Positions 1 to 50,971 of a stretch of DNA of 50,971 nt are shown piece after piece (positions within the stretch are counted from its first letter, which is position 1; the number at the start of each line of letters is the position of its first letter). The notes below the pieces were generated by a model. The model saw only the letters and a program-made list of their open reading frames with translations, had not been told where the DNA came from and did no database searches. Both the position numbers and the translations under genes were made by a program. Origin of the DNA: Escherichia phage herni. Location: sequence record NC_049823.1, one strand, 5' to 3'.

Positions 1-208
1 CGCCCATTATCCAACAATAATGAATGTTGCCATCAAGCGGCTCACATCCAGCGTTAAGCCAGTTTACTTTCTGGTGAGGAAACGCCATTGATGAATCAGT
101 AGCGTCACGCCGTAACGACCATTTAACGCCGCCAATCTCAATGATTTGTTTAGGCCTCATTCCGTTGAATTGAGTCACGCCAGCGCCATTTTGATTAATG
201 TTTTGCAT
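1..208 (-). CDS. hypothetical protein, N-terminal part only (continues beyond window start)
   Basis: Open minus-strand frame from ATG at 208 (MQNINQNGAGV...) with AGGTGA Shine-Dalgarno upstream; no stop before position 1. Confidence 0.4.
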   Translation of the reverse strand, partial: MQNINQNGAGVTQFNGMRPKQIIEIGGVKWSLRRDATDSSMAFPHQKVNWLNAGCEPLDGNIHYCWIMG

Positions 209-222
209 ATCGGTTCACCTTG

Positions 223-546
223 TTACATTGATTTCATTTTACGCAATGCGCAGATACAAGCGGCAGCAAGATCGGTTAATTCTTTCTCAATGCCATGATG
301 CGAGCCGTCTGCCTTTTCGGTCATTAGCTCTTTGTATTCCATTTCTACAATCGACATTAAGCCGCCTGGCTTGTCAATGTGCGCGTCCCAGGTTTTAGGA
401 TAGTGCTTAGTTCTTTCAATAACACTTCCCATAACTGAATCATGTTCATGATCTCGATCATAATCTCCATCATAGCCATTCCCTCCAATTACTACTCGCG
501 GCAAATGCACGCGCGGTAAATGATAGCCAGCGACACGAATTTTCAT
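223..546 (-). CDS. hypothetical protein (107 aa, His/Asp-rich)
   Basis: ORF track; AAGGGGA Shine-Dalgarno upstream of ATG at 546. Confidence 0.5.
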   Translation of the reverse strand: MKIRVAGYHLPRVHLPRVVIGGNGYDGDYDRDHEHDSVMGSVIERTKHYPKTWDAHIDKPGGLMSIVEMEYKELMTEKADGSHHGIEKELTDLAAACICALRKMKSM

Positions 547-559
547 GAGTATATCCCCT

Positions 560-586
560 TATAAAAAAGCGCCCCGAAAGGCGCTT
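560..586 (-). terminator. rho-independent terminator (minus strand)
   Basis: Hairpin AGCGCC-ccgaaa-GGCGCT followed by a U-run on the minus strand, just downstream of the gene ending at 599. Confidence 0.5.
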
Positions 587-598
587 GATTTATTAGCA

Positions 599-1297
599 TC
601 AGCAACAGCCAGTAAGCGGAGTCTGAGGAGTAGGCAACTTGAAGTTTACCAGTTGCTCGACCTGGTTGATTTTGCAATTCAGTGCGGCGGTCTGGTTTGC
701 CTGAGATAGAGCAAATCGCGCCTCCTGCAACTGAGCTTTCATATCGCAAATCAAAACAGCCTGAGCATCAGCGAACTGTTGGCGCATCAGATCTCGCGTT
801 GCATTGCCTTGTCGCTCAATATTCAGGTTTGTCTCACAGCAACATCTCTCCGCTGCAATCTGTGCCTGATAGGAACGCTCAAGAGCATTAACATCAGCAG
901 CATTAATCGCAGCAACTGTTTGGTTAGTACCGCTAACAATCGCGGTATTCAGTCCGGCGAAACCTTGCACCGATGCAAGCAGGTTTTGCGTATTCTGGCT
1001 GGTAATGCCGTTAAAGGTTGATGCGGCGGAGCGCTCAACGGCAAGGTTTGTTGAGTTTTGGCCTTGCAGAGTTTGCAGCCCCAGGTTGTTTACTCCTGTC
1101 TGGATGTTATTAATACCATCAAGAACAGCGTTAGCACCGACAGCAACAGCCGCACCATCACCACCATAACCACCACGACCATTAAAGCCGTTACCAAACC
1201 ATGACCCAATCAGGCCGCCAACAGCACCGCCAAGACCAGCCGCGCCAGCTTCGCCACCAAAACCACCACCAGTAGGGAGTAAAGTCATATCTGACAT
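599..1297 (-). CDS. glycine-rich hypothetical protein, possibly tail-fibre associated
   Basis: ORF track; N-terminal 60 aa are Gly-rich (GGGFGGEAGAAGLGGAVGGLIGSWFGNGFNGRGGYGGDG), Cys cluster near C-terminus; AAAGAGGAA Shine-Dalgarno; lies directly downstream of the tail fibre gene. Confidence 0.55.
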   Translation of the reverse strand: MSDMTLLPTGGGFGGEAGAAGLGGAVGGLIGSWFGNGFNGRGGYGGDGAAVAVGANAVLDGINNIQTGVNNLGLQTLQGQNSTNLAVERSAASTFNGITSQNTQNLLASVQGFAGLNTAIVSGTNQTVAAINAADVNALERSYQAQIAAERCCCETNLNIERQGNATRDLMRQQFADAQAVLICDMKAQLQEARFALSQANQTAALNCKINQVEQLVNFKLPTPQTPLTGCC

Positions 1298-1432
1298 AGT
1301 AAATTCCTCTTTGACGTTAAAAAATTAAAAAAAAAGTTTGCAACATTTATGTTACGACAAAGAGTATGCGACCAATTATCATGAATAGATATAAAATATT
1401 TGTAAGCGATATGTAAGCAACTGGCATAAAGA

Positions 1433-1461
1433 CGAAAAAAAAGCGCAGCATGAGCCGCGCC
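1433..1461 (-). terminator. putative rho-independent terminator after tail fibre gene
   Basis: Imperfect GC hairpin (GCGCAGC...GCCGCGC) followed by eight U on the minus strand. Confidence 0.4.
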
Positions 1462-1477
1462 TTTTGATTATTTTTTG

Positions 1478-2995
1478 TTAATTATCAGAAGTTTTATTCT
1501 TGTTGATCAAAGCAGAAACAACATCTTTCAGATCTTCAACCTCCTTTTCAAGATTTGAAACAATCTCTTTAAGTTCGCTAATCTCATTCTCAAGAGCTAA
1601 TACCTTGTTAGAGCTGTAAACGAATGCAGAACACAGATCCATCAACAGAACGTTACTATCGAGAGACAGCACATCGTCGGTGTATGCAACCTCCTTCCGC
1701 TCTACCACAACCTCGTTTCCTTCCTCGTCCACGCCCATAACATCCTCGTAGATGGCATACCCAGGAAGCAGGTGCACATACTCTTGGTCAATACTTACAA
1801 GATCCTGAGCGATAAGGCCGTATCGCTGTACGTCAGAATCCTTATACTTGAACATTGCCGGACGCCATTGTCGAACGCGGTTGTAGCTTTCCTCGCCGTC
1901 CGTGTATTGGATTTCTTTTTTAAGGTCGCGGTCTGATAGCGGCGCTTTCTGGAACTCGTTAACCGACGGGTTGACGCTGTTACCGCTAATAAGCCTTTGG
2001 TCTGGCAAGAAGCGGAATAGTGCCTCTGTAAATCCATCCTTCCATACGTGGACTCGGTAGTCTGATAAGTGGGTATCCCTGCCCCTTACCAAGCCAGATC
2101 GCGTCCAATCCGTGTACCACTTATGAATCGTCTGCCCAACCCAGCTATCAATTCCGAAAGACGCGTTGGACAGAATCAAACCGTTACGCTCAACATCATT
2201 GAAGACTAGCGATTCACCCCCGTCTAGGCGTAGTGATGCGTGCTTAACGTTATTATTATCACCAACCCCAAGATTAGTGCGCGCCGCCGCTGCCGTTGTT
2301 GCCGCAGTGCCGCCTTTCTCGATTGGAACGGTGTTCTCCGTAGCTACGGACCCCAAACCAAGATTAGAGCGTGCCGCAGATTTATCAGTTATCCCAACCA
2401 GGTTGCCGGATTTGGTTAGCAGGTTGTCGGGATTTACGCTTTGCGCCCATTGTTCGGCGTTAATTTCAGATTGCTTGGCGTTGACTTCAGAGGTTTTAGA
2501 TTTTGTTTCCGATAGCTTTGCTGCATCCTCAGATGCTTTAGCTGCATTCTTCGATACAAGTGCTTCCGACGCTGAATTGCTTGCGTTAGTCTCAGAAGTC
2601 TTCGCGGCGTTTTCCGCCACCTGATCAACCATCGCCTTAAACGCTTCCCAATCAAACGTTTTGAAAAATTCAATAGCTTCCTCGATCTGAGTTTCTTTGC
2701 TTTGATAGTAACGCAGCGTTTCCGCAACATCTTGCGCCAGGCCATCAACAGTGATTGAGTCATGCAGCAAAATAATGTAGTTGCTTCGCCCAATTTCAGC
2801 GCCGCCAGTTGTGATGGCGCGGATTTGTGTATCGCTGATAACTTCACTGATCACAGCCGCTTGGAATGGTGCATCAATGAAAAAGATTGTTGCACCAGGA
2901 CGAATGAGCGTTAGTTGCTCTCGCCATTTCGTTTCGTATCCAGTTATATAACCTTGAGCGTCCATTGACGCCTGTCCGGTTCTGTAAATTGCCAT
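1478..2995 (-). CDS. tail fibre protein with C-terminal intramolecular chaperone (peptidase S74-like) domain
   Basis: C-terminal SDRDLKKEIQ...RYGLIAQDL matches the conserved S74 chaperone signature, followed by a coiled-coil tail; start chosen at MAIYRTG (ATG 2995, GGGAGA Shine-Dalgarno) instead of the track start 3094 that reads through the intergenic terminator. Confidence 0.75.
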   Translation of the reverse strand: MAIYRTGQASMDAQGYITGYETKWREQLTLIRPGATIFFIDAPFQAAVISEVISDTQIRAITTGGAEIGRSNYIILLHDSITVDGLAQDVAETLRYYQSKETQIEEAIEFFKTFDWEAFKAMVDQVAENAAKTSETNASNSASEALVSKNAAKASEDAAKLSETKSKTSEVNAKQSEINAEQWAQSVNPDNLLTKSGNLVGITDKSAARSNLGLGSVATENTVPIEKGGTAATTAAAARTNLGVGDNNNVKHASLRLDGGESLVFNDVERNGLILSNASFGIDSWVGQTIHKWYTDWTRSGLVRGRDTHLSDYRVHVWKDGFTEALFRFLPDQRLISGNSVNPSVNEFQKAPLSDRDLKKEIQYTDGEESYNRVRQWRPAMFKYKDSDVQRYGLIAQDLVSIDQEYVHLLPGYAIYEDVMGVDEEGNEVVVERKEVAYTDDVLSLDSNVLLMDLCSAFVYSSNKVLALENEISELKEIVSNLEKEVEDLKDVVSALINKNKTSDN

Positions 2996-3052
2996 GCGTT
3001 TTCTCCCATGTTGCATGTTAATGTCAATGCAGATAATAGCATTTGATAAGGC

Positions 3053-3077
3053 AAAAAAAAACCCCGCAATGCGGGGT
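3053..3077 (-). terminator. rho-independent terminator after primase gene
   Basis: Hairpin CCCCGCAATGCGGGG followed by nine U on the minus strand. Confidence 0.6.
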
Positions 3078-3094
3078 AAAAGTAGCAGTGACAT

Positions 3095-4027
3095 TTAGAG
3101 AAGAGATTCAGGTTTGTAAACCTTCCTCTCTATCCCTTGCCTGTAATTATCATTAATCGGCATCATAATTTCAAGACCTCTTTCCTCAGCAGCAATGATC
3201 GCGTCACGGTCTGTACTCTTACAGACAACTCGCATTCTTCTGTTGCCTTTATACCTGTAAGCTACAATCTCAATGTTAGTTGCATCAAAGCAGGCCCAAA
3301 CCTCTTGACCAGTTGCAAGGTGAATATGTTGCGCATCAATCCAGTCAACGCAAAGATAGATCGTCTTATCTGTGCTTCCTGTTCTCACAATTGACCCGCG
3401 CGTGTAGTCCTTTGCGAGAAAAGACTTATTACCTTCTTCATCAATGAAAAGCACATTGCACATTTCATCATCAATTTCATCTGAATGTACCAGGTAACAT
3501 GGGAGCGCGTGAATGTATCGACCATCTTTAACGCCGCATTCATAATGACCATCTTCAGGCGGGTATATTCCTTCATATGTGCTTAACGGCGTGCGATCAA
3601 ATTTTAGTGTTTTTGACATAACGCGCTCGCAGCATTCATGGCTTGCCTGTTTCCCAAATGAATAACCAGAATCACGAGATACTCGCTTATTTGCCTTGAT
3701 TCTATAGTCCTGCGGAACTTTTCCAAGAAAGCGGCCCAAAATATTGATCACTTCGCTGTAAGGTTCTCCGGTTAGTTTCATGATCCAACCAATTCCAGTA
3801 TCATTACCGCACACGTTGCAGATCGCACCGCCATCGCCTTTTTTATCGCAAAGTTTATCCGTCCACCTGAAGCGATCCTTTCCGCCGCAGTGGGGGCAAG
3901 ATTGATGCTTGCCGTTAAAAACTTCATTTGGAAGACCGCAAATACTTTGTAGCGCCTCACGCCATAATCCCTGCATATATGGGAGAACATCTTCCTTTTG
4001 ATAAACCATAAAGTTTTCGTTATTCAT
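3095..4027 (-). CDS. putative DNA primase (zinc-ribbon plus Toprim-like)
   Basis: CPHCGG...CNVCG zinc-ribbon near N-terminus, acidic DxD-like motifs downstream; start at MNNENF (ATG 4027, GAGGTG Shine-Dalgarno); sits beside the helicase locus. Confidence 0.5.
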   Translation of the reverse strand: MNNENFMVYQKEDVLPYMQGLWREALQSICGLPNEVFNGKHQSCPHCGGKDRFRWTDKLCDKKGDGGAICNVCGNDTGIGWIMKLTGEPYSEVINILGRFLGKVPQDYRIKANKRVSRDSGYSFGKQASHECCERVMSKTLKFDRTPLSTYEGIYPPEDGHYECGVKDGRYIHALPCYLVHSDEIDDEMCNVLFIDEEGNKSFLAKDYTRGSIVRTGSTDKTIYLCVDWIDAQHIHLATGQEVWACFDATNIEIVAYRYKGNRRMRVVCKSTDRDAIIAAEERGLEIMMPINDNYRQGIERKVYKPESLL

Positions 4028-4083
4028 ATGCACCTCAAACAAAAAAAGCCTGACAGATGATAACATCATTCCAGGCATTGTTT

Positions 4084-4557
4084 TTAGCAATTAGTGCTTT
4101 CAGGTTTATACAGGAATCCGCCAGGTTCATAATCTGACATTCTTACCACTCGCAACATTTCACGCTTATCACATCTCTTTGTGAGCGGTTTGCCATTGGA
4201 ATCAAATCGCAGGTCTGGACGACAGAATGATGCGCGATAGCCTTGACATCCATATTTTTTGTAATCGTTATGCACCTTTTGAGCGCCAGCGGCTGAAATC
4301 ATACCACGAACGCGCCACTGATTTACAGTTTGCTGGCTAACGTTAAGACGTTTTGCCATTGCTGACACGCTTCCGTAATACTCAATAAGGATGTCAAGTC
4401 GCGCTTTTAGTCCGGCGCGCACTTCATCTTTTAAAACATAGTATCCCGTAGGGCGCTTGCGCTTCTTCTTGTCCTTGCCTCTTCGAGTTCCGTTATTGCC
4501 ATTAATTGTTCGCTTGTCAATCTTTCCTGTTGATACTGCGATTCGTTGCTCTTTCAT
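4084..4557 (-). CDS. helix-turn-helix DNA-binding protein
   Basis: ORF track; predicted HTH segment AKRLNVSQQTVNQWRVRGMIS; very basic N-terminus; GGAGA Shine-Dalgarno. Confidence 0.55.
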   Translation of the reverse strand: MKEQRIAVSTGKIDKRTINGNNGTRRGKDKKKRKRPTGYYVLKDEVRAGLKARLDILIEYYGSVSAMAKRLNVSQQTVNQWRVRGMISAAGAQKVHNDYKKYGCQGYRASFCRPDLRFDSNGKPLTKRCDKREMLRVVRMSDYEPGGFLYKPESTNC

Positions 4558-4570
4558 TATTCATTCTCCA

Positions 4571-4616
4571 ATAGCATTTTTTGTTAAACGATGATTTAAT
4601 GATTGTGTATTATACA
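4571..4616 (+). promoter_or_regulatory. conserved intergenic motif copy (ATAGCATTTTTTGTTAAA) plus ATTATA hexamer 22 nt downstream
   Basis: Matches the repeated motif; co-oriented with the helicase gene. Confidence 0.4.
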
Positions 4617-4646
4617 CACCAAATGGCATTACTCAAAGGTTTTAGA

Positions 4647-6686
4647 ATGATTCCAAACATTGAAAAGCAAATATCAGCACTTGGTGAAGCGGTAATTAAA
4701 TCCATTCAGGAGCGATTCACTGTTGGAGAGATTGTGCCTTACCCTTACCAGTGCGTTGCATACGCTGAGATCGCAAAGCGTATGAAAAATTATGAGCATC
4801 CATTCTTTGTTAAAGCGTCCGTATCGGCTGGCAAAACATTGATGTTTGCAATGGTTGCTCACCAGTGCCGGAAAATGGGCTTGAAAATGATGGTCCTTGC
4901 TCGCCAGGCTGAGATTGTGGATCAGGATTCTGAAGAGATAACAAATATTGGTGTGCCGAACTCCATCTATTGTGCAGGACTGAAGACAAAAAGCGCATAC
5001 TTTCCGATCGTTGTTGGTTCTGAGGGAACTGTAGTTAATGGACTGTTTAAAGCGCTTGGCGACTATGTTCCGCACGTTATCGGGATTGACGAGTGTCACC
5101 AGGTGGATTGGGAAGACCTTGCCGACGCAATAGAGAAAGACGAATCATTTTTACAAATGACGACGAAGAAAGGCGAAAAAGTACCAAATCCAGATTATGA
5201 CATAACGAGCGATAACGAATGCGAAGAGTTCCTGATTGGTGAGGATGGCTTACCAATGGAGGGAACAGGCCGCACGCAATACACTGTTATTATCATGGAA
5301 ATGATGCGACGTTGCAGGAAAGCATATGGTCATGAACTGCGCATCTTTGGTATGACTGGTTCGGAGTTTCGCGGAGTAGTCCCGATCCTAGTAGAAGACA
5401 AAAAACAGAAAGGATTCTGGCGTGAACAGGTTACTAATATTGACACCAACTACCTGATCAAATTCGGTTCTGTTGTGCCAACAAATTTTGGCGACGTTGG
5501 CGATCTAGGGTATGACCTTTCAGAGTTTGAGGCATCCAGCGAGGATGGCGTCGCAGACTTTGACGCTAAAACGCTTCGCAGGATGGAACAAAAAATTCAT
5601 GAAGAAGCGACCATGACAAAGCGCATCATGGCGAAAGTTCACGAGATCTGTAAAAACCGTAACGGCGTACTTGTGACATGTGCAGGAGAAAGGCATTGCA
5701 AAGAGGCAGCGGCGGCATTGCCACCTGGAACGACTTACAGGATCATTACTGGTAAGACTGGCGACAACCAGCGCAAGGAGTGGTTGAGGGAAGCATACGA
5801 AGGGAAGGTAAAATACATCTTCCAGGTTCAGGCGCTAACTACTGGCGTTAACGTGCCGTTTTGGGATACGTCTGTTATTCTGCGTAAGATTGGATCGCTA
5901 ACTTTGCTGATTCAGCTTTTAGGACGCGGAATGCGACTTCTTAAGAAATGGCATAAGGAACAAGGCTTCAAGAAAGATGATCACCTGGTTATGGATTTTT
6001 CAGGAACGATGGACGAGTTAGGTGAGCTTTATTTTGATCCGATACTGGAACAGGCGCAACATCAGAAGCGATTCAGGAACGGTAAAGATCCGAAGCCTTG
6101 TCCTGTTTGCGGAACTCTTAATAGCTATTATGCTCGTCGTTGTATGCACGTAGACGAAAACGGCAACAGATGCGAGTGGTTCTTTAAATTCAGGACATGT
6201 GATGATCAGATTGACACGCGCACTAAAAAGATTATTCAGCGCGGTTGTGGAACGAAAAATGATATTGCGGCCAGGGTATGCAGACATTGCGACATGTCAT
6301 TGATTGACCCTAACGAGAAGTTAAGCGGAAAGCACTACACAAAAAACGACTGGTTTCAGGTGCAATCTTTCTCGGTTGACATGACGAAAAACCAGAAAGG
6401 GATAATATTTAATTATGAGCTTTCCGATGGCATAGACACTTTCAGGGCGAGAGAGATATTTTTCCCTGAATCTGAGAGCCAAATTTGCCGCGCAAAATGG
6501 CGAAGCGTTGCTCTTAAGCACATACCAGATCGCCGTGTTGCTGGCATGGTGGCGAGCTATCGTAATGCACGTAAAATCATGCAATATGTGAATCACATCA
6601 TGCCACCATCGCGTGTAACTCACCGCAAGACTAGCAAGGGTGAAGATAATTTGTACAAGAAGGACTTTAATTATGGCAATGACTGA
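4647..6686 (+). CDS. superfamily 2 DNA helicase with C-terminal zinc-ribbon region
   Basis: Walker A SVSAGKT, DExH box IDECHQ, C-terminal CxxC pairs; start ambiguous (ATG 4623 with no Shine-Dalgarno, or ATG 4647 with AAAGG; track start TTG 4581 lies inside the upstream motif). Confidence 0.7.
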   Translation: MIPNIEKQISALGEAVIKSIQERFTVGEIVPYPYQCVAYAEIAKRMKNYEHPFFVKASVSAGKTLMFAMVAHQCRKMGLKMMVLARQAEIVDQDSEEITNIGVPNSIYCAGLKTKSAYFPIVVGSEGTVVNGLFKALGDYVPHVIGIDECHQVDWEDLADAIEKDESFLQMTTKKGEKVPNPDYDITSDNECEEFLIGEDGLPMEGTGRTQYTVIIMEMMRRCRKAYGHELRIFGMTGSEFRGVVPILVEDKKQKGFWREQVTNIDTNYLIKFGSVVPTNFGDVGDLGYDLSEFEASSEDGVADFDAKTLRRMEQKIHEEATMTKRIMAKVHEICKNRNGVLVTCAGERHCKEAAAALPPGTTYRIITGKTGDNQRKEWLREAYEGKVKYIFQVQALTTGVNVPFWDTSVILRKIGSLTLLIQLLGRGMRLLKKWHKEQGFKKDDHLVMDFSGTMDELGELYFDPILEQAQHQKRFRNGKDPKPCPVCGTLNSYYARRCMHVDENGNRCEWFFKFRTCDDQIDTRTKKIIQRGCGTKNDIAARVCRHCDMSLIDPNEKLSGKHYTKNDWFQVQSFSVDMTKNQKGIIFNYELSDGIDTFRAREIFFPESESQICRAKWRSVALKHIPDRRVAGMVASYRNARKIMQYVNHIMPPSRVTHRKTSKGEDNLYKKDFNYGND

Positions 6687-7092
6687 TAAAGGCGATTATC
6701 TGGAGTTTTACGAAAGAGATCCGACGGATACGCTAAAAGAGGAATCACACCAGATCGGGGCGTTTCAATGGTTGACTTATGCTTACCCTGAATTGCTGGC
6801 ATGGCATACGAAAAACGAGGGCGACAAGGGGATCGCCACCGCAATGATGGATCAGCAAGCCGGACTCGTTAAGGGCGTAAGTGATTTTATCATCCTGATT
6901 GGATTAAAAGGCCGTTATCCGTTTGCAGCAATTGAGATGAAGCGCGTCAATAAGTCTGGAAAGGGTAAGGCTTCACCAGTCAGTAAGGAGCAAAAAGCCT
7001 TCTTACGACGTGTGCGCGAGCTTGGCGGATTCGCTGCCGTAACATACGGATATAAGCAATTCATGATCGCTGTAGAATACATGATGAAATAG
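6673..7092 (+). CDS. VRR-NUC domain nuclease
   Basis: PD-(D/E)XK-like core GVSDFIIL...IEMK; start at MAMTDKG (AAGGA Shine-Dalgarno) overlaps the helicase stop. Confidence 0.55.
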   Translation: MAMTDKGDYLEFYERDPTDTLKEESHQIGAFQWLTYAYPELLAWHTKNEGDKGIATAMMDQQAGLVKGVSDFIILIGLKGRYPFAAIEMKRVNKSGKGKASPVSKEQKAFLRRVRELGGFAAVTYGYKQFMIAVEYMMK

Positions 7093-7132
7093 CACTTTTT
7101 GTTAAAACAGGCGCGAAGGATTGCGCCATAAT
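7087..7132 (+). promoter_or_regulatory. conserved intergenic motif AAATAGCACTTTTTGTTAAAAC, hairpin GGCGC-n8-GCGCC, CATAAT
   Basis: Motif contains the TAG stop of the upstream gene; ATAAT-like hexamer lies about 35 nt upstream of the Dam gene start. Confidence 0.45.
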
Positions 7133-7166
7133 AACACCAGTTCAACAAGCAACAGGTAATTAAGAA

Positions 7167-7868
7167 ATGATCAAAGAAACCGAAGTGACATTTGAACAAA
7201 TCGAACGAGAAACATTCATTGGCAATGCTCTTGCTACCGGAGGCTATTACCAGGCTGTTAAACCAAATCAATATTATAAAGTCACTGGCAACCGCTATAA
7301 CGGCAGCAATACGCCGGACGTTGTGCGAGATTTGTGGTCTACGCCGTCTGAGCTTGTCGCATGGATGGAAATCGAATACGGTGATTATGACATCGACGCT
7401 GCGGCAAGCAAAGAAAATGCTGTATGTGAAAAATTCTACAGCAAGGAAACAAATTGCTTAAAGCGTTGGTGGGGTAGTAATAAGCATATCTGGCTGAATC
7501 CACCGTACAGCAATATAACGCCTTTCGTTAAGAAAGCGATTGAGCAAATGGAGCACAATAACCAGATCGACATTCTGTTACCTTGCGACACATCGACAGG
7601 ATGGTTTTATGAGGCACAACAGAAAGCAGCGGAAATAATCTGGATCACTGGCGAAGTTTACCAGGAGGAAGGAATAGAATATTCCAGAACTGGACGGCTT
7701 GCTTTCACTTCAGCGCTTACAGGTAAACCAGTGCAGGGAAACAACAAAGGAAGCGTTATTTTCATCATGCGCGAACTTAAAGAAGGTGAGCAGCAGAAAA
7801 CTCGATACGTTAAGATCAGCGACATTTGCCCGTCAGTGGCAGAGCGTCGAGCAAGAAAGCGGAGTTAA
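7167..7868 (+). CDS. dam: phage Dam-type DNA N6-adenine methyltransferase
   Basis: WLNPPYS catalytic motif (NPPY) and overall phage Dam-family layout; AGGTAA Shine-Dalgarno. Confidence 0.75.
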   Translation: MIKETEVTFEQIERETFIGNALATGGYYQAVKPNQYYKVTGNRYNGSNTPDVVRDLWSTPSELVAWMEIEYGDYDIDAAASKENAVCEKFYSKETNCLKRWWGSNKHIWLNPPYSNITPFVKKAIEQMEHNNQIDILLPCDTSTGWFYEAQQKAAEIIWITGEVYQEEGIEYSRTGRLAFTSALTGKPVQGNNKGSVIFIMRELKEGEQQKTRYVKISDICPSVAERRARKRS

Positions 7869-7872
7869 TATC

Positions 7873-8112
7873 ATGCAGAAAGAAAGAAGCGTTTATTTAA
7901 ATGAAACTGGAGAGTGGTTGTTATTTCGCGCTATGGTTTGCGAGGCGCTTGATAAAAACGAGTTCATAAAACCGCTATTAGGTTGTGATCCGTGGGAGTT
8001 TACAAGCGCGCTTGATATGAGCTTTGAGGAAACAAGAAAACTACCGCTTGAAAAATGGCATGAGCAGATCGGTAAAGACTTGCAAGAGTTTTACGAATCC
8101 GCGACAAAATAG
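7873..8112 (+). CDS. hypothetical protein (79 aa)
   Basis: ATG 7873 with GGAG Shine-Dalgarno; track ORF 7699 overlaps the Dam gene; stop embedded in the next motif copy. Confidence 0.5.
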   Translation: MQKERSVYLNETGEWLLFRAMVCEALDKNEFIKPLLGCDPWEFTSALDMSFEETRKLPLEKWHEQIGKDLQEFYESATK

Positions 8113-8155
8113 CACTTTTTGTTAAAAAGCCCGGCCCTGTGTCGGGCATAATTAT
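8107..8155 (+). promoter_or_regulatory. conserved intergenic motif, hairpin GCCCG-n9-CGGGC, ATAATT
   Basis: Motif copy; co-oriented with the gene at 8185. Confidence 0.45.
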
Positions 8156-8184
8156 TTCATCAAAACGAACAAGAGGAAAACAAA

Positions 8185-8364
8185 ATGGTTGTTTACGATC
8201 CACGCGCTTTTAAAATTGCTCAAGAAGTTTCACGCGAATCTGTTGCTGGCGGTTCGGTTAACGGCTATCAGTTTGATTGGTCGGCAGCAATGACCTTGCT
8301 TAAGGTTGCATATGGTCACGCGCCAATTGAAACAGCGGAGGCATATTATAAGCATGAAGGTTGA
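8185..8364 (+). CDS. hypothetical protein (59 aa)
   Basis: ATG with GAGGAAA Shine-Dalgarno; below the ORF-track size cut-off, found by reading. Confidence 0.4.
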   Translation: MVVYDPRAFKIAQEVSRESVAGGSVNGYQFDWSAAMTLLKVAYGHAPIETAEAYYKHEG

Positions 8365-8596
8365 ACAAGGTAGGCAGGCTGTATGGGATCACGCAAAGGA
8401 ATGTGGGATCTCTGAAGACATAGCCAGGATAGCAAAATATTTTGATATTGCTGACATAAGCATTATAAGCGGCGACAAAATGACTTTTCTCAATGAACGC
8501 CCGCGCAAGATGCATCGCGTCCCAGCAATACCAACAAAGATTGATTTCAAAGAGGCTATGGCGAAAATTCGCGAGCCGCGCAAATACTACAAATGA
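8354..8596 (+). CDS. hypothetical protein (80 aa)
   Basis: ATG 8354 (MKVEQGRQ...) preferred over the track start 8306, which would overlap the previous gene by about 60 nt. Confidence 0.45.
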   Translation: MKVEQGRQAVWDHAKECGISEDIARIAKYFDIADISIISGDKMTFLNERPRKMHRVPAIPTKIDFKEAMAKIREPRKYYK

Positions 8597-8607
8597 GGAT
8601 TATTATC

Positions 8608-8682
8608 ATGTGGCGTTTGTTACTTTTGCCCTTACCTGTTATGATGGCGATCTCTATTGTATATGTTGTCATAATGAGATAA
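8608..8682 (+). CDS. possible 24-aa hydrophobic micro-protein
   Basis: MWRLLLLPLPVMMAISIVYVVIMR; GAGGA Shine-Dalgarno 8 nt upstream. Confidence 0.25.
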   Translation: MWRLLLLPLPVMMAISIVYVVIMR

Positions 8683-8694
8683 GGAGAATTTTTG

Positions 8695-9810
8695 ATGAAG
8701 CAAATCAAAATCACAGATGAACAATTTATCAATGAGCGCAAGCAGGGAAAGACATATAAGCAGATAGCTAATGAGTATGGTATGAACGTTCGCAGCATTG
8801 AGCGACGCGCAGCGCGACTTGCAAAGCAAGGTAAAGTTACAACCATCGGATCACCTGGCTTTGGCGTTACTGGAGAATCAAAGCTAATTGATAAAGATGG
8901 CAATGTGGTTATGACATGGATTAAGACAAGCAAGGACCGCGAGCAGTTAGAAGCATTAATGCAGGCCGCTATGGATGCATTTAGCGAAGAAGTTCCGCGA
9001 CTTGATCCGCAACCAGAATCACAAAAGGATTATAGCGAGACGTTATCACTGTATCCGATCTTTGACATGCACTTGGGCGCAATGGCGCATAAGCATGAAT
9101 GCGGAGAGAATTGGGATACAGCAACAGCAGAGCGCGTAATGAATAATTTCATTGATTATTCTATCCAGTGCGCGCCGGATAGCGAAAAAGCTGTTTTGCT
9201 GATTGGTGGCGATATGCTTCACAGTGACGGACTTGAAGCGGTTACACCTGCAAGCGGTCACGTATTGGATCAAGATAGTCGATACGCAAAACTTGTTTAT
9301 GTTGCCATCCGGTCAGTGCGTCGAGCAATCACAAAGCTGTTATCAAAACATAAAAACGTAGAGATTCAGATAATTGAAGGCAACCACGACCAAAGCGGCA
9401 TGATCTGGTTGCGCGCAGCAATGGCGGCAGCATATGAGAATGAGCCGCGAGTGCATGTTGATGTGTCTCCGCGAGTGGTTCATCACACACAATATGGCAA
9501 AACATTCCTGGCATACCATCATGGGCACACTATCCGCAAGCCTGAAACATTGCTCATGATGTGTGCGGCAGACTGGCGCGAAGACTTCGGAAATTCAAAA
9601 ATGATGTATGCTCACGTAGGGCACTGGCATCATCAGACAGTAACTGAAACAAGCCTGGGCATTGTTGAAGTGCATAGCACTATGGCGGCAAAAGATGCAT
9701 ATGCGGCGCGCGGTGGATGGCGTTCTCGACGCCGTGCGGCTGTTATTGTTTACGATGAAGAATACGGAGAGGTAGGGCGATTTATGCATTATCCAGAAAT
9801 GGCTTATTGA
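8695..9810 (+). CDS. HTH domain fused to calcineurin-like metallophosphoesterase
   Basis: N-terminal HTH (KTYKQIANEYGMNVRSIERRAARL); phosphoesterase motifs FDMHLG, GGDMLHSDG, EGNHDQ, GHWHHQ; AAGGAGA Shine-Dalgarno. Confidence 0.7.
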   Translation: MKQIKITDEQFINERKQGKTYKQIANEYGMNVRSIERRAARLAKQGKVTTIGSPGFGVTGESKLIDKDGNVVMTWIKTSKDREQLEALMQAAMDAFSEEVPRLDPQPESQKDYSETLSLYPIFDMHLGAMAHKHECGENWDTATAERVMNNFIDYSIQCAPDSEKAVLLIGGDMLHSDGLEAVTPASGHVLDQDSRYAKLVYVAIRSVRRAITKLLSKHKNVEIQIIEGNHDQSGMIWLRAAMAAAYENEPRVHVDVSPRVVHHTQYGKTFLAYHHGHTIRKPETLLMMCAADWREDFGNSKMMYAHVGHWHHQTVTETSLGIVEVHSTMAAKDAYAARGGWRSRRRAAVIVYDEEYGEVGRFMHYPEMAY

Positions 9811-9853
9811 ACTTTTAATCATTAAAATATAAATATAAATCATAAATTTAATT

Positions 9854-9884
9854 GGGCGTGGCATTTTGCTTCGCCCTTTTTTTA
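9854..9884 (+). terminator. rho-independent terminator
   Basis: Hairpin GGGCG-n13-CGCCC followed by TTTTTTTATT. Confidence 0.6.
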
Positions 9885-9956
9885 TTCCTTTTTGTGCGTT
9901 CAATGGTTAGGATACAATCAATTAATTGTTGACTTTTATCTACAGGAGATCTAATC

Positions 9957-10172
9957 ATGAAAGATTTTTTAAACGCTGCAACTTCCGGCACTGGCGGAGC
10001 GTCAATCACTGGCGCGGTAACTGGTCAAACAACTATTGCAATAGCCAGCTTCGTTTTGATGGCTGCATTTGGTATGTGGGGCGCTTATCTTCGCTGGCGT
10101 GATAGTAAGGCGCTACGTGACGCGCTTGAATGCGGTGATATTAAGAAAGCTATTGAGATCAGAGGTAAATAA
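9957..10172 (+). CDS. holin (likely pinholin partner of the SAR endolysin)
   Basis: 71 aa, hydrophobic segment [21 protein letters not shown], charged C-terminus; immediately upstream of and overlapping the endolysin start. Confidence 0.6.
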
Positions 10173-10660
10173 TGAGTATAAAACAAAGAGTGACCGCTGC
10201 GGCTTTTGGCGTTGCTCTTGCCCTTACTTCTCCGCTACTGGAGGAAATAGAAGGAGTAAAACATAAGCCGTACAAAGATATTGCTGGGGTATGGACGGTT
10301 TGCGCCGGAATAACTGGCCCTGACGTAATACAAGGCAAAACGTACACACAAAGAGAGTGCGATGCACTACTGGCGAAGCATATCAAGATCGCAAAGGATG
10401 AAGTTGATAAGCGTGTAAAGGTTGACATTCCTGATACAATGCGCGCAGCAATGTATTCATTCACATACAATGCTGGAACTGGAGCTTTTAGAAATTCAAC
10501 CATGCTTAAGCTGATTAATAACGGTCGTTATATGGAAGCGTGCGATCAGTTATGGAGATGGACAAAATACACCAATCCAAAAACAGGAAAGAAAGAAACG
10601 TCTAAAGGACTGCGCAACCGCCGCGCGGTGGAATTTAAATATTGCATTAAGGATCTGTAA
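10172..10660 (+). CDS. SAR endolysin (T4-type lysozyme fold with signal-anchor-release N-terminus)
   Basis: Weakly hydrophobic Gly/Ala-rich N-terminal segment [17 protein letters not shown] followed by E-x8-D-x5-T catalytic spacing ([19 protein letters not shown]). Confidence 0.8.
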
Positions 10661-10662
10661 TT

Positions 10663-11061
10663 ATGCGAAAGTTATCAATAATCGCTATCGCTGTTATTTT
10701 GTCTGGATGTTCAAGCGTTACGCCACTGACCGGATTAATAGGTAGCAAGCCGGAAATCACAGCACAGGCAGGATCGGAGAACGTAAAGCAGGCCGTTGGC
10801 GTTACCGCAAAGCAGGACACCAGCACAAAACAGGAAACTACAATAAAGGAATCTGCGGTTGATAAGGTGGACACTTCCAGCAAGAAGGATTTCACTACGT
10901 CAACCATTCATGCAAACACCATCAAGGCTGATAAAATCCAGGTTGTGCAGGGTGAGCAAAGGAAGTGGTACGATCCTATAATCTATTGCGCTGCAATTTT
11001 CAGTGGTCTTTTGTCAATGCTTTACTTTTCCTACCGCAAAGGCAACGAAAAGGAGGCTTAA
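10663..11061 (+). CDS. unimolecular spanin (outer-membrane lipoprotein with C-terminal transmembrane helix)
   Basis: Lipobox LSGC at N-terminus, Thr/Lys-rich linker, C-terminal helix IIYCAAIFSGLLSMLYF; architecture of the T1 gp11 class. Confidence 0.65.
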   Translation: MRKLSIIAIAVILSGCSSVTPLTGLIGSKPEITAQAGSENVKQAVGVTAKQDTSTKQETTIKESAVDKVDTSSKKDFTTSTIHANTIKADKIQVVQGEQRKWYDPIIYCAAIFSGLLSMLYFSYRKGNEKEA

Positions 11062-11077
11062 CGCCTCCTTTGTTTTA
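11052..11077. terminator. bidirectional rho-independent terminator between convergent lysis and leftward genes
   Basis: Hairpin GGAGGC-ttaac-GCCTCC flanked by T-runs on both strands. Confidence 0.55.
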
Positions 11078-11311
11078 TAGTGAATCCATCAAATCTTGAA
11101 AGCTGTTTCCGCTATAATCATTCTCTACAAGAATGTAAGCACCTTTCTTCTTTATATCCCATAACATTTCATTGTATTCGTAACGATTTATTTCAAACGT
11201 GCTGCCATCTTCTCTTGTCGCAGTTCCTTTGTCATTGAAAACATCAAAAGTTACATTGATGATTTTTGTCTCTTTCTTTGTTACTTTGATAGCCATTTTT
11301 AAAATCCTCAT
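11075..11311 (-). CDS. hypothetical protein (78 aa)
   Basis: ORF track; GAGGA Shine-Dalgarno upstream of ATG 11311. Confidence 0.5.
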   Translation of the reverse strand: MRILKMAIKVTKKETKIINVTFDVFNDKGTATREDGSTFEINRYEYNEMLWDIKKKGAYILVENDYSGNSFQDLMDSL

Positions 11312-11355
11312 ATTCGTTCCGATGAAACAAATATACCCGATACGAGATCGGGAGT

Positions 11356-11375
11356 TTTAACAAAAAGTGCTATTC
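11356..11375 (-). promoter_or_regulatory. conserved intergenic motif (minus orientation), hairpin, TATATT
   Basis: Reverse complement of AAATAGCACTTTTTGTTAAAA; contains the stop of the upstream minus gene. Confidence 0.4.
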
Positions 11376-11564
11376 GATACGCTTTACAGTAACCAACAAA
11401 ACGCCGTCCTCATCACACAAATTATGCTCTGATATGTTAAACGCTCGCATGTCAGAATGAATTAGCGTTAACATTGCGTGCATGAAGTCTTCATGTGAGA
11501 TTGAACTTACGGCGCAGAACTTCAATATTTTGTCTATTAGCATTTGACGTAAACAGTTCTTCAT
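11370..11564 (-). CDS. hypothetical protein; start uncertain
   Basis: ORF track; overlaps the upstream gene by about 70 nt unless it starts at an internal Met (MHAMLTL, 11474). Confidence 0.3.
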   Translation of the reverse strand: MKNCLRQMLIDKILKFCAVSSISHEDFMHAMLTLIHSDMRAFNISEHNLCDEDGVLLVTVKRIE

Positions 11565-11883
11565 CGCTCATTTCTCCGATCCGTAAAACATCCCTAACCC
11601 ATTCGTTTTGCATACCTTCCAGGCTGTAAAGTTCAAACGAGAAAGGGCGATTTGCGGATCCTTTCTTACACCAGAACTTTCCACCAACTCCATCAAGATA
11701 ACCAGCTGTCATCATTCTTGCGCAAAACTCTTTTGAAACGGCAGTAGCAAACATTCTCGGCGTAAATCCTGCGGCCCTTGCGAGCCGCTCACATTCTCTA
11801 TGCTGAAAGATAAATTTTGCTATATGTTGACGCGTAAACCATTCGAATGACTCACACCAGCGATACAGATCCAGAAGAAACAT
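11491..11883 (-). CDS. hypothetical protein (130 aa)
   Basis: ORF track; start overlaps the stop of the upstream ATPase gene (TAATTATG). Confidence 0.45.
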   Translation of the reverse strand: MFLLDLYRWCESFEWFTRQHIAKFIFQHRECERLARAAGFTPRMFATAVSKEFCARMMTAGYLDGVGGKFWCKKGSANRPFSFELYSLEGMQNEWVRDVLRIGEMSDEELFTSNANRQNIEVLRRKFNLT

Positions 11884-11885
11884 AA

Positions 11886-13470
11886 TTACCCCAGCAATGT
11901 TGGATTTACAAAAACAACGCCATTAATCACACAAATATAATTTCTTTCTTCAAGCATCGGCAGCAGTTGCGTTTCCATACGCTTCATTACGCCAGCCTGG
12001 CCAACAAACGGCTTAACTTTTCGTGCAGCCTCATATATGGCGCGAACATTCAAGATCCCATTGTTAGCCTTACCGTGTCGAGTGATAATCTCGATTAGTT
12101 TACCCATTTCAGCATCATCACCAGCATAGCCAGAAGCGTTGGCGGAGCTAATGTATGTTTTGCTCAACTCGCTAAACATCAGCAGTGCTTCTTGAACGGT
12201 TTCAACTTCAATCTCTTTCGACTTCTGAGGGTATCCACCAGGATTAAACCAGTCGCGGATAGTGTGCAAAACCGAAGCAATCCTGATCACCTGCTTATCC
12301 ATTTTGCCAAGAGCACCGCGCAGCATTGTATGCGAATACTTTCCGCCATCAGCAAGGTGCGGCTCCATCTCCTGACGAGCCATGTTAAGAACTCGCATTG
12401 CGGATTTGCTGATCTTAAGCTGGATGTTTGATTCACTCATGATGTTATGGATCAGCTTAAAATATTGACTTTTCAGTTCTCCATCAACAGGCTCATAAGT
12501 AGAATCACCGTTATCATCAACAAACTTTCGACGACCTAAAAATGATTCCTCACGCACAAGCAAATAACGCTCACTCACACCGATACCGCGCGATCCTGCA
12601 TCCATGATGGCATTGATTGTTTCATCCTGGGCAATCACCGCCATACAGCCAAGAGCTTTAAAACTCATATTGTTGTCAGCGTTTGCACGAGCTATAGAAA
12701 CATGACCATGATCCCATGCTTTCAGCACAAGTTCGCTGTTGGTTTTACGTTCGCTATTAGCATATGTCAGACCTAAAAGGCTGTTAATACTCGTTGCCTC
12801 GTCTGAAATCACAGCAAAGTTACCCTGGCGATTGTTGATTCTTGCAAGTCCTTCCGGCGTGGTGTCGGACACAGGGAAAACAATGTCACACATCTTTTCC
12901 AATTTTTCTTCCAGATCTTCTTTCTCCTGGTACAGAGATTCCATATCAGCGCCGGAGCGCTCGCTTTTCATCTCTTTTGCAAGACCTGCCAACTTTGCCT
13001 GAATCTTTTTTCTTTCCTTCTTTCGCTGATCGTTAATTCTTTCCACTTCTGCAACCATTGGAGCAAGTGCCAGGCTGTTAACGGCAGATTTACCAGTTGA
13101 AGGAGGCTGACTTGTGACAACATAAAGAGCGGTCGGCTGATCCGTTCCGTGATACTCAACCGTGAAGCGTCCAAGCATTGCAGCAGACACGCAGCCGATA
13201 AAATGCATATATGCCGATGATTCAGGGAACTGAACTGAGCGAGCAATGTTGCGCGCCAACTTACCAACAACATCAACATCATTGCCAAGAGAAATTACAG
13301 GGTAGCGATCATTTCCGTTATTAACATCATTAACCTCACCCCAAAAGCTGGACGATTGACGGTATCCGTTTGCCTGAATGGACACGCGCACCGGAGACAA
13401 TCCTTGTGCATCAGCTAATTCGATAATTTGTTTTGGTGTTAGTTTGTTGGTTTCAAACGAAAAATTCATT
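11886..13470 (-). CDS. P-loop ATPase, DnaB/DUF3987-like (possible helicase or primase-associated)
   Basis: Walker A QPPSTGKSAV resembling the DnaB H1 motif, Walker B-like AVISDEA; start at MNFSFETNKL (ATG 13470, AAGGAG Shine-Dalgarno). Confidence 0.55.
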
Positions 13471-13524
13471 GATGATAACTCCTTTTTTTGATGCGGCAAT
13501 AATACCGCACCAATGCTACCCGCA

Positions 13525-13544
13525 TTTAACAAAAAATGCTATTT
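13525..13544 (-). promoter_or_regulatory. conserved intergenic motif (minus orientation)
   Basis: TTTAACAAAAAATGCTATTT; contains the TAG stop of the gene ending at 13539. Confidence 0.4.
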
Positions 13545-13760
13545 GATCCGCTCTATGCTAACTAAGATTTTTTCTGGTTCCCTTGCGCTATGGCAATGCG
13601 CGGTTACGGAATCAGCAAAATCAAAATAAAGTGATTTGTGGTAAGAAAGACCAATCAGCCATCCAACCATCGTTTTCTTTATTGGCCTGACTATATCGCC
13701 AGGCTTGAAGGTTTTTGTTGCTGAATGAGTCACCTTATAGCGATATTCAGCCTTGATCAC
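13539..13760 (-). CDS. hypothetical protein (73 aa)
   Basis: ORF track; start overlaps the upstream stop. Confidence 0.45.
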   Translation of the reverse strand: MIKAEYRYKVTHSATKTFKPGDIVRPIKKTMVGWLIGLSYHKSLYFDFADSVTAHCHSAREPEKILVSIERIK

Positions 13761-14143
13761 TTATACATAGCCTCAAATAAATGACAGCCACCAGCGGAAA
13801 ATCCTACTTCTTCGCGGTATAGCGTCCAGCGGTCGCCAGCTTCATCAAAAACATAACCAGCAACAGCACCAAGCGCGCGACCTTGCTCAATCTGGTAGCG
13901 CTTTCCTTCTTTGAAATGCTTTTTGCACGGGATCTTGTGATCTACAAATGTGCATTTAATTGTTTTTGTCTTGATATGACGATAGTCAGACTCAACAGCG
14001 TTTTGCCACTTGCTACCCTTTGTAATGCTCTTTACCTGGAATTGTTCCAACTCGATCACATCATCGCTACCAGCAATTTTTTCGTATACAGCTTTATAAC
14101 GACCGTTCATCAAAACGTTGGTTTTATTGCAGATAACTTTCAT
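13757..14143 (-). CDS. hypothetical protein (128 aa)
   Basis: ORF track; AAGGAGA Shine-Dalgarno upstream of ATG 14143. Confidence 0.5.
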   Translation of the reverse strand: MKVICNKTNVLMNGRYKAVYEKIAGSDDVIELEQFQVKSITKGSKWQNAVESDYRHIKTKTIKCTFVDHKIPCKKHFKEGKRYQIEQGRALGAVAGYVFDEAGDRWTLYREEVGFSAGGCHLFEAMYK

Positions 14144-14199
14144 CGTTTATTTCTCCTTTCGTTTCGGTGAAGTGATTATGCCAGGCTTTTACACCTGGC

Positions 14200-14220
14200 T
14201 TTTAACAAAAAGTGCTATTT
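14200..14220 (-). promoter_or_regulatory. conserved intergenic motif (minus orientation) with hairpin GCCAGG-n7-CCTGGC and ATAAT
   Basis: TTTTAACAAAAAGTGCTATTT; contains the stop of the methyltransferase gene. Confidence 0.45.
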
Positions 14221-14925
14221 TGCGTTTGCTTCAAAGACGGCGCGAGCAAAACCGCGCGGTGTGAGGGAGCGGATCATCTTTGTGCGAGACGATTTTCCGC
14301 CAGTTTTGGCCCAACCAGGATTATCCTTGTCGCCATCTTTAGGAATGATTGTTGCGCGCGGAGGAATAACAAATCCGTTTCCAGTCCAAAGGCATGTTTT
14401 CTTAAAGTACCGATCCCGTGCCGGAATAATATCAGGAAAGTCGGGATGTTTATCATCTTCCGGCAGATAGCCAGCATAATCGCACGGATGGAACGTATAA
14501 TCAGGCTTGCGCCATAGCGTTGACAGCTTGCCTACAGGATTCTCTATCATGTACGGAACACCGAAATAATCAGCAATTTGCGCCGCTATTTTGCAAGTGT
14601 CGGCGGCTTCATCCTGGAACGATGGATTCTCAATGCGTTTTTTAGCCCAATGGCGAGATCCGCTATTTGCAAGGTCAGTGCATGGAGGGAACGCCATAAT
14701 AAAATCAGGCTTACCCCAATTTTCAAGTTTTGCGGTATATTTGAATAGATCATCAATCCACGCGTTAACGTAAAAGATATTGTCATGGATTATGCGCACT
14801 GAGTGGTAATCACCGTGATCAGCATCATCGTAATTAAAGCAAATGCATTTATATCCAGCATCAGCCCAATCTTTAACGGCTTTACCAGATCCATCAAACA
14901 AAGAGAAAATTAAACCCTTATACAT
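14215..14925 (-). CDS. putative DNA cytosine-5 methyltransferase
   Basis: Motif I-like FSLFDGSG, motif IV-like FPPCTDLANSG (PC dipeptide), motif VI-like IENPVG; GAGGTGA Shine-Dalgarno. Confidence 0.55.
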   Translation of the reverse strand: MYKGLIFSLFDGSGKAVKDWADAGYKCICFNYDDADHGDYHSVRIIHDNIFYVNAWIDDLFKYTAKLENWGKPDFIMAFPPCTDLANSGSRHWAKKRIENPSFQDEAADTCKIAAQIADYFGVPYMIENPVGKLSTLWRKPDYTFHPCDYAGYLPEDDKHPDFPDIIPARDRYFKKTCLWTGNGFVIPPRATIIPKDGDKDNPGWAKTGGKSSRTKMIRSLTPRGFARAVFEANAK

Positions 14926-14934
14926 TTCATCACC

Positions 14935-15159
14935 TCAAAACGGAAAGCATCGCGGACAGTTAGGATCAAAATTGCAGCCGCAATCATTAACAATCATCGT
15001 TGGATCTGCAAATGCAGCACCGCATTCATGTTCCATATCCATTTCACCCAACGCATCATCAAGTGTCCTGATCTTATATGCAACTTCAAGAGCAGCCTCT
15101 TTATTCAGCCCAGCATCTTCCGCTTTTTGCAGTCGCTCAAAAAATCCGTCCTGGCTCAT
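14935..15159 (-). CDS. small Cys-rich hypothetical protein (possible zinc binding)
   Basis: ORF track; C-terminal CGCNFDPNCPRC cluster. Confidence 0.45.
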   Translation of the reverse strand: MSQDGFFERLQKAEDAGLNKEAALEVAYKIRTLDDALGEMDMEHECGAAFADPTMIVNDCGCNFDPNCPRCFPF

Positions 15160-15269
15160 TTCATAAGCTCCTTGATAACAATCAGAATAGTAGCAATAAC
15201 AGCAGTGACAACTAAAAGACCAGCAAGGCTCATCATCACACCAAATAAAATATCAAGAAATTTCGTCAT
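15156..15269 (-). CDS. possible 37-aa single-pass membrane protein
   Basis: MTKFLDILFGVMMSLAGLLVVTAVIATILIVIKELMK; AGGTGA Shine-Dalgarno; stop overlaps the next start (ATGA). Confidence 0.35.
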   Translation of the reverse strand: MTKFLDILFGVMMSLAGLLVVTAVIATILIVIKELMK

Positions 15270-15315
15270 TATTATCACCTTTATTTAAAGGGAGGCGAAA
15301 CCTCCCGTTTATTAA

Positions 15316-15543
15316 TTAGATAGCCTTCCAACTTTCAATGAACATGCTGTTCTCTTCAAGAAGTTTAATCAATTCTTCGCGCGTATATTTGCGGATTTTA
15401 CTACCTGGATGCGAGCCAACAACAAACACACCTTTACCGCTCGTGATTGTTAACTGGTTGATTCCGCAAGATTTATCCATCTTAATGGCGACGCGGTGAT
15501 GTGCATCAACAGTGTGCATGATGTTAGTGATTTTGGCTTTCAT
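15316..15543 (-). CDS. hypothetical protein (75 aa)
   Basis: ORF track; GAGGAT Shine-Dalgarno. Confidence 0.5.
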   Translation of the reverse strand: MKAKITNIMHTVDAHHRVAIKMDKSCGINQLTITSGKGVFVVGSHPGSKIRKYTREELIKLLEENSMFIESWKAI

Positions 15544-15717
15544 TATGCAATCCTCATTATATTTGGTGTGGTAACTATATCAGGTTTGAGAAATATTGTT
15601 TAGCAATTTGTGCTATCAGTTGAAATAGCTATGGCGATTTGCTCGCTTTCCGTCTCCGCCATAATGATCATTAGAAACGGGAATCATCCAGGAATTATGA
15701 AATATTATTAGTCTCAT

Positions 15718-15999
15718 CTAATTAATGCCAACAACGTTAAAACTTACAGCTTTTGTTGCGCTAAACACATACGCTTCAACAGCCTCACCAAATACACGAA
15801 TTTTTCCCTGGCCGTACTGCGCATTCATATTGCGCCAAACCGTCCTGTTAGAACAGAACGCGCTACCAGTCTTGATAAGATTATCCATCTCTTTCCTTAG
15901 ATCATGATAATCAAGCCAGAATCTATAAGCGCGTTGTTTAATGAGTTGTGCCTTGATTGTTTCAGTTGAGTTTTTAAAATCGCTGTTTGTGTAGGACAT
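15718..15999 (-). CDS. hypothetical protein (93 aa)
   Basis: ORF track; GGAGG Shine-Dalgarno; start overlaps the upstream stop. Confidence 0.5.
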   Translation of the reverse strand: MSYTNSDFKNSTETIKAQLIKQRAYRFWLDYHDLRKEMDNLIKTGSAFCSNRTVWRNMNAQYGQGKIRVFGEAVEAYVFSATKAVSFNVVGIN

Positions 16000-16193
16000 T
16001 ACACAACCTCCATAAAAGTATTGAATCCACGCAGTTTGAAAGCATTGCCATGTTTAACAACGTTCCATGTCAGGCCGGAGTGATACGCAACCATATCCTC
16101 AAGATCAATGGTGATGATAGCGCCTTTCTTAAAGATTCCTTTCTCGTGAGTGGTGTCACGCTGTACAACTTTAACATCAACTTGATTTTCCAT
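15999..16193 (-). CDS. hypothetical protein (64 aa)
   Basis: Start at MENQVDVK (ATG 16193, GAGGAT Shine-Dalgarno); the track start 16244 reads through the promoter-like motif. Confidence 0.45.
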   Translation of the reverse strand: MENQVDVKVVQRDTTHEKGIFKKGAIITIDLEDMVAYHSGLTWNVVKHGNAFKLRGFNTFMEVV

Positions 16194-16248
16194 CTTTAAA
16201 TCCTCGTTCGTTGTCGATGGATGTAATATACCATTCAGGCGCATAACG

Positions 16249-16269
16249 TTTTTAACAAAAAGTGCTATT
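16249..16269 (-). promoter_or_regulatory. conserved intergenic motif (minus orientation)
   Basis: TTTTTAACAAAAAGTGCTATT; contains the stop of the gene ending at 16265. Confidence 0.4.
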
Positions 16270-16555
16270 CAACAACAGATCCAGTTAAAGAGATAAGTGC
16301 CCTTGTGATCTTGTGTCTGCGATACTGACGCGCAACAACCGGAAGATTTTCACCGCTTTGATGACCGAAGCAGATCGGCAACTCACCTTCAAGCGATCGG
16401 AATCCGCCAAATTCAAGATCACGCACAGGCTTTGAGCGCCACGCTTCAATAAATCCGCGTTCGTCACGCGTGATATAGCGGTATATGTTCGGGAGGGGCA
16501 ATTGTATCCCCTCAAAATCCACTGTATCGGTATAGCTGTAAAACTTAGAACTCAT
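16265..16555 (-). CDS. hypothetical protein (96 aa)
   Basis: Start at MSSKFYS (16555), overlapping the stop of a small upstream ORF. Confidence 0.45.
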   Translation of the reverse strand: MSSKFYSYTDTVDFEGIQLPLPNIYRYITRDERGFIEAWRSKPVRDLEFGGFRSLEGELPICFGHQSGENLPVVARQYRRHKITRALISLTGSVVE

Positions 16556-16697
16556 AGTCAACAACTCCAAATTCGTTAACAATTTGCGCCTTATAGAATC
16601 CGCCATTTTTCGCCAGGTTATAACATGCCGCTACAGTTTCAAATTCGCGCACTTCCGGCTGGCTGTTTTCGTGTTCCCAGGTAATCAGAGTAACCAT
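16545..16697 (-). CDS. hypothetical protein (50 aa)
   Basis: MVTLITWEHENSQPEV...; GAGGAT Shine-Dalgarno; not in track (below 60 aa). Confidence 0.35.
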   Translation of the reverse strand: MVTLITWEHENSQPEVREFETVAACYNLAKNGGFYKAQIVNEFGVVDYEF

Positions 16698-16755
16698 TTT
16701 CAAATCCTCGCATTCGTTATCGATGTGTGTAATGTACAGGAATACGAGGATTGAG

Positions 16756-16776
16756 TTTTAACAAAAAGTGCTATTT
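16756..16776 (-). promoter_or_regulatory. conserved intergenic motif (minus orientation)
   Basis: TTTTAACAAAAAGTGCTATTT; contains the stop of the gene ending at 16775. Confidence 0.4.
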
Positions 16777-17041
16777 AGTCCAGGAATTCGATTTCGCGCT
16801 CGCCAGTTAACGGATCTTTAATCCAGAATCCTAGCGCCTCACCGTAAATACCGCCATAGAATCCAAGCGCCGACAGATCTTCACCTTTAACGAATGCCAG
16901 GTTTCCGCTACGGCTTACGTGAGACACGTTAACGATAACCGGAAAGGTGCGATCCTTAAACGCAGGCCGCAGGGCGTAACACCCGTTATTGAGCAAACGT
17001 GCTTTGCGCTTAACTGGAATAGGTGCATTGATTCGCGCCAT
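16775..17041 (-). CDS. hypothetical protein (88 aa)
   Basis: ORF track; AAGGAGA Shine-Dalgarno. Confidence 0.5.
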   Translation of the reverse strand: MARINAPIPVKRKARLLNNGCYALRPAFKDRTFPVIVNVSHVSRSGNLAFVKGEDLSALGFYGGIYGEALGFWIKDPLTGEREIEFLD

Positions 17042-17054
17042 CTTTATTTCTCCT

Positions 17055-17300
17055 TCATTGTTGATCGTGTTTAACTGCCATCAGAATATCACAGGACTCG
17101 TTAATAAATTTTGCCATGCGCTTATCATCACCATCAGGGATTAGCGCGTTAAACTCGCGTTTGCTACTGAACACAGTCACTTTATGGAATGATGCGAACG
17201 GCATCGACGGGAACTCGACTGTTTGCGTCAAGATCCGCAAACCCATCTTTTTGGCCCTTACCTGGGCCTCGGCAAGTTCAAAATCCACTTCACTAATCAT
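17055..17300 (-). CDS. hypothetical protein (81 aa)
   Basis: Start at MISEVDF (17300), overlapping the upstream stop. Confidence 0.45.
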   Translation of the reverse strand: MISEVDFELAEAQVRAKKMGLRILTQTVEFPSMPFASFHKVTVFSSKREFNALIPDGDDKRMAKFINESCDILMAVKHDQQ

Positions 17301-17569
17301 TTCTTGATCTCCTCGGCAATAAACTTCAGGACTTTGCGCAAAAAAACTTCGTTGTTGATGGTTGCTGGCAATTCCTCTTTCACTTCTTGCGGCAGATAGA
17401 TATTGTCGTGCCAGGTTAAGCAATCGTAATTGATACGATAAGAGCAAAGCCACTCGCAATCGTTATCCGCTTCCCAAATGCAGAGTTGCAGAACATCGCC
17501 AAAATCCTCAACAGTCAGATCCAGACCGTGACGCTTTGCAAAGTTGAAAGTGGTTTTGCTGATGTTCAT
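17297..17569 (-). CDS. hypothetical protein (90 aa), first gene of the leftward early block
   Basis: ORF track; AGGAGA Shine-Dalgarno. Confidence 0.5.
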   Translation of the reverse strand: MNISKTTFNFAKRHGLDLTVEDFGDVLQLCIWEADNDCEWLCSYRINYDCLTWHDNIYLPQEVKEELPATINNEVFLRKVLKFIAEEIKK

Positions 17570-17631
17570 TGCTATCTCCTGATGGGTATCTCGTTTCGAT
17601 GTGTCTAATGTACCCGATCAGGGCAATTCAG

Positions 17632-17652
17632 TTTTAACAAAAAGTGCTATTT
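17632..17652 (-). promoter_or_regulatory. conserved intergenic motif (minus orientation) heading the leftward block
   Basis: TTTTAACAAAAAGTGCTATTT about 60 nt upstream of the gene starting at 17569. Confidence 0.45.
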
Positions 17653-17791
17653 GCTTACTGGTTATTATTCCACCTATTCCATTAATCAGGAATAACAGGA
17701 ATAAATCATTCGCGATCACCTGGATTGTGAGACTTTGAGTTTGATCAATTTTAATCAAGTGATTAACTTTTTGTGTGGAGGGGATAGAGAA

Positions 17792-17869
17792 ATGTGGCCC
17801 TCTTGCGTCCTTTCCTGCAATCCTGGCGCGCACAACTGTTATTTCTGTTCCTCGTGTTATCTCAAATAA
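17792..17869 (+). CDS. possible 25-aa Cys-rich micro-ORF
   Basis: MWPSCVLSCNPGAHNCYFCSSCYLK with GGAGG Shine-Dalgarno 10 nt upstream; function unknown. Confidence 0.2.
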   Translation: MWPSCVLSCNPGAHNCYFCSSCYLK

Positions 17870-17891
17870 GCCTCCGCACTTTGAGATAACA
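17855..17891. repeat. perfect 12-bp inverted repeat TGTTATCTCAAA / TTTGAGATAACA with 13-nt loop
   Basis: Read directly from sequence; overlaps the stop codon of the micro-ORF. Confidence 0.6.
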
Positions 17892-17934
17892 GGATTGGCG
17901 TTCACCAACAAAAAGAACAAAATAAAATTTATAT

Positions 17935-18115
17935 ATATACCCATAAAATCAATAAGTTAGTTATATATGTATTTATATTTGTTATTTACTGTTGTGCTTG
18001 TTCTGTGGGTATATGGTGGTGTGGTATTGTTTGTGGTGATATATATGTGTGATTGTATATTTTTTAATCAATTGTGATGTGTGGTGATTTTTGTATGTAT
18101 ATATATGGGTATGAA
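17935..18115. repeat. AT-rich then TG-rich low-complexity element (copy A), homologous to 47450-47650
   Basis: AAATCAATAAGTTAG..TATATAT.TATTTATATTTGTT core followed by (TG)n-like tracts. Confidence 0.5.
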
Positions 18116-18239
18116 GTAATCCTCCGTCAACCAAGTCAACAAGGTCATTTTTAACATAAAAACCAATGACTTAACTGAAGCATTTTGTTATCTTTAAACG
18201 CGCCACGTGCCAAAAATTGTTGTTAAAACACAAAATATA

Positions 18240-18268
18240 TTGACATGCAGGAAAGGCAAGGCAATAAT
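18240..18268 (+). promoter_or_regulatory. sigma70-like promoter (TTGACA, 17 nt, AATAAT)
   Basis: Near-consensus -35 and spacer length about 37 nt upstream of the gene at 18305. Confidence 0.5.
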
Positions 18269-18304
18269 TCATCCAGTTTAAACGCAACAAAAGGAGTAGA
18301 TGCT

Positions 18305-18790
18305 ATGAGCGAAGAAAATATTAGCACCATGTCGCGTAGTGAGTTTTGCGATATGCTTCGCGACTTGGGCGCGGCAATTGGTAGTGGTGAGCGTAATAAT
18401 GTATTCATGCCAGCACTTTTTTTGTGCGCTAATGTGGAGAACGGCGAAGCAATTACGGCATCGTACATGCGCCAAGTTGTCAACCGTGTGCCAGAAGTAA
18501 AGCAAAAAGGCGTGATCAGCATTAAGCGAAAGGTGACTGATGAGGGTGATGGCTTTGTGTTTACGCTCACCGAAGCCAAAAGCAAGCCTCGCGTTCTGAC
18601 TGGTGAAGAAATCGACGAGATCGCAGAAAAGCGCGCAGAGAAGGCGGTAAGCAAAATTCTTAATCACCTGGTAAACGTAATGCCAAATATCACAGACATG
18701 GAAGGCGACAAACTTGCTGGAGCGTGTGAGGCTATCGGGCGCTACCAGGATATGATTCGTAAACTCGCTGGAGGAAAAGAGGATGAATAA
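18305..18790 (+). CDS. hypothetical protein (161 aa), first gene of the rightward small-gene block
   Basis: Start at MSEENIS with AAGGAG Shine-Dalgarno; the track start 18245 lies in the promoter. Confidence 0.55.
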   Translation: MSEENISTMSRSEFCDMLRDLGAAIGSGERNNVFMPALFLCANVENGEAITASYMRQVVNRVPEVKQKGVISIKRKVTDEGDGFVFTLTEAKSKPRVLTGEEIDEIAEKRAEKAVSKILNHLVNVMPNITDMEGDKLAGACEAIGRYQDMIRKLAGGKEDE

Positions 18791-19043
18791 GGCATTAATT
18801 GGAGTTTTGATTGCAATTGCTACCCTGACCGGATGCGAAAAGGCATCTGAATCAACAGTTGTCGTAGGAGTGGAGTCAGATTTTAAAGTCGATCGCCTGT
18901 TTACTGTTGATGGATGCACTGCGTACCGATTCTATGACAACGGTCGAGCAATCTATTACACCAATTGTAAGGGAGCAACGGATAGCACATACCGCAGCGG
19001 CAAAAACGTAATGCACCAACAAGTCACAACAGATATGAAATAG
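18783..19043 (+). CDS. lipoprotein (86 aa)
   Basis: Signal peptide plus lipobox LTGC; stop embedded in the next motif copy. Confidence 0.6.
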   Translation: MNKALIGVLIAIATLTGCEKASESTVVVGVESDFKVDRLFTVDGCTAYRFYDNGRAIYYTNCKGATDSTYRSGKNVMHQQVTTDMK

Positions 19044-19085
19044 CACTTTTTGTTAAAATGCCAGGTGCGAATCCTGGCATAATAG
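19038..19085 (+). promoter_or_regulatory. conserved intergenic motif, hairpin GCCAGG-n7-CCTGGC, CATAAT
   Basis: Motif copy co-oriented with the gene at 19116. Confidence 0.45.
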
Positions 19086-19115
19086 CCTCATTGAAACGAG
19101 ATTGAGGAAAACAAA

Positions 19116-19301
19116 ATGGCACGTCGCATCACCAAAGACCTTAAAGTTCTTAACAAAGAAAACGTAGTTAAAATCCTGGTTGTCTGGGGATACAACGAAG
19201 AAACAGCAAAGCAGAAGGTAGAGGCAGGTTATGACCTGACTGTAAAAGCAATGCCAAACGACGACGCCAAAGGCATTGCAAACTATGTGGCTTTCTTTTA
19301 A
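19116..19301 (+). CDS. hypothetical protein (61 aa)
   Basis: ORF track; GAGGAAA Shine-Dalgarno. Confidence 0.5.
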   Translation: MARRITKDLKVLNKENVVKILVVWGYNEETAKQKVEAGYDLTVKAMPNDDAKGIANYVAFF

Positions 19302-19316
19302 TTAGCAGGTGAATAA

Positions 19317-19502
19317 ATGAAAACGAAATTAGTTCATAAATCAGAAATCAAGATCGGCGATACTGTGATTCACAACGGAGAGCTTAGAACTGTTGGCAAA
19401 GAGTCAATAAGCCACGATGAATTTATGGGAATCTTGTTGTTCGGTGACTCTTATCGGCTTGGTTATAAAATGGTTGAGCTTGTGGAAGAGGTAAAATTCT
19501 AA
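19317..19502 (+). CDS. hypothetical protein (61 aa)
   Basis: ORF track; AGGTGA Shine-Dalgarno. Confidence 0.5.
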   Translation: MKTKLVHKSEIKIGDTVIHNGELRTVGKESISHDEFMGILLFGDSYRLGYKMVELVEEVKF

Positions 19503-19548
19503 ATAGCATTTTTTGTTAAAACTCAAAAACGATAACCAGGCATAATAA
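19501..19548 (+). promoter_or_regulatory. conserved intergenic motif AAATAGCATTTTTTGTTAAAAC with ATAATA downstream
   Basis: Motif copy co-oriented with the gene at 19601. Confidence 0.45.
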
Positions 19549-19600
19549 ATCACATAGGGCGGCACGGCGTCGCCCACAAAACCAATCAGGAGAAAGCACC

Positions 19601-20548
19601 ATGTTAAAACTTGCTGACATTAAATTCCCGATCACCTTCGAATCTCGCGGCGTTGGTCATTTCATGTTTACCGACGAGAATACATGCACTAAGTTTAACG
19701 AATACGGAAATCCAGACGCTTCAACAATGGAGATTGAACACTTCATTGATGCGCATAACAAGCATTACAATTCGCTAAAAGACTACGGCTATGCAATGCC
19801 AGGATACACCTGTTTTCACTACAAGCAATATAAAGGCCAGGTGTTACCAATGCGCGCACAGGACATTGCGAGCGCTGCGACTTATGCGCGGGCAATTCAC
19901 GCGCCAGAGAATGCAGAGCCACTAGTAAAAATGCACGCCTGCGACTACAAAAAATTGTGGTGCTTAAGTGTGGATAACATCAAGTATCCGATCGTATTCC
20001 GCACGGTTGGTAACTCAACGATTCGCTATACGTCACCAGACAACGGCGTTTATAGCGATGGTACGAAATCAGAGTTGAAAGTTGATTTCTTTGTCAATGG
20101 TCACAACAAATTCAATCCACACAATGAAGAAGATAAGGTGTACTACGTGGAAGACATTACAAAACACTTGTTTGGGGAAACACCATTCGGCGGCGGAAAA
20201 ACGTCAATTCAAAAAATCATTGGCGATGAGATCCACAAGGCAGCCGTTGAAATGAAAGCGCCTGGAGGCTGTAAGATTGATAAAAGCGACCTTATCACCA
20301 TTCGTTCAAAGATTGGCGGAGTTGAATACGAGGGAAAAATTGAAAAAATGCCGCTCGGCGCTTCAATCATCGGCATCAAAGACGACAACGGCGATTGGCA
20401 TGATGTTTCTTTCCCGATCAAGCGTATCGAAGTGCTAGACGACTTGATTTGCCTCCTGGCGCATCATGGCAGCTATAAGAACAATCCGTTCTCCGCAGAG
20501 CTAAACATTAAGCGCGGAACGATGGTTAAGTGGAAGGTGAAAGTGTAA
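19601..20548 (+). CDS. hypothetical protein (315 aa)
   Basis: ORF track; AGGAGA Shine-Dalgarno; no family recognised. Confidence 0.6.
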   Translation: MLKLADIKFPITFESRGVGHFMFTDENTCTKFNEYGNPDASTMEIEHFIDAHNKHYNSLKDYGYAMPGYTCFHYKQYKGQVLPMRAQDIASAATYARAIHAPENAEPLVKMHACDYKKLWCLSVDNIKYPIVFRTVGNSTIRYTSPDNGVYSDGTKSELKVDFFVNGHNKFNPHNEEDKVYYVEDITKHLFGETPFGGGKTSIQKIIGDEIHKAAVEMKAPGGCKIDKSDLITIRSKIGGVEYEGKIEKMPLGASIIGIKDDNGDWHDVSFPIKRIEVLDDLICLLAHHGSYKNNPFSAELNIKRGTMVKWKVKV

Positions 20549-20592
20549 ATAGCACGAATTGTTAAAACTCAAATGTGGGGCCAAGTATAATG
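20547..20592 (+). promoter_or_regulatory. conserved intergenic motif variant AAATAGCACGAATTGTTAAAAC with TATAAT
   Basis: Motif copy; TATAAT 21 nt after TTGTTA. Confidence 0.45.
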
Positions 20593-20621
20593 GCCTCACT
20601 TTCAACGAAGGAGATAAAACT

Positions 20622-20852
20622 ATGTACATTAACAAGAAGATGAAATGCATTTCCGTTAACTATGGTTGCTCTGGCATGTTCAAGCCTGGCGAAATCTATA
20701 TGGCGCAAAAGTTGAAATCATCAACCGGATCTTTTTGCGTGAGCAATAGTAAGGGGAATCGCATGTTCCTGAACGGTGGCGAGGGAACTAAGGTTATGGC
20801 ACACGCTATGGTAATTGCTGAATTTGAAGAGGTGAAAGATGGAAACAAATAA
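20622..20852 (+). CDS. hypothetical protein (76 aa)
   Basis: Start at MYINKK with AAGGAGA Shine-Dalgarno; the track start 20559 reads through the motif. Confidence 0.5.
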   Translation: MYINKKMKCISVNYGCSGMFKPGEIYMAQKLKSSTGSFCVSNSKGNRMFLNGGEGTKVMAHAMVIAEFEEVKDGNK

Positions 20853-21060
20853 GCGCGTTAAGCACAAGTTTATTGATAATCATCGCGATGCACTTGAGGT
20901 ATATAAGTTCGGCGATCGCGTGTTTATTGATGGCACGTTTGAAGGTGGGCGCAGGCCGGATTTTAGGTCGATACTAACCATTGACCAGGTGCGCAAGCTG
21001 GCGGATAAGTTAAATGATCTGGCAGATGAAATCGAATACAAGCAAATTCATTTTAATTGA
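20839..21060 (+). CDS. hypothetical protein (73 aa)
   Basis: ORF track; GAGGTGA Shine-Dalgarno. Confidence 0.5.
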   Translation: METNKRVKHKFIDNHRDALEVYKFGDRVFIDGTFEGGRRPDFRSILTIDQVRKLADKLNDLADEIEYKQIHFN

Positions 21061-21071
21061 TAGGTTTGATA

Positions 21072-21785
21072 ATGAAAAAATACGAATTTGAACTTTGGGG
21101 CAGCAAATACCATTTTTCCACGAGCAAGCCGATTGTTATCGTTGACCTGGACGGAACGTTATCAGACGGAACGCATCGCTTGCACCTGCTTCCGACAGAA
21201 GATTTGCACCTTACAGAAAGCTGGTCTGAGTTCAATAAGGCGGCTGTTGGCGATTCGCCGATTAAGAGCACGGTTGCAGTGGTTAACGGTTTGTGGATGT
21301 CTGGATTTGCCATCGTTATCCTGACCGGACGCAGCGATGAAGTGATGGAGGACACCTGCAAATGGCTTAACGAAAACGGCATCAAGTACGATGCGTTAAT
21401 CATGCGCCGCAAGGAAGACAACCGCAAAGACACAATCATCAAAGAAGAAGTCTTGCGCGCTATCGGACTGGAAAACATTGTGTGCGCTTTTGATGATTCG
21501 CCGAACGTGGTTAAGCACTTCCGCAGCCTGGGAATCACAACCTATCAGGTCACGGAATACGACAAGCCACATAGTCACATCCAATCGCACGGCGTTGAAG
21601 CAATCAAGATCACGAAGCGCGCCCGATTCGTTGGCAGCAAAGACAGCCTTGTGAATTCCAGCTTTACTAGAGGAATAACCTATGACGTTGTTTCTTATCA
21701 TGACAAGAGCTTTATAGTTCATGATGATTCTGGATGCGCCTGGTCATTCGATCATAGTGACGGCGATTTTGTTAATGCTGAATAG
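21072..21785 (+). CDS. HAD-superfamily phosphatase (Pnk-phosphatase or nucleotidase-like)
   Basis: HAD motif I VIVDLDGTLSD near N-terminus; start at MKKYEF (ATG 21072), the track start 21057 is TTG. Confidence 0.55.
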   Translation: MKKYEFELWGSKYHFSTSKPIVIVDLDGTLSDGTHRLHLLPTEDLHLTESWSEFNKAAVGDSPIKSTVAVVNGLWMSGFAIVILTGRSDEVMEDTCKWLNENGIKYDALIMRRKEDNRKDTIIKEEVLRAIGLENIVCAFDDSPNVVKHFRSLGITTYQVTEYDKPHSHIQSHGVEAIKITKRARFVGSKDSLVNSSFTRGITYDVVSYHDKSFIVHDDSGCAWSFDHSDGDFVNAE

Positions 21786-21826
21786 CACTTTTTGCAAAAA
21801 CAGATTATCGGGCTTGCGGTATAGTA
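21781..21826 (+). promoter_or_regulatory. conserved intergenic motif variant AATAGCACTTTTTGCAAAAAC, hairpin CGGGCTT-n10-AAGCCC
   Basis: Motif copy containing the upstream stop. Confidence 0.4.
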
Positions 21827-21856
21827 AGCCCATCGACAACAAACGAGGATTAAATC

Positions 21857-22120
21857 ATGGCTAACAAGATCGAGTTTTTTAAAGCGGTAGACAAGATTGA
21901 TGGCGCGTCAAGTTTCTTTGCTATCCAGTCAATTGACGGTGAGGATATTGGGCACAACGTTATCCTTAGCGATGGAGGATTAGAACTTAGTGACTTGGTA
22001 GGTCGAGTTGTGTCATACGGTAAATGTTTACACCCAGATTCGAAACTAGAGCCGCGACGCAGCGACATGCAAAATCCAGTTCTGCTTTACACTCTGGTAA
22101 TTGAAGGAGTCAACAAATGA
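21857..22120 (+). CDS. hypothetical protein (87 aa)
   Basis: ORF track; GAGGAT Shine-Dalgarno. Confidence 0.5.
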   Translation: MANKIEFFKAVDKIDGASSFFAIQSIDGEDIGHNVILSDGGLELSDLVGRVVSYGKCLHPDSKLEPRRSDMQNPVLLYTLVIEGVNK

Positions 22121-22302
22121 TTTGGTTACTTGTATTTTTAGTGGTTTTCTTTTATATTTCAGGCTTATTCATCTTCCGCGCGCTGGTGAAAACATGCGAT
22201 TGCACGGATAAAGATCAGCCTCTTGTTCTGATGTTCTGGTTTGTGTGGTTTTGGGTGGCGCTTTATCAGATTGTGAGCGAAAAAAGCGGCTTTAAGTGGT
22301 GA
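22117..22302 (+). CDS. small membrane protein (61 aa)
   Basis: Two hydrophobic helices (LLVFLVVFFYISGLFIF and LVLMFWFVWFWVALYQI). Confidence 0.5.
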   Translation: MIWLLVFLVVFFYISGLFIFRALVKTCDCTDKDQPLVLMFWFVWFWVALYQIVSEKSGFKW

Positions 22303-22357
22303 TTCTTACTATAGCGCATTCACGCAGTGCGCTATGTTGAGATAACAACATGAGATC

Positions 22358-22495
22358 ATGAAGATGCGAAACTTCGAAAAAATCGTATCCAAAAAGAAGC
22401 GATACAGCTACCACGAGCACCAAGAGATGAATCAACGCTATCGCAAGAAGCGCCAGCGCCCAGGTAAACATTCAAGCCGATATGGAGAAAACTAA
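22358..22495 (+). CDS. possible 45-aa highly basic protein
   Basis: MKMRNFEKIVSKKKRYSYHEHQEMNQRYRKKRQRPGKHSSRYGEN; weak Shine-Dalgarno. Confidence 0.2.
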   Translation: MKMRNFEKIVSKKKRYSYHEHQEMNQRYRKKRQRPGKHSSRYGEN

Positions 22496-22496
22496 T

Positions 22497-23087
22497 ATGA
22501 AGCGAGACATTATCATCCTTAACGGACCGCCAGGAGTTGGCAAGGATACGCTTGCGGCATACTTAACGGGACATCGTTACGCAGCCGTTAAAGCGTCGTT
22601 TAAACAGCCTATGTTTGATATTGCATTCTCCATGCTTGGCGTTTACCGATATGACGAGTTCATTGATCTGTATAACGACCGCGAGCAGAAAGAAAAGCCT
22701 CAAGCAATCTTGCAAGGCAAGTCGCCTCGCCAGTTCATGATCTGGATTAGCGAAGAAATTATGAAGCCAGCTTTTGGCGAGCAATATTTCGGAAATCGCA
22801 TGGTTGAGCAAGTACACGAGATGTACAGGGATTTAGCTGTTGTAATTAGTGATGGTGGATTCCCTGAAGAAATCAAGCCGCTCGTTAAGGCAGGCCATGA
22901 AGTTCACATTTGCCGACTGCATCGCGAGGGATTCACGTTTGATGGAGATTCGCGAAACTATATTGACCTGAGCGGATACCATCACCGCGTCAAGCATTAC
23001 GACTTCACAATGATTGATGGCGATCCGGAAAAGACTGTTAACGAGATCATTAAATCGGTCCAGTGGAAACACATTAAAATCGAATAG
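22497..23087 (+). CDS. P-loop kinase, deoxynucleoside monophosphate kinase-like
   Basis: Walker A ILNGPPGVGKDT (GKDT as in phage dNMP kinases); start at MKRDII with GGAGA Shine-Dalgarno. Confidence 0.55.
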   Translation: MKRDIIILNGPPGVGKDTLAAYLTGHRYAAVKASFKQPMFDIAFSMLGVYRYDEFIDLYNDREQKEKPQAILQGKSPRQFMIWISEEIMKPAFGEQYFGNRMVEQVHEMYRDLAVVISDGGFPEEIKPLVKAGHEVHICRLHREGFTFDGDSRNYIDLSGYHHRVKHYDFTMIDGDPEKTVNEIIKSVQWKHIKIE

Positions 23088-23130
23088 CACGAATTGCTAA
23101 ACTCGTGGCGCAATGCCTCGCTATAATGCA
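23086..23130 (+). promoter_or_regulatory. conserved intergenic motif variant AATAGCACGAATTGCTAAAC with TATAAT
   Basis: Motif copy containing the TAG stop of the kinase gene. Confidence 0.45.
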
Positions 23131-23158
23131 AACACCAATCAACGAGAGGGCTTGAAAC

Positions 23159-23560
23159 ATGTTAGAACTTAAAGACATTCGCGTTGGAACAAAATTTCGC
23201 GTAACCTGGGCAGATGAATATTGCGGAGTTAGTAAGGGCCAGGTTGTTACGGTGGATAGTATTTATCGCGGGTGCAGCAAAGACTTTCGCCGACCACGCA
23301 TCAAGAATGGCTATATCATAACTCGCCGTCTTGGATTTGATCATTATTGCGTAGTGGCTACTCAAGGAGTTTTGATTGAGCTTGAGCGAATAAGCGATCA
23401 TCGCGGCTGTCATGTTAAGACAATGAAAATACCATTTCAGCGAGCGCGATACGATGCGCGACGTATGCGCAGACTTGCGCGAAATGCGATCAAGTTCAAA
23501 AAGCCTGATAATGTTCTTTACGGCATGTACAAGGGGATTGCGCGAAATGCTGGGAAATAA
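23159..23560 (+). CDS. hypothetical protein (133 aa, basic C-terminus)
   Basis: ORF track; GAGAGG Shine-Dalgarno. Confidence 0.5.
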   Translation: MLELKDIRVGTKFRVTWADEYCGVSKGQVVTVDSIYRGCSKDFRRPRIKNGYIITRRLGFDHYCVVATQGVLIELERISDHRGCHVKTMKIPFQRARYDARRMRRLARNAIKFKKPDNVLYGMYKGIARNAGK

Positions 23561-23678
23561 CAACAATGCAACCAATCCAAAGCCGCCATTTGATTTTCAT
23601 GAAATCATGATTGTGTTATTCTTGATTCTCTTAGTTATTTATTCAGTGAGGGCCGCACTATGGTTTTTAACGCACTAA
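23550..23678 (+). CDS. possible 42-aa membrane peptide
   Basis: MLGNNNNATNPKPPFDFHEIMIVLFLILLVIYSVRAALWFLTH. Confidence 0.3.
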   Translation: MGNNNNATNPKPPFDFHEIMIVLFLILLVIYSVRAALWFLTH

Positions 23679-23923
23679 AACGAATCTTTAAACCTGAATG
23701 CCGGATCGTTTCTTGCACAGAATGCAAGATTTATTACCTGCAACGCCGCCGCGTTATCAGTGGAGATTGGGAATATCTGACGGATGACGCTTTCGGCTTT
23801 TGGGCTATGGAGTTCAATAGCTACAGCGAAGCGCGCGAATACGCTAAAAAGTTGCACAAGTTACGACCTTACAAACTGCGTTTGCTGGTTGTCAAAAAGT
23901 GCGACGTATGGGATCACGTATGA
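23660..23923 (+). CDS. hypothetical protein (87 aa)
   Basis: ORF track. Confidence 0.45.
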   Translation: MVFNALKRIFKPECRIVSCTECKIYYLQRRRVISGDWEYLTDDAFGFWAMEFNSYSEAREYAKKLHKLRPYKLRLLVVKKCDVWDHV

Positions 23924-24099
23924 AAAGAGTGATTATCACCTTTATTGCACTTATCGCTGGTTGCTACCTGGCTTATGGATATAGCGGCATTGTTGAGTCA
24001 ATCGGCGGATTGATTATCTTCATGGCTGGCGGATATGCTGGCTATGGTGACGGATTCAAAGACGGTAAGCGATACATGCTGACCGGGAAAAAGAAGTAA
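23920..24099 (+). CDS. small membrane protein (59 aa)
   Basis: Start at MKRVIITF overlapping the upstream stop; two Gly-rich hydrophobic helices. Confidence 0.4.
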   Translation: MKRVIITFIALIAGCYLAYGYSGIVESIGGLIIFMAGGYAGYGDGFKDGKRYMLTGKKK

Positions 24100-24142
24100 T
24101 GTTAACCGCGCCGCTTAGGTGGCGCCAAAAGGAGGAAAGCAA

Positions 24143-24430
24143 ATGTCTAAAAGCAATCGTAAAATGTTGATTAACGCATTCGAAAAGGCAGCGCTTGAGC
24201 GTGGTTGGAATGACTCATTTCATACAGCAAACTGTATCAGACGTTACGGATTCAAGAATTGCCGCTCATGGGCGCGTGAAATGGCTTCATGGTATGATTT
24301 TGATGCTCATTACCTTGATATGGATTGCGCCCTTGTAGAAATGATTGAGCAGGCAGCGCTAGAGGATCGACCATTAACGCAATCTGATTTTGACGATTTT
24401 GTGCGCGATGAAATTTATTATATGAGCTAA
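24143..24430 (+). CDS. hypothetical protein (95 aa)
   Basis: Start at MSKSNRK with AAGGAGGA Shine-Dalgarno. Confidence 0.5.
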   Translation: MSKSNRKMLINAFEKAALERGWNDSFHTANCIRRYGFKNCRSWAREMASWYDFDAHYLDMDCALVEMIEQAALEDRPLTQSDFDDFVRDEIYYMS

Positions 24431-24475
24431 TAGCACTTTTTGTTAAAACTTCCGCGAGGGCATTTGTTAAAGTGT
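24429..24475 (+). promoter_or_regulatory. conserved intergenic motif AATAGCACTTTTTGTTAAAAC with hairpin
   Basis: Motif copy containing the TAA stop of the upstream gene. Confidence 0.45.
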
Positions 24476-24505
24476 CCTCATTGAAGCGAAACAGAGGAAA
24501 TCAAA

Positions 24506-24718
24506 ATGAAAATTCGAATCACCAGGGTTGACATTGACCGCAACGACGGAAGCATTACCATTGAGCAATGCGGGTTTAAAGTTGGTGACATTGTAGATGT
24601 TGACGGATTCTTTCGCGATGGTTCTTACTGCGTGTTGGCAATCCGCAACACGGAAGAAATTCGAATCGGTGATAACATCGGCGTAAACCATGACGAATGC
24701 GAGGTAGTAGAAGAATGA
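24506..24718 (+). CDS. hypothetical protein (70 aa)
   Basis: ORF track; AGAGGAAA Shine-Dalgarno. Confidence 0.5.
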   Translation: MKIRITRVDIDRNDGSITIEQCGFKVGDIVDVDGFFRDGSYCVLAIRNTEEIRIGDNIGVNHDECEVVEE

Positions 24719-25023
24719 TCACGATTAACCTTTCAGAAGAACAAGCAAAGAAACTCCTGCACGCTGTAGGTTCTCGTGCACTTTGCGGATCAACTGATGA
24801 AATGATTATTGATCATGAGGTTGCAAGAGAGCTTTTTACTCAGCTTGATCAAAAATTCTCACCACGTCCGACTGACGCGGCAGAAACTGCAAAATGGCTT
24901 GCTGAGAATGGATACACGGCTTTAAAAGTTCACAACTGGAAACGAAAGCGCAAAAAGACTATTGATCGTGTATCTGGTGTTGTTTCTCGCTGCATTATGG
25001 TTGATGTGGAGAAATTAAAATGA
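24715..25023 (+). CDS. hypothetical protein (102 aa)
   Basis: Start at MITINLSEE overlapping the upstream stop. Confidence 0.45.
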   Translation: MITINLSEEQAKKLLHAVGSRALCGSTDEMIIDHEVARELFTQLDQKFSPRPTDAAETAKWLAENGYTALKVHNWKRKRKKTIDRVSGVVSRCIMVDVEKLK

Positions 25024-25331
25024 TTTACATTCACACTTACGGGATCTGGAAGTTTGCCAACAAGCAGATCCGAAATATTTACGACACGCTCGACGATGCT
25101 AAAGCACAGCAACGCGTTTTGGGTGGTGTAATTCAGGCTTTTGAGCCTGTGGAAGATATTGAGCACCGCGAGCATTTAAAAGATGTTGTCATTGATGAGA
25201 TCTCTTGCTTGATTGATGATATGACAAATCACGGGCCTGGTTCTCCGTGGGAAGAAGCCGGATCGACGGAGTGGGATTGCGCTAAAGTTGCAACGCTTAA
25301 CAAATTTCGTGAGTTGCTCGACGATTTTTAA
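25020..25331 (+). CDS. hypothetical protein (103 aa)
   Basis: ORF track. Confidence 0.5.
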   Translation: MIYIHTYGIWKFANKQIRNIYDTLDDAKAQQRVLGGVIQAFEPVEDIEHREHLKDVVIDEISCLIDDMTNHGPGSPWEEAGSTEWDCAKVATLNKFRELLDDF

Positions 25332-25401
25332 TTAAAATTGAATGCCTCATACAGCGAACAGGACGCATTTTGACGAGGCATTTTTAAGGTAAGGTGATTC
25401 A

Positions 25402-25530
25402 ATGGATAACTACATAAAACCTTCGCAATGGTGCGCGCAGAAGCAAGAGGAAGCATTAGAGCGCGGCGATACTGAAACAGCAATGCATTATTTCGAAATG
25501 TACAACTTGTGGAAGGGTAGAGGTCTGTAA
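25402..25530 (+). CDS. possible 42-aa protein
   Basis: MDNYIKPSQWCAQKQEEALERGDTETAMHYFEMYNLWKGRGL; AAGGTGA Shine-Dalgarno; stop overlaps the next start. Confidence 0.3.
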   Translation: MDNYIKPSQWCAQKQEEALERGDTETAMHYFEMYNLWKGRGL

Positions 25531-25760
25531 TGTTTGGAATGAACGAGGCACAATTCAACGCTGCAAAACGCCAGGCTAAGAAGTGCGGCGAGGCAATGAA
25601 GGCGGATGTTGAAAAGCGCGGGAAGTATGTTGATGAAGTTATGAAGGGAATTATTGCCGAACATTATCAGCCAGTTGCGCCAATGCTGACAATCACCCAA
25701 TTCATCTGGTTGTGTGGTTATCTTCGCGGGAGATGGGGAAGCGCATTTGACCGCGAATGA
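25530..25760 (+). CDS. hypothetical protein (76 aa)
   Basis: ORF track. Confidence 0.5.
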   Translation: MFGMNEAQFNAAKRQAKKCGEAMKADVEKRGKYVDEVMKGIIAEHYQPVAPMLTITQFIWLCGYLRGRWGSAFDRE

Positions 25761-25850
25761 TTGACAACGATTTCCTGATTGGATAGCATATCAATCGTTT
25801 ACATAAGAGCGGCTAAGGCCGAACGGGTGGCGCGGTTGCCACGCAACAAC

Positions 25851-25892
25851 GGCGATATGCAGGTTTTTACCGTAAGACGTATCGCCTTTTTT
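25851..25892 (+). terminator. putative terminator (long-loop hairpin plus T-run)
   Basis: GGCGATA-n22-TATCGCC followed by TTTTTTAT. Confidence 0.35.
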
Positions 25893-25904
25893 ATAGGTGA
25901 ATAT

Positions 25905-26138
25905 ATGGAAAAGTACAAATTAACTTTCATGTTTGATGGCATGGTGATGAATCCAATAAATGGTTACGCTTGCAATAGCTTTTCTGTTACCGTGAATGAT
26001 GATGAAATTGATGATGATGGTAAATTTATTCGAATAGGTGATTACATTTATCCTATTCACAATATCAATTGCATCAAGCGCGAGATTGTTAATGATGAAG
26101 TACAAAGTAAAGCTGACAATCAGACGAATGGGGCGTAA
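25905..26138 (+). CDS. hypothetical protein (77 aa)
   Basis: Start at MEKYKLTF with AGGTGA Shine-Dalgarno; the track start 25779 reads through the terminator. Confidence 0.45.
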   Translation: MEKYKLTFMFDGMVMNPINGYACNSFSVTVNDDEIDDDGKFIRIGDYIYPIHNINCIKREIVNDEVQSKADNQTNGA

Positions 26139-26280
26139 TTGCTCTTCATGCAAACAAATTTTTGAATGTGAGGTTGAAGCGCGCGGAGAGCTTGAGGCAG
26201 CAGCAAGAGCAAAAGAGTTGTCCGGCGCTAATCAAGACACTCACCAGTTTTCAATAGATCTTGTAAGAAAAATATCATGA
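26095..26280 (+). CDS. hypothetical protein; start uncertain
   Basis: Track ORF 26038-26280; the first ATG overlaps the previous gene. Confidence 0.3.
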   Translation: MKYKVKLTIRRMGRNCSSCKQIFECEVEARGELEAAARAKELSGANQDTHQFSIDLVRKIS

Positions 26281-26516
26281 GTTCTGTAATTATTGGTTTG
26301 GTTTCTTTAATCATTGGTGTTCTAATCGGCTTTGTTGCTGTATCTTTCGTGGTGGCTGTTGGCGTTCGCTATAAGTCAAAAAAGGGTGAATTTGCTTTAG
26401 CGTTTTGGGATGAAGAGCAGAAAGTTTGGCAGGTTCGCGGTCACTATTTATCAATCGGTGGCATGATTCACAGCACTATGAAAACAAATCCAGAGAAAGT
26501 AAAATACAAGTATTGA
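26277..26516 (+). CDS. membrane protein with N-terminal transmembrane helix (79 aa)
   Basis: VIIGLVSLIIGVLIGFVAVSFVVAVGV. Confidence 0.5.
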   Translation: MSSVIIGLVSLIIGVLIGFVAVSFVVAVGVRYKSKKGEFALAFWDEEQKVWQVRGHYLSIGGMIHSTMKTNPEKVKYKY

Positions 26517-26522
26517 CCAACT

Positions 26523-26547
26523 ACCCGTCAAATGGCGGGTTTTTTAT
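26523..26547 (+). terminator. putative rho-independent terminator
   Basis: ACCCG-n8-CGGGT followed by TTTTTTATT. Confidence 0.45.
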
Positions 26548-26596
26548 TGCCTGCAATTTGTCTATAATGATGCTTTGTTATAAAGGAGGGCGCATT

Positions 26597-27118
26597 ATGG
26601 CTAAAAACGTTGAGCCAGCCGTAAAGGCTTGCAATTTTAAAAAACTATATAATAAGCAATATGGCGATATAGCAAAAATGACAAAGGCGCACAAGTACAC
26701 GCCGGAACAGGTATTTGATCTTGCTGTTCGTTACTTTACGTGGGCCGAGGAAAATCATATACAGGCTGCGGAAACGGCATCCTTTCAGGGTGACGTATAC
26801 GAAAGCAAGATTCACAAGCCGCGAGTGTTCACCTTAAACGGATTCCGATTATTCGCTGGCCTTTCTGCTTCCGTACTTGAAAAATGGCGACGTGAGCCAG
26901 GATTCAGCGAGGTTATGGACTTTATCGACGGCGTTGTTTACGAGCAAAAATTCCAGCTTGCTGCAAACAATATTGTTAACGCCGGATTCATTGGTAAAGA
27001 GATCGGCATTGAAAAGCCAGCCACCGTTACCATTGAGAATAACACAAGCGCCAGCGTTGACGCTGTAACGGCGGAGGAAGTCAAAGAGGCGGTAATTGAC
27101 ATTCTGGAGAAGATATAA
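26597..27118 (+). CDS. terS: terminase small subunit (putative)
   Basis: 173 aa, immediately upstream of and translationally coupled to the large terminase; AAAGGAGGG Shine-Dalgarno; assignment is mainly positional. Confidence 0.55.
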   Translation: MAKNVEPAVKACNFKKLYNKQYGDIAKMTKAHKYTPEQVFDLAVRYFTWAEENHIQAAETASFQGDVYESKIHKPRVFTLNGFRLFAGLSASVLEKWRREPGFSEVMDFIDGVVYEQKFQLAANNIVNAGFIGKEIGIEKPATVTIENNTSASVDAVTAEEVKEAVIDILEKI

Positions 27119-28686
27119 TGCTGATTTGGGAAGACTTAACAGCGGCGCAAAAACGCGCCGTTAAGGAAATGAGCGAATATTCATTCGAAAAGATGATCCG
27201 CATTTGGTTTCAGTTATTGCAAGGTCAGAAATTCTTAGGAAACTGGCATTTCAGTTACCTATGTAGCGAAGTTGAAAAAATCATCAAAGGCGAGTCACAG
27301 AATGTAATTTTCAACATAACGCCAGGCAGTGGTAAAACAGAGATATTCTCGATCCACATGTCACCTTATGCGTCATTGAAAAGTAAGAAGGTGCGAAATC
27401 TTAATCTTTCGTTTAGTGATGGCCTTGTCCAGCAGAATAGCAACCGCATCAAAGAGATTATTGGTTCTCCAGAATGGCAGGAGCTATGGCCTGGAAAGCT
27501 GGCAAAGGCGAGCGCAAAGGATTTGATTGTAACCGATGGCGGCAAGGTTAAATTGCAAGTTAACTCGCGTTCTATCGGTGGTCAGGTTACTGGTCTGCGT
27601 GGCGGCTACATGGATGATGGATTTACTGGTATGCTGGTTCTTGACGATCCAGACAAGCCGGATGATATGCTTTCTAAGGTGAAGCGCGAAGCCGGACACA
27701 TGCGCCTAAAGAACACGGTGCGATCACGTCGAATGAAGGACACCACGCCAATCGTAATGGTCCAGCAACGGCTACACGTCAATGATTCAACATGGTTCAT
27801 GACAAACGGCGGCATGGGCGGCATCCAGTTTAAGGTGGTCAGTATTCCGGCGCTCGTTACTAAGGGATATCGCGAAACGCTTCCTGATTGGTTAAAGCCT
27901 GAGTTTGATCGCGATGTTTTGTCCAGTAAGCCAGTAATGATTGATGGTGTTGCTCATTATTCATTCTGGCCTGCTAAGGAAAGCGCGGAGGAATTACTTG
28001 CACTTCGAAATGCTGATCCGTACACGTTTGCTAGTCAGTATCAGCAACAGCCTGTTGCGCTTGGCGGCAACGTGTTTAAAACAGAGTGGTTTCAGTATTA
28101 CGGTAGCAGCGAGAAATGCACGCTACCAAAACCGGATCGCTTTGAATATACATTTATCACGGTTGATACCGCGCAGAAAACAGGGGAGCTTAACGACTAC
28201 TCCGTGATCTGTTATTGGGGGATGTATAAAGATCGCGTTTACTTCATTGATGGTGTTCGCGGAAAATGGGAAGCGCCAGACCTTGAGACTAATTTTGTTG
28301 CGTTCGTTAATCAGTGCTGGAAGCGCAATAAAGAATGCGGAACGTTGAGAAGGATTCATGTTGAAGATAAATCGTCTGGCACTGGCTTGATTCAGAGCGC
28401 AGCGAAAAAAATCATGATCAAGATCAATCCCGTTCAGCGCGATAAAGACAAGGTTACTCGTGCAATGGACGCAGCGCCAGTAATGCGCGCCGGACGTGTA
28501 GCACTTCCAGAATCCCACCCTATGCTGGCTGAGATACTGGCTGAAGTTGCGGCGTTTACATTCGATGATTCGCATCCTCATGATGATATTGTTGATAACA
28601 TCATTGATGCTGTTAACATTGAAATGAACATGGCAGATGATCCGGTAGGAAGAATGAAAAAATTGGCAGGTTTGCGGAACAAATAG
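27118..28686 (+). CDS. terL: terminase large subunit
   Basis: 522 aa; acidic VLDDPDKPDD ATPase-type motif; size and position before the portal gene. Confidence 0.8.
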   Translation: MLIWEDLTAAQKRAVKEMSEYSFEKMIRIWFQLLQGQKFLGNWHFSYLCSEVEKIIKGESQNVIFNITPGSGKTEIFSIHMSPYASLKSKKVRNLNLSFSDGLVQQNSNRIKEIIGSPEWQELWPGKLAKASAKDLIVTDGGKVKLQVNSRSIGGQVTGLRGGYMDDGFTGMLVLDDPDKPDDMLSKVKREAGHMRLKNTVRSRRMKDTTPIVMVQQRLHVNDSTWFMTNGGMGGIQFKVVSIPALVTKGYRETLPDWLKPEFDRDVLSSKPVMIDGVAHYSFWPAKESAEELLALRNADPYTFASQYQQQPVALGGNVFKTEWFQYYGSSEKCTLPKPDRFEYTFITVDTAQKTGELNDYSVICYWGMYKDRVYFIDGVRGKWEAPDLETNFVAFVNQCWKRNKECGTLRRIHVEDKSSGTGLIQSAAKKIMIKINPVQRDKDKVTRAMDAAPVMRAGRVALPESHPMLAEILAEVAAFTFDDSHPHDDIVDNIIDAVNIEMNMADDPVGRMKKLAGLRNK

Positions 28687-28700
28687 CACGAATCGACAAA
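28681..28700 (+). promoter_or_regulatory. conserved intergenic motif variant AAATAGCACGAATCGACAAA (no hairpin, terminator follows)
   Basis: Motif copy containing the TAG stop of terL. Confidence 0.35.
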
Positions 28701-28715
28701 CCAATATATAATCAA

Positions 28716-28741
28716 AGGCTGGTAAATCCAGCCTTTTTTAT
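28716..28741 (+). terminator. rho-independent terminator
   Basis: AGGCTGG-taaat-CCAGCCT followed by TTTTTTATT. Confidence 0.6.
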
Positions 28742-28754
28742 TGGAGGAAAGATA

Positions 28755-30035
28755 ATGAGTAAATCACGAATCGTTAAGGCTGACGGCTATAACGAGATCT
28801 TTAAAGGCGAGAATTGCAAATCGCGAGTAGAGCAACCATTCTACATGCAATCAATGCCATACAAGACACTTGCTGACTTTTACGAAAAAGATGGCCTGGC
28901 AAAAAGGATTATTGACGTAGTACCAGAGGAAATGGTTTCCCCTGGCTTTACTGTTGACGGCGTGGCAGACGAGGCGGCATTCCGTTCTTTGTGGGATGAG
29001 AAGCGATTGAATGCAAAAATCATTGATGCGCTTTGCTGGTCGCGTTTGTTTGGCGGATCTGCAATCATTGCTCTTGTTCAGGATGGGCGAGCGCTCAAAT
29101 CACCTGTAAAGCCTGGAGCTATTCTGGAAGATGTGCGCGTTTATGATCGTTATCAGATTCGCGTTGAAGCGCGCGAAACTAATCCCCGCAAGGTTCGCTA
29201 TGGTGAGCCAGTGCTTTACACTGTAACGCCAGGCGGAGACTTGCCGGAATACCAGGTACACTACACGCGAGTTTGCATTATCGATGGTGAGCGGATACCT
29301 AACGCAAAACGACGCAGCAATGATGGATGGGGTGAGTCAGTTCTTAACAAGCGACTTATTGAGGCTATTGTTGATTATAACTATTGTGAAACATTAGCGA
29401 CGCAATTATTGCGAAGAAAACAACAGGCAGTATGGAAAGTTAAAGGTCTTGCGGACTTGTGTGATGATGAGGAAGGTGTTAGCGCGGCACGCCTGAGACT
29501 TGCGCAGGTTGACGACGAGGGCGGCGTAGGCAAGTCCATTGGTATTGATGCTGAGGATGAGGAATATGATGTTCTTAACTCTGACATTAGCGGCGTTGAT
29601 TCTTTTCTGGAAAAGAAAATGGATCGCATAGTTTCCCTTTCAGGTATTCATGAAATCATCCTGAAAAATAAAAACGTTGGCGGCGTTAGCGCAAGCCAAA
29701 ACACGGCGCTTGAAACATTCTATAAGCTGATTGAAAGAAAACGCGTTGAGGATTACAAGCCTATCCTTGAATTTCTATTGCCGTTCATCATTAGTGAACA
29801 GGAGTGGAGCATTGAGTTTTCACCTTTGAGCGTACCTAGCGATAAAGATCAGGCTGAAATTCTGAATAAGAATATCGACTCAATCAGCAAGGCTATTGAT
29901 GGTCAGTTCCTTGATGTTGAAGAGGCGCGCGACACGTTGCGAGCAATCGCCCCAAGCGTTAAACTAAAGGACACTAATAAAATCAAGCTGCCGGAGCCAA
30001 CTGAGCCGGAGCCAGGCACACAGGGGAATGAGTAA
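28755..30035 (+). CDS. portal protein
   Basis: 426 aa directly downstream of the terminase; GGAGGAAA Shine-Dalgarno; acidic C-terminus. Confidence 0.75.
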   Translation: MSKSRIVKADGYNEIFKGENCKSRVEQPFYMQSMPYKTLADFYEKDGLAKRIIDVVPEEMVSPGFTVDGVADEAAFRSLWDEKRLNAKIIDALCWSRLFGGSAIIALVQDGRALKSPVKPGAILEDVRVYDRYQIRVEARETNPRKVRYGEPVLYTVTPGGDLPEYQVHYTRVCIIDGERIPNAKRRSNDGWGESVLNKRLIEAIVDYNYCETLATQLLRRKQQAVWKVKGLADLCDDEEGVSAARLRLAQVDDEGGVGKSIGIDAEDEEYDVLNSDISGVDSFLEKKMDRIVSLSGIHEIILKNKNVGGVSASQNTALETFYKLIERKRVEDYKPILEFLLPFIISEQEWSIEFSPLSVPSDKDQAEILNKNIDSISKAIDGQFLDVEEARDTLRAIAPSVKLKDTNKIKLPEPTEPEPGTQGNE

Positions 30036-30799
30036 TGAAAGTGAAGGGCGTCGTTAAACAATGGCGCTTTCCTGAAGCAAGCGAGCGGCAATTTAGCCGC
30101 TCAATTCAGGAGGCAATTAGAGATCTTGTGGTTCTCATGCGCAAGCGAACAAAAGCGATGAAGTTTGACGCAACAGATAATGAGATCAACAGCGCAGAAG
30201 ATGAAATTAACAGCCTGGCAACTGACCTTATAGCTGGCATTGTTTCCACTCTTCCTGCAATCGCGTTGACCATTTATAAATTCAATGCGAAGCAGTTTAT
30301 CAATGTTGCCAAGTCAACTGGCGGAAAGGATAACACGGCGGTAATTGTTTTGATCGCGATTGGCGCTAACGCTAACGAGGAGTGGTATCAGACGCTTTAC
30401 GGTCAATGGCACGGCCTTACAGAATCATCGCTAAGGAAGCTATTCACAAATATTGTGTCTGACTGGTCAACAAACATTCGCAATGCAAACTTTCGCGGAA
30501 GCAATGATAAACAGGTTAATGATCTTGCAGAAAAGAGATTTGCTGTTTATAGCTCTTGGGGTAAAACTAGATCAGAAAACATTATCGGCGCGTGGAATAG
30601 TCGCCTGATGCGCCAGCGCCTTTATGATGCTAAGGTGACTCATTATTTCTGGCATGGGATGTTAGATGATAGAGAGCGATTGCAGCATGTATTATGGGAA
30701 GGTAAAAGAATAGCGCTTGATGCAATTCATGATTTCCCTGGTGAGCCGTGGGGTTGCCGTTGCTGGGCGATTCCAGATTGGAATAATAAAGGAGAGTAA
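30035..30799 (+). CDS. head morphogenesis (minor head) protein
   Basis: 254 aa, coupled to the portal stop; assignment is positional. Confidence 0.45.
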   Translation: MKVKGVVKQWRFPEASERQFSRSIQEAIRDLVVLMRKRTKAMKFDATDNEINSAEDEINSLATDLIAGIVSTLPAIALTIYKFNAKQFINVAKSTGGKDNTAVIVLIAIGANANEEWYQTLYGQWHGLTESSLRKLFTNIVSDWSTNIRNANFRGSNDKQVNDLAEKRFAVYSSWGKTRSENIIGAWNSRLMRQRLYDAKVTHYFWHGMLDDRERLQHVLWEGKRIALDAIHDFPGEPWGCRCWAIPDWNNKGE

Positions 30800-30802
30800 T
30801 TA

Positions 30803-31915
30803 ATGAAGGCAAAACAAAGATTTGATAGCGTCCAGGTTAAGGCGCATTTTGATGATAATGGATTTTTAGTGGATCGCCCAATTGTGGCGCGAATTGGTTT
30901 GCAGGAGTACCGCACACCGTATGGAATCAGACGAGAGTTCCGACCAGCGTCAGAGGTATTTAAGGCTGATTCGCTTGCTACGTTCGCAGGCAAGCCGATC
31001 ACTATCGGTCACGTCACAGTGACTCCAGATAATGCGGATCAGGTTGTTGTTGGTTCATGCGCTGGCGCTGGTGTTCCAAATGGGATTGGCGTTGAAGTTC
31101 CGTTAAGCATTTACTCAAAGCGAGCAATTGAGAGCGCAAAAAAGAAAGACACAGCGGAAATTTCAGTTGGTTACACATCGGTTGATATTGACAAGCCAGG
31201 CTGGGGTAATAATAAAACCGGTGATTACTTGTTTGAGGAAGACCTAAAGGAAGACTGGAAGCCTGATTCTCCTGATTGGGTTAAATTTGACGCCATTCAG
31301 ACGAATATCCGTGTTAATCACATTGCACTTGTCTTTCGTGGTCGTGCTGGCATTGCCAAATTAAATCTTGATAGTGAACAGGATTTTCCGTATAGTGACG
31401 AGGTTCTAAATGACAAAGGAGATGAGGAAATGACAGTAAAAATCAAACTTGATGGCGCGGTAGAATTTGATGTTCCAAAGGCCGTTGCTGATCATATTGA
31501 GGCGTTAAAGGCAGATGCAAAAGCTGCAACCGAAAAAGCTGATGGCCTTGAGGCCGAGCGCGACGCCCTGAAAACTAAAGTCGATGGCATTCCGGCGCAG
31601 ATTGCAGAAGCTGTTAAGAAGGCAAAGACTGACGCAGAAGAACATGCCAAGCTGGTTGCAGATGCAACAGAAATTGGCATCAAGTGTGACGGCTTGGACG
31701 CTAAAGCGATCAAGGTTGCTTACGTCAAGGAAGTCACTGGCGCTGATATTTCAGAAAAAGCCGATGCATATATTGAAACAGCTTTTGACCTTGCGAAGCA
31801 GTCTGATAAAATGGCGGCGCAGCGTAAATCTGTTAAGGGCGATTCTTTCGAATCTGGCAAGAGTGAAAAAACCGACTCCCTTGATCCGACTGCGCGTTTG
31901 AAAAAACTTAAATAA
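30803..31915 (+). CDS. prohead protease or scaffold protein (coiled-coil C-terminus)
   Basis: 370 aa; C-terminal Ala/Lys/Glu-rich coiled coil (AVADHIEALKADAKAATEKADGLEAERDALKTK) typical of scaffolds; position before the capsid gene. Confidence 0.5.
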   Translation: MKAKQRFDSVQVKAHFDDNGFLVDRPIVARIGLQEYRTPYGIRREFRPASEVFKADSLATFAGKPITIGHVTVTPDNADQVVVGSCAGAGVPNGIGVEVPLSIYSKRAIESAKKKDTAEISVGYTSVDIDKPGWGNNKTGDYLFEEDLKEDWKPDSPDWVKFDAIQTNIRVNHIALVFRGRAGIAKLNLDSEQDFPYSDEVLNDKGDEEMTVKIKLDGAVEFDVPKAVADHIEALKADAKAATEKADGLEAERDALKTKVDGIPAQIAEAVKKAKTDAEEHAKLVADATEIGIKCDGLDAKAIKVAYVKEVTGADISEKADAYIETAFDLAKQSDKMAAQRKSVKGDSFESGKSEKTDSLDPTARLKKLK

Positions 31916-31927
31916 GGAGAAATAAAC

Positions 31928-32440
31928 ATGGCTACAATTGGAGCAAGTTATTTTGCTGTAATGTCTCGTGCGTTACCTGGTCAGGTTTCTGACACTTCAG
32001 CTTATAATATTGATGGCGCTTGTGTTCTTGAGAATGCGGAAGGCAACCAGAACAAAAACATTTTTGTTGGTGTTGCAATCCAGCATGGCGGCGTTGATGC
32101 TATGGGCAATAAGCTAATTAAGCCGATGGCGGCAAGCGGCAAGGCTTACGGTGTTGCAATTCGATCCCACTTCCAGACGACTTCTGCTGACGGTCGAATG
32201 ATTTATGAATCTGGCGGCGGAATCAACGTAATGACTGAAGGGCGTGTTTGGATGTTGGCTAAAGACGCCACCGCGCCAGCGTTCGGCACTACAATCAAAC
32301 TGTCTGAGGATGGTCAGGTTGATACCGCGTCTGGCACTATCGAAACCAACTGGATCGCGACTGGTGATTTCACCGAGTTTCAAGGCTTGAAGCTGGTAGA
32401 GGTTCAGGTGCAAAAAGTTCCGGCAGTTTCAGCAGGTTAA
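31928..32440 (+). CDS. head-associated structural protein (paralogue 1)
   Basis: 170 aa; shares a pattern with the gene at 32486 (G..VW.L......G....DG....G....W..TG); AAGGAGA Shine-Dalgarno. Confidence 0.45.
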   Translation: MATIGASYFAVMSRALPGQVSDTSAYNIDGACVLENAEGNQNKNIFVGVAIQHGGVDAMGNKLIKPMAASGKAYGVAIRSHFQTTSADGRMIYESGGGINVMTEGRVWMLAKDATAPAFGTTIKLSEDGQVDTASGTIETNWIATGDFTEFQGLKLVEVQVQKVPAVSAG

Positions 32441-32447
32441 TAAATAT

Positions 32448-32471
32448 GGCGCTCACTGAGCGCCTTTTTTA
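32448..32471 (+). terminator. rho-independent terminator
   Basis: GGCGCT-cactg-AGCGCC followed by TTTTTTAT. Confidence 0.65.
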
Positions 32472-32485
32472 TATTTGGGGTTATC

Positions 32486-32920
32486 ATGAGTGATTATTCA
32501 GTCATTGTTGGCGCTGAGTCGCCAGGGTGCATGGTCGATTCTTCAATAATGGTGATTAACGGATCTTTCGTGTGCGGAGATGAATTTATTGCGCCAGGTA
32601 AGATTGTTCGACTATCACATATAACAAATGGATACAAAATAGCCAGTATTAATGGGGATCTTGTTATTGGCGTGGCAGTAAGGCCGCTGGACTCGTGCAT
32701 ATATGAGGATGGTGATCCAGTTAGTGTTGTTAGTCGAGGTATTGTGTGGTGCTTAACTTCTGAGAGCGAAGCGCCAGAATATGGAGATAAAGTATTTGTA
32801 ACGCAAGATGGAGATGCGGCATACAGTGAAGGCGACTTACTGAGCGGTTGGATCTTTACTGGCGAACATGTAAAGATTGATCATGATTCATATATTGTCG
32901 GGGTAAGCATTGACTCATAA
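32486..32920 (+). CDS. head-associated structural protein (paralogue 2)
   Basis: 144 aa; similarity to the gene at 31928. Confidence 0.45.
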   Translation: MSDYSVIVGAESPGCMVDSSIMVINGSFVCGDEFIAPGKIVRLSHITNGYKIASINGDLVIGVAVRPLDSCIYEDGDPVSVVSRGIVWCLTSESEAPEYGDKVFVTQDGDAAYSEGDLLSGWIFTGEHVKIDHDSYIVGVSIDS

Positions 32921-32939
32921 CACAAAATTATGTTGCACG

Positions 32940-32957
32940 TTTAACAAAAAATGCTAT
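32940..32957 (-). promoter_or_regulatory. conserved intergenic motif in inverted orientation relative to the downstream capsid gene
   Basis: TTTAACAAAAAATGCTAT on the plus strand. Confidence 0.35.
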
Positions 32958-33003
32958 CATTGGTCCGTTACATACTAACGACCTTTATATATGGAGGAAG
33001 AAA

Positions 33004-33978
33004 ATGGAAAAAGAAAAATTTGATCAGCTAGATGCGGATATTGTTTCTAGCTATCTGGCTACTCGCGGCGTTAAAGGTGATGCGTCCGATATGGGTATCT
33101 GGACGGCGCAAGAGCTTCACAAGATCCGCTCAACTGCTTACGAGAAAGAGTATCCGGCAGGTTCTGCGCTTCGTGTGTTCCCTGTAACTAATGAGCTTTC
33201 TGATACTGATAAAACTTTTGAATACCAGATGTTTGATAAGGTTGGTTACGCAAAAATTATTGCTGATTACACCGATGACCTGCCGACCGTTGACGCGCTG
33301 ATGTCCAGCGAATTTGGTAAAGTGTTCCGCTTGGGTAACGCGTTCTTGATCTCCATTGACGAAATCAAGGCTGGTCAGCGCACTGGCAAGAGCCTTTCCA
33401 CTCGCAAGGCAAACGCAGCGCAAAACGCTCATGATCAGGAAGTTAACCGCCTGGTGTTTAAGGGTTCAAAGCCGCATAAGATTCTTTCAGTGTTTGAACA
33501 CCCTAATCTGACAAAGATCGTGTCAACTGGCTGGTTAAGTGCTGATGAAAACACTAAGTTCCCGCAGGCAGCATCTGATGAACTGGAAAAGGCTATTGAA
33601 ACCATTCAGACCATCACCAATGGTCAGCACCGCGCAACCAATATCCTGATTCCGCCGTCTATGCGCAAGGTTCTTTCCGTTCGAATGGAAAACACCACTG
33701 AAAGTTATCTGGAATACTTCCAGAAACAAAACAGCGGAATCACCATCGACTCAATCGCAGAGCTTGAGGATATTGATGGCACTGGAACGAAAGGTTGTCT
33801 GGTATATGAGAAAGACCCAATGAATATGTCTATCGAAATTCCAGAAGCATTTAACATGCTTCCGGCGCAACCAAAAGATCTGCATTTCAAAGTTCCGTGC
33901 ACTTCAAAATGTACTGGCCTGACGATTTACCGTCCGTTTACGCTAGTGCTTATTACTGGCTTGAAAAAATCAAGTTAA
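33004..33978 (+). CDS. major capsid protein
   Basis: 324 aa; strong GGAGGAAG Shine-Dalgarno; flanked by strong terminators; position in the head module. Confidence 0.65.
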   Translation: MEKEKFDQLDADIVSSYLATRGVKGDASDMGIWTAQELHKIRSTAYEKEYPAGSALRVFPVTNELSDTDKTFEYQMFDKVGYAKIIADYTDDLPTVDALMSSEFGKVFRLGNAFLISIDEIKAGQRTGKSLSTRKANAAQNAHDQEVNRLVFKGSKPHKILSVFEHPNLTKIVSTGWLSADENTKFPQAASDELEKAIETIQTITNGQHRATNILIPPSMRKVLSVRMENTTESYLEYFQKQNSGITIDSIAELEDIDGTGTKGCLVYEKDPMNMSIEIPEAFNMLPAQPKDLHFKVPCTSKCTGLTIYRPFTLVLITGLKKSS

Positions 33979-33990
33979 TCGTATAACATT

Positions 33991-34020
33991 GGGGAATCCT
34001 TAACTGGATTCCCTTTTTTA
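33991..34020 (+). terminator. rho-independent terminator
   Basis: GGGGAATCC-ttaact-GGATTCCC followed by TTTTTTATT. Confidence 0.65.
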
Positions 34021-34034
34021 TTGGAGGTTATGAA

Positions 34035-34307
34035 ATGGCTAAAGAAAAAACTGTAACGCTAAAGGTTTCCGGCGTGTGTCTTATCATTGTTGATGGTGAG
34101 CATTATCATCCAGGCAAAGAGTTTGACGTAGAAGAATCAAAATTGAAAACAAGCGCGTTTGAATATCTAATTGCAAAAGGCGATCTGGAGGTTAAAGATA
34201 ACTCCGCATTGAACGAAGAAATCAAACAGAGCGCAGCAAGCAAACGTAAAAAAGACCCGCGAGAGGGCAAGAGCAAAGCCGAACTTGAAGACGGCGGCAT
34301 CTATTAA
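34035..34307 (+). CDS. hypothetical structural protein (90 aa)
   Basis: ORF track; GGAGG Shine-Dalgarno. Confidence 0.5.
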
Positions 34308-34313
34308 TAAAGA

Positions 34314-34336
34314 GGGCGCTTATAGCGCCCTTTGTC
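34314..34336 (+). terminator. putative terminator
   Basis: GGGCGCT-tat-AGCGCCC followed by TTTGT. Confidence 0.4.
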
Positions 34337-34354
34337 ATATCTGGAGGAAACACA

Positions 34355-34771
34355 ATGGTTGATGAATTTTTCACTGACGCAGAAATCACGCAGCAAATCG
34401 TGAAATTAGCGCCACCGATGAAGCAGATTGATCCAGATTTAATGGTGGCATGGATTGAGCTTGCAAAGGAATTTGTTTGCAAGAAGCGGTTTAAAGAATC
34501 ATATCCAAAAGCGGTTGCTCTTTATACGTTGCACCTTATGACGCTTGACGGAGCTATGAAGCAAGAAGGGGAAAGCGTAGAGAGTTACTCAAGGCGCGTG
34601 GCGTCATTTTCCCTGACTGGTGAATTTAGCCAGACTTTTGATCGAGTGTCAGGCGACTCTGACGGAAAAGAGATTAGACAAACTCCCTGGGGGAAAATGT
34701 ACGAAACGCTAAATCGTAAGAAAGGCGGTGGATTTGGCCTTGTGACTGGATTTCGGAGGAGTTGCAAATGA
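34355..34771 (+). CDS. head-tail connector or adaptor protein (putative)
   Basis: 138 aa; positional. Confidence 0.4.
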
Positions 34772-35139
34772 ACTATAACGAGATCGCAAGAATGGCAACC
34801 GAAGGAATTAACTTCTTTAGTGATGGCAAAGGTGAGTTTAAGTGCATAACGCAGCGTGGAAGCGTTGAAATCATCGGAGGCGAAGAAGTAGAAAAGCCAG
34901 AGATTAGTGTAATGATTAAGGGTTTAATTCGATCCCCAAAAGTTCGAGAGGTTGACGGCGAGACAATACGAGTAACCGATAAGTTGGGAGTTTTTAACAA
35001 TAAAGTTGAAATTAAGAACGGGTATCATATTGATGTTGATGGTGAATTATATGTTGTAGTTGAAGCAAGACCAATCAGACAAACCAATGTCACTGTTGCT
35101 TATCGGCCTATTTTGAGAAGGATTTCTGTACATGGCTAA
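34768..35139 (+). CDS. head-tail joining protein (putative)
   Basis: Start at MNYNEIAR with GGAGGAG Shine-Dalgarno; positional. Confidence 0.4.
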
Positions 35140-35575
35140 AAACTACACGATAAGGGAATTTCACGGCAACATTGATGCGTGGATAAACGCCGTTGATAGT
35201 GGACTAAAAGATTGCGTGGAGTTATTCGCCGAAAAAGTACACACAGATTTGGTTAAGCGTTCTCCGGTAGATACTGGTCGTTACCGTGGAAACTGGCAGG
35301 TAACAGCAAATAAGCCGCCATTGTATGCGCTTAACCAGTACGATAAGCACGGCGACAAAACGATCGCTGAAGGTAAGCGAGCTATATACGCAATATTGAG
35401 AGGTGGCGGAGCGGTAAGGGCTATTTATTTTTCAAATATGCTTATTTACGCTAACGCGCTTGAATACGGTCATTCAAAACAAGCGCCAGCGGGTGTGCTT
35501 GGTATTGTTGCCGTTAAGTTGCGTTCATATATGGCTGAAGCAATAAAAGAGTCGAGGGCAAAAAATGCACTATGA
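35132..35575 (+). CDS. HK97 gp10-like tail or neck component
   Basis: SPVDTGRYRGNW motif typical of the HK97 gp10 family. Confidence 0.55.
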   Translation: MAKNYTIREFHGNIDAWINAVDSGLKDCVELFAEKVHTDLVKRSPVDTGRYRGNWQVTANKPPLYALNQYDKHGDKTIAEGKRAIYAILRGGGAVRAIYFSNMLIYANALEYGHSKQAPAGVLGIVAVKLRSYMAEAIKESRAKNAL

Positions 35576-35963
35576 ATTAATGCTATCGGCGCGTAAGGCG
35601 CTGGCGACTGAATACGAGAGCAGATTCACGATCGCTTATGAAAACGTAGAGTTTACGCCACCTGGTGACGGTTCGCCGTGGTTGAAGTTTGACTATGCCG
35701 AAGTTGACACAGAATACTTGTCATTGGATCGAAAATGCGTTTCATATATCGGAATGATTCAGGTTGGCATTGTGTTTCCACCAGGTTACGGAACTGACAG
35801 GCCGCGCGTTCTAGCTAAAGAGATTGCGCAATTCTTTTACGATGGTAAAATGCTGGAGCATGGTTATATATATGAGGGTGCAAGAGTTCACAAGCCGCTC
35901 AAGAGTGAAAGCGGTTGGCTTCTCCCTATAAGGTTTTATGTTCGAATTGAAACAAAGGAGTAA
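35565..35963 (+). CDS. tail terminator or completion protein (putative)
   Basis: 132 aa; positional. Confidence 0.4.
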   Translation: MHYELMLSARKALATEYESRFTIAYENVEFTPPGDGSPWLKFDYAEVDTEYLSLDRKCVSYIGMIQVGIVFPPGYGTDRPRVLAKEIAQFFYDGKMLEHGYIYEGARVHKPLKSESGWLLPIRFYVRIETKE

Positions 35964-35968
35964 AAATT

Positions 35969-36631
35969 ATGCATTTACCAAATGGATCGCAAATTTTCGT
36001 TGAGAGCAATCGCGGAAGCGCTATTGAGGCAACGGCAGTATCAAACGCTAAAGATCCTGTATTCACCGTTGCATCTGGCGGAACTGCGTACAAGAAAGGT
36101 GATTATGTTATCATCACTGCGTCTTCTTGGGGTAAGCTGATTGATCGTGTTATGCGTGTAAAGACTAACGGTGAAGAAACAAGCGTAACTCTTGAGGGTG
36201 TTGATACTACCGATCAGAACGTGTTCCCGACTGGCGGCACTGCATCTTTTGCTAAGATTGATGCATGGACAGAGATCCCTTGCGTTCAGGATTTGTCGCA
36301 GGACGGCGGCGAACAGCAATACTATACTTATCAGTGTTTGGCAGACGATCAGGAACAGCAGTTACCTACATATAAGAGCGCTGTTTCTCTTACTTACACT
36401 TTTGCGCACGAATACGATAACGCGATCTATCCGCTATTGCGTGCAGCAGACGAATCCGGCGAAGTGACAGCGCTTCGCATGTATGTACCGAAAGCGAAAG
36501 AGATGCGTTGCTGGGCTGGTGTCCTTTCGTTTAACGAAATCCCACAGACCACAGTTAACGAAATGGAAACTGTTTCCCTGTCTGTATCCCTGAAAGGTCG
36601 ATTCACCTTCCTACCTTCTCAAGTAGCATAA
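35969..36631 (+). CDS. major tail protein
   Basis: 220 aa immediately upstream of the chaperone and tape measure genes; strong terminator downstream. Confidence 0.6.
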   Translation: MHLPNGSQIFVESNRGSAIEATAVSNAKDPVFTVASGGTAYKKGDYVIITASSWGKLIDRVMRVKTNGEETSVTLEGVDTTDQNVFPTGGTASFAKIDAWTEIPCVQDLSQDGGEQQYYTYQCLADDQEQQLPTYKSAVSLTYTFAHEYDNAIYPLLRAADESGEVTALRMYVPKAKEMRCWAGVLSFNEIPQTTVNEMETVSLSVSLKGRFTFLPSQVA

Positions 36632-36636
36632 TAACA

Positions 36637-36660
36637 AGGGGCGTTGCGCCCCTTTTTTTG
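36637..36660 (+). terminator. rho-independent terminator
   Basis: GGGGCG-tt-GCGCCCC followed by TTTTTTTGTT. Confidence 0.65.
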
Positions 36661-36698
36661 TTACTGTACAATCATGCTACACGATTCATAATCAATTC

Positions 36699-36717
36699 TT
36701 TTAACAAAAAGTGCTAT
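36699..36717 (-). promoter_or_regulatory. conserved intergenic motif in inverted orientation, directly upstream of the tail chaperone gene
   Basis: TTTTAACAAAAAGTGCTAT on the plus strand, ending 13 nt before the ATG. Confidence 0.35.
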
Positions 36718-36730
36718 CAAGGAGAAAGAA

Positions 36731-37048
36731 ATGTCAAAAATGAAATTGACGATTGGGCCGCTTCCTGACTTTAAATTACCAGTGAAATTTGCAATGCCTA
36801 ACGGAGAAGATCAAACAATTATCTTCACAGTTCGCCACCGCAAAACAAGTGAGATTCACGATCGCTACACTTCCGACACTCCGATGAGCGATGTTGAAAT
36901 GATCACCTTCCTTGCTTCCGGTTGGAATCTTGATGATGAATTTAACGAAGAAAATATTAAACAGCTTCTTGATTACTACCCAGCAACAGCAATCGGATTA
37001 ACTAGCGCATACATGAAAGCGCTTGCGGGGCAGCGAGTAAAAAACTAA
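36731..37048 (+). CDS. tail assembly chaperone (lambda G-like, zero-frame product)
   Basis: 105 aa between the major tail and tape measure genes; ends at a slippery heptamer. Confidence 0.65.
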   Translation: MSKMKLTIGPLPDFKLPVKFAMPNGEDQTIIFTVRHRKTSEIHDRYTSDTPMSDVEMITFLASGWNLDDEFNEENIKQLLDYYPATAIGLTSAYMKALAGQRVKN

Positions 37049-37082
37049 AAAGGGCGGTTTACCTGTTTTATCAGAAACCGCC
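37039..37082 (+). other. -1 programmed ribosomal frameshift site: heptamer A AAA AAC, 7-nt spacer, 8-bp stem hairpin
   Basis: Heptamer at 37039-37045 in the zero frame immediately before the TAA stop; hairpin GGCGGTTT-n14-AAACCGCC at 37053-37082. Confidence 0.6.
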
Positions 37083-37359
37083 GACAGATGCAGAGCTTGA
37101 GGCTGTTGGCCTTACAAGGGCAGACTATGAAGGAGAAGATCCGCCAGAGGTTATATTTGATGAAAGCATGATGCAATCATGGGATATATTTTGCGCAATG
37201 CAAACACAATGGAGATGTTCAGGCGGTGGCGCTTACGGATTTGATTATAATGTCTTGCCTATGCTTTTTGAGATTTACAAGGTTGAGGATCGCGAGATGG
37301 CGCTAAACGACTTGCGAATCATGGAGCAAAAAGCACTTGAAATGATGCATTCAAAATAA
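37042..37359 (+). CDS. -1 frame extension of the tail assembly chaperone (lambda GT-like fusion C-terminus)
   Basis: The -1 frame is open from 37006 to 37359 with no independent Shine-Dalgarno start; position matches the G/GT arrangement. Confidence 0.55.
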   Translation, partial: KLKRAVYLFYQKPPTDAELEAVGLTRADYEGEDPPEVIFDESMMQSWDIFCAMQTQWRCSGGGAYGFDYNVLPMLFEIYKVEDREMALNDLRIMEQKALEMMHSK

Positions 37360-37381
37360 GCGCCTGCGGGCGCTTTTTTAT
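37359..37381 (+). terminator. rho-independent terminator
   Basis: AGCGCC-tgcg-GGCGCT followed by TTTTTTATT. Confidence 0.6.
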
Positions 37382-37398
37382 TACCTGGAGGATTAATA

Positions 37399-40071
37399 AT
37401 GTCAGAACAATACGCAGGATTGACGCTTGGGGTTGATGTATCTCAACTCAACAATGCTGTAAAATCTTTGCAGCAATTCAAAAAGGCAAACGACGACGCA
37501 AAGGGGAGCGTTGAGAGCTTTGTTGATTCAGAGGTTGTTGCAAGGCAAAGAGCCAAACAATTGGCTGAGGAATTGGCGAAACAGAAACAGGAATTTAAAG
37601 CAATTCAGTCGGCAATAGATCCGACAGCAAGCAAAATGGATAAGTTGCGCCAGGCAGCAACACAGCTTGATGCGCTTTGGAAAAAAGGAATTGTGCCGGA
37701 TGATACATTCTTTGAGTTAGGATCAATTCTTGAGACGCAGCAAAACAAACTGATCGCAACTAAAAAGGCGCTAACTGAAGAAGGTCGCGCGGCGCTTGAG
37801 GAAGCAAAAAACAAGGCAAGGGCAGAGGCTGAGGCAAGAAAGTTCATTGCGGCATTGCAGGCGCAAGCTGACGCAGCGGAAAAAACAAAATCAGAGCTTG
37901 TCGAAATGAGAGCCGCACAACTTGGAGTCAGTGCAGAAGCTGCGCCATTTATTGCAAAAATGAAGGAGCAGGAAAAACAAGCCTCAAAACTTGGCGTTTC
38001 TATGGGGCAGTACAAGCAAGCAATGGCGCAATTGCCAATGCAGATCACTGACGTTGTTACTTCTCTTGCTTCAGGTATGCCAGTATGGATGATCGCAATC
38101 CAGCAAGGGGGGCAAATCAAGGACTCATTCGGCGGTGTTGCTAATACGTTTAAAGCGCTAATGACATTTGTCACGCCTTTAAGTGTAGGAATGACGGCGC
38201 TGACTGGTGCTCTTGGTTATGCTGCATATAATGCATACAAAGCAAATGCACAATTGAAGGAGATCACAAAAACCGTTCAGGAGGCAACAGGTCTTTCAGG
38301 TGAGTTTGCAGAGCGGATCGCAACTGGAATCCAGGCGCTATCTGACAAGACAGGTGAGAGCGCCGATAATCTGGCAAAGGCATACATAAGCACTAAGGAC
38401 GGAGCAAACGAGGCCATACAAAAACTCGTCGATGTTGGGTTTACCTATGACGAAGCAAAGGCAAAAGTAAACGAATACAAAAACGCATCAAGTTTTGTAA
38501 GTCTTAACAATGAAATTGCTGATCACAAAAACAAAGTTCTTGAGCTTGGCGATTCATGGTATGCGGTCTTAAAAGCAAAACGTGATTATGCTTCACCGTC
38601 AGGCGGGCTGTTGGGGAAAGAGCTTGGTTATGTGAATCCAATGCTGCAATTTGCGAAGAACACCTATGAGGATATAGGAAAGATCGTAAAAGATGCGAAT
38701 AAGGATATGGCGGAACGAGCAGCACGCATCGACAGAGAAAACCTTTCCTTAAACAGAGTTCGAGCGGCGCAAGAGGCTTTAAACAAAGCCATAGAGGATC
38801 AGAAGAACGTAGCAAGGACAGCAGACGAAGAGTTGAAAAAACGAGCGGCTGAGAACGTGGAGTTCAGGCGAAAAGAGCTTGAAGAGGCGAAGAAGGCGCA
38901 GCAGCAAAAGGAGAAAGTTGGTGGAGTTGTAAAAGCACCAACAGAGCAGCTTGATAAGGAACTATATGTTCTCAAGGCGCAACTTGAAACGCTGAAAGAG
39001 CACAGAACTGTAAATGATGTTATTTCACGCCAGAGGCAATCTTTGTGGAGCATTGAAAAGCAGATCCAGATCCTGGAGGAAGCGCAAAGCAAACGTAAGC
39101 TGACAAAAGCGGAACAGGCGTTACTAAACGAGCAAAAAGCAGTTATTGCTATGGCAAAAGAAAAGGCCGAGATAGGCGATCAGATTGTTTTGCAACAGAG
39201 AAAGAATAAGCAATACCAGGACGGGCTTAAATTCATTCAGCAAACATCAGATGCTATTGACGCTATGAACTTGCGACAGTCTGGAGCTACAGATCTGCAA
39301 ATCCAGCGAGAGCTTGAGTTGAAGAAGTTGCGAACTGATTATGTTGCTGGTGGCGGTAGTATCGACGATGAAATTTATCAGCAGATGGAAGCAAAGCTGA
39401 AAGAGTATTACGCCACTGAGGATCAGCTTCGAAATAACTGGATTGCAGGAGCAAAAAACGCTTGGGAGGTTTACGGACAAGATGCAATGGATATGTACGG
39501 CAACGTGCAAGATATTGCAAGCGAGGCGCTCAATGGTCTAACCAATCAAATGGCTACATTCCTTGCAACCGGTAAGGCAAACTTTAAGAGCTTCGCAACG
39601 TCAATCATCCAAATGATTATTCAGATGATCACAAAGATGGTTATCTTTAATGCCATATCTGGTGCGATTGGAGGTGACACTTGGACGATTGGAAGCCTTC
39701 TTAAAAATGTTGGATTTGCAACAGGTGGATACACTGGCGACGGCGGGAAGTATGAGCCAGCAGGTGTTGTCCATAAAGGCGAGTTTGTCATGACGAAGGA
39801 GGCCACGAAACGGATCGGAGTTGGAAATCTTTACAAAATGATGCGCGGTTATGCAAATGGCGGCGTTGTTGGCGGCACTTCATACACTGGCGGCGGAGTT
39901 TCATCTGGAGCAACAAATCTTAATATTGGCGGGATCAGCGTTGATATTAACAACGGAAGCGATCCGAAAGGGTTGGAGACTGGCGTAAAAATGATTTTCA
40001 CTGATATGATTAAGCGTTCCTGTACGCAGGGTGGGGAAGTTTACGAATTTGTTATGTCTAAGCGGGGGTGA
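37399..40071 (+). CDS. tail tape measure protein
   Basis: 890 aa, long Ala/Lys/Glu/Gln-rich coiled-coil, hydrophobic segments, Gly-rich C-terminus; position after the chaperone. Confidence 0.85.
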
Positions 40072-40127
40072 TAGTGAAACTTGAGCAATTCAAATGGTGC
40101 ACGCAAACGCAAGGAGGCGGCGGCACT

Positions 40128-40424
40128 ATGACCACATCGAATAACGACAGGGAAATCTCATTTGGCAATGGTTACACGCAGGTTGCTTCAGGAGGGTTTA
40201 ACACGGTACGCAGGGAGTTTCCCATTGTCTATGTTGGCAAGGATTACAGAGACGTTGTTGACTTCCTGAATGGACACAGGCTGAAGCCGTTTTTATGGTT
40301 TATGCCTGACGGTCAACCTGGTCTATTCAGGGTAAAATCTGGTAGCGTTGGATTAACTCCAATATCAGCAACCGTTCAGGAAGTGAAAGCAACATTTACT
40401 GAACAATTTACATCAATGCAATAA
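40128..40424 (+). CDS. minor tail protein (lambda M-like)
   Basis: Start at MTTSNN with AAGGAGG Shine-Dalgarno (the track start GTG 40068 overlaps the tape measure stop); size and position. Confidence 0.5.
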   Translation: MTTSNNDREISFGNGYTQVASGGFNTVRREFPIVYVGKDYRDVVDFLNGHRLKPFLWFMPDGQPGLFRVKSGSVGLTPISATVQEVKATFTEQFTSMQ

Positions 40425-40428
40425 TTCA

Positions 40429-40452
40429 AGCCGCCTTTGTGCGGCTTTTTTA
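40429..40452 (+). terminator. rho-independent terminator
   Basis: GCCGC-ctttgt-GCGGC followed by TTTTTTATT. Confidence 0.6.
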
Positions 40453-40485
40453 TTGATGATACAATGTACGAAAGGAGGTGCAATT

Positions 40486-41247
40486 ATGGCTAATGAAACA
40501 ACAGGTCGCGCGGATCTTGAAAATTGTCTGCAAAGCCTTTACCCTGGCGAGATTATCACGCTAATTGAAATTGACGGAACAAAGTTTGGCGCAAACATTT
40601 ACCGCATACACAATGAGAACATCTCATACACTGCGGAAGAATTATTGCAGGCGCGAGAAACTGGAGTTCTTCCGCCGAAAGAGATTACATTCCGTGGTGA
40701 GGTTTACGGCGCGCGCCCGTTCGGAATATCAGGTATCAACTTCACAAGCAACGGAAAGGCTGATAAGCCACAATTGATACTGTCAAACCTTGACAGCCAG
40801 GTGAGCGCGATGATTCGCAACTTTAACGGCATGATGCAAGCTAAGGTTACAATCTGGATCACGCCAGCAGAATTAATGGGTAAAGATGGCAGCATTAAAG
40901 ATGGCGCTTCAAGAAAGCTGGTTTATTACATTGAGCGCCCAAGCCATTACAATAGAATGATGGCAAAGTTTGATCTGACATCGCCTTATGATATGGATGG
41001 AATAATGATTCCTCCGCGAATAACTCAAAGCGTTTGTTATTGGGCGCAGCGTGGATGGTATCGAAGCGGAAAGGGTTGCGGATACAATGGATCGCGAATG
41101 TTTGACAAAGACAACAATCCTGTAACCGATCCATCTCAAGACTTTTGCGCCGGAACTGTAACAGCGTGCAAACTTCGTTTTGGTGCAGATCAGCAGCTTG
41201 ATTTTGGCGGTGCGCCAGTAGCAAGCCTGTTAAGGAGAAATCAGTGA
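40486..41247 (+). CDS. minor tail protein (lambda L-like)
   Basis: 253 aa; start at MANETT with AAGGAGG Shine-Dalgarno; position. Confidence 0.55.
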   Translation: MANETTGRADLENCLQSLYPGEIITLIEIDGTKFGANIYRIHNENISYTAEELLQARETGVLPPKEITFRGEVYGARPFGISGINFTSNGKADKPQLILSNLDSQVSAMIRNFNGMMQAKVTIWITPAELMGKDGSIKDGASRKLVYYIERPSHYNRMMAKFDLTSPYDMDGIMIPPRITQSVCYWAQRGWYRSGKGCGYNGSRMFDKDNNPVTDPSQDFCAGTVTACKLRFGADQQLDFGGAPVASLLRRNQ

Positions 41248-41978
41248 TGATTAGTGCAAAAATAAAACTTGAAATAATGCAGCACGTAAAAGATGAATAC
41301 CCGCGCGAGGCGTGCGGTGTTATCACTCAAAAATCACGCGTGCAAAAATACCGCCGCATAACCAACGTACATGATGATCCTGAAAATCATTTTGAGATGG
41401 ACGCAATTGAATACGTTGAAGCGTGCGAAAGTGGCGAGCTTATTGCTGTTGTGCATAGCCACACTGGAGACGGGGCAAGTACAATTCCAAGCGCCCATGA
41501 TACATGCATGTGTGATGAAATGGGTGTTTCATGGGTTATTGTGTCATGGCCCGAAGGTGATATGAGAATCATTGAGCCTGAATCTCGTCCTCTGATTGGT
41601 CGCCCGTGGTCGCTTGGGGCGTATGATTGCTGGGGGCTTATTATGGCATGGCATAAGCAACATGGCGTTATCCTGAATGACTTCAGGAAACCATATGAAT
41701 GGTGGAAGCCTGAGCACGGTGAAAATCTTTATCAAGAAAATTATCTGAAAGAGGGCTTTATTGAAACAGGAGAGCCGCCAAAACCTGGTGATATGGTTAT
41801 CTTTCAGCTTTCCGCGCCAGTGTGGAATCATGCAGGTATTTATCTTGGCAACAACCAATTGCTCCATCATGCCTTTGGCAAGTTGTCAAGGGTTGATTTG
41901 TATTCTGGATGGTATCAGGAACATGCAAAAATGGTTTGTAGACATAAGGATCTAAAATATGACTTTGAAGGTAATTAA
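41247..41978 (+). CDS. tail assembly protein (lambda K-like, MPN/JAB plus NlpC/P60 domains)
   Basis: JAMM-like motif HSHTGDGASTIPSAHD and Cys-containing DCWGL; AAGGAGAAA Shine-Dalgarno. Confidence 0.7.
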   Translation: MISAKIKLEIMQHVKDEYPREACGVITQKSRVQKYRRITNVHDDPENHFEMDAIEYVEACESGELIAVVHSHTGDGASTIPSAHDTCMCDEMGVSWVIVSWPEGDMRIIEPESRPLIGRPWSLGAYDCWGLIMAWHKQHGVILNDFRKPYEWWKPEHGENLYQENYLKEGFIETGEPPKPGDMVIFQLSAPVWNHAGIYLGNNQLLHHAFGKLSRVDLYSGWYQEHAKMVCRHKDLKYDFEGN

Positions 41979-42555
41979 ATTATCTGGATCTTTAGGCCGA
42001 AGATTTGGAGTATTTCATAAGCTGGCTGTTGATTCATACCCAGAAGCAATACGCGCACTATCTTCGCAGGTGGAAGGATTCAAGGACTACATGCAAAGCG
42101 AAGTAGGATCGCGTATGCGTTACGCTGTATTTGTTGACGGTAAGAATGTAGGACAGCACGATGAAAAAGCGTGGCAATGCGCAAAGGAAGTGAGGATTAT
42201 TCCAATCCCAACAGGTTCAAAGTCTGGTGGGTTGTTTCAGGTTGTTCTTGGGGCGGTTATTATGGCGACTGCATTTTTCACTGGCGGCGCTTCACTTGCG
42301 TTTATGGGTGCTTTTGCATCGTCTGCTTTCATGATGGGTGGTGCTATGGTGCTTGGCGGCGTAATGCAAATGATTTCACCACAGCAAGGCGGGTCGCGGT
42401 TATCATCCCAATCAGCAGAGAATAAGCCGTCTTACGCTTTTGGCGGTGCAGTTAACACAACGGCGGCAGGATACCCAATACCATTGCCATACGGTCAAAG
42501 GACCGTCGGCGGAGCTATCTGGTCGGCTGGTAGTTATGCAGAAGATAAGGCTTAA
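41959..42555 (+). CDS. tail assembly protein (lambda I-like)
   Basis: 198 aa with Gly/Ala-rich hydrophobic C-terminal half; position between the K-like and J-like genes. Confidence 0.55.
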   Translation: MTLKVIKLSGSLGRRFGVFHKLAVDSYPEAIRALSSQVEGFKDYMQSEVGSRMRYAVFVDGKNVGQHDEKAWQCAKEVRIIPIPTGSKSGGLFQVVLGAVIMATAFFTGGASLAFMGAFASSAFMMGGAMVLGGVMQMISPQQGGSRLSSQSAENKPSYAFGGAVNTTAAGYPIPLPYGQRTVGGAIWSAGSYAEDKA

Positions 42556-42563
42556 TATAAAAG

Positions 42564-42590
42564 AGTCGCGCGTTGCGCGGCTTTTTTTTT
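42564..42590 (+). terminator. rho-independent terminator
   Basis: GC-rich hairpin followed by nine T. Confidence 0.6.
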
Positions 42591-42635
42591 GCCCGTATAA
42601 TTCAACAAATCAAATAGCACAAAAGGTGAAAAAGC

Positions 42636-45600
42636 ATGGCTGAAAATATGATAACGGGCAGTAAGGGTGGATCATCAAAACCTTATGTTCCGAAAGAGAT
42701 GGAAGATAACCTGATCTCAATCAACAAAATCAAAATACTTCTTGCCGTTTCCGATGGTGAGTGCGATCCAAGTTTTACACTTCGCGATCTGTATCTTGAT
42801 GATGTTCCGGTAATTGCAGACGACGGAACTGTTAACTACCAGGGTGTGAAAGCTGAATTTCGACCTGGAACGCAGACGCAAGATTACATCCAGGGATTTA
42901 CTGACACATCAAGCGAAGTGACGCTGGCGCGTGACATTACTACATCAAATCCTTATGTAATTTCTGTAACCAACAAAACATTATCGGCTATCAGAATCAA
43001 AATGCTAATGCCAACAGGCATTAAGCAAGAGGATAACGGCGATCTTGTCGGCGTTAAGGTTACTTATGCTGTTGATATGGCTGTTGACGGAGACTCTTAC
43101 AAAGAAGTATTGCTAGACACCATCGAAGGTAAAACGCGTTCCGGTTACGACAGAAGCCGAAGGATTGACCTTCCGGCATTTAATGATCGCGTATTGCTTA
43201 GGGTTAGAAGGGTTACGGCAGACAGCGCATCCTCTCGCGTTACTGATCTGATTAAGCTACAAAGTTACGCTGAGGTTATTGATGCAAAATTCCGTTATCC
43301 TCTGACTGGTCTTGTATACGTTGAACTTGACAGTGAGTTGTTCCCTAACCAGATCCCTAACATTTCAATCAAGAAGAAATGGAAGTTAATTAATGTTCCG
43401 AGCAATTACGATCCAGTAATGCGAGAGTATCACGGTTCATGGGATGGTACTTTCAAGAAAGCGTGGTCGAACAATCCGGCGTGGGTTCTTTATGACATTA
43501 TCACAAACCAGCGATACGGATTAGATCAGCGAGAACTTGGCGTGCAGGTTGACAAATGGAGTCTTTACGAAGCGGCGCAATACTGCGATCAGAAAGTGCC
43601 GGATGGAAAAGGCGGTACAGAGCCGCGTTATCTATGCGACGTTGTGATTCAAAGCCAGATTGAGGCTTATCAGCTTATTCGTGATATTTGCTCAATCTTC
43701 CGAGGCATGAGCTTTTGGAATGGCGAGAGCTTGTCAATCGTCATTGATAAGCCGCGCGATCCGTCGTACATCTTCACCAATGACAACGTTGTTGATGGTG
43801 ATTTTCAGTACACAACAGCAAGCGAAAAGAGCATGTACACGCAGTGCAACGTGACGTTCGACGACGAACAAAACATGTACCAACAGGACGTAGAGGGCGT
43901 ATTCGACACCGAGGCAGCATTGCGATTTGGATACAATCCTACAAGCATAACAGCGATTGGATGTACACGCAGGAGTGAGGCTAATCGGCGCGGTCGATGG
44001 ATACTAAAAACTAACTTGCGCAGCACTACGGTAAACTTTGCTACTGGACTGGAAGGCATGATCCCATCAATAGGTGATGTGATTGCTATTGCTGACAACT
44101 TTCACAGCAGCAACCTTAAGTTAAACCTATCAGGGCGCGTGATGGAAGTTTCAGGCTTGCAGGTGTTCGCTCCGTTTAAGATTGACGCGCGACCAGGTGA
44201 TTTCATTATCATCAACAAGCCAGACGGGAAGCCAGTTAAGCGCACAATCTCAAAAGTAAGCGGTGACGGAAAAACCATTGAGCTAAATATTGGGTTTGGA
44301 TTTGAGGTTAAACCTGACACGGTTTTTGCAATCGACCGCACTGATATTGCATTGCAGCAATACGTTGTAACGAGTATCGGCAAAGGTGATGATGATGATG
44401 AATTTACATACTCCATCACGGCTGTTGAATATGACCCGAACAAATACGACGAGATTGATTATGGAGTAAACATTGACGACAGGCCAACTTCAATTGTCCA
44501 GCCTGACACAATGGCAGCGCCTGAAAATGTGCAAATATCCTCCTACTCGCGAATTGTCCAGGGTGCAAGCGTTGAAACAATGGTTGTGTCGTGGGATAAA
44601 GTACCTTACGCATCGCTGTATGAAATGCAGTGGCGAAAAGGTGATGGCAACTGGCTGAATACACCACAGACTGCAAACAAAGAAATTGAGGTTGAAGGTA
44701 TTTATTCAGGAAACTACCAGGTAAGGGTTAGATCTGTTTCTGCTTCAGGTTCGACGTCGCCGTGGTCCAGAATTGTAACAGCTTCACTGACTGGTAAGGT
44801 AGGAGAGCCAGGCGCGCCAGTTAACTTAACTGCATCCGACAATGAGGTGTTTGGCATTCGTGTTAAGTGGGGGATGCCAGAAGGCAGCGGAGACACGGCA
44901 TACATTGAGCTTCATCAGTCGCCGGATGGAACGGCTGAAAACTCAAGCCTGTTAACTCTGATCCCATATCCACAATATGAATACTGGCACGGTACGCTTC
45001 CGGCTGGTCATGTTGTATGGTATAGAATCCGCAGTGTTGACAGAATCGGCAACGTTTCCGGATGGACTGATTTTGTTAGAGGCATGGCTTCAGATGATGT
45101 GGAGGCTGTTTTAGGCAATATTCTTGATAAGATTTTTGATACCGAAGCAGGGAAGGATCTGAAAGAGAATGCCATTGATAGCGCAAACAAAATCAAGGAT
45201 CAGGCGCAAAGCATCATTCAAAACGCATTGGCGAATGATGCAGACGTTAGGATTATGAGGAAGGAAAACGGAAAACGCAAAGCCGAATTCAGGCAATCAA
45301 TACAGTTGATCGCAGATGAAACTGAGGCGCGCGTTACCGCAATGACGCAACTCAAGGCTGAATTTGACGAGGAAATAACTAGCGAAGTAACGAGGCTTGA
45401 TCAGGCAATTGCAACAGAATCGGAAACGCGAGCAACAGCCATTGAGGAATTGAAATCACAGATTGGAGATGATATTCAGGGGCAGTTAACGAGAGTTGAG
45501 GAGGCGATTGCAAGCGAAACAGAGGCGCGCGTTTCTGCTGACACAGCATTAACAGCGAAGTTTGGAGATGTTGAATCAGCGCTGACGGAAAAACTTGATT

Positions 45601-46061
45601 CATGGGCTGGCGTTAATGGAGTTGGCGCACAGTACGCAATGAAACTTGGATTGACATACAACGGTCAGAAGTACAGTGCTGGTATGGTGATGCAGCTTTC
45701 GCAGGGTTCATCCGGCCTTATTTCGCAGATTTTGTTTGATGCGAACAGGTTCGCTATCATGACAAGTTCGACCGGAGGGTCGTATACATTGCCTTTTGTG
45801 GTTGAAAATAACCAAGTTTTCATTAACAGCCTGTTAGTGAAAAACGGATCAATCACAAACGCCATGATCGGTAACTTCATCCAATCAAACAATTACGTTT
45901 GGAATCAAACAGGATGGAGGCTGGATAAAAACGGAACGTTTGAAAATTATGGTTCTACTCCTGGAGAGGGGGCCATGAAAATGACAAACGAAACGATCAG
46001 CGTTAGGGATGCAAACGGCGTTTTGCGTGTTCAGATTGGTAGGCTTACTGGTACGTGGTAA
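42636..46061 (+). CDS. host specificity / central tail fibre protein (lambda J-like)
   Basis: 1141 aa; position after the K/I-like genes; fibronectin-III-like segment; C-terminal heptad-like ETEAR repeats. Confidence 0.85.
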   Translation: MAENMITGSKGGSSKPYVPKEMEDNLISINKIKILLAVSDGECDPSFTLRDLYLDDVPVIADDGTVNYQGVKAEFRPGTQTQDYIQGFTDTSSEVTLARDITTSNPYVISVTNKTLSAIRIKMLMPTGIKQEDNGDLVGVKVTYAVDMAVDGDSYKEVLLDTIEGKTRSGYDRSRRIDLPAFNDRVLLRVRRVTADSASSRVTDLIKLQSYAEVIDAKFRYPLTGLVYVELDSELFPNQIPNISIKKKWKLINVPSNYDPVMREYHGSWDGTFKKAWSNNPAWVLYDIITNQRYGLDQRELGVQVDKWSLYEAAQYCDQKVPDGKGGTEPRYLCDVVIQSQIEAYQLIRDICSIFRGMSFWNGESLSIVIDKPRDPSYIFTNDNVVDGDFQYTTASEKSMYTQCNVTFDDEQNMYQQDVEGVFDTEAALRFGYNPTSITAIGCTRRSEANRRGRWILKTNLRSTTVNFATGLEGMIPSIGDVIAIADNFHSSNLKLNLSGRVMEVSGLQVFAPFKIDARPGDFIIINKPDGKPVKRTISKVSGDGKTIELNIGFGFEVKPDTVFAIDRTDIALQQYVVTSIGKGDDDDEFTYSITAVEYDPNKYDEIDYGVNIDDRPTSIVQPDTMAAPENVQISSYSRIVQGASVETMVVSWDKVPYASLYEMQWRKGDGNWLNTPQTANKEIEVEGIYSGNYQVRVRSVSASGSTSPWSRIVTASLTGKVGEPGAPVNLTASDNEVFGIRVKWGMPEGSGDTAYIELHQSPDGTAENSSLLTLIPYPQYEYWHGTLPAGHVVWYRIRSVDRIGNVSGWTDFVRGMASDDVEAVLGNILDKIFDTEAGKDLKENAIDSANKIKDQAQSIIQNALANDADVRIMRKENGKRKAEFRQSIQLIADETEARVTAMTQLKAEFDEEITSEVTRLDQAIATESETRATAIEELKSQIGDDIQGQLTRVEEAIASETEARVSADTALTAKFGDVESALTEKLDSWAGVNGVGAQYAMKLGLTYNGQKYSAGMVMQLSQGSSGLISQILFDANRFAIMTSSTGGSYTLPFVVENNQVFINSLLVKNGSITNAMIGNFIQSNNYVWNQTGWRLDKNGTFENYGSTPGEGAMKMTNETISVRDANGVLRVQIGRLTGTW

Positions 46062-46066
46062 AATCA

Positions 46067-46092
46067 AAGCGGGGCATTTGCCCCGCATTTAT
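46067..46092 (+). terminator. rho-independent terminator
   Basis: GCGGGGC-attt-GCCCCGC followed by ATTTAT. Confidence 0.5.
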
Positions 46093-46104
46093 GGAGGTTT
46101 AATA

Positions 46105-46410
46105 ATGGCTGAATATGGTGTTTCAACGTGGGATGCTAACGGGAAGTATAACAACTACGGAATCAAGCCAGTTTCCGTTGTTGGTGTCATTAGCCTTGCG
46201 GCTGGTCAGACAAGCGGATCGTGGAGCTTTAGCATTCCAAGTGGTTTTAAGGTTGGGTATGTTGTTTCGCTTGATGAGGGTGCTAGAGGGGTTGGAAGGG
46301 AAATAGTAGCATCTGGAAACACAATAAGAATCAGTCCTACATCTTCAGTTGGTGCAAATAGATATTCTTCTTCAAAGTGTGAGTTAGTTGTTTTTCTTGA
46401 GAGGGCTTAA
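46105..46410 (+). CDS. hypothetical protein (101 aa), MAEYG paralogue 1
   Basis: Start at MAEYGVSTWDANGKY with GGAGG Shine-Dalgarno. Confidence 0.5.
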   Translation: MAEYGVSTWDANGKYNNYGIKPVSVVGVISLAAGQTSGSWSFSIPSGFKVGYVVSLDEGARGVGREIVASGNTIRISPTSSVGANRYSSSKCELVVFLERA

Positions 46411-46411
46411 A

Positions 46412-47053
46412 ATGGCTGAATATGGAGCAATGTTATCTTTATCAAATGGGAATCCATTTATCACACCAAAATCAACGCCATTTTGCTTATATGGCAAGTA
46501 CACTTATTCATCTTCTGGCACTTCTGCCTATCATAGCGCAAGCGCAAATATACCATTGAATCAATCTTATCCATGTATGGCATTTATAAAAACAACAAAC
46601 ACACAGCAGCCAACTGCATTAATAGCTTACAGGAATGGTGGCAACATTTATGTAAACGGAGGCAATCCATACGGGCAATCATTTACAATGACTGTTTATA
46701 TATTTGCCATATTCCCTCAAACTCTACCCAAATATGGTATGGCTATATGGGATGCAAGCGGCAAGTTGGTTTTAACTAATGAAAGCAGGGTGCTAACAGA
46801 TCTTGTTACAATTGGTACTCCTGGTTCTTCAGGTGGAACGAATATAGATCAAACGTTATCTGGTTCTTATGCCGTTTGCCCTTCAAGGCTTGGTGCGGTT
46901 GTAGGCATGGGTGCTTCTGACATATATACATCATGCAGGTATGATGGTTCAAGCACAAGGATAGGTGCAGCAAGGACAACGCCAGGAACAGGATCTATAA
47001 CAAATAACGGAAATTCAATAATTGCAATAAGGACTGATATTTACGACCAATGA
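46412..47053 (+). CDS. hypothetical Ser/Thr/Gly-rich protein (213 aa), MAEYG paralogue 2
   Basis: Start at MAEYGAMLSL; internal YGMAIWDASGKL resembles the N-terminus of the previous gene. Confidence 0.5.
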   Translation: MAEYGAMLSLSNGNPFITPKSTPFCLYGKYTYSSSGTSAYHSASANIPLNQSYPCMAFIKTTNTQQPTALIAYRNGGNIYVNGGNPYGQSFTMTVYIFAIFPQTLPKYGMAIWDASGKLVLTNESRVLTDLVTIGTPGSSGGTNIDQTLSGSYAVCPSRLGAVVGMGASDIYTSCRYDGSSTRIGAARTTPGTGSITNNGNSIIAIRTDIYDQ

Positions 47054-47082
47054 AAAAGGGGCTTTCGCCCCTTTATTTTTAT
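47053..47082. terminator. bidirectional rho-independent terminator between convergent genes
   Basis: GGGGC-tttc-GCCCC flanked by an A-run upstream and a T-run downstream. Confidence 0.6.
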
Positions 47083-47310
47083 TTACATACTGCAATCAGC
47101 GTTTTTAAAGTTATCAATACTTACCCACTGAAAATTAAACGGATAGCCAGCCTTAACAAGAGTGCGGTCGCCAACTCGTTTTACTCCAAAAATAGCAACT
47201 GAATACTGCATACCGCTATTTTCATAAATAGCCGTGCATTCACGCTTAGGCATATTTGCGCAACCAGTCAGGGTTGCGGCTGCAATCAAAACGGCGATTA
47301 ATTTTTTCAT
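47083..47310 (-). CDS. small outer-membrane lipoprotein, possibly Cor-like superinfection exclusion protein
   Basis: 75 aa; signal peptide with lipobox LTGC; size and position next to tail genes as for Cor-type proteins; functional assignment is inference. Confidence 0.45.
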   Translation of the reverse strand: MKKLIAVLIAAATLTGCANMPKRECTAIYENSGMQYSVAIFGVKRVGDRTLVKAGYPFNFQWVSIDNFKNADCSM

Positions 47311-47366
47311 CTTGGTATCTCCTTAGTTGTTGTTGGTTGCAACTATACACGATCTTGCGGCGGTCG

Positions 47367-47385
47367 TTTAGCAAAAAGTGCTATT
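47367..47385 (-). promoter_or_regulatory. conserved intergenic motif (minus orientation) upstream of the lipoprotein gene
   Basis: TTTAGCAAAAAGTGCTATT. Confidence 0.4.
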
Positions 47386-47449
47386 CTGTTCTTTTTGTTT
47401 TCCTGCGTTCTCAAATCTGCGGAGGCGTAAATTTAGCGCAAAAAGTGAG

Positions 47450-47650
47450 CAACAATAGAGCGTAATAAATACAGATAAATATATATACATATATATAAAT
47501 CAATAAGTTAGCAGTATATATATTTATATTTGTTTTTTCTTGTTATCTATGTTTTGTGTGATTTTGTGTGTCTGGTAATTTTTATGTGGTTGTGTATGTG
47601 TCAGTGCTTGTGTGTGTCTATATATCCATATCCGGCGCAAATGGAGGAAC
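47450..47650. repeat. AT-rich then TG-rich low-complexity element (copy B), homologous to 17935-18115
   Basis: AAATCAATAAGTTAGCAGTATATATATTTATATTTGTT followed by TG-rich tracts. Confidence 0.5.
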
Positions 47651-47763
47651 AAGAGAACAAAAAGACAACAAAGATATTTATCAATCACTTACATGTAAAT
47701 TTTGTTATCCGATTCGTCTGGAACGTTGTTAGAACAGAAAAAACAAAATAACTGTTGACTAAA

Positions 47764-47791
47764 CGCATTAAATAGCTAAAATGCAGGCATA
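47764..47791 (+). promoter_or_regulatory. sigma70-like promoter (TTGACT, 16 nt, TAAAAT)
   Basis: Near-consensus hexamers about 20 nt upstream of the gene at 47812. Confidence 0.5.
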
Positions 47792-47811
47792 CCAACAAAC
47801 GAGGGCAAATC

Positions 47812-48873
47812 ATGAATAAGTTTATGGCGTACACCAGCGAAGAAATGAGCAACGAGCTTTATCACGATCCAGAAGCGTGGACGGCTGATTATGTTAGCGG
47901 TTCAAGCCTGGCAGAGATTTACAGCACATGCCCGGCAGCGTGGAAGTTCAAGCCGCGTGACGACAAGAGCAAGGCGCTAGTTTTTGGTACGCAGTCGCAT
48001 ACCAACTTTGAAAGCAAGGAGCTTTTCGAAAAAACTTATCGCCGTGCGCCAGCGCCAGAAGACTTTAAGGATCTGATAACCAGCCAAACGGCGCTTGCTG
48101 CAAAGCTGAAATCATTTGGCCTGAAAGGTACAACCGGAAAGACTTACCCCGAACTTATAAAAATGATGGTTGACTGCGGAGAAGACCTTAACGTCATGTG
48201 GTTAATCGACATGATCGCAGAAAGTCAGGCCAGGGCCGATGGGGTTCAGTTAATCGAGGCTAAAGATTACGATTCGTGCGTGGCAATGCGCCAGGTTCTG
48301 GAATCAATACCGGAACATAACGCATGTATGAATAGCAAGACGGCACAGCGTGAATTATCGTTGTTCGGTGAAATTAACGGCGTAAAAGTCAAAGTGCGAT
48401 GCGATCACGTTGACGTAACAAAGAACGTCACCGCAACGCTGATTGATGGTTACGATGAAAAAGGCCAGCCGATTTGCCGCGATATTATTTATCCAGAGGC
48501 CATTGTGATCACAGACTACAAAACTACAATGAGCGCGAATCCGGCTGAGTTTATGCGCCTGGCTTACAATCACGGCTATTATTTGAAAATGGCGTTGCAA
48601 TGTGATTTATTCAGAAAAGCGTATCCAGAAGAAAAGCGACCTATAGTTGTGCGACTGTTAGCGCAAGAGAAGAAAGAGCCTTATTTGCCGTTGGCTTTCC
48701 GAATGAATAGCGAGCAGTTGAAGATCGGGCGCATTCAGTACATGAGCGTGATTAACCAGTTTGCCATGTGCCAGCAACATGACGTTTGGCCTTCGTATTC
48801 AAACGGTGAGCCTGAGGTTTGCCTTGATACTCCTGATTGGGTGCGCCGCCAGTTTAAGCAATATCTTATTTAA
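47812..48873 (+). CDS. PD-(D/E)XK recombination exonuclease
   Basis: RCDHVD and IVITDYKTT nuclease motifs; sits upstream of the Erf and SSB genes. Confidence 0.6.
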   Translation: MNKFMAYTSEEMSNELYHDPEAWTADYVSGSSLAEIYSTCPAAWKFKPRDDKSKALVFGTQSHTNFESKELFEKTYRRAPAPEDFKDLITSQTALAAKLKSFGLKGTTGKTYPELIKMMVDCGEDLNVMWLIDMIAESQARADGVQLIEAKDYDSCVAMRQVLESIPEHNACMNSKTAQRELSLFGEINGVKVKVRCDHVDVTKNVTATLIDGYDEKGQPICRDIIYPEAIVITDYKTTMSANPAEFMRLAYNHGYYLKMALQCDLFRKAYPEEKRPIVVRLLAQEKKEPYLPLAFRMNSEQLKIGRIQYMSVINQFAMCQQHDVWPSYSNGEPEVCLDTPDWVRRQFKQYLI

Positions 48874-48954
48874 ACAGCACAAATAGCTAAACAAATGAAA
48901 AATGCGGTGTTATAATTCACCGCACAAGTTAACAACAAGCGTGAGGAAATAAAC

Positions 48955-49233
48955 ATGGAAAACAAGCAAGTGTCAGAGGTGGCAGTTCATATCAACAATT
49001 TTGCAACTGGCATGGCTATGTTGCTTCGTGACTTTGTGGCGCCACTTGATCCAACTGCAGGCGAAGAAGAAATGGAGTACATCAGAAAAGTAATTGATGC
49101 GGTCGATAACGTCGTACTTATTGCAACAATGAGCGAAGACAACGATGAAGCAATCAAGGCGGTAAAAGAAAGTTCTGATCGCATGATGGAAAATCTGATT
49201 AAATTACACACCAAAGAAGAAACAAAGCACTAA
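48955..49233 (+). CDS. hypothetical protein (92 aa, acidic)
   Basis: ORF track; GAGGAAA Shine-Dalgarno. Confidence 0.5.
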   Translation: MENKQVSEVAVHINNFATGMAMLLRDFVAPLDPTAGEEEMEYIRKVIDAVDNVVLIATMSEDNDEAIKAVKESSDRMMENLIKLHTKEETKH

Positions 49234-49278
49234 CAGCAATAAGGCGGCGAAAGCCGCCATTAATTACGGGAATTAATC

Positions 49279-49935
49279 ATGAAACTATCAGAGCAATTCG
49301 ACAAGGTTTTGCCAGCACTGCATAAGGCGCGCAGTTTGTTTGTAAAGGTGAAGAAGGATAAGCAAAACACGCACCTTAAAAACCGTTACGCAACACTTGA
49401 TGCCGTACTTGATGCAATCACTCCAGCACTCAACGATAACGAGCTAATGTTGATGCAGGATATGATTGAAAGCGAACAACCTAACCGAATCAAGGTTGAA
49501 ACTACAGTCATGCATGTTTCCGGTCAGTGGGTTAAATTCTATGCTGAATTACCAATAGTTAAAAACGATCCTCAAGGCGTCGGATCTGCATTCACATATG
49601 CTCGTCGTTATGCAGCCGCAGCCGCATTTGGATTAAGCCAGGCAGACGATGACGCACAGATTGCCGTTAAATCTGCAAACGACTGGAAGCGTGACATTGA
49701 GAAATGTGAAAGCGTAAACGAATTACAAGAAGTGCTCAAATCAGCATGGAAGGCAAGCGATCCGGCAAGCAAGCAGGTAATTAAAGAGCATTACGAAAAA
49801 CGCAAAGCAGAGCTTGAGATAGGCAAAGCACGAGGATTTAATCCAGCACAACCAAAACAAAATCTTGCCTCGCCAGAAGTTGACACAAAAAACGACGAGC
49901 AAGTAAAATCACAAAGTATCACTGATTTTGAATAA
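49279..49935 (+). CDS. erf: Erf-family single-strand annealing protein
   Basis: N-terminal region with NRYATLDAV and FTYARRYA typical of the Erf family. Confidence 0.65.
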
Positions 49936-49942
49936 TTGACAT

Positions 49943-49964
49943 GGGGCGCTTGCGCCCCTTTCTT
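49943..49964 (+). terminator. rho-independent terminator
   Basis: GGGGCGC-tt-GCGCCCC followed by TTTCTT. Confidence 0.55.
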
Positions 49965-49979
49965 ACAGGAGTATAAAAC

Positions 49980-50429
49980 ATGCATATTATTACTGGTGAG
50001 ATCCGAAAAGAGCCGCGAGTAAAGCAAATGCCTAACGGCAGCACACTTTATGTGGTTGAGCTTTCAGAGCGATACAAAGATAAAGATGGAAACTGGCAAT
50101 ATACAAACTACAGTTTCTTTTTTAATGCTAAAACAGAAGGTCTTAAGGGTTGGTATGATGAGGCGTTCCAGGTTGGCAAGGTTATTTCTTTATCTTGCGA
50201 CACGCTGCGCATTGAGACGCGTGAATATAACGGAAAGATGTATTCAAGTTTAATGCCAGGAGGATTTGCAAATCTTATCTTCAGCCAGCGCGGTGAAAGC
50301 CAGCAACAATATCAGCAGCGAACGCAAGGAGGATGGGGCCAACAACAACAGAATCAACCGCAACAACCTCAACAGCCAAGACAAAGCAATCAACCTCCTA
50401 TGGACTTTGACGACGACATCCCTTTCTGA
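49980..50429 (+). CDS. ssb: single-stranded DNA-binding protein
   Basis: OB-fold-like N-terminal region, Gln/Gly-rich linker, acidic C-terminal tail DFDDDIPF. Confidence 0.8.
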   Translation: MHIITGEIRKEPRVKQMPNGSTLYVVELSERYKDKDGNWQYTNYSFFFNAKTEGLKGWYDEAFQVGKVISLSCDTLRIETREYNGKMYSSLMPGGFANLIFSQRGESQQQYQQRTQGGWGQQQQNQPQQPQQPRQSNQPPMDFDDDIPF

Positions 50430-50435
50430 TCAACA

Positions 50436-50458
50436 AAGGGGCATTACGCCCCTTTATC
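50436..50458. terminator. bidirectional terminator between convergent genes
   Basis: GGGGC-atta-GCCCC flanked by A and T runs. Confidence 0.5.
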
Positions 50459-50701
50459 ACTTTCAGCCATCCCAAGCACGGCAATTACTTTAACAGCAAT
50501 TCTCTTTGCTAGTTCAGTTTGATGCGCATTTAATTTTCCGGTAGTCATTATTGACAGCATTCCGCTCATACTACCTAGCCCGTTAAAATCTGACATTGCT
50601 GATTTCATTATTGATATTGGCAAATGACCTTCGTCAGCTATTGTGTGCGCTCTCTCTGACAGGTCTTTAACTACCTGATCAATTCCTTCACTTTTCGTCA
50701 T
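50444..50701 (-). CDS. hypothetical protein (85 aa)
   Basis: ORF track. Confidence 0.45.
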   Translation of the reverse strand: MTKSEGIDQVVKDLSERAHTIADEGHLPISIMKSAMSDFNGLGSMSGMLSIMTTGKLNAHQTELAKRIAVKVIAVLGMAESDKGA

Positions 50702-50957
50702 TTGCTTTTCCTTCAGGAGTTGATTGTTGTTCTGGCATTACAGGCCATGGGCTAATTGATTCCCTTTCTGCGACTGGCTTTTCAGGTTCAATTCCTAAAA
50801 ACTTTCCTACAAACTCACCAACAAAATTTGAGCTATCGCTTACATAAACATGCATCCTGTCCAGATCTGCAACAGTAACGCTATTTGGTGCGATCATGAT
50901 CCTCTGTTGGTGAAAACCGATATACATCACATTAGCCGGACGCTCAAGAGTCCCCAT
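50688..50957 (-). CDS. hypothetical protein (89 aa)
   Basis: ORF track; start close to the window end. Confidence 0.45.
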   Translation of the reverse strand: MGTLERPANVMYIGFHQQRIMIAPNSVTVADLDRMHVYVSDSSNFVGEFVGKFLGIEPEKPVAERESISPWPVMPEQQSTPEGKANDEK

Positions 50958-50971
50958 ATTTGGCGCAATTA

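Follow-up and report, generated by a model that had tools for sequence, protein, structure and literature searches.

The closest described counterpart of the element analysed here is the 21-nt "direct repeat" of phage TLS, aaATAGCACnnnTTGnTAAAA, which was described in silico and is also present in T1, Rtp and Rogue1 (PMC11447400, 2024). TLS carries 21 copies, mostly intergenic and co-oriented with genes, and their function was left open between stoperator-like, enhancer-binding and UP-like roles, the stoperators of mycobacteriophage L5 being suggested as a parallel (PMC11447400). The paper gives neither a dyad core, nor a fixed 20-nt spacing to a -10, nor a sigma70 promoter around repeat DR7, and it names no candidate factor (PMC11447400). 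The TLS repeat is the same motif as that in the T1-like phage considered here (Drexlerviridae, Hanrivervirus), for which the whole stretch of DNA analysed, called the window below, is 50,971 nt long. L5 stoperators are likewise short sites in many copies, both intergenic and transcribed, and their orientation relative to transcription matters. However, they are asymmetric 13-bp sites for a lysogenic repressor and prophage silencing, whereas the present motif has a dyad core, belongs to a virulent phage and in most copies resembles an activator site.

In lambda CI at OR (PRM, PR) and in divergent autoregulated activators of the LysR/MerR type, a helix-turn-helix dimer binds a dyad operator, one promoter is activated from a site near -42, its overlapping divergent partner is repressed, and one member of the divergent gene pair encodes the regulator. 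Depending on where its site lies, the phi29 p4 protein activates or represses; Mu Mor and C serve activator-dependent promoters that have a -10 but lack a -35, with the site centred near -43. With the lambda CII promoters paQ and pRE, and in competing pairs such as phage 186 pR/pL, an activator-dependent promoter fires against the lytic/late unit and lowers its expression; these pairs converge, so that transcripts overlap and polymerases collide. By analogy, our phage would resemble the lambda CI and LysR/MerR type in its dyad operator, in putative activation from about -42 with divergent repression, and in the position of the regulator gene. It differs in being virulent with no lysogeny module, in -10s that overlap or abut (predicted starts only 12-18 bp apart), in the reuse of one operator at about 20 promoters, and in that the "activated" partner at the tail chaperone gene has no gene. 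The phi29 and Mu proteins are unrelated to our candidate and their late promoters are the activated class, whereas here it is early and middle genes that have an activator geometry and late genes that have what would be an occluding one. The likeness to paQ, pRE and 186 pR/pL lies in an activator-dependent promoter firing against a lytic or late unit, but the starts predicted here diverge, so that any effect would have to arise through rivalry for the same piece of DNA rather than through polymerase collision or RNA pairing.

The repeat and its two reversed late copies

The motif pattern was matched 15 times in the window at up to three mismatches, against 0.05 expected from shuffles. A looser search gave 18 copies and a weight matrix five further degenerate ones, for a total of about 23. 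Taken together, 65 copies from three genomes show a dyad core, TAGCA-N5-TG(C/T)TA, whose half-site positions carry 1.4-2.0 bits (the degenerate C/T position excepted) and whose inverted half-sites lie about 10 bp apart centre to centre, as a Cro/CI-type dyad operator requires. A sequence-only reading had held that the early copies are always co-oriented with their genes. This stood for 19 of the 21 non-late copies, which read AATAGCAC..TTAAA towards a gene and are followed, 19-20 nt downstream and without a -35, by a TAnnnT or CATAAT hexamer and then by a leader, ribosome binding site and ATG; the copy at 4570-4588, however, serves both directions. About 19 early promoters have this form, with the motif 19-20 nt ahead of a TATAAT-like -10 and no -35. 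All start sites given here are predicted from the position of a -10, the searchable literature having yielded no mapped starts, RNA-seq or binding results for any member of the Drexlerviridae; the anatomy of the sequence and its conservation were observed directly.

Two late copies are oriented opposite to the + strand late genes, as had been claimed: TTTAACAAAAAATGCTAT at 32940..32957 (+) before the capsid gene, and TTTAACAAAAAGTGCTAT at 36700..36717 (+) before the tail chaperone gene, the start at 36699 given earlier for the second being one extra T. On the reverse strand they read GATAGCATTTTTTGTTAAAC and GATAGCACTTTTTGTTAAAA and match the TLS-type consensus, and their weight-matrix scores (26.1 and 32.6) are inside the early-copy range. 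They end 46 nt before the capsid ATG and, in agreement with the earlier claim, 13 nt before the chaperone ATG at 36731. The TLS-type rule, co-directional with transcription and about 76 nt before the start codon, fails at both. TLS itself breaks the co-direction rule in just the same way at DR7 (15044..15024, negative strand, just before T35), which is the homologue of our capsid copy. In addition, the late module has degenerate copies that are co-oriented with their genes, at 28682 ahead of the portal gene and at 42613 ahead of the J-like tail gene. To the left of either late copy there is no CATCGAAACGA-like box, ribosome binding site and gene. With regard to conservation of orientation, both copies are kept across genera, including T1.

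On the strength of the sequence, we put it at about an even chance that both late copies are functional dyad sites placed so that a bound factor would disturb a sigma70 late promoter. The copies are real, conserved and lie within predicted promoters, and for this reason both are probably regulatory; nevertheless the two are not equivalent. The previous suggestion of orientation-independent binding sites is largely supported in that the core is a dyad and both copies appear to lie in or beside conserved sigma70 promoters.

It should be considered whether a phage factor is needed at all, as the motif could be read by host RNA polymerase, as an UP-like element or displaced -35, or be bound by a DNA-bending protein of the host, which would reduce the late copies to a promoter spacer and a constitutive divergent promoter. 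We regard this as rather unlikely. The motif is A/T-rich with a TTG, is identical across phages of five host genera (Escherichia, Shigella, Salmonella, Citrobacter and Klebsiella), and an UP-like role was raised by the TLS authors (PMC11447400). Against this, its G and C positions are invariant and a 5+5 dyad core is what one expects of an operator for a helix-turn-helix dimer. The distance of 22 nt between the TTG and the -10 is beyond the reach of sigma region 4, the 18-nt capsid spacer, 17-18 positions of which agree with the early motif, is conserved well past the needs of a sigma70 spacer, and the layout at the sole annotated regulator gene is autoregulatory. When compared with the textbook consensus for IHF and sigma54, the motif fails on spacing. 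The sigma54 consensus is TGGCAC-N5-TTGC; the motif, TAGCAC-N3-TTG(C/T), has AG for GG and is 2 bp too short.

The capsid copy and its predicted promoter

The sequence at the capsid copy, TTTAACAAAAAATGCTATCA (32940-32959, +), forms the spacer and the extended -10 of a predicted sense promoter, an arrangement that the sequence-only reading had missed. This promoter has a predicted -35, TTGCAC, at 32933..32938 (+) and, 16 nt past it, a predicted extended -10, TGc TATCAT, at 32952..32960 (+), with an invariant, UP element-like A-tract upstream of the -35 at 32924..32927 (+; columns A31-A34). When 25 diverse sequences, T1 and Webervirus among them, were aligned, no change was seen in the A-tract, the TTG of the -35 (TTGACG, TTGACC or TTGAAC in relatives), the TG, the TA and final T of the -10, or the core motif bases. 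The spacing of 16 nt is constant among relatives, and the whole has the features of a sigma70 extended -10 promoter, namely TTG, a 16-18 nt spacer, TGn and TAnnnT. The "CA" end common to both late copies matters only here, as the -10 TATCAT would be incomplete without it; relatives differ in these bases at the tail chaperone copy. Position 6 of the -10 is T in every capsid copy, compared with 3 of 16 early copies read in the same way. The copy keeps its place and direction in T1, in Skenny and in nearly all of 77 related loci. The Webervirus copy is degenerate (14 of 18 positions).

Inverted copies had also been proposed to drive antisense transcription, and at the capsid gene this found no support. 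The leftward -10 is absent, the hexamer at the relevant distance being TATGAG with no T at position 6, and no relative has a T there. The conserved TA of this hexamer belongs to the upstream gene's stop codon.

Between the promoter and the capsid ribosome binding site lies a hairpin followed by a T-run (32962..32983, +), with compensatory changes in five of its eight pairs, whose TLS equivalent is annotated as terminator T35 (PMC11447400). The predicted start, at about 32966-32968, falls within its 5' arm. The folding energy is -6.6 kcal/mol for the intact hairpin and -2.5 to -0.1 kcal/mol from the predicted start, so transcripts of the capsid promoter would not form it. This hairpin bears on a different explanation, in which the factor acts positively at late promoters. 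It might do so like lambda CII, binding the spacer on the face opposite RNA polymerase, or like lambda Q, loading on the polymerase between -35 and -10 and giving resistance to late terminators. The capsid copy is indeed between -35 and -10, as at a Q site, with a conserved hairpin and T-run directly after it; the late region is dense in terminator-like sites (17 against 4.5 expected in 5 kb), and positive control would remove a timing problem of the repression model discussed below. However, the hairpin has little stability and contains the predicted start, the hairpin loop and first transcribed bases vary among relatives with no conserved -10-like pause element, and neither a Q-like gene nor an antiterminator is found in the T1, Skenny or Bas07 annotation. 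A 16-nt spacer with an extended -10 requires no activator, and the copies at the chaperone and regulator genes, downstream of their promoters, would be left unexplained. We therefore give positive action a low probability, similar to that of host reading alone.

The tail chaperone copy, the regulator locus and predicted interlocked promoters

At the tail chaperone gene the copy (TTTAACAAAAAGTGCTATCA at 36700-36719, +) stops 2 nt short of the ribosome binding site AGGAG, and it would occupy about +22 to +39 of the predicted chaperone leader. Upstream, a two-way terminator hairpin (36636..36654) follows the major tail protein gene, and its loop supplies the TTG of the predicted -35 of the sense promoter, TTGCGC at 36644-36649. 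This TTG stands 16-17 nt ahead of the -10 in all relatives inspected. The predicted -10, TACAAT at 36667..36672 (+), is conserved in all relatives inspected as a TAnnnT-type hexamer, CATAAT or, in L038, TTTAAT, whether the motif is present or absent; every one of these has A as its second base and T as its sixth. Both late sense promoters are weak by consensus in this phage, with 3/6 matches each for TTGCAC and TTGCGC, and a promoter scan of the window listed neither the capsid nor the chaperone sense promoter.

Read leftward, the same copy is followed at exactly 20 nt by a predicted -10, TAGCAT (36674..36679, -). The chaperone copy thus appears, from its sequence, to belong to a complete reversed motif-dependent promoter interlocked with the conserved sense promoter, with starts predicted at about 36667 (leftward) and 36679 (rightward). 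A leftward TAnnnT at the exact 20-nt gap was present in 19 of 19 distinct motif-bearing relatives and in 0 of 29 that lack the motif, with hexamer positions 1, 2 and 6 fully conserved, so that here the idea of a reversed promoter finds comparative support. Its RNA would not be antisense to chaperone mRNA, since the two predicted starts diverge and leftward reading meets the terminator (36654-36636) of the major tail protein gene at once.

One could alternatively suppose that the product matters, either as a small leftward RNA antisense to the 3' end or terminator of major tail protein mRNA, or as an RNA element by the ribosome binding site. This we consider improbable. The leftward promoter geometry is conserved, the predicted RNA folds strongly (-16.2 kcal/mol, z -3.55), and at the chaperone and regulator genes alike the motif adjoins the ribosome binding site. 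But the strong hairpin is just what the terminator gives when read in reverse, and the RNA, no longer than about 35-45 nt, would lack any conserved leader box or reading frame. Folding of the chaperone leader was not significant (z 0.17), relatives place the motif anywhere from 0 to 12 nt from the ribosome binding site, and an Rfam search of the window gave no match. Moreover, the capsid copy is upstream of its own predicted start, so an RNA role cannot unite both copies.

Only a subset of loci has the chaperone copy, among them those of Hanrivervirus, several other genera and T1; TLS-like phages, TLS included, and Webervirus lack it. This variation takes the form of a 43-45 nt indel among genera, indicating that the module was gained or lost at least once, and would be compatible with neutral remnants, that is, promoter cassettes inverted or inserted by recombination between repeats and now functionless. 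We think this very improbable, and the recombination scars proposed earlier can be rejected: place and orientation are conserved across subfamilies, from Tempevirinae to Tunavirinae, the motif is near-invariant amid diverging flanks (majority fraction 0.99, compared with 0.64 for the adjacent 20-nt gap), and the functional -10 positions are invariant.

The same arrangement is seen before a regulator gene, which the sequence-only reading had also missed. There the motif copy at 4570..4588 (-) lies in the leader, in the order motif, ribosome binding site, ATG, as at the chaperone gene. A canonical sigma70 promoter, TTGAGT-16 nt-TATAAT (4609..4636, -; 10/12 matches), points across the motif towards the ribosome binding site and ATG. 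Read rightward, the copy is the early-type element of the helicase promoter, whose -10, TATTAT (4608-4613, +), overlaps the regulator -10 by 5 bp. The layout is conserved in 44 loci and in T1, Skenny and TLS, the TLS homologues being P57 for the promoter and DR11 for its motif copy. The gene encodes a 157-aa protein (4084..4557, -) with a Cro-like helix-turn-helix at residues 54-91, and a chaperone-type layout before such a gene suggests autoregulation.

A model of one operator in several geometries

Our preferred reading, a bound factor disturbing late sigma70 promoters, can be stated as a model, in which the sign of regulation and the identity of the factor, like the start sites, are what we infer. 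One regulator would activate the early promoters and restrain those of the capsid and chaperone genes. At early promoters the dyad would be centred at about -42 with no -35, a class II activator position. At the capsid promoter it would be centred at about -18, in the 16-nt spacer of what the model takes for a strong sense promoter, and a bound protein would block RNA polymerase. At the chaperone gene the site would be the upstream element of a complete leftward motif-dependent promoter whose -10 is 1 bp from the sense -10; at this distance the leftward and sense open complexes would be mutually exclusive, and the site, in the transcribed leader, could also be a roadblock. The regulator protein would activate the helicase promoter and about 18 others and repress its own, and capsid and chaperone transcription would be held down while it is abundant. 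Such control logic of the late copies is ordinary for phage gene regulation.

Several points weigh against this model. With a repressor made early, it does not account for the later release of the capsid and chaperone promoters or for their silence before the regulator accumulates. Further, the chaperone copy is dispensable, given the phages that lack it, the Webervirus capsid copy is degenerate, and the two late sense promoters agree poorly with the consensus here. A bolder and distinctly less likely proposal, which we offer as speculation, is that T1-family phages run their whole temporal programme from one Cro-like protein and one dyad operator in three geometries. A site centred at about -42 might switch on about 20 early and middle promoters that have no -35, a site within the capsid promoter spacer might occlude that promoter, and a geneless decoy promoter might shut the chaperone promoter and the regulator's own. 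If true, late release would come when replication multiplies operators faster than the autoregulated protein pool, a titration timer without a dedicated late activator.

The interlocked design before the regulator gene suggests that the 4084-4557 protein is the factor. It is the homologue of T1 gp23 and matches PHROG 2856 "transcriptional regulator" (E 3e-78), with Pfam YdaS and P22 Cro matches just below threshold and PDB matches to Cro proteins 5w8y (E 2e-5) and 3bd1 (E 3e-4). Its identity between Hanrivervirus and Webervirus is 64-70%, compared with only 53-55% for the capsid protein, and this relatively high identity fits an unchanged operator sequence. A host factor is a further possible candidate for binding the motif, and a close relative has a second small annotated DNA-binding protein, bas07_0077.

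Reversed late copies of a known repeat

The late region of the window is 96-97% identical to that of the Hanrivervirus phages vB_EcoS_G29-2, pSf-1 and JakobBernoulli/Bas07, all T1-like siphoviruses of the subfamily Tempevirinae (Drexlerviridae); for Bas07 the identity is about 96% over 32400-37400. Late motif sequences were found here on the + strand at 32940-32959, with a hypothetical gene (32486-32920) to the left and the major capsid gene (33004-33978) to the right, and at 36700-36719, flanked by the genes for the major tail protein (35969-36631) and the tape measure chaperone (36731-37048). Sequence and coordinates confirm that both are inverted relative to the + strand late genes. The pattern TTTAACAAAAARTGCTATCA gave 15 matches in the window at ≤3 mismatches against 0.05 expected, and looser searches raised this to 18 clear copies plus 5 degenerate ones. 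Read as AATAGCAC..TTAAA, 19 of the 21 non-late copies aim at a gene, in the order motif, 19-20 nt, a TAnnnT or CATAAT hexamer, leader, ribosome binding site and ATG; none of these 19 has a -35 hexamer at the proper distance. Resemblance to sigma54, IHF, Fis, CRP or T4 MotA box sites was considered and fails on spacing or key bases when set against textbook consensus sequences. Co-variation of the motif subtype (TTT or GAA centre) between late and early copies was uninformative, both subtypes occurring among the early copies of T1 and of Skenny.

The element is a member of a repeat family known from earlier in silico work. A re-annotation of phage TLS from 2024 reports it as a 21-nt direct repeat, aaATAGCACnnnTTGnTAAAA, whose 21 copies lie about 76 nt ahead of start codons, "in the direction of transcription". 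The repeat is stated there to occur in T1, Rtp and Rogue1 as well, and its function is not settled (PMC11447400). The supplementary table of that work places repeat DR7 on the negative strand (15044..15024), directly before "terminator" T35 in the + strand late region. In the TLS genome the capsid gene begins 43 nt after DR7, and the reversed capsid copy is thus already in the literature, as an uncommented table row. Our literature searches located no paper containing the motif string and no start-site or RNA-seq data for any Drexlerviridae, the RNA-seq of PMC13250531 concerning a T5-like phage. New here are the promoter setting of the reversed copies and their link to a regulator gene.

The core conserved in 65 copies from three genomes, TAGCA-N5-TG(C/T)TA, is a dyad between asymmetric flanks and would suit a helix-turn-helix dimer. 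Because the core is a dyad, one site could work in either orientation, and the earlier suggestion of orientation-independent binding sites was broadly right.

Predicted capsid and chaperone promoters

We compared 77 loci around capsid gene homologues, ranging from 99% down to 53% protein identity, together with the T1 and Webervirus Skenny genomes. Place and orientation of the reversed capsid copy were kept in nearly all of the 77 loci and in both genomes; the chaperone copy was conserved, in place and orientation, in a subset of relatives. This conservation contradicts a reading of the late copies as neutral scars and excludes the recombination scars proposed from the sequence alone. The two copies are very probably conserved functional cis-elements.

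In an alignment of 25 diverse upstream regions, the invariant columns were an A-tract (32924-27), TTG (32933-35), TG (32952-53), TAT (32955-57), T (32960) and several motif bases. The window reads TTGCAC, 16 nt, TGc TATCAT, and relatives carry TTGACG, TTGACC or TTGAAC as -35 and TATCAT, TATATT, TATTAT or TATTCT as -10. These columns match exactly the signature of a sigma70 promoter with an UP-like A-tract and an extended -10, and we predict a sense promoter here with considerable confidence. Its spacer and TGnTAT come from the motif, and a T at hexamer position 6 is present in every capsid copy versus 3 of 16 early copies read in the same orientation. The spacer agrees with the early motif in 17-18 of its 18 positions and is conserved far beyond what sigma70 needs, so that it would serve the reader of the motif as a site too. 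A shared 'TATCA' ending was considered as a signature of the late copies, and is meaningful only at the capsid copy, being variable at the chaperone copy.

Beyond the capsid -10 lie a hairpin, 5 of whose 8 pairs show compensatory changes, and a T-run. The hairpin is weak (-6.6 kcal/mol), and only -2.5 to -0.1 kcal/mol would remain if it were transcribed from the predicted start, which lies 6-8 nt after the -10 (~32966-32968), within the 5' arm. We infer that it stops upstream read-through and not transcripts begun at the capsid promoter. Positive control, or antitermination of the lambda Q type, would fit the position of the capsid copy; however, it sits poorly with so weak a hairpin and with a predicted start inside it, and neither a conserved pause element nor, in T1, Skenny or Bas07, an annotated Q gene was found.

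The inverted copies had also been proposed to drive leftward transcription. At the capsid copy this does not hold for want of a usable leftward -10: the hexamer at 20 nt is TATGAG, lying over the stop codon of the upstream gene, and the T at position 6 is absent in the window and in every relative. At the chaperone copy, where promoter geometry is conserved, the proposal is supported.

In every relative a terminator follows the major tail protein gene and is itself followed by a TAnnnT-type hexamer (TACAAT, 36667-72 in the window), with a TTG in the terminator loop 16-17 nt upstream of this -10 (TTGCGC, 36644-49). We read the pair as a modest predicted promoter, in the sense direction, serving the chaperone and tape measure genes. 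The combination TGTACA-16-CATAAT (36665-36692), flagged by a prediction tool, was rejected as the chaperone promoter, since its -10 is not conserved whereas TACAAT is. The chaperone copy lies in the leader after the sense -10 and is carried by Hanrivervirus, several other genera and T1; in TLS-like phages and Webervirus the motif is missing and the leader is 43-45 nt shorter. Wherever the motif is present, exactly 20 nt separate its TTTAAC end from a leftward minus-strand hexamer (TAGCAT, TAGATT, TATCAT, TAGAGT, TAGGAT, TAGGCT, TATATT, TACAGT, TAAGAT or TACGAT). A leftward TAnnnT occurs in all 19 distinct motif-bearing sequences and, at the equivalent place, in 0 of 29 relatives lacking the motif. 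Among 15 of the distinct sequences the three defining positions of the hexamer are 100% conserved and two middle ones 40-53%, and the majority fraction is 0.64 for the 20-nt gap against 0.99 for the motif. By these comparisons the chaperone copy has the geometry of the phage's own motif-dependent promoters, turned leftward and kept by selection, and a leftward promoter at this complete reversed module is probable.

The leftward -10 (36679-36674) lies 1 bp from the sense -10, and the predicted starts are at ~36667 (leftward) and ~36679 (rightward), so that the two promoters would be divergent and interlocked, never both occupied. The leftward RNA would reach a two-way terminator within ~15 nt. 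A functional leftward small RNA, or some other RNA-level role of the motif, is hard to reconcile with the absence of both structure and a conserved leader: the predicted RNA holds no leader box or reading frame, the chaperone leader has no RNA structure (z 0.17), and Rfam gave no matches over the whole window. It would also leave the two late copies un-united.

A candidate motif-binding regulator

The copy at 4570-4588 is laid out like the chaperone copy: TTTAACAAAAAATGCTAT, then TGGAG, and an ATG at 4557. The gene below, the only one annotated as a regulator, encodes a 157-aa protein with a Cro-like helix-turn-helix, a homologue of T1 gp23 that matches PHROG 2856 "transcriptional regulator" (E 3e-78) and PDB Cro proteins (E 2e-5), with Pfam YdaS and P22 Cro matches slightly below threshold. 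Its minus-strand promoter, TTGAGT-16-TATAAT (4636-4631 and 4614-4609), is among the few canonical promoters in these genomes (P57 in the TLS table) and is directed leftward across the motif. In the rightward reading this motif lies 19 nt ahead of TATTAT (4608-13), the helicase promoter, and the two -10 hexamers overlap by 5 bp, sharing the near-palindromic TGTGTATAATACACA. The predicted starts are at ~4602 (minus strand) and ~4620 (plus strand). This layout is kept in T1, Skenny, TLS and 44 further loci. The stretch 4557-4650 forms a compact switch region conserved across the family, each promoter's upstream element falling within the other's leader.

Identity of the regulator between Hanrivervirus and Webervirus is 64-70%, whereas the capsid protein reaches only 53-55%, a difference that would fit an unchanged operator sequence. 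We give the regulator (4084-4557) roughly an even chance of being the motif-binding factor. A second small gene, in Bas07 (47093-47284), is annotated as a 63-aa 'putative DNA-binding protein' and is an alternative candidate. Direct reading of the motif by host polymerase or a host protein is disfavoured by a dyad with invariant G and C positions, by the over-conserved capsid spacer and by the autoregulatory layout at the regulator gene.

Alongside the observed sequence anatomy of the promoters and motif, and its conservation, we propose a mechanism built on dyad position. The dyad centre falls at ~-42 in early promoters, the position of a class II activator, and, counted from predicted starts, at ~-18 in the capsid promoter, ~+30 in the chaperone leader and ~+23 in the regulator leader. 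The Cro-like protein, expressed from a canonical promoter of its own, would bind the dyad and, with the dyad in place of a -35, recruit polymerase to early and middle promoters, ~19 in all. In the capsid promoter the bound factor would occlude the spacer. At the chaperone and regulator genes it would draw polymerase away to the opposing, interlocked promoter, and it may also act as a block to elongation. Overall, capsid and chaperone transcripts would be restrained and the regulator would be autoregulated. That regulation at the late promoters is negative in sign we suggest tentatively, at slightly less than an even chance. Timing is the main weakness of a repression model, as release of the late promoters is not accounted for; titration of the autoregulated protein through genome replication is a possibility.

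Few enterobacterial phages are isolated as often as Drexlerviridae, and T1 is a classical coliphage, yet to our knowledge how they order early and late transcription with host RNA polymerase alone is essentially undescribed. The capsid promoter, the interlocked chaperone pair and the regulator layout turn a vague repeat into a specific, testable regulatory circuit, for which start sites are predicted and a candidate protein is named. That one operator-binding protein should activate or repress according to the position of its site is textbook, familiar phage control; the value is that a gap is filled for Drexlerviridae and that phage engineering gains promoter parts, rather than any new principle.

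Other promoter features

Terminator-like hairpins follow almost every late gene between 32300 and 37500 (17 found, 4.5 expected), in agreement with the 'transcripton' layout that has been proposed for T1. At 42565-42640 the promoter of the J-like tail tip gene appears chaperone-like, with terminator loop TTGCGC, 17 nt and TATAAT, and in its leader a degenerate co-oriented copy, AATAGCACAAAAGGTGAAA (equivalent to DR8 of TLS), doubles as ribosome binding site. At 28682-28755 a degenerate co-oriented copy, AATAGCACGAATCGACAAA, is followed after only 6-7 nt by a perfect TATAAT, and then by a hairpin and T-run, a ribosome binding site and the portal ATG, which makes a third geometry; relatives have a clean AATAGCACGAATTGCTAAA at this site. 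The minus-strand tail fibre leader of T1 (34881-34919) holds a reversed copy, CTTAGCAATTCGTGCTAT, then 7 nt, AAGGAG and ATG; in the window the tail fibre gene directly adjoins the primase gene, and this copy is missing. An early-type copy in the late region (47367-47385) is predicted to drive a small minus-strand gene (47083-47310) at the position of the T1 superinfection exclusion gene cor.

In about half of the early promoters a GC-rich hairpin fills the fixed 20-nt gap between motif and -10 (for example 7107-7126, 8088-8107, 11336-11355, 14181-14200 and 19058-19077), looking like the upstream unit's terminator nested in the next promoter; TLS has the same pairing of hairpin and repeat (DR12 with T62, DR10 with T57). 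Early-promoter leaders also carry a conserved box, CATCGA(A/C)AACGA(A/G), 5-7 nt past the -10 and just ahead of a GAGGA ribosome binding site, as downstream of the copies at 8108, 11356, 14201, 16251, 16757, 17633 and 19039. The box is present in T1 and Skenny too, and may represent either an initial transcribed sequence or a signal for translation.

What the first reader, a model, noticed from the sequence alone, without database searches (positions are those of the whole stretch)
37039..37082. Canonical -1 frameshift cassette in the tail assembly chaperone
The zero-frame gene (36731-37048) ends ...gtA AAA AAC TAA, so the classical X XXY YYZ heptamer A AAA AAC sits immediately before the stop. 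Seven nucleotides downstream is an 8-bp stem hairpin GGCGGTTT-n14-AAACCGCC, and the -1 frame is open to 37359. This matches the conserved G/GT arrangement of lambda-like tail modules and predicts a fusion of about 209 aa.
Basis: partly seen in the sequence, partly recalled or inferred. Interest (0 to 1): 0.55.

Follow-up and report, generated by a model that had tools for sequence, protein, structure and literature searches.

The report
Phage tail chaperone -1 frameshift site

Summary
ORF 36731-37048 ends gtA AAA AAC TAA. An 8-bp stem (11 bp as folded) lies 7 nt downstream. The -1 frame is open to 37359, giving a 209-aa fusion.

The window is a Hanrivervirus (Drexlerviridae, T1-like), 97.9% identical to phage damhaus. 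The ORF is Pfam Phage_TAC_4, and the -1 extension is DUF1799. They sit between the tail tube gene and the tape measure gene.

The 40 codons between the G stop and the first ATG evolve as coding sequence, and that ATG has no Shine-Dalgarno. Of 81 distinct homologous contexts (G identity down to 26%), 78 keep an in-frame X_XXY_YYZ heptamer: AAAAAAC, GGGAAAC or AAAGGGT. In 74 of them the heptamer abuts the stop.

The hairpin is far more stable than synonymous recodings. It is confined to some lineages and shows no covariation, so it is at most an auxiliary stimulator.

The frameshift is already annotated in phage Sazh and described in print for the T1-like phages Stevie and Skenny. The nearest GenBank records annotate the T part as a separate 63-aa ORF, which is an annotation gap. 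Verdict: correct, ordinary, low interest.

The parts
36719..36724 (+). Shine-Dalgarno AAGGAG of the G gene
   Evidence: Read directly from the sequence. The duplex with the anti-SD is -8.5 kcal/mol, in the range of the other structural gene starts.
36731..37048 (+). G: zero-frame tail assembly (tape measure) chaperone, 105 aa, 12.0 kDa
   Evidence: ORF listed. Pfam Phage_TAC_4 covers residues 1-105 at E = 2.8e-30, and phrog_569 and phrog_17368 match. The homologue is annotated as tape measure chaperone in related phages.
37039..37045 (+). Slippery heptamer A_AAA_AAC, in frame as X_XXY_YYZ
   Evidence: The pattern is conserved in 78 of 81 distinct homologous contexts: AAAAAAC 72, GGGAAAC 5, AAAGGGT 1. 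A_AAA_AAC is the proven IS1 -1 frameshift site in E. coli (PMC4066793).
37046..37048 (+). Zero-frame stop TAA, directly abutting the heptamer
   Evidence: The stop (TAA or TGA) abuts the heptamer in 74 of the 78 contexts that have a heptamer. In the other 4 it is TAG one codon later.
37053..37082 (+). Downstream hairpin: outer stem 37053-60 with 37075-82 (8 bp), inner stem 37063-65 with 37072-74 (3 bp), 6-nt loop, 7-nt spacer from the heptamer. Possible auxiliary stimulator.
   Evidence: Fold. It folds at -15.1 kcal/mol against a mean of -3.3 for synonymous recodings, with 0.14% as stable. The same hairpin is found in 15 of 24 distinct related sequences and is absent in the rest. There is no significant covariation.
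37045..37359 (+). T: -1 frame extension of 104 codons plus stop, with no start codon before 37168. It is translated only as the C-terminal half of GT; join(36731..37045,37045..37359) gives 209 aa, 24.1 kDa.
   Evidence: Pfam DUF1799 covers fusion residues 127-206, and phrog_680 covers T residues 9-103. Pairwise differences at codon positions 1/2/3 are 0.20/0.13/0.51 in 37048-37167, matching 0.23/0.13/0.47 downstream. The ATG at 37168 has no SD, with a duplex of only -2.7 kcal/mol.
36636..36654 (+). Terminator-like hairpin plus T-run between the tail tube gene and G
   Evidence: The same position is annotated as a terminator in T1 and Sazh.
37358..37375 (+). Terminator-like hairpin plus T-run between T and the tape measure gene
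   Evidence: The same position is annotated as a terminator in T1 and Sazh.
35969..36631 (+). Tail tube (major tail) protein gene, presumed partner of the T domain
   Evidence: Pfam Phage_tail_3, E = 1.7e-64.
37399..40071 (+). Tape measure protein gene, presumed partner of the G domain
   Evidence: Pfam TMP_2 (E = 6.7e-35) and Tape_meas_lam_C (E = 6.5e-22).

Best explanation
The site is a programmed -1 ribosomal frameshift in the tail assembly chaperone gene of a T1-like siphophage.

Most ribosomes translate 36731-37045 and terminate at UAA 37046-48, giving G (105 aa). A small fraction slip back one nucleotide on A_AAA_AAC: tRNA-Lys moves from AAA to AAA and tRNA-Asn from AAC to AAA. They then read CUA (Leu) at 37045-47 and continue to 37359, giving GT (209 aa).

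By analogy with lambda G/GT, many G molecules and a few GT molecules coat the tape measure protein. The T domain recruits the tail tube protein, and neither chaperone ends up in the virion.

A_AAA_AAC is an intrinsically weak heptamer in E. coli, which fits a low GT:G ratio. The adjacent stop codon and, in this lineage, the hairpin 7 nt downstream probably tune the efficiency.

Shown here: the sequence anatomy, the family assignment, the coding signature of the start-less -1 segment, and conservation of the slippery pattern.

Inferred: that the slip happens, its efficiency, the roles of the stop and the hairpin, and the protein partners.
For: 1. Anatomy was verified.
2. Synteny is tail tube protein, G, T, tape measure protein, and G is Phage_TAC_4 with T as DUF1799. 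PHROG 17368 matches the fusion end to end at E = 1e-101.
3. The -1 frame has no ATG, GTG or TTG from 37006 to 37168. Even so, 37048-37167 shows coding-type substitution (0.20/0.13/0.51 at codon positions 1/2/3), the same as the rest of T. The DUF1799 and phrog_680 models also start upstream of that ATG.
4. The ATG at 37168 has an SD duplex of -2.7 kcal/mol, against -5.5 to -10 for the ATG starts of the neighbouring genes tested. In the most distant viral relative (L043) the aligned position has no Met at all.
5. In 81 distinct contexts from Drexlerviridae and from prophages of Enterobacteriaceae, Photorhabdus, Gilliamella and Burkholderiales, T is always in the -1 frame and 98-114 aa long. 78 contexts carry an in-frame X_XXY_YYZ heptamer at the end of G. 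The heptamer changes its letters (AAAAAAC, GGGAAAC, AAAGGGT) and its encoded residues while keeping the pattern.
6. A_AAA_AAC is a proven -1 site in E. coli IS1 (PMC4066793).
7. The homologous site in Citrobacter phage Sazh is deposited as 'Tape measure chaperone frameshift product'. T1-like phages Stevie and Skenny are described in print as having this conserved frameshift (PMC4319613, PMC6763657).
Against: - No protein-level evidence exists for this phage or, as far as I could find, for any T1-like phage.
- A_AAA_AAC is much less shift-prone than A_AAA_AAG in E. coli, because the AAC-to-AAA re-pairing is non-cognate (PMC5009743, PMC4066793).
- The heptamer lies in a doubly coding stretch, so nucleotide conservation alone is not proof.
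- Three homologues lack a heptamer. Two keep an A_AAG tetramer; L064 has neither (a G_GGG tetramer is a possible shift site there).
- The hairpin shows no covariation and is missing in close relatives.
- A stop codon next to a heptamer lowered frameshifting in one bacterial test system (PMC4373837), so it may restrain the slip, not stimulate it.
Confidence: 0.92

Rival explanations
1. T is a separate small protein (63 aa) that initiates at ATG 37168, as the nearest GenBank records annotate it. The heptamer would then be incidental.
For: JLBYU09, Henu8, PeterMerian, BEK12B, T1 and others deposit the downstream ORF as its own CDS. A Met at this position is conserved in most Drexlerviridae.
Against: - The ATG has no SD: the duplex is -2.7 kcal/mol and the pairing lies about 17 nt upstream.
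- The 40 codons upstream have no start codon yet evolve as coding sequence.
- Pfam DUF1799 and phrog_680 extend upstream of the ATG.
- The annotated 'starts' differ arbitrarily between records.
- L043 has no Met at the aligned position.
Confidence: 0.03
2. The frame change is made by RNA polymerase. Transcriptional slippage on the A6 run (37039-37044) inserts one extra A into a fraction of the mRNAs.
For: The site is a homopolymeric A run, and an inserted A would give the same frame change. Four public records carry A5 in place of A6, which shows that the run length is error-prone at least in sequencing.
Against: From general knowledge, productive slippage in bacteria usually needs runs of about 8-9 A or T, and this run is only 6. 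Homologues with GGGAAAC, AAAGGGT, AAAGGTC or AAAGCCC have only 3-nt runs but keep the same G/T architecture. That fits tRNA re-pairing, not polymerase stuttering.
Confidence: 0.02
3. Termination-reinitiation: ribosomes terminate at UAA 37046 and restart nearby in the -1 frame, producing a free T protein and not a fusion.
For: The stop codon overlaps the first T-frame codons in nearly all homologues, a geometry seen in coupled genes.
Against: The T frame has no AUG, GUG or UUG for 41 codons after the stop. This model also does not explain why an X_XXY_YYZ pattern is preserved through three different heptamers.
Confidence: 0.02
4. A sub-claim only. The frameshift is real, but the hairpin 37053-37082 is not a stimulator. 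It would be a lineage-specific by-product of codon choice over the conserved peptide RAVYLFYQKPP.
For: - Both arms lie in conserved codons: RAV(Y) and KPP.
- Covariation is not significant; 55 of 500 shuffles reach the observed score.
- The helix is broken in close relatives L023-25 and L029 (T 89-92% identical) and weakened in BEK12A.
- It is absent in Sd1, phiEB49, AugustePiccard, TR1 and ESP2949-1.
- IS1 uses the same heptamer with no established stimulator (PMC4066793).
Against: - The native segment is more stable than 99.86% of synonymous recodings. The same holds in 15 of 24 distinct relatives.
- The 7-nt spacing is within the usual range.
- In hairpin-bearing sequences the paired third-codon positions vary less than the unpaired ones (0.34 against 0.89 bits, p = 0.013). 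The one freely varying paired site switches between U-A and U-G. This grouping was chosen by pairing, so the test is partly circular.
- Synonymous CCG-to-CCC changes extend the stem in several phages.
Confidence: 0.45

Closest known systems
Tape measure chaperone frameshift of other T1-like phages (Drexlerviridae): Citrobacter phages Sazh (MH729819, CDS join) and Stevie (PMC4319613), Klebsiella phage Skenny (PMC6763657)
   Same: These are homologous genes (Phage_TAC_4 + DUF1799) in the same position. Sazh has the identical A_AAA_AAC TAA signal and the same hairpin.
   Different: Nothing of substance differs. G is 57% identical and T 88% identical to Sazh. The records closest to the window (Hanrivervirus) do not annotate the join.
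Phage lambda G/GT (Levin, Hendrix and Casjens 1993; Xu, Hendrix and Duda 2004, 2013, 2014, as summarised in PMC5009743)
   Same: [quoted passage not shown] The downstream tail genes (M, L, K, I homologues) and the tape measure domains are lambda-type.
   Different: - Lambda uses G_GGA_AAG five codons before the G stop. Here the heptamer is A_AAA_AAC and abuts the stop.
- Lambda G is Phage_TAC_2 and lambda T is Phage_tail_T, with no significant profile similarity to this G or T.
- The proteins here are shorter: 105 and 209 aa here; lambda G alone is 140 aa.
IS1 insA-insB' frameshift in E. coli (Escoubas et al. 1991, cited in PMC4066793)
   Same: It has the same heptamer, A_AAA_AAC, in the same host. 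It is a proven low-efficiency -1 frameshift that makes a fusion protein, with no established stimulator.
   Different: It is a transposase, not a phage chaperone, and the proteins are unrelated. I did not check the IS1 stop-codon position or any downstream structure here.
E. coli dnaX (tau/gamma) frameshift
   Same: It is a -1 slip on an A-rich heptamer involving tRNA-Lys, with a downstream stem-loop.
   Different: dnaX uses the highly efficient A_AAA_AAG together with an upstream SD-like stimulator, shifts about half of the ribosomes, and yields a shorter product (PMC5009743, PMC4066793). Here the heptamer is weak, the product is longer, and only a weak G-rich patch (GGGG 37027-37030, -5.0 kcal/mol) lies upstream.

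Membership tests
Phage tail assembly chaperone pair expressed by programmed frameshift (G/GT type, Xu et al. 2004) | The two ORFs lie between the major tail (tube) protein gene and the tape measure protein gene. | tested here: met
   Phage_tail_3 is at 35969-36631, G at 36731-37048, T runs to 37359, and the tape measure gene is at 37399-40071.
Phage tail assembly chaperone pair expressed by programmed frameshift (G/GT type, Xu et al. 2004) | The second ORF overlaps the end of the first in another frame and has no start codon or RBS of its own. | tested here: met
   The -1 frame is open over 37006-37359. Its first start codon is at 37168, with an SD duplex of only -2.7 kcal/mol.
Phage tail assembly chaperone pair expressed by programmed frameshift (G/GT type, Xu et al. 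2004) | A slippery sequence lies in the overlap, in the correct phase. | tested here: met
   A_AAA_AAC at 37039-37045 is the only X_XXY_YYZ heptamer in the 14-codon overlap.
Phage tail assembly chaperone pair expressed by programmed frameshift (G/GT type, Xu et al. 2004) | The two-frame arrangement and the slippery site are conserved in relatives. | tested here: met
   All 81 distinct contexts have T in the -1 frame. 78 keep a heptamer, in three different forms.
Phage tail assembly chaperone pair expressed by programmed frameshift (G/GT type, Xu et al. 2004) | The start-less part of the second frame is under protein-coding selection. | tested here: met
   Pairwise differences at codon positions 1/2/3 are 0.20/0.13/0.51 over 37048-37167 in 31 unique sequences.
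Phage tail assembly chaperone pair expressed by programmed frameshift (G/GT type, Xu et al. 2004) | A fusion protein is made at a low fixed ratio and is required for tail assembly. | not testable with these tools
   This needs a western blot or mass spectrometry, plus genetics.
Pfam Phage_TAC_4 (PF08748, T1 gp40-like) with DUF1799 (PF08809) | Scores above the Pfam gathering thresholds. | tested here: met
   105.5 bits against a cutoff of 21.1, and 46.8 bits against a cutoff of 26.
Lambda G (Phage_TAC_2) and lambda T (Phage_tail_T) sequence families | Detectable sequence or profile homology to lambda G and T. | tested here: not met
   There is no Pfam hit to those families. hhalign probabilities are below 1% even with 48-sequence profiles. 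Fold-level similarity was not tested.
Canonical stimulated -1 PRF cassette (heptamer + spacer + downstream structure) | The downstream structure is conserved and supported by covariation. | tested here: inconclusive
   The hairpin is stable compared with synonymous recodings, and the spacer is 7 nt. Covariation is not significant, however, and the helix is missing in 9 of 24 distinct relatives.

The most novel reading that the evidence does not exclude
Across the whole Phage_TAC_4/DUF1799 family the conserved signal is not 'heptamer plus structure'. It is an intrinsically weak purine-purine-pyrimidine heptamer (X_XXA_AAC) locked directly against the zero-frame stop codon.

This could be a distinct design of -1 recoding. 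In it, the slip would happen with the stop codon in the A site, and competition with release factors would set the low GT:G ratio. Downstream RNA structure would be an optional, lineage-specific add-on.

If so, GT:G stoichiometry in these phages would respond to host RF1/RF2 levels.
Probability: 0.3. Interest if true: 0.35.

Novelty: already known. Interest (0 to 1): 0.12.

Why it matters
The main value is for annotation. In nearly all public records closest to this phage, the T part is deposited as a free-standing 56-66 aa 'hypothetical protein' or 'tail length tape measure protein'. The 209-aa GT product is missing. A join(36731..37045,37045..37359) CDS would correct that.

The site is also a clean natural example of the weak A_AAA_AAC heptamer being used in an E. 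coli phage, with a stop codon conserved directly next to it over deep divergence. That makes it a convenient test bed for how termination and -1 slippage compete.

Tail assembly chaperones are also reported targets of bacterial Avs17 immune sensors, which bind the N-terminal core shared by both isoforms (PMC13581612).

Tried and rejected
- Rfam scan of 36600-37500 at E <= 1: only sub-threshold sRNA noise and no frameshift element family.
- PDB sequence search with the fusion: no relative; the best hit is E = 0.33 to an unrelated kinase domain.
- Homology to lambda G and T by hhalign, first with a 9-sequence profile and then with 48-sequence profiles: nothing significant. There is only a 14-residue motif resemblance, GLDYNVLP against GLTYTVLS, at probability 0.6%.
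- I tried to build a diverse lambda-T profile with the search for related loci. All 80 loci were 99% identical to lambda, so it was useless.
- Covariation test of the hairpin: not significant.
- Upstream SD-like stimulator as in dnaX: only a GGGG patch 8 nt upstream (-5.0 kcal/mol). It coincides with a conserved Gly codon, so I make no claim.
- Literature: the Xu et al. 2004 paper is not held. There are no hits for Hanrivervirus plus frameshift or for 'bacteriophage T1' plus frameshift plus tape measure.
- Not run: structure prediction, fold search and the large protein database searches. The Pfam and PHROG assignments were already decisive, and the allowed inputs would have required an expensive homology search first.

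Full report
**1. The observation**

- ORF 36731-37048 (105 aa) has a strong Shine-Dalgarno, AAGGAG, at 36719-36724, and ends GTA AAA AAC TAA.
- The in-frame X_XXY_YYZ heptamer A_AAA_AAC occupies 37039-37045 and directly abuts the stop at 37046-37048.
- After a 7-nt spacer, GGCGGTTT (37053-60) pairs with AAACCGCC (37075-82).
- RNAfold adds an inner CUG/CAG stem, giving 11 bp around a 6-nt loop.
- The -1 frame is open from 37006 to the TAA at 37357-37359. The first possible start codon in that frame is the ATG at 37168.
- The fusion is 105 + 104 = 209 aa, 24.1 kDa.

The only error is the junction peptide. A tandem slip gives ...RVKN-LKRAVY..., and a slip of tRNA-Lys alone gives ...RVKK-LKRAVY....

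**2. Is it more than chance?**

A heptamer alone is not. ORFs of at least 100 aa in the window hold 54 in-frame X_XXY_YYZ heptamers, against about 64 expected. This one is the only heptamer close to a stop that is followed by a long -1 extension: 104 codons, with the runner-up at 50.

The hairpin region gives only z = -1.75 against dinucleotide shuffles. The fairer null keeps the encoded peptide. The hairpin segment folds at -15.1 kcal/mol, against a mean of -3.3 for synonymous recodings, and 0.14% of recodings are as stable. For a 57-nt window the figure is 1.6%.

**3. What the genes are**

The window is a T1-like siphophage of the genus Hanrivervirus (Drexlerviridae, Tempevirinae), 97.9% identical to phage damhaus over this region.

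Pfam places Phage_TAC_4 on fusion residues 1-105 (E = 2.8e-30) and DUF1799 on residues 127-206 (E = 3.5e-12). The flanking genes are a Phage_tail_3 tube protein (35969-36631) and a tape measure protein with TMP_2 and Tape_meas_lam_C domains (37399-40071). Lambda-type M and L homologues follow. PHROG 17368, a 213-position profile, matches the predicted fusion end to end (E = 1e-101). Full-length fusions are therefore already in phage protein collections.

**4. Evidence that the -1 frame is reached by frameshifting**

- The 40 codons between the G stop and the first ATG (37048-37167) contain no start codon. In 31 unique relatives their pairwise differences at codon positions 1/2/3 are 0.20/0.13/0.51. 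The rest of T gives 0.23/0.13/0.47.
- The DUF1799 and phrog_680 models begin upstream of that ATG.
- The ATG at 37168 has an SD duplex of -2.7 kcal/mol, against -5.5 to -10 for the ATG starts of neighbouring genes.
- In the most distant viral relative the aligned position is not Met.
- I collected 81 distinct contexts from annotated phages, IMG/VR contigs and prophages in Enterobacteriaceae, Photorhabdus, Gilliamella, Arsenophonus and Burkholderiales. G identity falls as low as 26%.
- In all of them T is in the -1 frame. In the 48 unique sequences measured, T is 98-114 aa.

The junctions found in those 81 contexts:

| Junction | Contexts |
|---|---|
| AAAAAAC directly followed by TAA or TGA | 68 |
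| AAAAAAC one codon before TAG | 4 |
| GGGAAAC followed by TGA | 5 |
| AAAGGGT followed by TAA | 1 |
| No heptamer (two keep the shift-prone A_AAG tetramer; the third, L064, has neither) | 3 |

The letters and the encoded residues change while the X_XXY_YYZ pattern persists. That is the signature expected of two-tRNA slippage. It also argues against transcriptional slippage, because the variant heptamers have only 3-nt runs.

**5. The hairpin**

The same helix is present, and significantly stable against its own synonymous recodings, in 15 of 24 distinct sequences. These include T1, Sazh, BrunoManser and most Tempevirinae.

It is broken in close relatives (L023-25 and L029, whose T is 89-92% identical) and weakened in BEK12A. 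It is absent in Sd1, phiEB49, AugustePiccard, TR1 and ESP2949-1.

Pair counting finds 84% of cells paired but no significant covariation; 55 of 500 shuffles reach the observed score.

In the hairpin-bearing sequences, paired third-codon positions are less variable than unpaired ones (0.34 against 0.89 bits, p = 0.013). The one freely varying paired site alternates between U-A and U-G. That group was chosen by pairing, so the test is partly circular.

My reading is that the hairpin is a plausible auxiliary stimulator in this lineage. It is not part of the conserved core signal. I put the chance that it stimulates at about one half.

**6. Mechanism**

A_AAA_AAC is the proven -1 site of IS1 in E. 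coli, where no stimulator is established (PMC4066793). It is much weaker than A_AAA_AAG, because bacterial ribosomes tolerate the AAC-to-AAA re-pairing poorly (PMC4066793, PMC5009743). A weak site suits a chaperone pair for which lambda needs a G:GT ratio of about 30:1 (PMC5009743).

The conserved adjacent stop is notable. In lambda the heptamer G_GGA_AAG lies five codons before the stop. Work with the HIV-1 heptamer in bacteria showed that a stop codon in that position is in the A site when slippage occurs, and that release factor competes with the shift (PMC4373837, citing Horsfield et al. 1995). The stop may therefore limit the yield and not stimulate it. This is inference only.

**7. Comparison with what is known**

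The arrangement is the classical G/GT one. The homologous site is already deposited as a 'Tape measure chaperone frameshift product' in Citrobacter phage Sazh, with the identical heptamer, stop and hairpin. T1-like phages Stevie and Skenny are described in print as having the conserved chaperone frameshift (PMC4319613, PMC6763657).

G and T are not detectably homologous to lambda G (Phage_TAC_2) or T (Phage_tail_T). The pair works like lambda G/GT but belongs to a different sequence family.

The closest records (damhaus, JLBYU09, Henu8, PeterMerian, BEK12B, T1 itself) lack the join and list the T part as a separate small CDS. That is an annotation gap, not a discovery.

**8. Verdict**

The mechanism is a programmed -1 ribosomal frameshift (confidence 0.92). 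Novelty is 'already known' and interest is low.

The only mildly open point is the family-wide 'weak heptamer locked to a stop codon' design, together with the optional hairpin. Both are easy to test with reporters.

Noticed in passing
Homologues of window 37039-37044: L022 (IMGVR_UViG_2974632794), L042 (IMGVR_UViG_2706796530), L010 (Enterobacter phage N5822, MW032452), L012 (Citrobacter phage HCF1, NC_054897): Four public records carry GTAAAAACTAA, with A5 in place of A6, at the slip site. That puts T in the +1 frame and extends G. N5822 and HCF1 also have further frame breaks in G. These are most likely homopolymer sequencing errors. Real run-length heterogeneity was not excluded.
   Followed up: partly
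window 37168-37359 and its homologues in damhaus, JLBYU09, Henu8, PeterMerian, BEK12B, T1 (L001-L003, L007-L009): Nearly all nearby GenBank and RefSeq records annotate the T part as an independent 56-66 aa CDS, with start positions that differ from record to record. RefSeq names G 'tail length tape measure protein'. Of the records inspected, only Sazh carries the frameshift join.
   Followed up: yes
L009 (Escherichia phage BEK12B) compared with window 36731-37359: There is a mosaic breakpoint at the slip site. BEK12B G is 62-70% identical in DNA to the window (Sazh-like), while T is 96% identical and the tape measure 5' end is 82% identical. The conserved slip and hairpin stretch may act as a recombination joint between exchangeable G and T modules.
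   Followed up: partly
window 36636-36654 and 37358-37375: Terminator-like GC hairpins with T-runs bracket the G-T pair, between the tube gene and G and between T and the tape measure gene. T1 and Sazh annotate terminators at the same places. They may set the relative dosage of tube protein, chaperones and tape measure.
   Followed up: partly
Public phage collection hits H46-H48 (MG065675, MG065643, MG065671 and 16 more): Nineteen unannotated records named 'Campylobacter phage', with Campylobacter jejuni given as host, match this enterobacterial T1-like module at about 76% DNA identity over 95-97% of the query. Mislabelling or contamination seems likely.
   Followed up: no
window 15139 (+ strand), ORF 14843-15166: An in-frame A_AAA_AAT heptamer lies 6 codons before a stop and has a 47-codon -1 extension. 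The surrounding long ORFs are on the minus strand, so the + strand ORF is probably spurious.
   Followed up: partly
T residues 63-76 (window 37231-37272) compared with lambda T residues 54-67: There is a short motif resemblance, AYGFDYNVLPMLFE against FSGLTYTVLSLFFS. It is the top hhalign segment with both profiles but is not significant (probability 0.6%). A structure comparison could show whether DUF1799 and Phage_tail_T share a fold.
   Followed up: partly
L014 (phiEB49), L047 (contig in a Fibrobacter MAG) and L064 (Candidatus Nitrotoga contig): These homologues lack a full heptamer. They have gcA AAG GTC TAA, gcA AAG CCC TAA and aaG GGG AAA ATC TAG respectively. The first two keep the A_AAG tetramer, which is among the most shift-prone tetramers in E. 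coli (PMC4066793).
   Followed up: no

What the first reader, a model, noticed from the sequence alone, without database searches (positions are those of the whole stretch)
46105..47310. Paralogous MAEYG pair downstream of the J-like gene, convergent with a small lipoprotein
Two consecutive genes start with MAEYG and share a WDA(N/S)GK segment; the second is Ser/Thr/Gly-rich. They are followed by a bidirectional terminator and a convergent 75-aa lipoprotein (lipobox LTGC). The arrangement resembles receptor-binding accessory proteins plus a Cor-like exclusion lipoprotein.
Basis: partly seen in the sequence, partly recalled or inferred. Interest (0 to 1): 0.45.

Follow-up and report, generated by a model that had tools for sequence, protein, structure and literature searches.

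The report
FhuA receptor-binding cassette plus Cor
The genes after the tail-tip gene of this T1-like coliphage are the already described "FhuA cassette": two small tail-tip proteins, the larger of which probably binds the host receptor, plus the Cor lipoprotein that blocks that receptor. It is an ordinary, known arrangement.

Summary
The window is Escherichia phage vB_EcoS_G29-2 (Hanrivervirus, Drexlerviridae), at 100% identity.

- **Gene A** (46105-46410, 101 aa) and **gene B** (46412-47053, 213 aa) both start MAEYG and share WDA(N/S)GK.
- **Hairpin** at 47055-47074 folds at about -14 kcal/mol on either strand.
- **Lipoprotein** (47310-47083, 75 aa, convergent) is a true Cor: NCBIfam NF047972 scores 69 bits against a cutoff of 31.

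The order J-A-B-Cor recurs in 80 of 81 related loci. The literature already describes it as the FhuA-specific allele of the receptor-binding locus downstream of gpJ. It is reported for T1, phi80, N15 and HK022, and more recently for Drexlerviridae and Dhillonvirus phages.

My own additions:
- A and B have no signal peptide or membrane segment.
- Klebsiella Webervirus keeps J-A-B without cor.
- B's N-terminal domain is conserved across distant relatives while its C-terminal domain is replaced.

These points favour B as the receptor-binding protein and argue against the "membrane protein" labels. "Paralogous" is only partly supported, because sequence similarity is limited to a 12-18-residue motif. 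The finding is already known and of low to moderate interest.

The parts
42636..46061 (+). gpJ-like central tail fibre / tip attachment protein (1141 aa). It is the platform to which the downstream proteins are thought to attach.
   Evidence: Pfam FNIII-A_GpJ, Phage-tail_3 and Phage_Tail_Tip (residues 983-1118); phrog_31 central tail fiber J. 58.7% identical over its whole length to Rtp43 of the LptD-using phage Rtp.
46069..46086 (+). GC-rich hairpin between J and gene A, followed by a weak U-tract (AUUUAU). It may act as a partial terminator or attenuator.
   Evidence: -16.5 kcal/mol, z = -2.7. Annotated as a terminator in the record. The pattern scan finds it only on the minus strand. It is absent in lambdoid relatives, where the J stop and the A start are 1 nt apart.
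46105..46410 (+). Gene A: 101-aa cytoplasmically made beta-sandwich protein (phrog_557, mislabelled 'outer membrane protein'). It is a probable second tail-tip component; its exact role is unknown.
   Evidence: phrog_557 E = 3.8e-30. 105 homologues, always next to B. AF2 model pLDDT 89 with six strands at 24-100. The N-terminal 22 residues are the best conserved part but have low confidence in the monomer model. No signal peptide or TM segment.
46412..47053 (+). Gene B: 213-aa two-domain all-beta protein (phrog_425, mislabelled 'membrane associated protein'). It is the probable FhuA-binding receptor-binding protein carried at the tip of J.
47055..47074 (.). Bidirectional intrinsic terminator shared by the convergent A-B and cor transcripts.
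   Evidence: 8-bp stem AAAGGGGC/GCCCCTTT with U-runs on both strands. -14.1 and -13.9 kcal/mol. Annotated as a terminator in the record.
47083..47310 (-). cor: 75-aa superinfection-exclusion lipoprotein that inactivates FhuA from the periplasmic side.
   Evidence: NF047972 lamb_exclu_cor 69.4 bits (cutoff 31); phrog_1119 E = 3.1e-28. Lipobox LTGC, Ala at +2, two further invariant Cys (C25, C73) and the AGYPF motif shared by 38 distinct relatives. AAGGAG ribosome-binding site 8 nt upstream of the ATG.
47311..47811 (.). AT-rich spacer (GC 28-35%) between cor and the divergent exonuclease VIII gene. It is the presumed promoter region for cor; this is an inference.
   Evidence: Composition and small repeats. 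Promoter-like hexamers on both strands, but no more than in shuffled sequence.

Best explanation
This is the FhuA-specific allele of the receptor-specificity cassette that small lambda-like siphophages carry directly after gpJ.

**Genes A and B.** They are made late with the tail genes and are translationally coupled. [quoted passage not shown]

**B as receptor-binding protein.** Its conserved N-terminal part and inter-domain block probably hold it on J. Its more variable C-terminal domain probably contacts the extracellular loops of the TonB-dependent transporter FhuA and so triggers irreversible adsorption.

**A.** It is a small beta-sandwich with the same conserved N-terminal strand motif. 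It is a second tip component, either an adaptor or stabiliser or a further binding module. Its role is the least certain step.

**Cor.** It is transcribed from the opposite strand, probably from the early-region spacer. It is exported, lipidated and anchored in the outer membrane. There it binds FhuA from the periplasmic side, as Llp of T5 does. This blocks superinfection by FhuA-dependent phages and stops progeny being lost on cell debris.

**Shown here:** gene structure, family membership of Cor, synteny, B's fold relation to a solved RBP, and the absence of export signals in A and B.

**Inferred:** virion location, stoichiometry, which domain touches FhuA, and the timing of cor expression.
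For: **Identity of the phage and its receptor.**
- The window is 100% identical to Hanrivervirus G29-2.
- Hanrivervirus JLBYU41 is 93% identical across the locus and was shown to depend on FhuA (PMC10373560).

**Cor.**
- It scores above NCBIfam's curated cutoff and has all conserved features of the family.

**Synteny.**
- J-A-B occurs in 81 of 81 loci, and Cor lies directly after B in 80 of 81.
- Carriers include phi80, N15 genes 22/23, the HK and mEp phages, Dhillonvirus and Tunavirus.
- In lambdoid relatives the J stop and A start are 1 nt apart and A's stop overlaps B's start, so the three form one late translational unit.

**B as a receptor-binding protein.**
- The most conserved blocks of B are residues 1-27 and 94-135. 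Residues 28-93 and 136-213 vary more.
- About 30 distant relatives match only profile positions 1 to about 130. This is the usual receptor-binding-protein pattern of a conserved anchor and an exchangeable binding domain.

**A and B are not membrane proteins and do not need Cor.**
- Neither has a signal peptide or TM segment.
- Webervirus keeps J-A-B without cor.

**Literature.**
- Alleles of this locus match receptor use without exception (PMC8594841), confirmed in bioRxiv 10.64898/2026.04.02.716166.
- AlphaFold2-Multimer places the B homologue as a monomeric cap on the J trimer and docks it on FhuA (PMC12309495).
- Cor is predicted to have an Llp-like fold and to dock on the periplasmic face of FhuA (PMC13164509).
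Against: - No experiment shows that A or B is in the virion or binds FhuA.
- The T1 cryo-EM structure did not resolve the distal 350 residues of gp33 and saw neither protein (PMC11945409).
- B's relation to the solved receptor-binding protein is structural only. HMM and profile comparisons with DUF6453 are not significant.
- B homologues also occur in Stx phage 24B, which uses BamA, and in Klebsiella phages without Cor, whose receptor I did not determine. The family is therefore not strictly tied to FhuA.
- FhuA dependence of G29-2 itself was not found in any paper read.
- Early expression of cor is not supported by the promoter scan, which found no more sites than in shuffled sequence.
Confidence: 0.75

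Rival explanations
1. A and B are accessory components of the superinfection-exclusion system. They would act as membrane proteins that help Cor inactivate FhuA, and would not be virion proteins.
For: [quoted passage not shown]
- Linkage with cor is tight, 80 of 81 loci.
- The KanT1 paper assumed this role after finding no fold hits (PMC13164509).
Against: - Neither A nor B has a signal peptide, lipobox or TM segment. The maximum 19-residue Kyte-Doolittle hydropathy is about 1.0.
- Membrane-affinity estimates for homologues are low (PMC12309495, Table 1).
- Webervirus has J-A-B without cor.
- In T1-like phages A and B are on the late tail strand and cor is on the other strand.
- B has the fold of a solved receptor-binding protein.
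Confidence: 0.05
2. A and/or B are assembly chaperones for the distal part of the J fibre, in the way Tfa or gp38 serve some tail fibres. They would be absent from the mature virion, and J's own C-terminus would bind FhuA.
For: - They sit directly after J and are translationally coupled to it.
- Matusiak et al. mention a possible structural or chaperone-like role.
- The GpJ C-terminal tip also carries receptor-associated sequence features.
Against: - The J C-terminus is well conserved between the FhuA-type J (this window) and the LptD-type J (Rtp43), which are 58.7% identical to the end. The downstream genes differ completely. Specificity therefore tracks the downstream genes.
- The protein at the equivalent position in the LptD allele binds the receptor directly in a cryo-EM structure.
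- A roughly 21-kDa band compatible with the B homologue is present in Littlefixvirus virions, though by SDS-PAGE only.
Confidence: 0.1
3. The small protein A, as a homotrimer that replaces the lambda gpJ C-terminal receptor-binding domain, is the actual FhuA binder. B would be a cap or adaptor.
For: - Matusiak et al. describe A homologues as Ig-like and similar to lambda gpJ's C-terminal domain, and could model a trimer on J.
- A's N-terminal motif is its most conserved part.
Against: - The same authors found the A-FhuA models the worst and the B-FhuA models the best.
- B, not A, matches the solved receptor-binding protein strongly.
Confidence: 0.08

Closest known systems
The 'cor cassette', or FhuA allele of the RBP locus downstream of gpJ. 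Described for T1, phi80, N15, HK022 and ES18, and for BASEL Drexlerviridae and Dhillonvirus phages (Wietzorrek 2006 as cited in PMC13164509; PMC8594841; PMC12309495; bioRxiv 10.64898/2026.04.02.716166).
   Same: - Same three gene families (phrog_557, phrog_425, Cor).
- Same position after J and same gene order.
- The window is an annotated member: G29-2 gp47-gp49.
   Different: Nothing substantive. In T1-like phages, including this one, cor is inverted and convergent. In lambdoid prophages it is co-directional, with a spacer of about 110 nt.
LptD allele of the same locus: Rtp44 / RBP of Oekolampad (DUF6453, PF20051; PDB 9RPT) plus the exclusion lipoprotein Rtp45 (bioRxiv 10.1101/2025.07.07.663478).
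   Same: - Same genomic slot after a homologous J (58.7% identity).
- A small periplasmic lipoprotein is paired with the receptor-binding protein.
   Different: - One 311-327-aa protein instead of two (101 + 213 aa).
- No significant sequence similarity to A, B or Cor.
- Both genes lie on the opposite strand to J.
- The receptor is LptDE rather than FhuA.
- Exclusion works by steric displacement of a loop rather than allostery.
T5 pb5 / Llp (PDB 8A60; PMC9586334).
   Same: - Functional analogue. A monomeric receptor-binding protein at the end of a trimeric central fibre binds FhuA.
- A small lipoprotein with a disulfide binds FhuA's periplasmic face to exclude superinfection.
- Cor is predicted to have an Llp-like fold, TM 0.69 (PMC13164509).
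   Different: - pb5 is a 640-aa protein that did not appear among B's listed structural matches.
- pb5 is encoded elsewhere in the genome.
- Cor and Llp are separate sequence families.
Lambda gpJ C-terminal receptor-binding domain (LamB).
   Same: Same tail-tip architecture, and a receptor-binding function at the distal end of J.
   Different: - In lambda the binding domain is part of J.
- Here J ends in the Phage_Tail_Tip domain, and binding is delegated to separately encoded proteins.

Membership tests
Cor superinfection-exclusion lipoprotein (NCBIfam NF047972 / phrog_1119) | Sequence match above the curated family threshold | tested here: met
   69.4 bits against a cutoff of 31, full-length match 1-74 of 78. 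phrog_1119 E = 3.1e-28.
Cor superinfection-exclusion lipoprotein (NCBIfam NF047972 / phrog_1119) | Sec/SPII signal peptide with a lipobox, and a non-Asp residue at +2 (outer-membrane sorting) | tested here: met
   MKKLIAVLIAAATLTG|C-A. Pfam LPAM_1 hit at E = 0.0014 and 19.4 bits, just under its 20-bit cutoff, so weak support only.
Cor superinfection-exclusion lipoprotein (NCBIfam NF047972 / phrog_1119) | Conserved mature-protein features: two further Cys and the AGYPF(N/S)W motif | tested here: met
   C25, C73 and AGYPFNF align with invariant columns in 38 distinct relatives.
Cor superinfection-exclusion lipoprotein (NCBIfam NF047972 / phrog_1119) | Excludes FhuA-dependent phages when expressed | not testable with these tools
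   Needs plating assays. Reported for T1, phi80, N15 and mEp167 Cor in literature cited by PMC13164509.
FhuA allele of the RBP locus downstream of gpJ | Located immediately after the gpJ homologue, on the same strand | tested here: met
   J stops at 46061 and A starts at 46105.
FhuA allele of the RBP locus downstream of gpJ | Contains the phrog_557 and phrog_425 gene pair followed by cor | tested here: met
   The same order is seen in 80 of 81 related loci.
FhuA allele of the RBP locus downstream of gpJ | The phage depends on FhuA for infection | not tested
   No data found for G29-2 itself. JLBYU41, with 93% locus identity, is FhuA-dependent.
DUF6453 (PF20051) receptor-binding proteins (Rtp44 / RBP of Oekolampad) | Sequence match to the Pfam model or family profile | tested here: not met
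   No PF20051 hit for A, B or any of their 187 family members, even at E <= 10. hhalign probabilities are below 10%.
DUF6453 (PF20051) receptor-binding proteins (Rtp44 / RBP of Oekolampad) | Shared three-dimensional fold | tested here: met
Outer-membrane or membrane-associated protein (PHROG/RefSeq labels of A and B) | Export signal, transmembrane segment or beta-barrel | tested here: not met
   No signal peptide or TM segment; maximum hydropathy about 1.0. The models are soluble beta-sandwiches.

The most novel reading that the evidence does not exclude
A and B together may be a split version of the single-chain DUF6453 receptor-binding protein.

- **Lengths.** 101 + 213 = 314 aa for A plus B, against 311-327 aa for DUF6453 proteins.
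- **Modules.** Each system would have three roughly 100-residue beta modules. Each module would start with the same strand-turn motif, x-G-h-x-h-x-(D/N)-x-x-(G/N).
- **Function.** The modules would form a pseudo-threefold adaptor that fits one asymmetric receptor binder onto the threefold J fibre.
- **Implication.** The FhuA and LptD alleles of the locus, currently called unrelated, would then share one ancestor.

The evidence is suggestive only:
- A's strands fall at almost the same positions as those of B's N-terminal domain.
- The motif blocks are among the most conserved parts of each family.
- A position-specific scoring (PSSM) test of the motif in Rtp44 was not significant, and no A-B fusion was found.
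Probability: 0.15. Interest if true: 0.5.

Novelty: already known. Interest (0 to 1): 0.25.

Why it matters
This cassette decides which outer-membrane protein small T1-like and lambdoid siphophages use. It is therefore a practical handle for predicting and re-engineering host range, and for understanding why T1-type contaminants are blocked by fhuA (tonA) mutations.

For this window the value is mainly corrective.
- The fold link between the FhuA-type protein B and the solved LptD-binding protein suggests that alleles described as unrelated may share a common architecture.

Neither point changes the accepted picture.

Tried and rejected
- **Sequence homology between A/B and DUF6453 (Rtp44 family).** hmmsearch, hhalign on whole proteins and on domain pieces, and Pfam scans of all family members at E <= 10 all came out non-significant.
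- **Threefold internal repeat in Rtp44.** A scoring matrix built from the A, B N-terminal and B mid-protein motif ranked positions 208, 2 and 114 among the top four. The scores were no better than shuffled sequence (null 95th percentile -0.4, observed -3.8). The idea is kept only as speculation.
- **B's two halves as a tandem duplication.** hhalign gave E = 0.27, so there is no support.
- **PDB sequence relatives of A or B.** None were found.
- **Pfam and NCBIfam families for A and B.** None were found.
- **Virion proteomics for a T1-like phage.** The Sfin-1 paper turned out to describe a phage whose locus has the LptD-type (DUF6453-like) gene sizes. Its mass-spectrometry list is not informative.
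- **Promoter scan for cor.** Candidate sites were no more frequent than in shuffled sequence.
- **Natural A-B fusions.** None were found. The one 337-aa hit is a J fragment joined to part of B.

Full report
**What the window is.** The 1.7 kb around the finding is 100% identical to Escherichia phage vB_EcoS_G29-2 (Hanrivervirus, Tempevirinae, Drexlerviridae). It is 93-99% identical to other Hanrivervirus phages. In the RefSeq record the genes are gp46 (tail protein J), gp47 'outer membrane protein', gp48 'membrane associated protein' and gp49 'Cor superinfection exclusion protein'. Terminators are annotated after J and after gp48.

**Checking the observation.** The ORF list and sequence confirm the features below.
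- Gene A is 46105-46410 (+), 101 aa, and starts MAEYGVSTWDANGK.
- Gene B is 46412-47053 (+), 213 aa, and starts MAEYGAML. It has KYGMAIWDASGK at residues 107-118.
- A 75-aa ORF at 47310-47083 (-) carries the lipobox LTGC.
- A has a GGAGG ribosome-binding site. B's ATG lies 1 nt after A's stop. The first 14 nt of the two genes are identical.
- The hairpin at 47055-47074 folds at about -14 kcal/mol on both strands and has U-runs on both sides.
- A second hairpin at 46069-46086 (-16.5 kcal/mol) separates J from A.
- Both A and B are 33-34% Ser+Thr+Gly, against 19% in the window's long ORFs.

**How far 'paralogous' holds.**
- BLASTP aligns only A 1-14 with B 105-118 (E = 6e-4), and A 1-14 with B 1-14 (E = 0.14).
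- Family profiles (92 and 95 sequences) align over 12-18 columns, E = 2.4e-5 to 5.7e-5, probability 66-79%.
- A against B's N-terminal half aligns over 80 columns, but at only 17.5% probability.
- The AlphaFold models give A six strands (24-31, 38-41, 48-55, 65-70, 73-78, 92-100). B's N-terminal domain has six strands at almost the same positions (25-33, 41-48, 55-62, 69-75, 78-85, 92-99).
- A common origin for A and a B domain is therefore plausible but not demonstrated.
- The exact MAEYG string is specific to this clade, because N-termini vary within each family.

**The lipoprotein.** It is a Cor protein.
- It scores 69.4 bits against NCBIfam equivalog NF047972 (cutoff 31), and E = 3e-28 against phrog_1119.
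- Aligned with 38 distinct relatives recovered from related loci, it keeps four features: the lipidated Cys, Ala at +2, two further invariant Cys (C25, C73) and the AGYPF motif.

**What A and B are.**
- They match no Pfam or NCBIfam family and have no sequence relatives in the PDB.
- They belong to phrog_557 and phrog_425.
- Homologues are numerous in enterobacterial phages and prophages. tblastn finds B in 350 phage records. These include phi80, N15 (genes 22/23), HK75, HK542, HK633 and the mEp phages. They also include Dhillonvirus (JLBYU37, Teewinot), Tunavirus and Klebsiella Webervirus.
- I fetched 80 related viral contigs and scanned them with local HMMs. J-A-B is present in all 81 loci, and a Cor homologue lies directly after B in 80 of 81.
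- In lambdoid relatives the J stop and A start are 1 nt apart and A's stop overlaps B's start (TAATG). Cor follows co-directionally after an AT-rich spacer of about 110 nt.
- In T1-like phages (this window, and ADB-2) cor is inverted and convergent.

**What the literature says.** This cassette is already described.
- Section 2.5 of PMC13164509 summarises Wietzorrek et al. 2006. The three genes occur in the same order after the tail fibre genes in T1, HK022, N15, ES18 and phi80, all of them FhuA-dependent.
- The same section shows the cassette in all FhuA-using Drexlerviridae and Dhillonvirus phages of the BASEL collection.
- A 2026 preprint confirmed this across 101 siphoviruses. It called the FhuA, BtuB, LptD and YncD proteins four unrelated families.
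- Matusiak et al. modelled the homologues from JLBYU60, Stx phage 24B and a Pseudomonas phage. The B homologue was favoured as a monomeric cap on the J trimer and as the FhuA (or BamA) binder (PMC12309495).
- JLBYU41, 93% identical to this locus, is experimentally FhuA-dependent (PMC10373560).
- No experiment yet shows A or B in a virion. The T1 cryo-EM map did not resolve the distal part of gp33 (PMC11945409).
- The KanT1 authors found no fold hits for A and B and guessed an exclusion-related role.

   - 9rpt_C is the receptor-binding protein of phage Oekolampad in complex with LptDE (bioRxiv 10.1101/2025.07.07.663478).
   - It is a DUF6453/PF20051 homologue of Rtp44, E = 8.5e-44.
   - Rtp44 occupies the same slot after a J protein 58.7% identical to this window's J.
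   - The relation cannot be seen by sequence.
2. A and B have no signal peptide or membrane segment. The 'membrane' labels are therefore unsupported.
3. Klebsiella phage KpKT21phi1 (Webervirus) has J-A-B but no Cor within 3 kb. A and B therefore do not depend on Cor.
4. A profile search of 1.84 billion representatives finds a compact family: 136 clusters, almost all 205-240 aa. About 30 distant members match only profile positions 1 to about 130. One of them (P0393) has an unrelated C-terminus.
   - Within the family the best-conserved blocks are residues 1-27 and 94-135.
   - This is the usual pattern of a conserved attachment part and an exchangeable receptor-binding part.

**Mechanism.** Putting this together:
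- B is most likely the FhuA-binding protein, carried as a cap on the J trimer.
- A is a second tip component of unknown role.
- Cor is the cognate exclusion lipoprotein, acting on FhuA from the periplasm in the way Llp of T5 does.
- I put 0.75 on this overall picture.

The rivals are weaker for the reasons given under each. They are an exclusion-accessory role, an assembly-chaperone role, and A rather than B being the binder.

**A speculative extension.**
- A + B (314 aa) is about the size of DUF6453 receptor-binding proteins (311-327 aa).
- All six putative module starts carry a similar strand-turn motif. In A, B and Rtp44 these blocks are among the most conserved.
- This suggests a split three-module receptor-binding protein that adapts an asymmetric binder to a threefold fibre.
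- An objective scoring-matrix test was not significant, and no A-B fusion exists in the databases searched.
- I give this 0.15.

**Verdict.** It describes a known, annotated cassette in a known phage. The only modest additions are the fold link between the FhuA-type and LptD-type receptor-binding proteins and the case against the 'membrane protein' annotations.

Noticed in passing
GenBank MG0656xx records (hits H11-H14, H24, H25, H32, H35, H61, H63): Eighteen records named 'Campylobacter phage' with host C. jejuni are 92-94% identical to this E. coli T1-like locus and encode the FhuA cassette. The host label looks doubtful; contamination or mislabelling is possible.
   Followed up: no
window 48955-49233 (+): RefSeq names this 92-aa ORF 'tail length tape measure protein'. 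It sits between the exonuclease VIII and Erf genes in the recombination module, so this is probably a misannotation.
   Followed up: no
L083 (Escherichia phage ADB-2) 2158-2501: The A homologue is split into two overlapping ORF fragments and is not annotated in the record. This is either a frameshift pseudogene or a sequencing error. If real, A would be dispensable in that phage.
   Followed up: partly
window 47311-47811: A 0.5-kb AT-rich spacer (GC 28-35%) between cor and the divergent exonuclease VIII gene. It contains an (AT)11 run, 10-11-bp tandem repeats and TG-rich tracts. It is presumably a regulatory region for early genes and cor.
   Followed up: partly
window 46069-46086: A strong GC hairpin with a weak U-tract lies between J and gene A. 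It is absent from lambdoid relatives, where J and A are 1 nt apart. It could lower A/B expression relative to J.
   Followed up: partly
L005-L081 compared with L001-L004, L015 and L083: The orientation of cor differs by lineage. It is co-directional after B in lambdoid prophages, as a moron-like unit behind an AT-rich spacer of about 110 nt. It is inverted and convergent in T1-like virulent phages.
   Followed up: partly
L084 (Klebsiella phage KpKT21phi1) 2687-3660: Webervirus phages carry A and B homologues (B about 32% identical) directly after J. They have no cor; a convergent lateral tail fibre gene follows instead.
   Followed up: yes
proteins P0294 and P0393: P0294 is a J fragment fused in frame to the C-terminal two thirds of a B homologue, probably a deletion derivative. 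P0393 has a B-like N-terminal domain and inter-domain motif followed by an unrelated Trp/Tyr/Lys-rich C-terminus, which would be a domain swap.
   Followed up: partly

What the first reader, a model, noticed from the sequence alone, without database searches (positions are those of the whole stretch)
47450..47650. Second copy of the AT/TG-rich element at the second divergent junction (copy B)
Core AAATCAATAAGTTAGCAGTATATATATTTATATTTGTT followed by TGTG-rich tracts, upstream of a strong sigma70-like promoter (47764-47791) that heads the exonuclease-Erf-SSB operon. It is in the same orientation as copy A, about 29.5 kb away. Two direct repeats flanking the structural module could also be substrates for recombination.
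Basis: seen in the sequence. Interest (0 to 1): 0.55.

Follow-up and report, generated by a model that had tools for sequence, protein, structure and literature searches.

The report
Paired origin-like early control modules
The AT/TG-rich stretch is real: it is the easily melted centre of one of two related ~410-base non-coding modules found in every T1-family phage examined, each ending in an early promoter, and it is the best unannotated candidate for this family's unknown replication origin.

Summary
The window is the whole genome of Escherichia phage herni (T1-like, Hanrivervirus). Copy B and copy A share far more similarity than composition explains (z = 22.6 and 11.6 against two kinds of shuffle). 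Both belong to one ~410-440 nt module: 47382-47789 and 17836-18275, both on the + strand, and exactly two per genome in herni, TLS and T1.

The module has a fixed order:
- phased TGTT-type short repeats;
- a (TA)n core holding an IHF-consensus site;
- a T-rich, C-poor tract;
- inverted short repeats;
- a second IHF-like site;
- an A-rich stretch and a canonical sigma70 promoter.

The two cores are the least stable duplex DNA in both herni and T1. The short repeats differ between lineages. There is no conserved ORF, no Rfam match and no excess RNA structure.

My best reading is an iteron/IHF/unwinding-element replication origin fused to an early promoter's operator array (0.40). A purely transcriptional control region is nearly as likely (0.35). 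I found no description of the module in the papers searched.

The parts
47382..47789 (+). Module B as a whole.
   Evidence: nhmmer with a profile of 16 A/B copies: E = 4.7e-72, profile positions 5-409.
47387..47411 (+). Left set of phased short repeats: TGTTCTT, TGTTTTC, CGTTCTC, 9 nt apart.
   Evidence: The TGTT columns are conserved in at least 90% of 16 copies from several genera.
47480..47529 (.). (TA)n core: two (TA)n arms, 47480-47497 and 47514-47529, which can pair with each other and flank IHF-like site 1. This is the least stable duplex in the genome.
   Evidence: TATATATA occurs 7 times in the genome, 6 of them in the two modules.
47498..47510 (+). IHF-consensus site 1, AATCAATAAGTTA. 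It is identical in copy A at 17947-17959.
   Evidence: An exact consensus sits at this module position in 21 of 40 distinct copies, always on the + strand.
47531..47619 (+). TGTT repeats at 47531, 47541 and 47551 (10 nt apart) grading into a T-rich, C-poor TG tract.
   Evidence: T is 0.39-0.49 against A 0.15-0.24 in all 16 copies examined, while the sequence itself is poorly conserved between genera.
47619..47659 (+). Right (TA)n (CTATATATCC), the CCGGCGCAAAT motif, then inverted short repeats AGGAACA (47645) and GAGAACA (47653).
47679..47691 (+). IHF-consensus site 2, TATCAATCACTTA, followed by AATTTTGTTATCC at 47698-47710.
   Evidence: An exact consensus sits at this position in 16 of 40 copies, and most of the rest are one mismatch away.
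47730..47782 (+). A-rich, UP-like stretch TAGAACAGAAAAAACAAAATAAC, then the sigma70 promoter TTGACT (47755-47760), 16-nt spacer, TAAAAT (47777-47782). It drives exo (ATG at 47812).
   Evidence: The equivalent promoter is listed as P51 in TLS. The T1 recE promoter fragment is active and is repressed by Pir and cAMP-CRP (PMC6737242).
17836..18275 (+). Module A, the paralogous copy: left repeats at 17837, 17846 and 17855; IHF site 1 at 17947-17959; TG tract about 17999-18105; degenerate IHF site 2 at 18161-18173; promoter TTGACA 18240-18245 / AATAAT 18263-18268.
   Evidence: nhmmer E = 2e-59.
47367..47386 (-). A neighbour, not part of the module: one copy of the known 21-nt T1-family direct repeat (TTTAGCAAAAAGTGCTATTC as read on the + strand), facing cor.
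   Evidence: family D6. The repeat is described for TLS in PMC11447400.

Best explanation
Copy B is the central part of one of two paralogous ~410-nt non-coding modules that every T1-family (Drexlerviridae) genome examined carries. One copy lies upstream of the early accessory-gene block (A). The other lies upstream of exo-Erf-SSB (B).

I read the module as an iteron-type replication origin fused to an early promoter. The proposed steps are:
1. Host IHF bends the DNA at two fixed, same-strand sites.
2. A phage DNA-binding protein occupies the two sets of short, lineage-specific repeats on either side. Candidates are the Cro-like regulator Pir and/or the winged-helix tail of the MCM-like DUF3987 helicase.
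3. The (TA)n / T-rich centre, the least stable duplex in the genome, opens and serves as the entry site for the phage helicase and the P4-alpha-type primase.
4. The same bound protein represses the adjacent sigma70 early promoter.

Shown here: the repeat, its anatomy, its conservation, its copy number, its duplex instability and the absence of coding or structured-RNA signal. Shown by others, in T1: the promoter-proximal 150 bp is an active promoter repressed by Pir.

Inferred: IHF binding, which protein reads the short repeats, and origin activity.
For: - There are exactly two profile hits per genome in herni, TLS and T1, covering two subfamilies.
- The modular order is shared by 16 aligned copies from several genera.
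- The two cores are the two least stable 100-200-nt windows in both herni and T1, about 5 sd from the genome mean. (TA)n runs are almost confined to them.
- Short repeats flank the core on both sides in direct and inverted orientation and change with lineage. In T1 the 7-mer TGTAACA/TGTTACA occurs 6 times, all in the two junctions.
- Across 40 distinct copies there are 37 IHF-consensus sites on the + strand and none on the - strand, all at two fixed module positions. In the herni genome, 4 of 11 such sites fall in the two gaps.
- Within Hanrivervirus the module is more conserved (0.913) than exo third codon positions (0.881).
- The phage encodes its own initiation machinery. The primase is homologous to the P4 alpha primase part (BLASTP 5e-14). 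The DUF3987 helicase models with pLDDT 89 as an MCM/Orc1-Cdc6-like AAA+ protein with a C-terminal winged helix. DUF3987 has been shown to be a helicase (PMC11724360).
- Two distant phages whose helicase is 35-36% identical have the same anatomy directly upstream of a [small gene, HTH-like in one]-helicase-(primase in one)-SNF2 helicase-exo operon. The centre is AT-rich and flanked by about 16 G5-6/C5-6 runs in one, and by about 12 CTTACAT repeats in the other.
[quoted passage not shown] P4 uses two separated cis elements, ori and crr.
- The TLS authors report finding no origin.
- T1 can persist as a stable extrachromosomal element.
Against: - Two similar copies in the same orientation is unusual for an origin.
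- The module runs without a break into a promoter. Copy B is most conserved at its promoter end. Together these fit a purely transcriptional role equally well.
- There are no DnaA boxes and no GATC sites inside either module, against 278 GATC in the genome.
- In T1-like genomes the helicase gene is about 4 kb from module A rather than adjacent to it.
- The Tempevirinae short repeat (TGTT[ACT]...) carries little information and is only moderately enriched: 10 and 9 per 420 nt, against 8 and 7 in the next-best windows.
- In T1 the junction repeat also occurs in the Pir-repressed pir promoter, which points to an operator role.
- GC skew follows gene orientation and so says nothing about replication.
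- There is no replication experiment.
Confidence: 0.4

Rival explanations
1. It is a purely transcriptional control region for the two main early sigma70 promoters. Arrays of operators for the phage regulator Pir lie to the left and right of a flexible (TA)n / IHF-bent spacer. Together they form a repression loop, or an IHF-dependent upstream activating region, that switches early transcription on and then off. There is no origin function.
For: - Every copy ends in a canonical promoter.
- In TLS these are two of only three sigma70 promoters found, P01 and P51.
- In T1, Pir represses the recE promoter and its own promoter. cAMP-CRP also represses the recE promoter.
- The two T1 fragments that Pir represses share GTTGTAAC, which belongs to the same repeat family as the T1 junction repeat.
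- IHF site 2 lies about 100 nt upstream of the expected transcription start.
- In one distant phage (L190) a Pir-like HTH gene is the first gene after the equivalent region.
Against: - The third early promoter, that of pir, is Pir-repressed in T1 and works with a 23-nt gap and no module. The 400-nt module is therefore not needed for that regulation.
- The T1 recE reporter used only 150 bp upstream, which leaves out the AT/TG core, and was still active and regulated.
- A 200-nt stretch that is the genome's extreme in duplex instability, has strand-asymmetric T-richness and lies more than 130 nt upstream of the -35 is beyond what is usual for upstream activating sequences.
Confidence: 0.35
2. 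It works as RNA. Leftward transcripts across the tract would be CA-rich and G-poor, which could serve as a Rho-loading site or an unstructured leader for cor and for the helicase operon. Rightward transcripts would be U/G-rich and could serve as a small RNA or an R-loop primer.
For: - There is strong strand asymmetry: C is 3-8% on the + strand in herni, and T is well above A in all 16 copies.
Against: - There is no Rfam match, even at E <= 1.
- Fold z-scores are 0.30 (+ strand) and 0.01 (- strand).
- No conserved promoter or terminator frames the tract.
- Tract sequence is poorly conserved between genera.
- G>C skew is absent in two B copies.
Confidence: 0.07
3. It is a packaging (pac) or terminase recognition element.
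For: - The TLS record starts at the pac site the authors deduced. Position 1 reads AGATTT and lies 5,876 nt from the HindIII site, against the published ~5,882. That is 121 nt left of module A.
- The T1 record and its 2.8-kb terminal repeat also begin inside junction A.
- From my own knowledge, IHF sites combined with short repeats occur in lambda cosB and in P1 pac.
Against: - Copy B, the finding in hand, has no mapped end near it and lacks the GATTG-type repeats seen to the left of module A.
- A pac phage needs a single pac site.
- The mapped cut lies outside the shared module.
Confidence: 0.05
4. Its main role is as a recombination substrate: either direct repeats for intramolecular deletion or duplication, or a GT-rich hotspot for Erf/RecA.
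For: - The copies are direct repeats flanking the structural genes.
- From my own knowledge, the GT-rich strand resembles sequences RecA prefers.
- Mosaic breakpoints between phages fall at the modules.
Against: - The longest exact match is 15 nt and there is no Chi site.
- Identity is 73%.
- There is no concerted evolution.
- By inference, the deletion product would lack all virion genes.
Confidence: 0.04
5. It is functionless AT-rich spacer DNA or a low-complexity coincidence.
For: - The composition is low-complexity.
- The TG tract diverges between genera.
Against: - The A/B similarity has z-scores of 11.6 to 22.6.
- Two copies per genome are maintained across two subfamilies.
- The order of motifs is fixed.
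- Conservation is above that of synonymous sites.
- The IHF-like sites are position- and strand-specific.
Confidence: 0.03

Closest known systems
Replication origins of phage-inducible chromosomal islands (PICI/SaPI ori)
   Same: Two sets of short iterons flank an AT-rich region proposed to be the melting site (PMC6092414). They are served by a primase and a helicase-type initiator encoded by the element itself.
   Different: - PICI ori lies just 3' of its rep gene. Here the module lies in divergent promoter gaps and, in T1-like genomes, about 4 kb from the helicase gene.
- There are two copies per genome.
- IHF-consensus sites are present.
- A sigma70 promoter is built into the right end.
- No binding or replication data exist for this module.
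Satellite phage P4 ori and crr
   Same: - Two separated cis elements each carry 8-nt repeats (TGTTCACC/GGTGAACA) 10-11 nt apart, in both orientations, around AT-rich DNA. ori lies between divergent genes.
- The herni primase is homologous to the primase part of P4 alpha.
- TLS module A contains GTGAACAC-GTGAACAG-..GGAACA.
   Different: - The P4-like word GTGAACA is absent from the herni and T1 modules.
- The helicase here is an MCM-like DUF3987 protein, not a P4-type D5 SF3 helicase.
- The two copies here are full paralogues 29.5 kb apart.
IHF-assisted unwinding elements of iteron plasmids and oriC (pSC101, R6K, oriC; from my own knowledge)
   Same: An IHF site lies next to a strand-asymmetric, T-rich unwinding element with initiator sites alongside. 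In pSC101 there are also inverted repeats at the neighbouring promoter.
   Different: - There are no DnaA boxes and no GATC cluster.
- The repeats are 6-7 nt, not 17-22 nt iterons.
- The downstream genes are exo and DUF7174, not an identified initiator.
IHF-dependent early regulatory regions (phage Mu operator region between Pe and Pc; the ilvPG upstream activating sequence; from my own knowledge)
   Same: An IHF site sits inside AT-rich, easily destabilised DNA between or upstream of sigma70 promoters. In Mu, multiple short degenerate repressor sites are also present.
   Different: - The module is much longer, with its core 130-330 nt upstream of the -35.
- It is duplicated.
- It is conserved across a whole virus family.
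21-nt direct repeat of T1-like phages (aaATAGCACnnnTTGnTAAAA)
   Same: It is also an intergenic repeat of this phage family and its function is also unknown (PMC11447400). One copy abuts module B at 47367-47386.
   Different: It is a different element: 21 nt, about 18 copies per genome, oriented with the downstream gene. The module described here is about 410 nt, has two copies, and is not mentioned in that paper.

Membership tests
Iteron-type origin (PICI/SaPI-like, P4-like) | Two sets of short repeats flanking an AT-rich, easily melted region | tested here: met
   The Tempevirinae repeat carries little information. The T1 repeat is specific: 6 of 6 occurrences lie in the junctions.
Iteron-type origin (PICI/SaPI-like, P4-like) | The origin lies next to the gene for its initiator or helicase | tested here: inconclusive
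   Not met in herni, T1 or TLS, where the helicase gene lies about 4 kb into the leftward operon that starts at junction A. Met in the two distant relatives L190 and L192.
Iteron-type origin (PICI/SaPI-like, P4-like) | Sequence-specific binding of the repeats by the element's initiator | not testable with these tools
Iteron-type origin (PICI/SaPI-like, P4-like) | Supports autonomous or phage-dependent replication | not testable with these tools
   This needs a plasmid replication assay or marker-frequency analysis.
oriC/DnaA-type origin | DnaA boxes (TTWTNCACA) and clustered GATC sites | tested here: not met
   There are no DnaA boxes and no GATC sites inside either module.
IHF binding site | Match to WATCARNNNNTTR with A/T-rich DNA on its 5' side | tested here: met
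   Sites at 47498-47510, 47679-47691 and 17947-17959. Across 40 copies there are 37 sites on the + strand and none on the - strand, at two fixed positions. (TA)n lies immediately 5' of site 1.
IHF binding site | IHF actually binds and bends the DNA | not testable with these tools
   This needs EMSA or footprinting, or infection of ihfA/ihfB hosts.
Sigma70 promoter with upstream regulatory region | Canonical -35/-10 hexamers with a 16-18 nt spacer at the 3' end of the element, facing a gene | tested here: met
   B: TTGACT, 16 nt, TAAAAT (10 of 12). A: TTGACA, 17 nt, AATAAT (11 of 12). The T1 recE promoter is active in reporter fusions.
Sigma70 promoter with upstream regulatory region | The AT/TG core itself is needed for promoter activity or control | not tested
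   The published T1 reporter carried only 150 bp upstream and so excluded the core.
Non-coding RNA gene | Match to a known RNA family, or more structure than shuffled sequence | tested here: not met
   Rfam gave no match. Fold z-scores are 0.30 and 0.01.
Small protein gene | An ORF preserved in relatives | tested here: not met
   The 73-codon ORF at 47530-47751 is broken or shifted even within Hanrivervirus.
pac site | A unique site at the mapped packaging end | tested here: not met
   There are two copies. The TLS and T1 record starts lie left of module A and outside the shared module, and nothing is mapped near B.
Recombination repeats | Long near-identical tracts, or signs of gene conversion between the copies | tested here: not met
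   The longest exact match is 15 nt. Within-genome A-B identity (0.56) is about the same as between-genome (0.54).

The most novel reading that the evidence does not exclude
The two modules are the replication origins of the T1 family, so far unidentified, and work as a cooperating pair, as P4 ori and crr do. One phage protein reads the lineage-specific short repeats and does two jobs: it shuts off the adjacent early promoters and it licenses unwinding of the (TA)n / T-rich centre for the MCM-like DUF3987 helicase. Pairing of the two copies could also set copy number in the plasmid-like carrier state reported for T1.
Probability: 0.15. Interest if true: 0.75.

Novelty: new member of a known kind. 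Interest (0 to 1): 0.55.

Why it matters
T1 is one of the classical coliphages, and T1-like phages are widespread contaminants and candidates for phage therapy. Even so, the 2024 re-annotation of TLS reports no origin and only three sigma70 promoters.

This module gives exact coordinates for a family-wide cis element that links the two main early promoters, host IHF, the phage regulator Pir and the phage's own helicase and primase. That makes three questions directly testable: where replication starts, how early genes are switched off, and how the reported carrier state is maintained.

It also marks a safe boundary for engineering: these roughly 400-700-nt gaps should not be treated as disposable spacer.

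Tried and rejected
- An exact 14-mer scan of viral contigs for the core returned about 120 mostly chance hits in unrelated contigs. It was of no use. Protein-anchored loci worked instead.
- The gene downstream of A was too divergent an anchor and gave only 2 loci.
- Rfam at gathering and E-value thresholds, and tRNA search, found nothing.
- RNA folding of both strands showed no excess structure.
- Small ORFs in the gap are not conserved.
- Cumulative GC skew only mirrors gene orientation.
- Sequence searches of the helicase and primase against PDB gave no significant hits. Fold comparison was needed.
- BLASTP of P4 alpha against the helicase found no homology.
- P4-type iteron identity was rejected as a general feature. 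GTGAACA is in the TLS modules but not in those of herni or T1.
- Exact consensus searches for DnaA boxes and Chi, and relaxed CRP patterns, found none in either gap. GATC is absent from both modules.
- The concerted-evolution test was negative.
- I looked for a Pir operator in the herni pir promoter and found no obvious TGTT/GAACA motif.
- Literature searches for a T1-family origin, transcriptome or description of this element found only the TLS and T1-Pir papers.

Full report
**What the window is.** The 50,971-nt window is the complete genome of a T1-like siphophage (Drexlerviridae, Tempevirinae, Hanrivervirus). Its helicase is 100% identical to that of Escherichia phage herni, whose contig is also 50,971 nt. 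The region of the finding is 99.6-99.8% identical to phages egaa and G29-2. Copy B lies in the 498-nt gap between cor (- strand, 47086-47313) and exonuclease VIII (+ strand, ATG at 47812). Exo is followed by a small ORF, Erf and SSB. Copy A lies in a gap of about 680-735 nt between a leftward gene whose start is at 17569 and a rightward DUF7174 gene.

- The quoted core is at 47497-47534, and the TG-rich tract follows it.
- Copy A has the same core. The repeat finder pairs 17946-18055 with 47497-47606 at 73% identity.
- The local alignment score is 99. Dinucleotide shuffles give 23.9 +/- 3.3, and shuffles confined to 20-nt blocks give 29.9 +/- 5.9. Nothing else in the genome comes close.
- The two elements are the two most AT-rich and the two most C-poor 150-nt windows in the genome.
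The hexamers are 47755-47760 and 47777-47782.

**The real extent and anatomy.** I collected the region upstream of exo from 45 viral contigs and the region upstream of the second methyltransferase from 15. Aligning 16 A and B copies from several genera shows one shared module of about 410 nt. Its order on the + strand is:
1. three TGTT-type repeats 9-10 nt apart;
2. a CCGCAAA-type motif;
3. inverted AACA-type repeats within an A-rich stretch;
4. (TA)n;
5. an IHF-consensus site (AAATCAATAAGTTAG in herni);
6. (TA)n again;
7. three more TGTT repeats grading into a T-rich, C-poor tract whose composition, but not sequence, is conserved;
8. (TA)n followed by GGGG;
9. CCGCAAA again;
10. GAACA..GAACA;
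11. a second IHF-like site (AATCAnnnnCTTA);
12. ATTTTGTTATC;
13. an A-rich stretch;
14. a canonical sigma70 promoter.

A profile of this alignment hits the window exactly twice, at 47382-47789 (E = 5e-72) and 17836-18275 (E = 2e-59), both on the + strand. It also hits exactly twice in TLS, and twice, weakly but collinearly, in T1. In T1 the short repeat is different. The 7-mer TGTAACA/TGTTACA occurs six times in 48.8 kb, and all six are in the two junctions.

**Properties.**
- In both herni and T1, the two cores are the two least stable 100-200-nt duplex windows, about 5 sd from the mean.
- (TA)n octamers are almost confined to them. The two (TA)n arms around IHF site 1 can pair with each other.
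- The IHF consensus occurs 11 times in the genome (4.4 expected). Four of these are in the two gaps.
- Across 40 distinct copies there are 37 consensus sites on the + strand and none on the - strand, all at two fixed positions.
- Within Hanrivervirus the module is 0.913 identical, against 0.881 for exo third codon positions.
- The tract is T-rich (0.39-0.49 T against 0.15-0.24 A) in all 16 copies. G exceeds C in 14 of 16.
- It is not coding, has no Rfam match and has no excess RNA structure.
- It has no DnaA boxes and no Chi, no GATC within the modules, and no match to the CRP patterns tried.

**Context from the literature.**
- The TLS re-annotation (PMC11447400) lists only three sigma70 promoters. 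Two of them, P01 and P51, are the promoters at the ends of modules A and B. That paper describes the unrelated 21-nt direct repeat and says no origin-like repeats were found. It does not mention this module.
- In T1, Orf23 (Pir) is the orthologue of herni 4084-4557, a Cro/YdaS-like HTH protein. It represses its own promoter and the recE promoter and activates hol and dam. cAMP-CRP also represses the recE promoter.
- The reporters carried only 150 bp upstream, so they excluded the AT/TG core (PMC6737242).
- The two T1 fragments that Pir represses share GTTGTAAC, which belongs to the same family as the T1 junction repeat.
- T1 can persist as a stable extrachromosomal element.

**The replication machinery.**
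- The herni primase is homologous to the primase part of P4 alpha (E = 5e-14).
- The DUF3987 helicase models confidently (pLDDT 89). Its closest folds are MCM subunits and Orc1/Cdc6.
- A DUF3987 protein has been shown to be a 5'-3' helicase that works with a primase on a mobile element (PMC11724360).
- Two distant phages whose helicase is 35-36% identical have a ~600-nt divergent gap directly upstream of a replication and recombination operon. In L190 the order is small gene, helicase, SNF2 helicase, exo, with an SSB gene further down. In L192 it is small gene, helicase, primase, SNF2 helicase, exo.
- Both gaps have the same anatomy, an AT-rich centre (with (TA)n runs in L190) flanked by short repeats. 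L190 has about 16 G5-6/C5-6 runs. L192 has about 12 CTTACAT/ATGTAAG repeats, some overlapping the promoter.
- In L190 the first gene is weakly Pir-like (phmmer E = 0.004).

**Interpretation.** The anatomy is two sets of short, lineage-specific repeats around the genome's most meltable, strand-asymmetric DNA, with IHF sites, next to an autoregulated promoter. This is what iteron-type origins look like. PICI origins are described in just these terms (PMC6092414). P4 uses two separated elements, ori and crr, carrying 8-nt repeats 10-11 nt apart. I therefore rank "origin fused to an early promoter's operator array" first, at 0.40.

The purely transcriptional reading (Pir operator arrays plus IHF looping or activation) has direct experimental support for the promoter-proximal part and is nearly as likely, at 0.35. 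Its weakness is that the Pir-repressed pir promoter needs no such module and that the T1 reporter worked without the core.

The two readings are not exclusive.

**Other readings.**
- pac: the TLS record starts at its deduced pac site. Position 1 reads AGATTT, 5,876 nt from the HindIII site (published ~5,882) and 121 nt left of module A. The T1 record with its terminal repeat also starts in junction A. So pac probably lies in junction A, but outside the shared module, and copy B has nothing comparable.
- Recombination between A and B is not supported. Mosaic breakpoints between phages do fall at the modules.

**Verdict.** This is a real, conserved, functional non-coding module, and I found no description of it in the papers searched. 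It is a new example of a known kind of cis element.

Noticed in passing
window 7088, 8108, 19039, 19502, 20548, 21781, 24429 (+ strand); 11356, 13525, 14201, 16251, 16757, 17633, 47367 (as complement): A 21-nt direct repeat, AATAGCACTTTTTGTTAAAA, occurs in at least 17 copies. Nearly all point the same way as the local genes. Some are followed by a GC hairpin and then CATAAT (for example 8130-8155 and 19061-19085). Copies at 32940 and 36700 face against the surrounding + strand genes. The repeat is known from TLS and T1, and its function is open (PMC11447400).
   Followed up: partly
window 18783-19043 (+) and 47086-47313 (-): An inverted repeat (18794-18841 against 47255-47302, 79% complementary) shows that the ORF at 18783 is a cor-like lipoprotein paralogue sharing its signal-peptide region with cor. 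One lipoprotein gene therefore sits beside each module.
   Followed up: partly
window 17700-17835; T1 (L189) 48800-48836 and 1-140; TLS (L193) 1-120: Junction A carries an extra segment to the left of module A, with GATTG/TGATT-type repeats. The TLS record start (the pac site its authors deduced) and the T1 record start with its terminal repeat fall in this segment. The family's pac site probably lies here, next to but outside the repeated module.
   Followed up: partly
window 17618-17944 (-): This 108-codon ORF is annotated as a hypothetical protein in phage PGN590. It overlaps the 21-nt repeat and the left part of module A, so it is probably not a gene.
   Followed up: no
window 11886-13469 (-): The DUF3987 'helicase' models as an MCM/Orc1-Cdc6-like AAA+ protein with a C-terminal winged helix, which a separate PHROG family also matches (residues 460-547 in the 548-residue ORF numbering). 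The annotated start gives 527 residues, not the 548 of the longest ORF.
   Followed up: yes
L190 9250-9640 (Logan ERR13913517); L192 9230-9740 (JGI 3300040809): Two distant phages have origin-like gaps upstream of their helicase operon. L190 has a (TA)n centre with about 16 G5-6/C5-6 runs. L192 has about 12 CTTACAT repeats and an (AAC)12 microsatellite.
   Followed up: partly
L048 2261-2813 (Shigella phage 2019SD1): Module B is split by an insertion of about 180 nt. The record's exonuclease annotation runs over part of the module.
   Followed up: no
GenBank MG065636-MG065687 (hits): Eighteen records labelled 'Campylobacter phage' are 91-93% identical to this coliphage region. Their host assignment looks doubtful.
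   Followed up: no
T1 (L189) 30228-30392 and 36417-36581: The two T1 promoter fragments that Pir represses share GTTGTAAC and CGTAAACG. In the pir promoter these fall in the spacer as a near-palindrome (GTAAC-GTTTAC). This is a candidate Pir operator.
   Followed up: partly

Follow-up and report, generated by a model that had tools for sequence, protein, structure and literature searches.

Four plus-strand genes at positions 47812–50429 of the window (the whole 50,971-nucleotide stretch of DNA analysed, from Escherichia phage herni, NC_049823.1) very probably serve a virulent siphophage of the T1-like group (Hanrivervirus) as its recombination module, acting via single-strand annealing. They encode an exonuclease, a small protein designated here orfX, an Erf annealase and an SSB-like protein, and form an isolated plus-strand island, with the minus-strand gene cor on one side and convergent minus-strand genes on the other. 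The first-pass annotation had placed a module of exonuclease, Erf annealase and SSB in this position, and homology, fold and synteny agree with that assignment. Its limits are exact, being 47812 the ATG of a 353-aa open reading frame and 50429 the final stop-codon base of a 149-aa one, but it had counted three genes and overlooked orfX. The exonuclease and annealase genes are adjacent, lie on the same strand and share an upstream promoter, which is the arrangement of a two-component recombinase operon of the Red or RecET type, and the order exo-(orfX)-erf-ssb is kept in TLS, P-K7R, PHB07, JLBYU19, three metagenomic contigs and T1. The genome is of the Hanrivervirus type (Drexlerviridae, T1-like); its positions 47500–50500 share 99.8% identity with Escherichia phage vB_EcoS_G29-2 and are present in more than 100 phage records at 80–99.8% identity. 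Indeed, the module is already known, as its genes are annotated in this way in T1, TLS, the BASEL phages and many further records. A search of the four module proteins with PADLOC matched no defence-system model, NCBIfam returned nothing for the module proteins apart from the RecE C-terminus and the SSB tail, and an Rfam scan of positions 46900–50971 (E ≤ 1) found no RNA family.

The first gene (47812–48873, plus strand) encodes a 353-aa protein which Pfam, PHROG, alignment, AF2 and Foldseek analyses place in the RecE family of PD-(D/E)XK exonucleases; as a member of this family it would be predicted to have processive 5'-3' dsDNA exonuclease activity and to form a toroidal oligomer. In agreement with the earlier exonuclease call, Pfam PF12684 (DUF3799/PDDEXK-like) matches residues 223–331 with 61.1 bits and 1.7e-16, the gathering cut-off being 26 bits, and phrog_412 ('exonuclease VIII') covers residues 3–350 with E = 2.2e-99. 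The catalytic residues are H63, D198, D235 and K237: in an alignment of 31 homologues, with identities down to 26%, H63, R196, D198 and D235 do not vary, and K237 reaches a conservation of at least 90%. The AF2 model has a pLDDT of 94.1 and its best Foldseek match in the PDB is E. coli RecE (3h4r, E = 2.4e-9, target-normalised TM 0.77), followed by other PD-(D/E)XK nucleases. A HMMER pairwise alignment to 3h4r placed the first catalytic aspartate in the CRD motif at residues 222–224; this reading was rejected, since in the 31-sequence alignment D198 is invariant and residues from about 203 to 230 form a lineage-specific β-hairpin insertion. The identity to exonuclease VIII of T1 is 63%.

The third gene (49279–49935, plus strand) encodes a 218-aa single-strand annealing protein of the Erf family, whose assembly into rings and whose annealing activity are predicted. 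The family assignment confirms the earlier Erf call, as the Pfam ERF match (PF04404, 90.3 bits, 1.7e-25, residues 14–149) is well above the gathering cut-off of 25 bits; phrog_155 is matched at 1e-47, and in the PDB the protein finds Gp77 of phage SECphi27 (9y6u/9y9c, E = 8e-117, 83% identity). By cryo-EM and mass photometry, Gp77 is a 24-mer ring with a mass of about 600 kDa. It is essential, given that phage with gene 77 knocked out needs Gp77 provided in trans to form plaques, and it sets off the RAZR defence (PMC13017515). Our literature search found no biochemical assay of any Drexlerviridae Erf, and the word 'annealing' is absent from the Gp77 paper. The two proteins differ at 38 positions, clustered at residues 62–72 and in the C-terminal third, and at residue 31 the protein under study has a threonine for the serine of Gp77, where S31R is an escape site. 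All the RAZR-contact residues of the solved Gp77 complex (S19, L20, V22, D41, D53 and E55) are kept, and the phage is therefore expected to be RAZR-sensitive.

Between these two genes lies orfX (48955–49233, plus strand), the open reading frame missed earlier, which has its own Shine-Dalgarno sequence (GAGGAA) and encodes an acidic protein (pI 4.65) of 92 residues, modelled by AF2 as a three-helix bundle with a pLDDT of 90.7. Its 144 homologues are 85–109 aa long and show no Pfam domain. Foldseek searches with the model returned nothing informative from the PDB, the best match having E of about 3, and only members of its own family from BFVD. A gene of this family is found between the exonuclease and ERF genes in all eight Tempevirinae loci that were checked; in T1 these two genes are separated by a gap of 41 nt which holds no gene, and thus the three-helix protein is a Tempevirinae-specific addition. 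An 'antitoxin' PHROG (7e-4) and Gp-FAR-1 (E = 0.12) are matched weakly, which was taken for noise due to helical sequence. Tape measure proteins are very long and largely helical, and their genes lie among the tail genes, with the tail assembly chaperones on one side and the distal tail proteins on the other. The database label 'tail length tape measure protein', attached to this family through phrog_11265, was rejected as a propagated annotation error, considering the 92-residue length, the compact three-helix bundle and the position between exo and erf; the genuine tape measure gene of T1 measures 2.9 kb and lies elsewhere in the genome. It is possible, although rather unlikely, that orfX contributes to the Tempevirinae Exo/Erf module a function which has so far not been described, acting as a factor for coupling or loading that links the RecE-type nuclease with the Erf ring, as an inhibitor of RecBCD or of other nucleases in the role of Gam, or as a shield against defences that sense recombinases, such as RAZR and retrons. 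The gene is also preceded by a conserved promoter-like element of its own.

The last gene (49980–50429, plus strand) encodes the 149-aa SSB-like protein, recognised from its phrog_44 match and its C-terminal tip, with a layout comprising a divergent N-terminal domain of about 100 residues, a linker rich in Q, P and G, and a C-terminal PMDFDDDIPF; these final ten residues are identical to the tip of E. coli SSB (aligned to 1eqq). The earlier assignment as SSB holds in respect to the phrog_44 match and to the exact tip, whereas Pfam does not recognise the divergent N-terminal domain: the PF00436 match (15.9 bits, E = 0.013, residues 3–43) falls under the 26-bit cut-off and only one of 27 family members is found by Pfam SSB at E < 0.01. 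This divergence, together with the fact that the curated models TIGR00621 and PRK09010 match the tail alone (residues 104–149), would suit a protein which is not an OB-fold SSB, but a decoy or adaptor that mimics the host SSB tip and so captures SSB-interacting host proteins. Pointing in the same direction, a profile of the N-terminal domain from five phage sequences finds no SSB in the PDB, only chance immunoglobulin matches, and hhalign against the N-terminal domain of E. coli SSB yields a probability of only 9–35%. However, phrog_44 is matched not only by the whole protein (3e-25) but also by residues 1–104 alone (3e-14), and the elements G-x-x-x-x-x-P, S-E-x-x-x-D-K and K-G-x-x-V are in register with E. 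coli SSB. Moreover, the family profile with the tail included reaches the SSB structures 7f2n (7e-11) and 1eqq and, weakly, the mitochondrial SSB RIM1, which has no tail. An HMM of the N-terminal domain scores 6.4 bits against residues 1–116 of E. coli SSB, ranking 12 of 20,001 when compared with 20,000 shuffles (empirical p ~6e-4). A decoy or adaptor thus appears quite improbable, and a canonical OB fold is weakly suggested by the sequence. Phage SSBs are common in annealase operons, and RecT-type annealases bind the last seven residues of SSB; this interaction between annealase and SSB tail is known from RecT, not from Erf.

Taken as a single-strand annealing module, the exonuclease would digest the 5' strands at breaks and at the termini of a linear genome with terminal redundancy and headful packaging. 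The Erf ring oligomer would then bind the exposed 3' single strands and anneal complementary repeats, yielding circular or concatemeric DNA for replication and packaging. The SSB-like protein may coat single-stranded DNA and engage, through its host-identical tip, partners that normally dock on the host SSB, while the orfX protein is envisaged as a lineage-specific accessory. Pac/headful packaging with terminal redundancy is described for TLS, and this provides a natural substrate for the module. The exonuclease, erf and ssb genes could nevertheless be mere neighbours, with an exonuclease devoted mainly to nucleotide salvage and degradation of the host chromosome, which T1 is known to carry out by a protein yet to be assigned, and an SSB devoted mainly to replication: host-genome degradation by T1-like phages is named an open question in the TLS paper, and replication forks need SSB anyway. 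This arrangement seems improbable, since nucleases of the RecE family resect DNA processively from its ends and typically come with an annealase, and the exo-erf-ssb adjacency is strict across two subfamilies. In addition, escape mutants of the T1-like phage Stevie_ev116 against Retron-Vpa2 are affected in the exonuclease as well as in the recombinase with the ERF domain, both encoded in one operon.

The same four-gene block is found in SECphi27 (Gp75–Gp78) and in the BASEL phages Bas01–Bas11 (Drexlerviridae), the identity to JakobBernoulli (Bas07) over the module being 96.6%. T1 has gp29 (exonuclease VIII), gp28 (Erf-like) and gp27 in the same order and in the same position after cor, and shares with the module the conserved promoter and the erf-ssb hairpin, but has no gene between exonuclease and erf. 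RecE/RecT of the Rac prophage has the same RecE nuclease fold, the same catalytic H...D...DxK pattern and the same logic of pairing exonuclease and annealase; there, however, the annealase is RecT, whereas here it belongs to the Erf family and an SSB is encoded as well. The exonuclease, with 353 residues, has helical and β-hairpin insertions and is devoid of the long N-terminal region of RecE, and it matches only the C-terminal end of the 877-position NCBIfam RecE model. Lambda Red (Exo, Beta and Gam) works alike, by 5'-3' resection followed by annealing, and is also sensed by Retron-Vpa2, but all its protein families are different; no Gam homologue was detected, and orfX resembles no solved structure. 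P22 Erf belongs to the Erf family, is ring-forming and circularises a terminally redundant, headful-packaged genome. P22 pairs Erf with Arf and with the RecBCD modifiers Abc1 and Abc2 and is not known to pair it with an exonuclease of its own, while the module described here has its dedicated RecE-type nuclease and its SSB. In rec+ hosts P22 can do without Erf; Gp77, in contrast, is essential in a RecA+ host, and so the step that is served could be replication rather than circularisation.

The discovery value of the module is small: for the annealase of a close relative, both the structure and the effect of a knockout are on record. In practice the module is of modest use: current recombineering screens seek sets of Exo, Erf and cognate SSB, and our literature search found no published case in which a T1-type Exo/Erf pair was assayed for recombineering. 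With its exact E. coli SSB tip the SSB-like protein should work in enterobacteria, although E. coli is already served by excellent recombineering systems. The points that could repay work are the small gene embedded in the module and the retention of the RAZR-contact residues by Erf.

In respect to transcription, a σ70-type promoter (TTGACT-16 nt-TAAAAT, plus strand) is present at 47755–47782, about 30 nt 5' of the exonuclease start codon, in line with the consensus-like promoter of the first-pass annotation, and agrees with the consensus at 10 of 12 positions. A promoter scan is by itself not above chance (13 sites versus 8.7 ± 3.0 in shuffles), but the pattern TTGACTA...GCTAnAAT recurs in phages of five Tempevirinae genera (JakobBernoulli, TLS, P-K7R, PHB07 and JLBYU19) and in T1, and it is this family-wide conservation that makes the promoter credible. 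Expression of the module would start from it, probably modulated by the gap hairpins and by a second promoter-like element. All three intergenic gaps and the 3' end of the module hold stable GC hairpins on the plus strand, in the range of −11.7 to −14 kcal/mol. The exonuclease-orfX gap contains, at 48874–48892 (plus strand), the copy ACAGCACAAATAGCTAAAC of the 21-nt direct repeat of T1/TLS type, degenerate with three mismatches to the repeat consensus. The repeat occurs in 24 copies in the genome, versus 2.8 expected, and lies upstream of many genes; this copy is the counterpart of DR9 of TLS, located between gp51 and gp52, and is kept in relatives. In the same gap follows a GC hairpin at 48902–48925 (plus strand, −11.7 kcal/mol, z = −3.6), annotated as a putative terminator in the G29-2 record, whose loop carries at 48907–48916 the extended −10-like element GTGTTATAAT. 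The orfX-erf gap has the hairpin GGCGGC-GAAA-GCCGCC at 49243–49258 (plus strand, −14.0 kcal/mol, z = −3.4), with a weak U-tract (AUUAAUU); it is kept in TLS, PHB07 and P-K7R, and the TLS authors named its counterpart T52. In the erf-ssb gap, an intrinsic-terminator-like hairpin (GGGGCG-CTTG-CGCCCC, then TTTCTT; 49943–49958, plus strand, −12.4 kcal/mol) has a stem that is kept in all seven phages aligned, both arms being different in T1. At the 3' end a bidirectional terminator hairpin (50435–50455; −13.3 kcal/mol and z = −5.4 on the plus strand, −17.0 kcal/mol and z = −5.8 on the minus strand), recorded as a terminator in G29-2, closes the module against the convergent minus-strand genes.

That the four genes form one operon is plausible and is put no more strongly, because there is a hairpin in each gap and, 5' of orfX, a further conserved promoter-like element. 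A layout of two or three nested transcription units, which would leave the function as it is and alter timing and dosage, is a real possibility, if not the favoured one. The exonuclease would then be transcribed from the σ70-type promoter, orfX and erf from the direct-repeat element and the extended −10 (48874–48916), and ssb would be partly insulated by the 49943–49958 terminator, possibly with a start of its own at TTGACA-18-TAAAAT (49880–49909). In agreement with such units, the direct-repeat-like element and GTGnTATAnT are found in all six Tempevirinae relatives compared, with the spacing seen at the other 23 repeat copies of the genome, and the TLS authors treat P51-gp51-DR9-gp52-T52 as a separate 'transcripton'. 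The site in the 3' end of erf matches 11 of 12 promoter positions and its hexamers are kept even in T1, but the same positions code for a conserved C-terminal peptide, which could alone explain their conservation. Also, the hairpins 3' of the exonuclease and of orfX are devoid of U-tracts on the plus strand, other than the weak one already described, and in TLS, PHB07 and P-K7R the erf-ssb hairpin has no T-tail, making read-through likely. An overlap of erf and ssb in JLBYU19 was rejected: the annotated start is N-extended, and both hairpin and MHVIT start are kept in this phage too.

The recombination module of Escherichia phage herni is of a known kind and has itself already been described: its genes bear the annotations exodeoxyribonuclease VIII, recombination protein and SSB in T1, TLS and the BASEL phages, and for the annealase a structure and a genetic test are available from a close relative. 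The limits assigned in the first-pass annotation (47812 and 50429) are exact, corresponding to the start of a 353-residue and the end of a 149-residue ORF, whereas the three genes it recognized are actually four + strand ORFs, each with a Shine-Dalgarno sequence: the exonuclease (47812-48873, 353 aa), orfX (48955-49233, 92 aa), erf (49279-49935, 218 aa) and the ssb-like gene (49980-50429, 149 aa). The three-helix protein encoded by orfX is the sole uncharacterised element of the module.

The 353-residue protein scores 61 bits with Pfam DUF3799 (PDDEXK-like; cut-off 26), matches phrog_412 'exonuclease VIII' over its full length (2e-99), and shares 63% identity with the T1 exonuclease VIII. In an alignment of 31 homologues, extending down to 26% identity, residues H63, R196, D198 and D235 are invariant and K237 is nearly so. 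AlphaFold2 run on this alignment gave a confident model (pLDDT 94.1), with the nuclease domain of E. coli RecE as its top PDB neighbour (3h4r, E = 2.4e-9, TM 0.77), followed by other PD-(D/E)XK nucleases (AddB/AdnAB, Cas4, EXO5, MGME1). The same alignment defines residues ~203-230 as a lineage-specific insertion, and corrects a pairwise HMMER alignment to RecE that had placed the first catalytic Asp inside it. The insertion corresponds to a long beta-hairpin between the catalytic strands (D198; D235-x-K237), found in Tempevirinae and T1 and missing in shorter family members.

The 218-residue protein scores 90 bits against Pfam ERF (cut-off 25) and matches PDB entries 9y6u/9y9c, 'Gp77', with E = 8e-117 and 180 of 218 positions identical. 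Gp77 is a SECphi27 protein described by Zhang et al., Nature 2026 (PMC13017515), who report its structural homology to P22 Erf, its assembly as a 24-fold ring of ~600 kDa, the proximity of gene 77 to an adjoining putative SSB gene, and its essentiality, as the gene-77 knockout plaques solely with plasmid-supplied Gp77. The same study establishes Gp77 as the trigger around which the RNase of the phage-defence system RAZR assembles, with contacts involving L20, V22, D53 and E55 and escape substitutions S19R, S31R and D41Y (PMC13017515). The herni Erf keeps S19, L20, V22, D41, D53 and E55, with T instead of S at position 31, and from this conservation it is expected that herni would be sensed by RAZR. 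A second defence system, Retron-Vpa2, also relates to these genes: according to a separate preprint, the T1-like phage Stevie_ev116 escapes it through mutations in the exonuclease and in the ERF-domain recombinase, which are described there as 'contained in the same operon'.

The 149-residue protein ends, after a Q/P/G-rich linker, in the same ten residues as E. coli SSB (PMDFDDDIPF), and the curated SSB models TIGR00621 and PRK09010 match only this tail. The N-terminal domain (~100 aa) yields 15.9 bits with Pfam SSB, under the threshold of 26; a small profile of this domain found no SSB in the PDB, and hhalign comparison with the N-terminal domain of E. coli SSB gave a probability of only 9-35%, with the alignment in register. 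The domain alone matches phrog_44 (SSB) at 3e-14, and an N-terminal-only HMM ranks the real E. coli domain 12th among 20,001 sequences, 20,000 of them shuffles. A profile of the 44 relatives retrieved by exhaustive search reaches the SSB chains 7f2n (7e-11) and 1eqq (2e-7), with a weak hit to RIM1, a mitochondrial SSB that has no tail. On these results we named the protein SSB-like; its divergent N-terminal domain probably has an OB fold. All relatives keep a downstream ATG (MHVIT...) as the start, including Escherichia phage JLBYU19 (OK272489), whose annotated ssb (3381-3884) is N-extended by 17 codons and spans the conserved erf-ssb hairpin.

By analogy with the well-studied RecE/RecT, lambda Red and P22 Erf systems, the module most likely operates through resection, annealing and SSB protection. 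The exonuclease would resect 5' strands at the ends of a terminally redundant genome packaged by the headful mechanism (in TLS, from a pac site), the Erf ring would anneal the complementary 3' tails into the circles or concatemers needed for replication and packaging, and the SSB would shield single-stranded DNA, its host-identical tip providing a link to SSB-docking proteins. RecT-type annealases read the last seven SSB residues, and phage SSBs are frequent companions of annealases. In classical T1 genetics, phage-encoded general recombination functions are required for concatemer formation, which agrees with the essentiality of Gp77. The module resembles lambda Red and RecET in the way it works, and differs from them in that its RecE-type nuclease is accompanied by an annealase of the Erf type and an SSB of its own; a Gam homologue was not detectable.

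The orfX protein is acidic (pI 4.65) and confidently predicted as a three-helix bundle (pLDDT 90.7). None of its 144 detected homologues (85-109 aa) has a Pfam domain, and Foldseek searches with the model turned up no informative PDB neighbour (best E ~3) and, in BFVD, only its own Drexlerviridae family (Henu8, Stevie_ev116, XY3 and Hafnia phage Pocis76). In all eight loci examined, the gene is flanked by those for the DUF3799 exonuclease and the ERF protein; these loci are from the window, TLS, Klebsiella phage P-K7R, Salmonella phage PHB07, Warwickvirus JLBYU19 and three metagenomic contigs, the latter with copies of 29-41% identity. By contrast, T1 (Tunavirinae) is devoid of orfX, its exonuclease-erf gap being 41 nt. 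The label 'tail length tape measure protein' widely attached to orfX (phrog_11265; RefSeq, e.g. NC_049822, NC_009540) is a propagated annotation error.

The upstream promoter proposed earlier is indeed present (TTGACT-16-TAAAAT, 47755-47782) and conserved, with TTGACTA...GCTAnAATG common to five Tempevirinae genera and T1; in the promoter scan taken alone, the 13 sites do not exceed the chance level (8.7 +/- 3.0 in shuffles). As to the single operon also proposed, read-through from this promoter to the bidirectional terminator 3' of ssb (50435-50455) is plausible. Nested transcription units are equally possible: a stable hairpin occupies every intergenic gap, at 48902-48925 (exonuclease-orfX, -11.7 kcal/mol), 49243-49258 (orfX-erf, -14.0 kcal/mol) and 49943-49958 (erf-ssb, -12.4 kcal/mol, followed by TTTCTT), the stem of the last being kept in 7/7 aligned phages and its T-tail not. 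In the exonuclease-orfX gap, the 21-nt direct repeat of T1/TLS also occurs in degenerate form (48874-48892, + strand) with a conserved GTGnTATAnT downstream, and the TLS authors notate the equivalent arrangement P51-gp51-DR9-gp52-T52. The erf 3' end (49880-49935) encodes the C-terminal peptide KSQSITDFE, of which ITDFE is kept in 7/7 aligned phages including T1, and also holds a promoter match (TTGACA-18-TAAAAT, 11/12) immediately 5' of the erf-ssb hairpin; from sequence alone, promoter function is inseparable here from coding constraint.

The TLS/T1-type repeat ATAGCACnnnTTGnTAAAA occurs in 24 copies in the window against 2.8 expected, for example at 7089-7107, 8109-8127, 19040-19058 and 48874-48892 (+ strand) and at 14200-14218, 36699-36717 and 47366-47384 (- strand). 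With the exception of a few weak matches carrying 3 mismatches, the copies are oriented towards a start codon ~55-80 nt downstream. In a fixed-register alignment most are followed by a spacer of ~19 nt, often a GC-rich inverted repeat, and then by a -10-like hexamer (cATAAT/tATAgT), a CAtC.A.AC.AA motif, a Shine-Dalgarno sequence and ATG. Taking TTGTTA as the -35, the spacer would be ~22 nt, too long for sigma-70, and for this reason we consider that the elements may be phage-factor-dependent promoters or RNA elements; the TLS authors count the function of the direct repeat among open questions.

The module forms an isolated + strand island with convergent - strand genes downstream. Immediately upstream, likewise in T1, are the Cor superinfection-exclusion lipoprotein (47083-47310, - strand; phrog_1119, 3e-28) and its usual membrane-associated companion (46388-47053, + strand; phrog_425, 2e-68). 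The 500 bp between cor (-) and the exonuclease (+), 47311-47811, are non-coding, with an AT-repeat tract (47464-47500) and TG-rich tracts (~47540-47620), and their TATATA / TTGTT / GTGTG character is kept across Tempevirinae and recognisable in T1; no Rfam match was found within this region, for which an origin, DNA-bending or regulatory role are all conceivable. The segment 47500-50500 matches 161 phage records, with 99.8% identity to Escherichia phage vB_EcoS_G29-2 (Drexlerviridae, Tempevirinae, Hanrivervirus) and 95-98% to many other Hanrivervirus isolates, the BASEL phage JakobBernoulli among them. Positions 1-24000 match best JakobBernoulli and slyngel, with only ~95% identity over ~90% of the length, and in JakobBernoulli the counterpart of these first 24 kb continues from the module's end, so that the window is a circularly permuted, mosaic T1-like genome.
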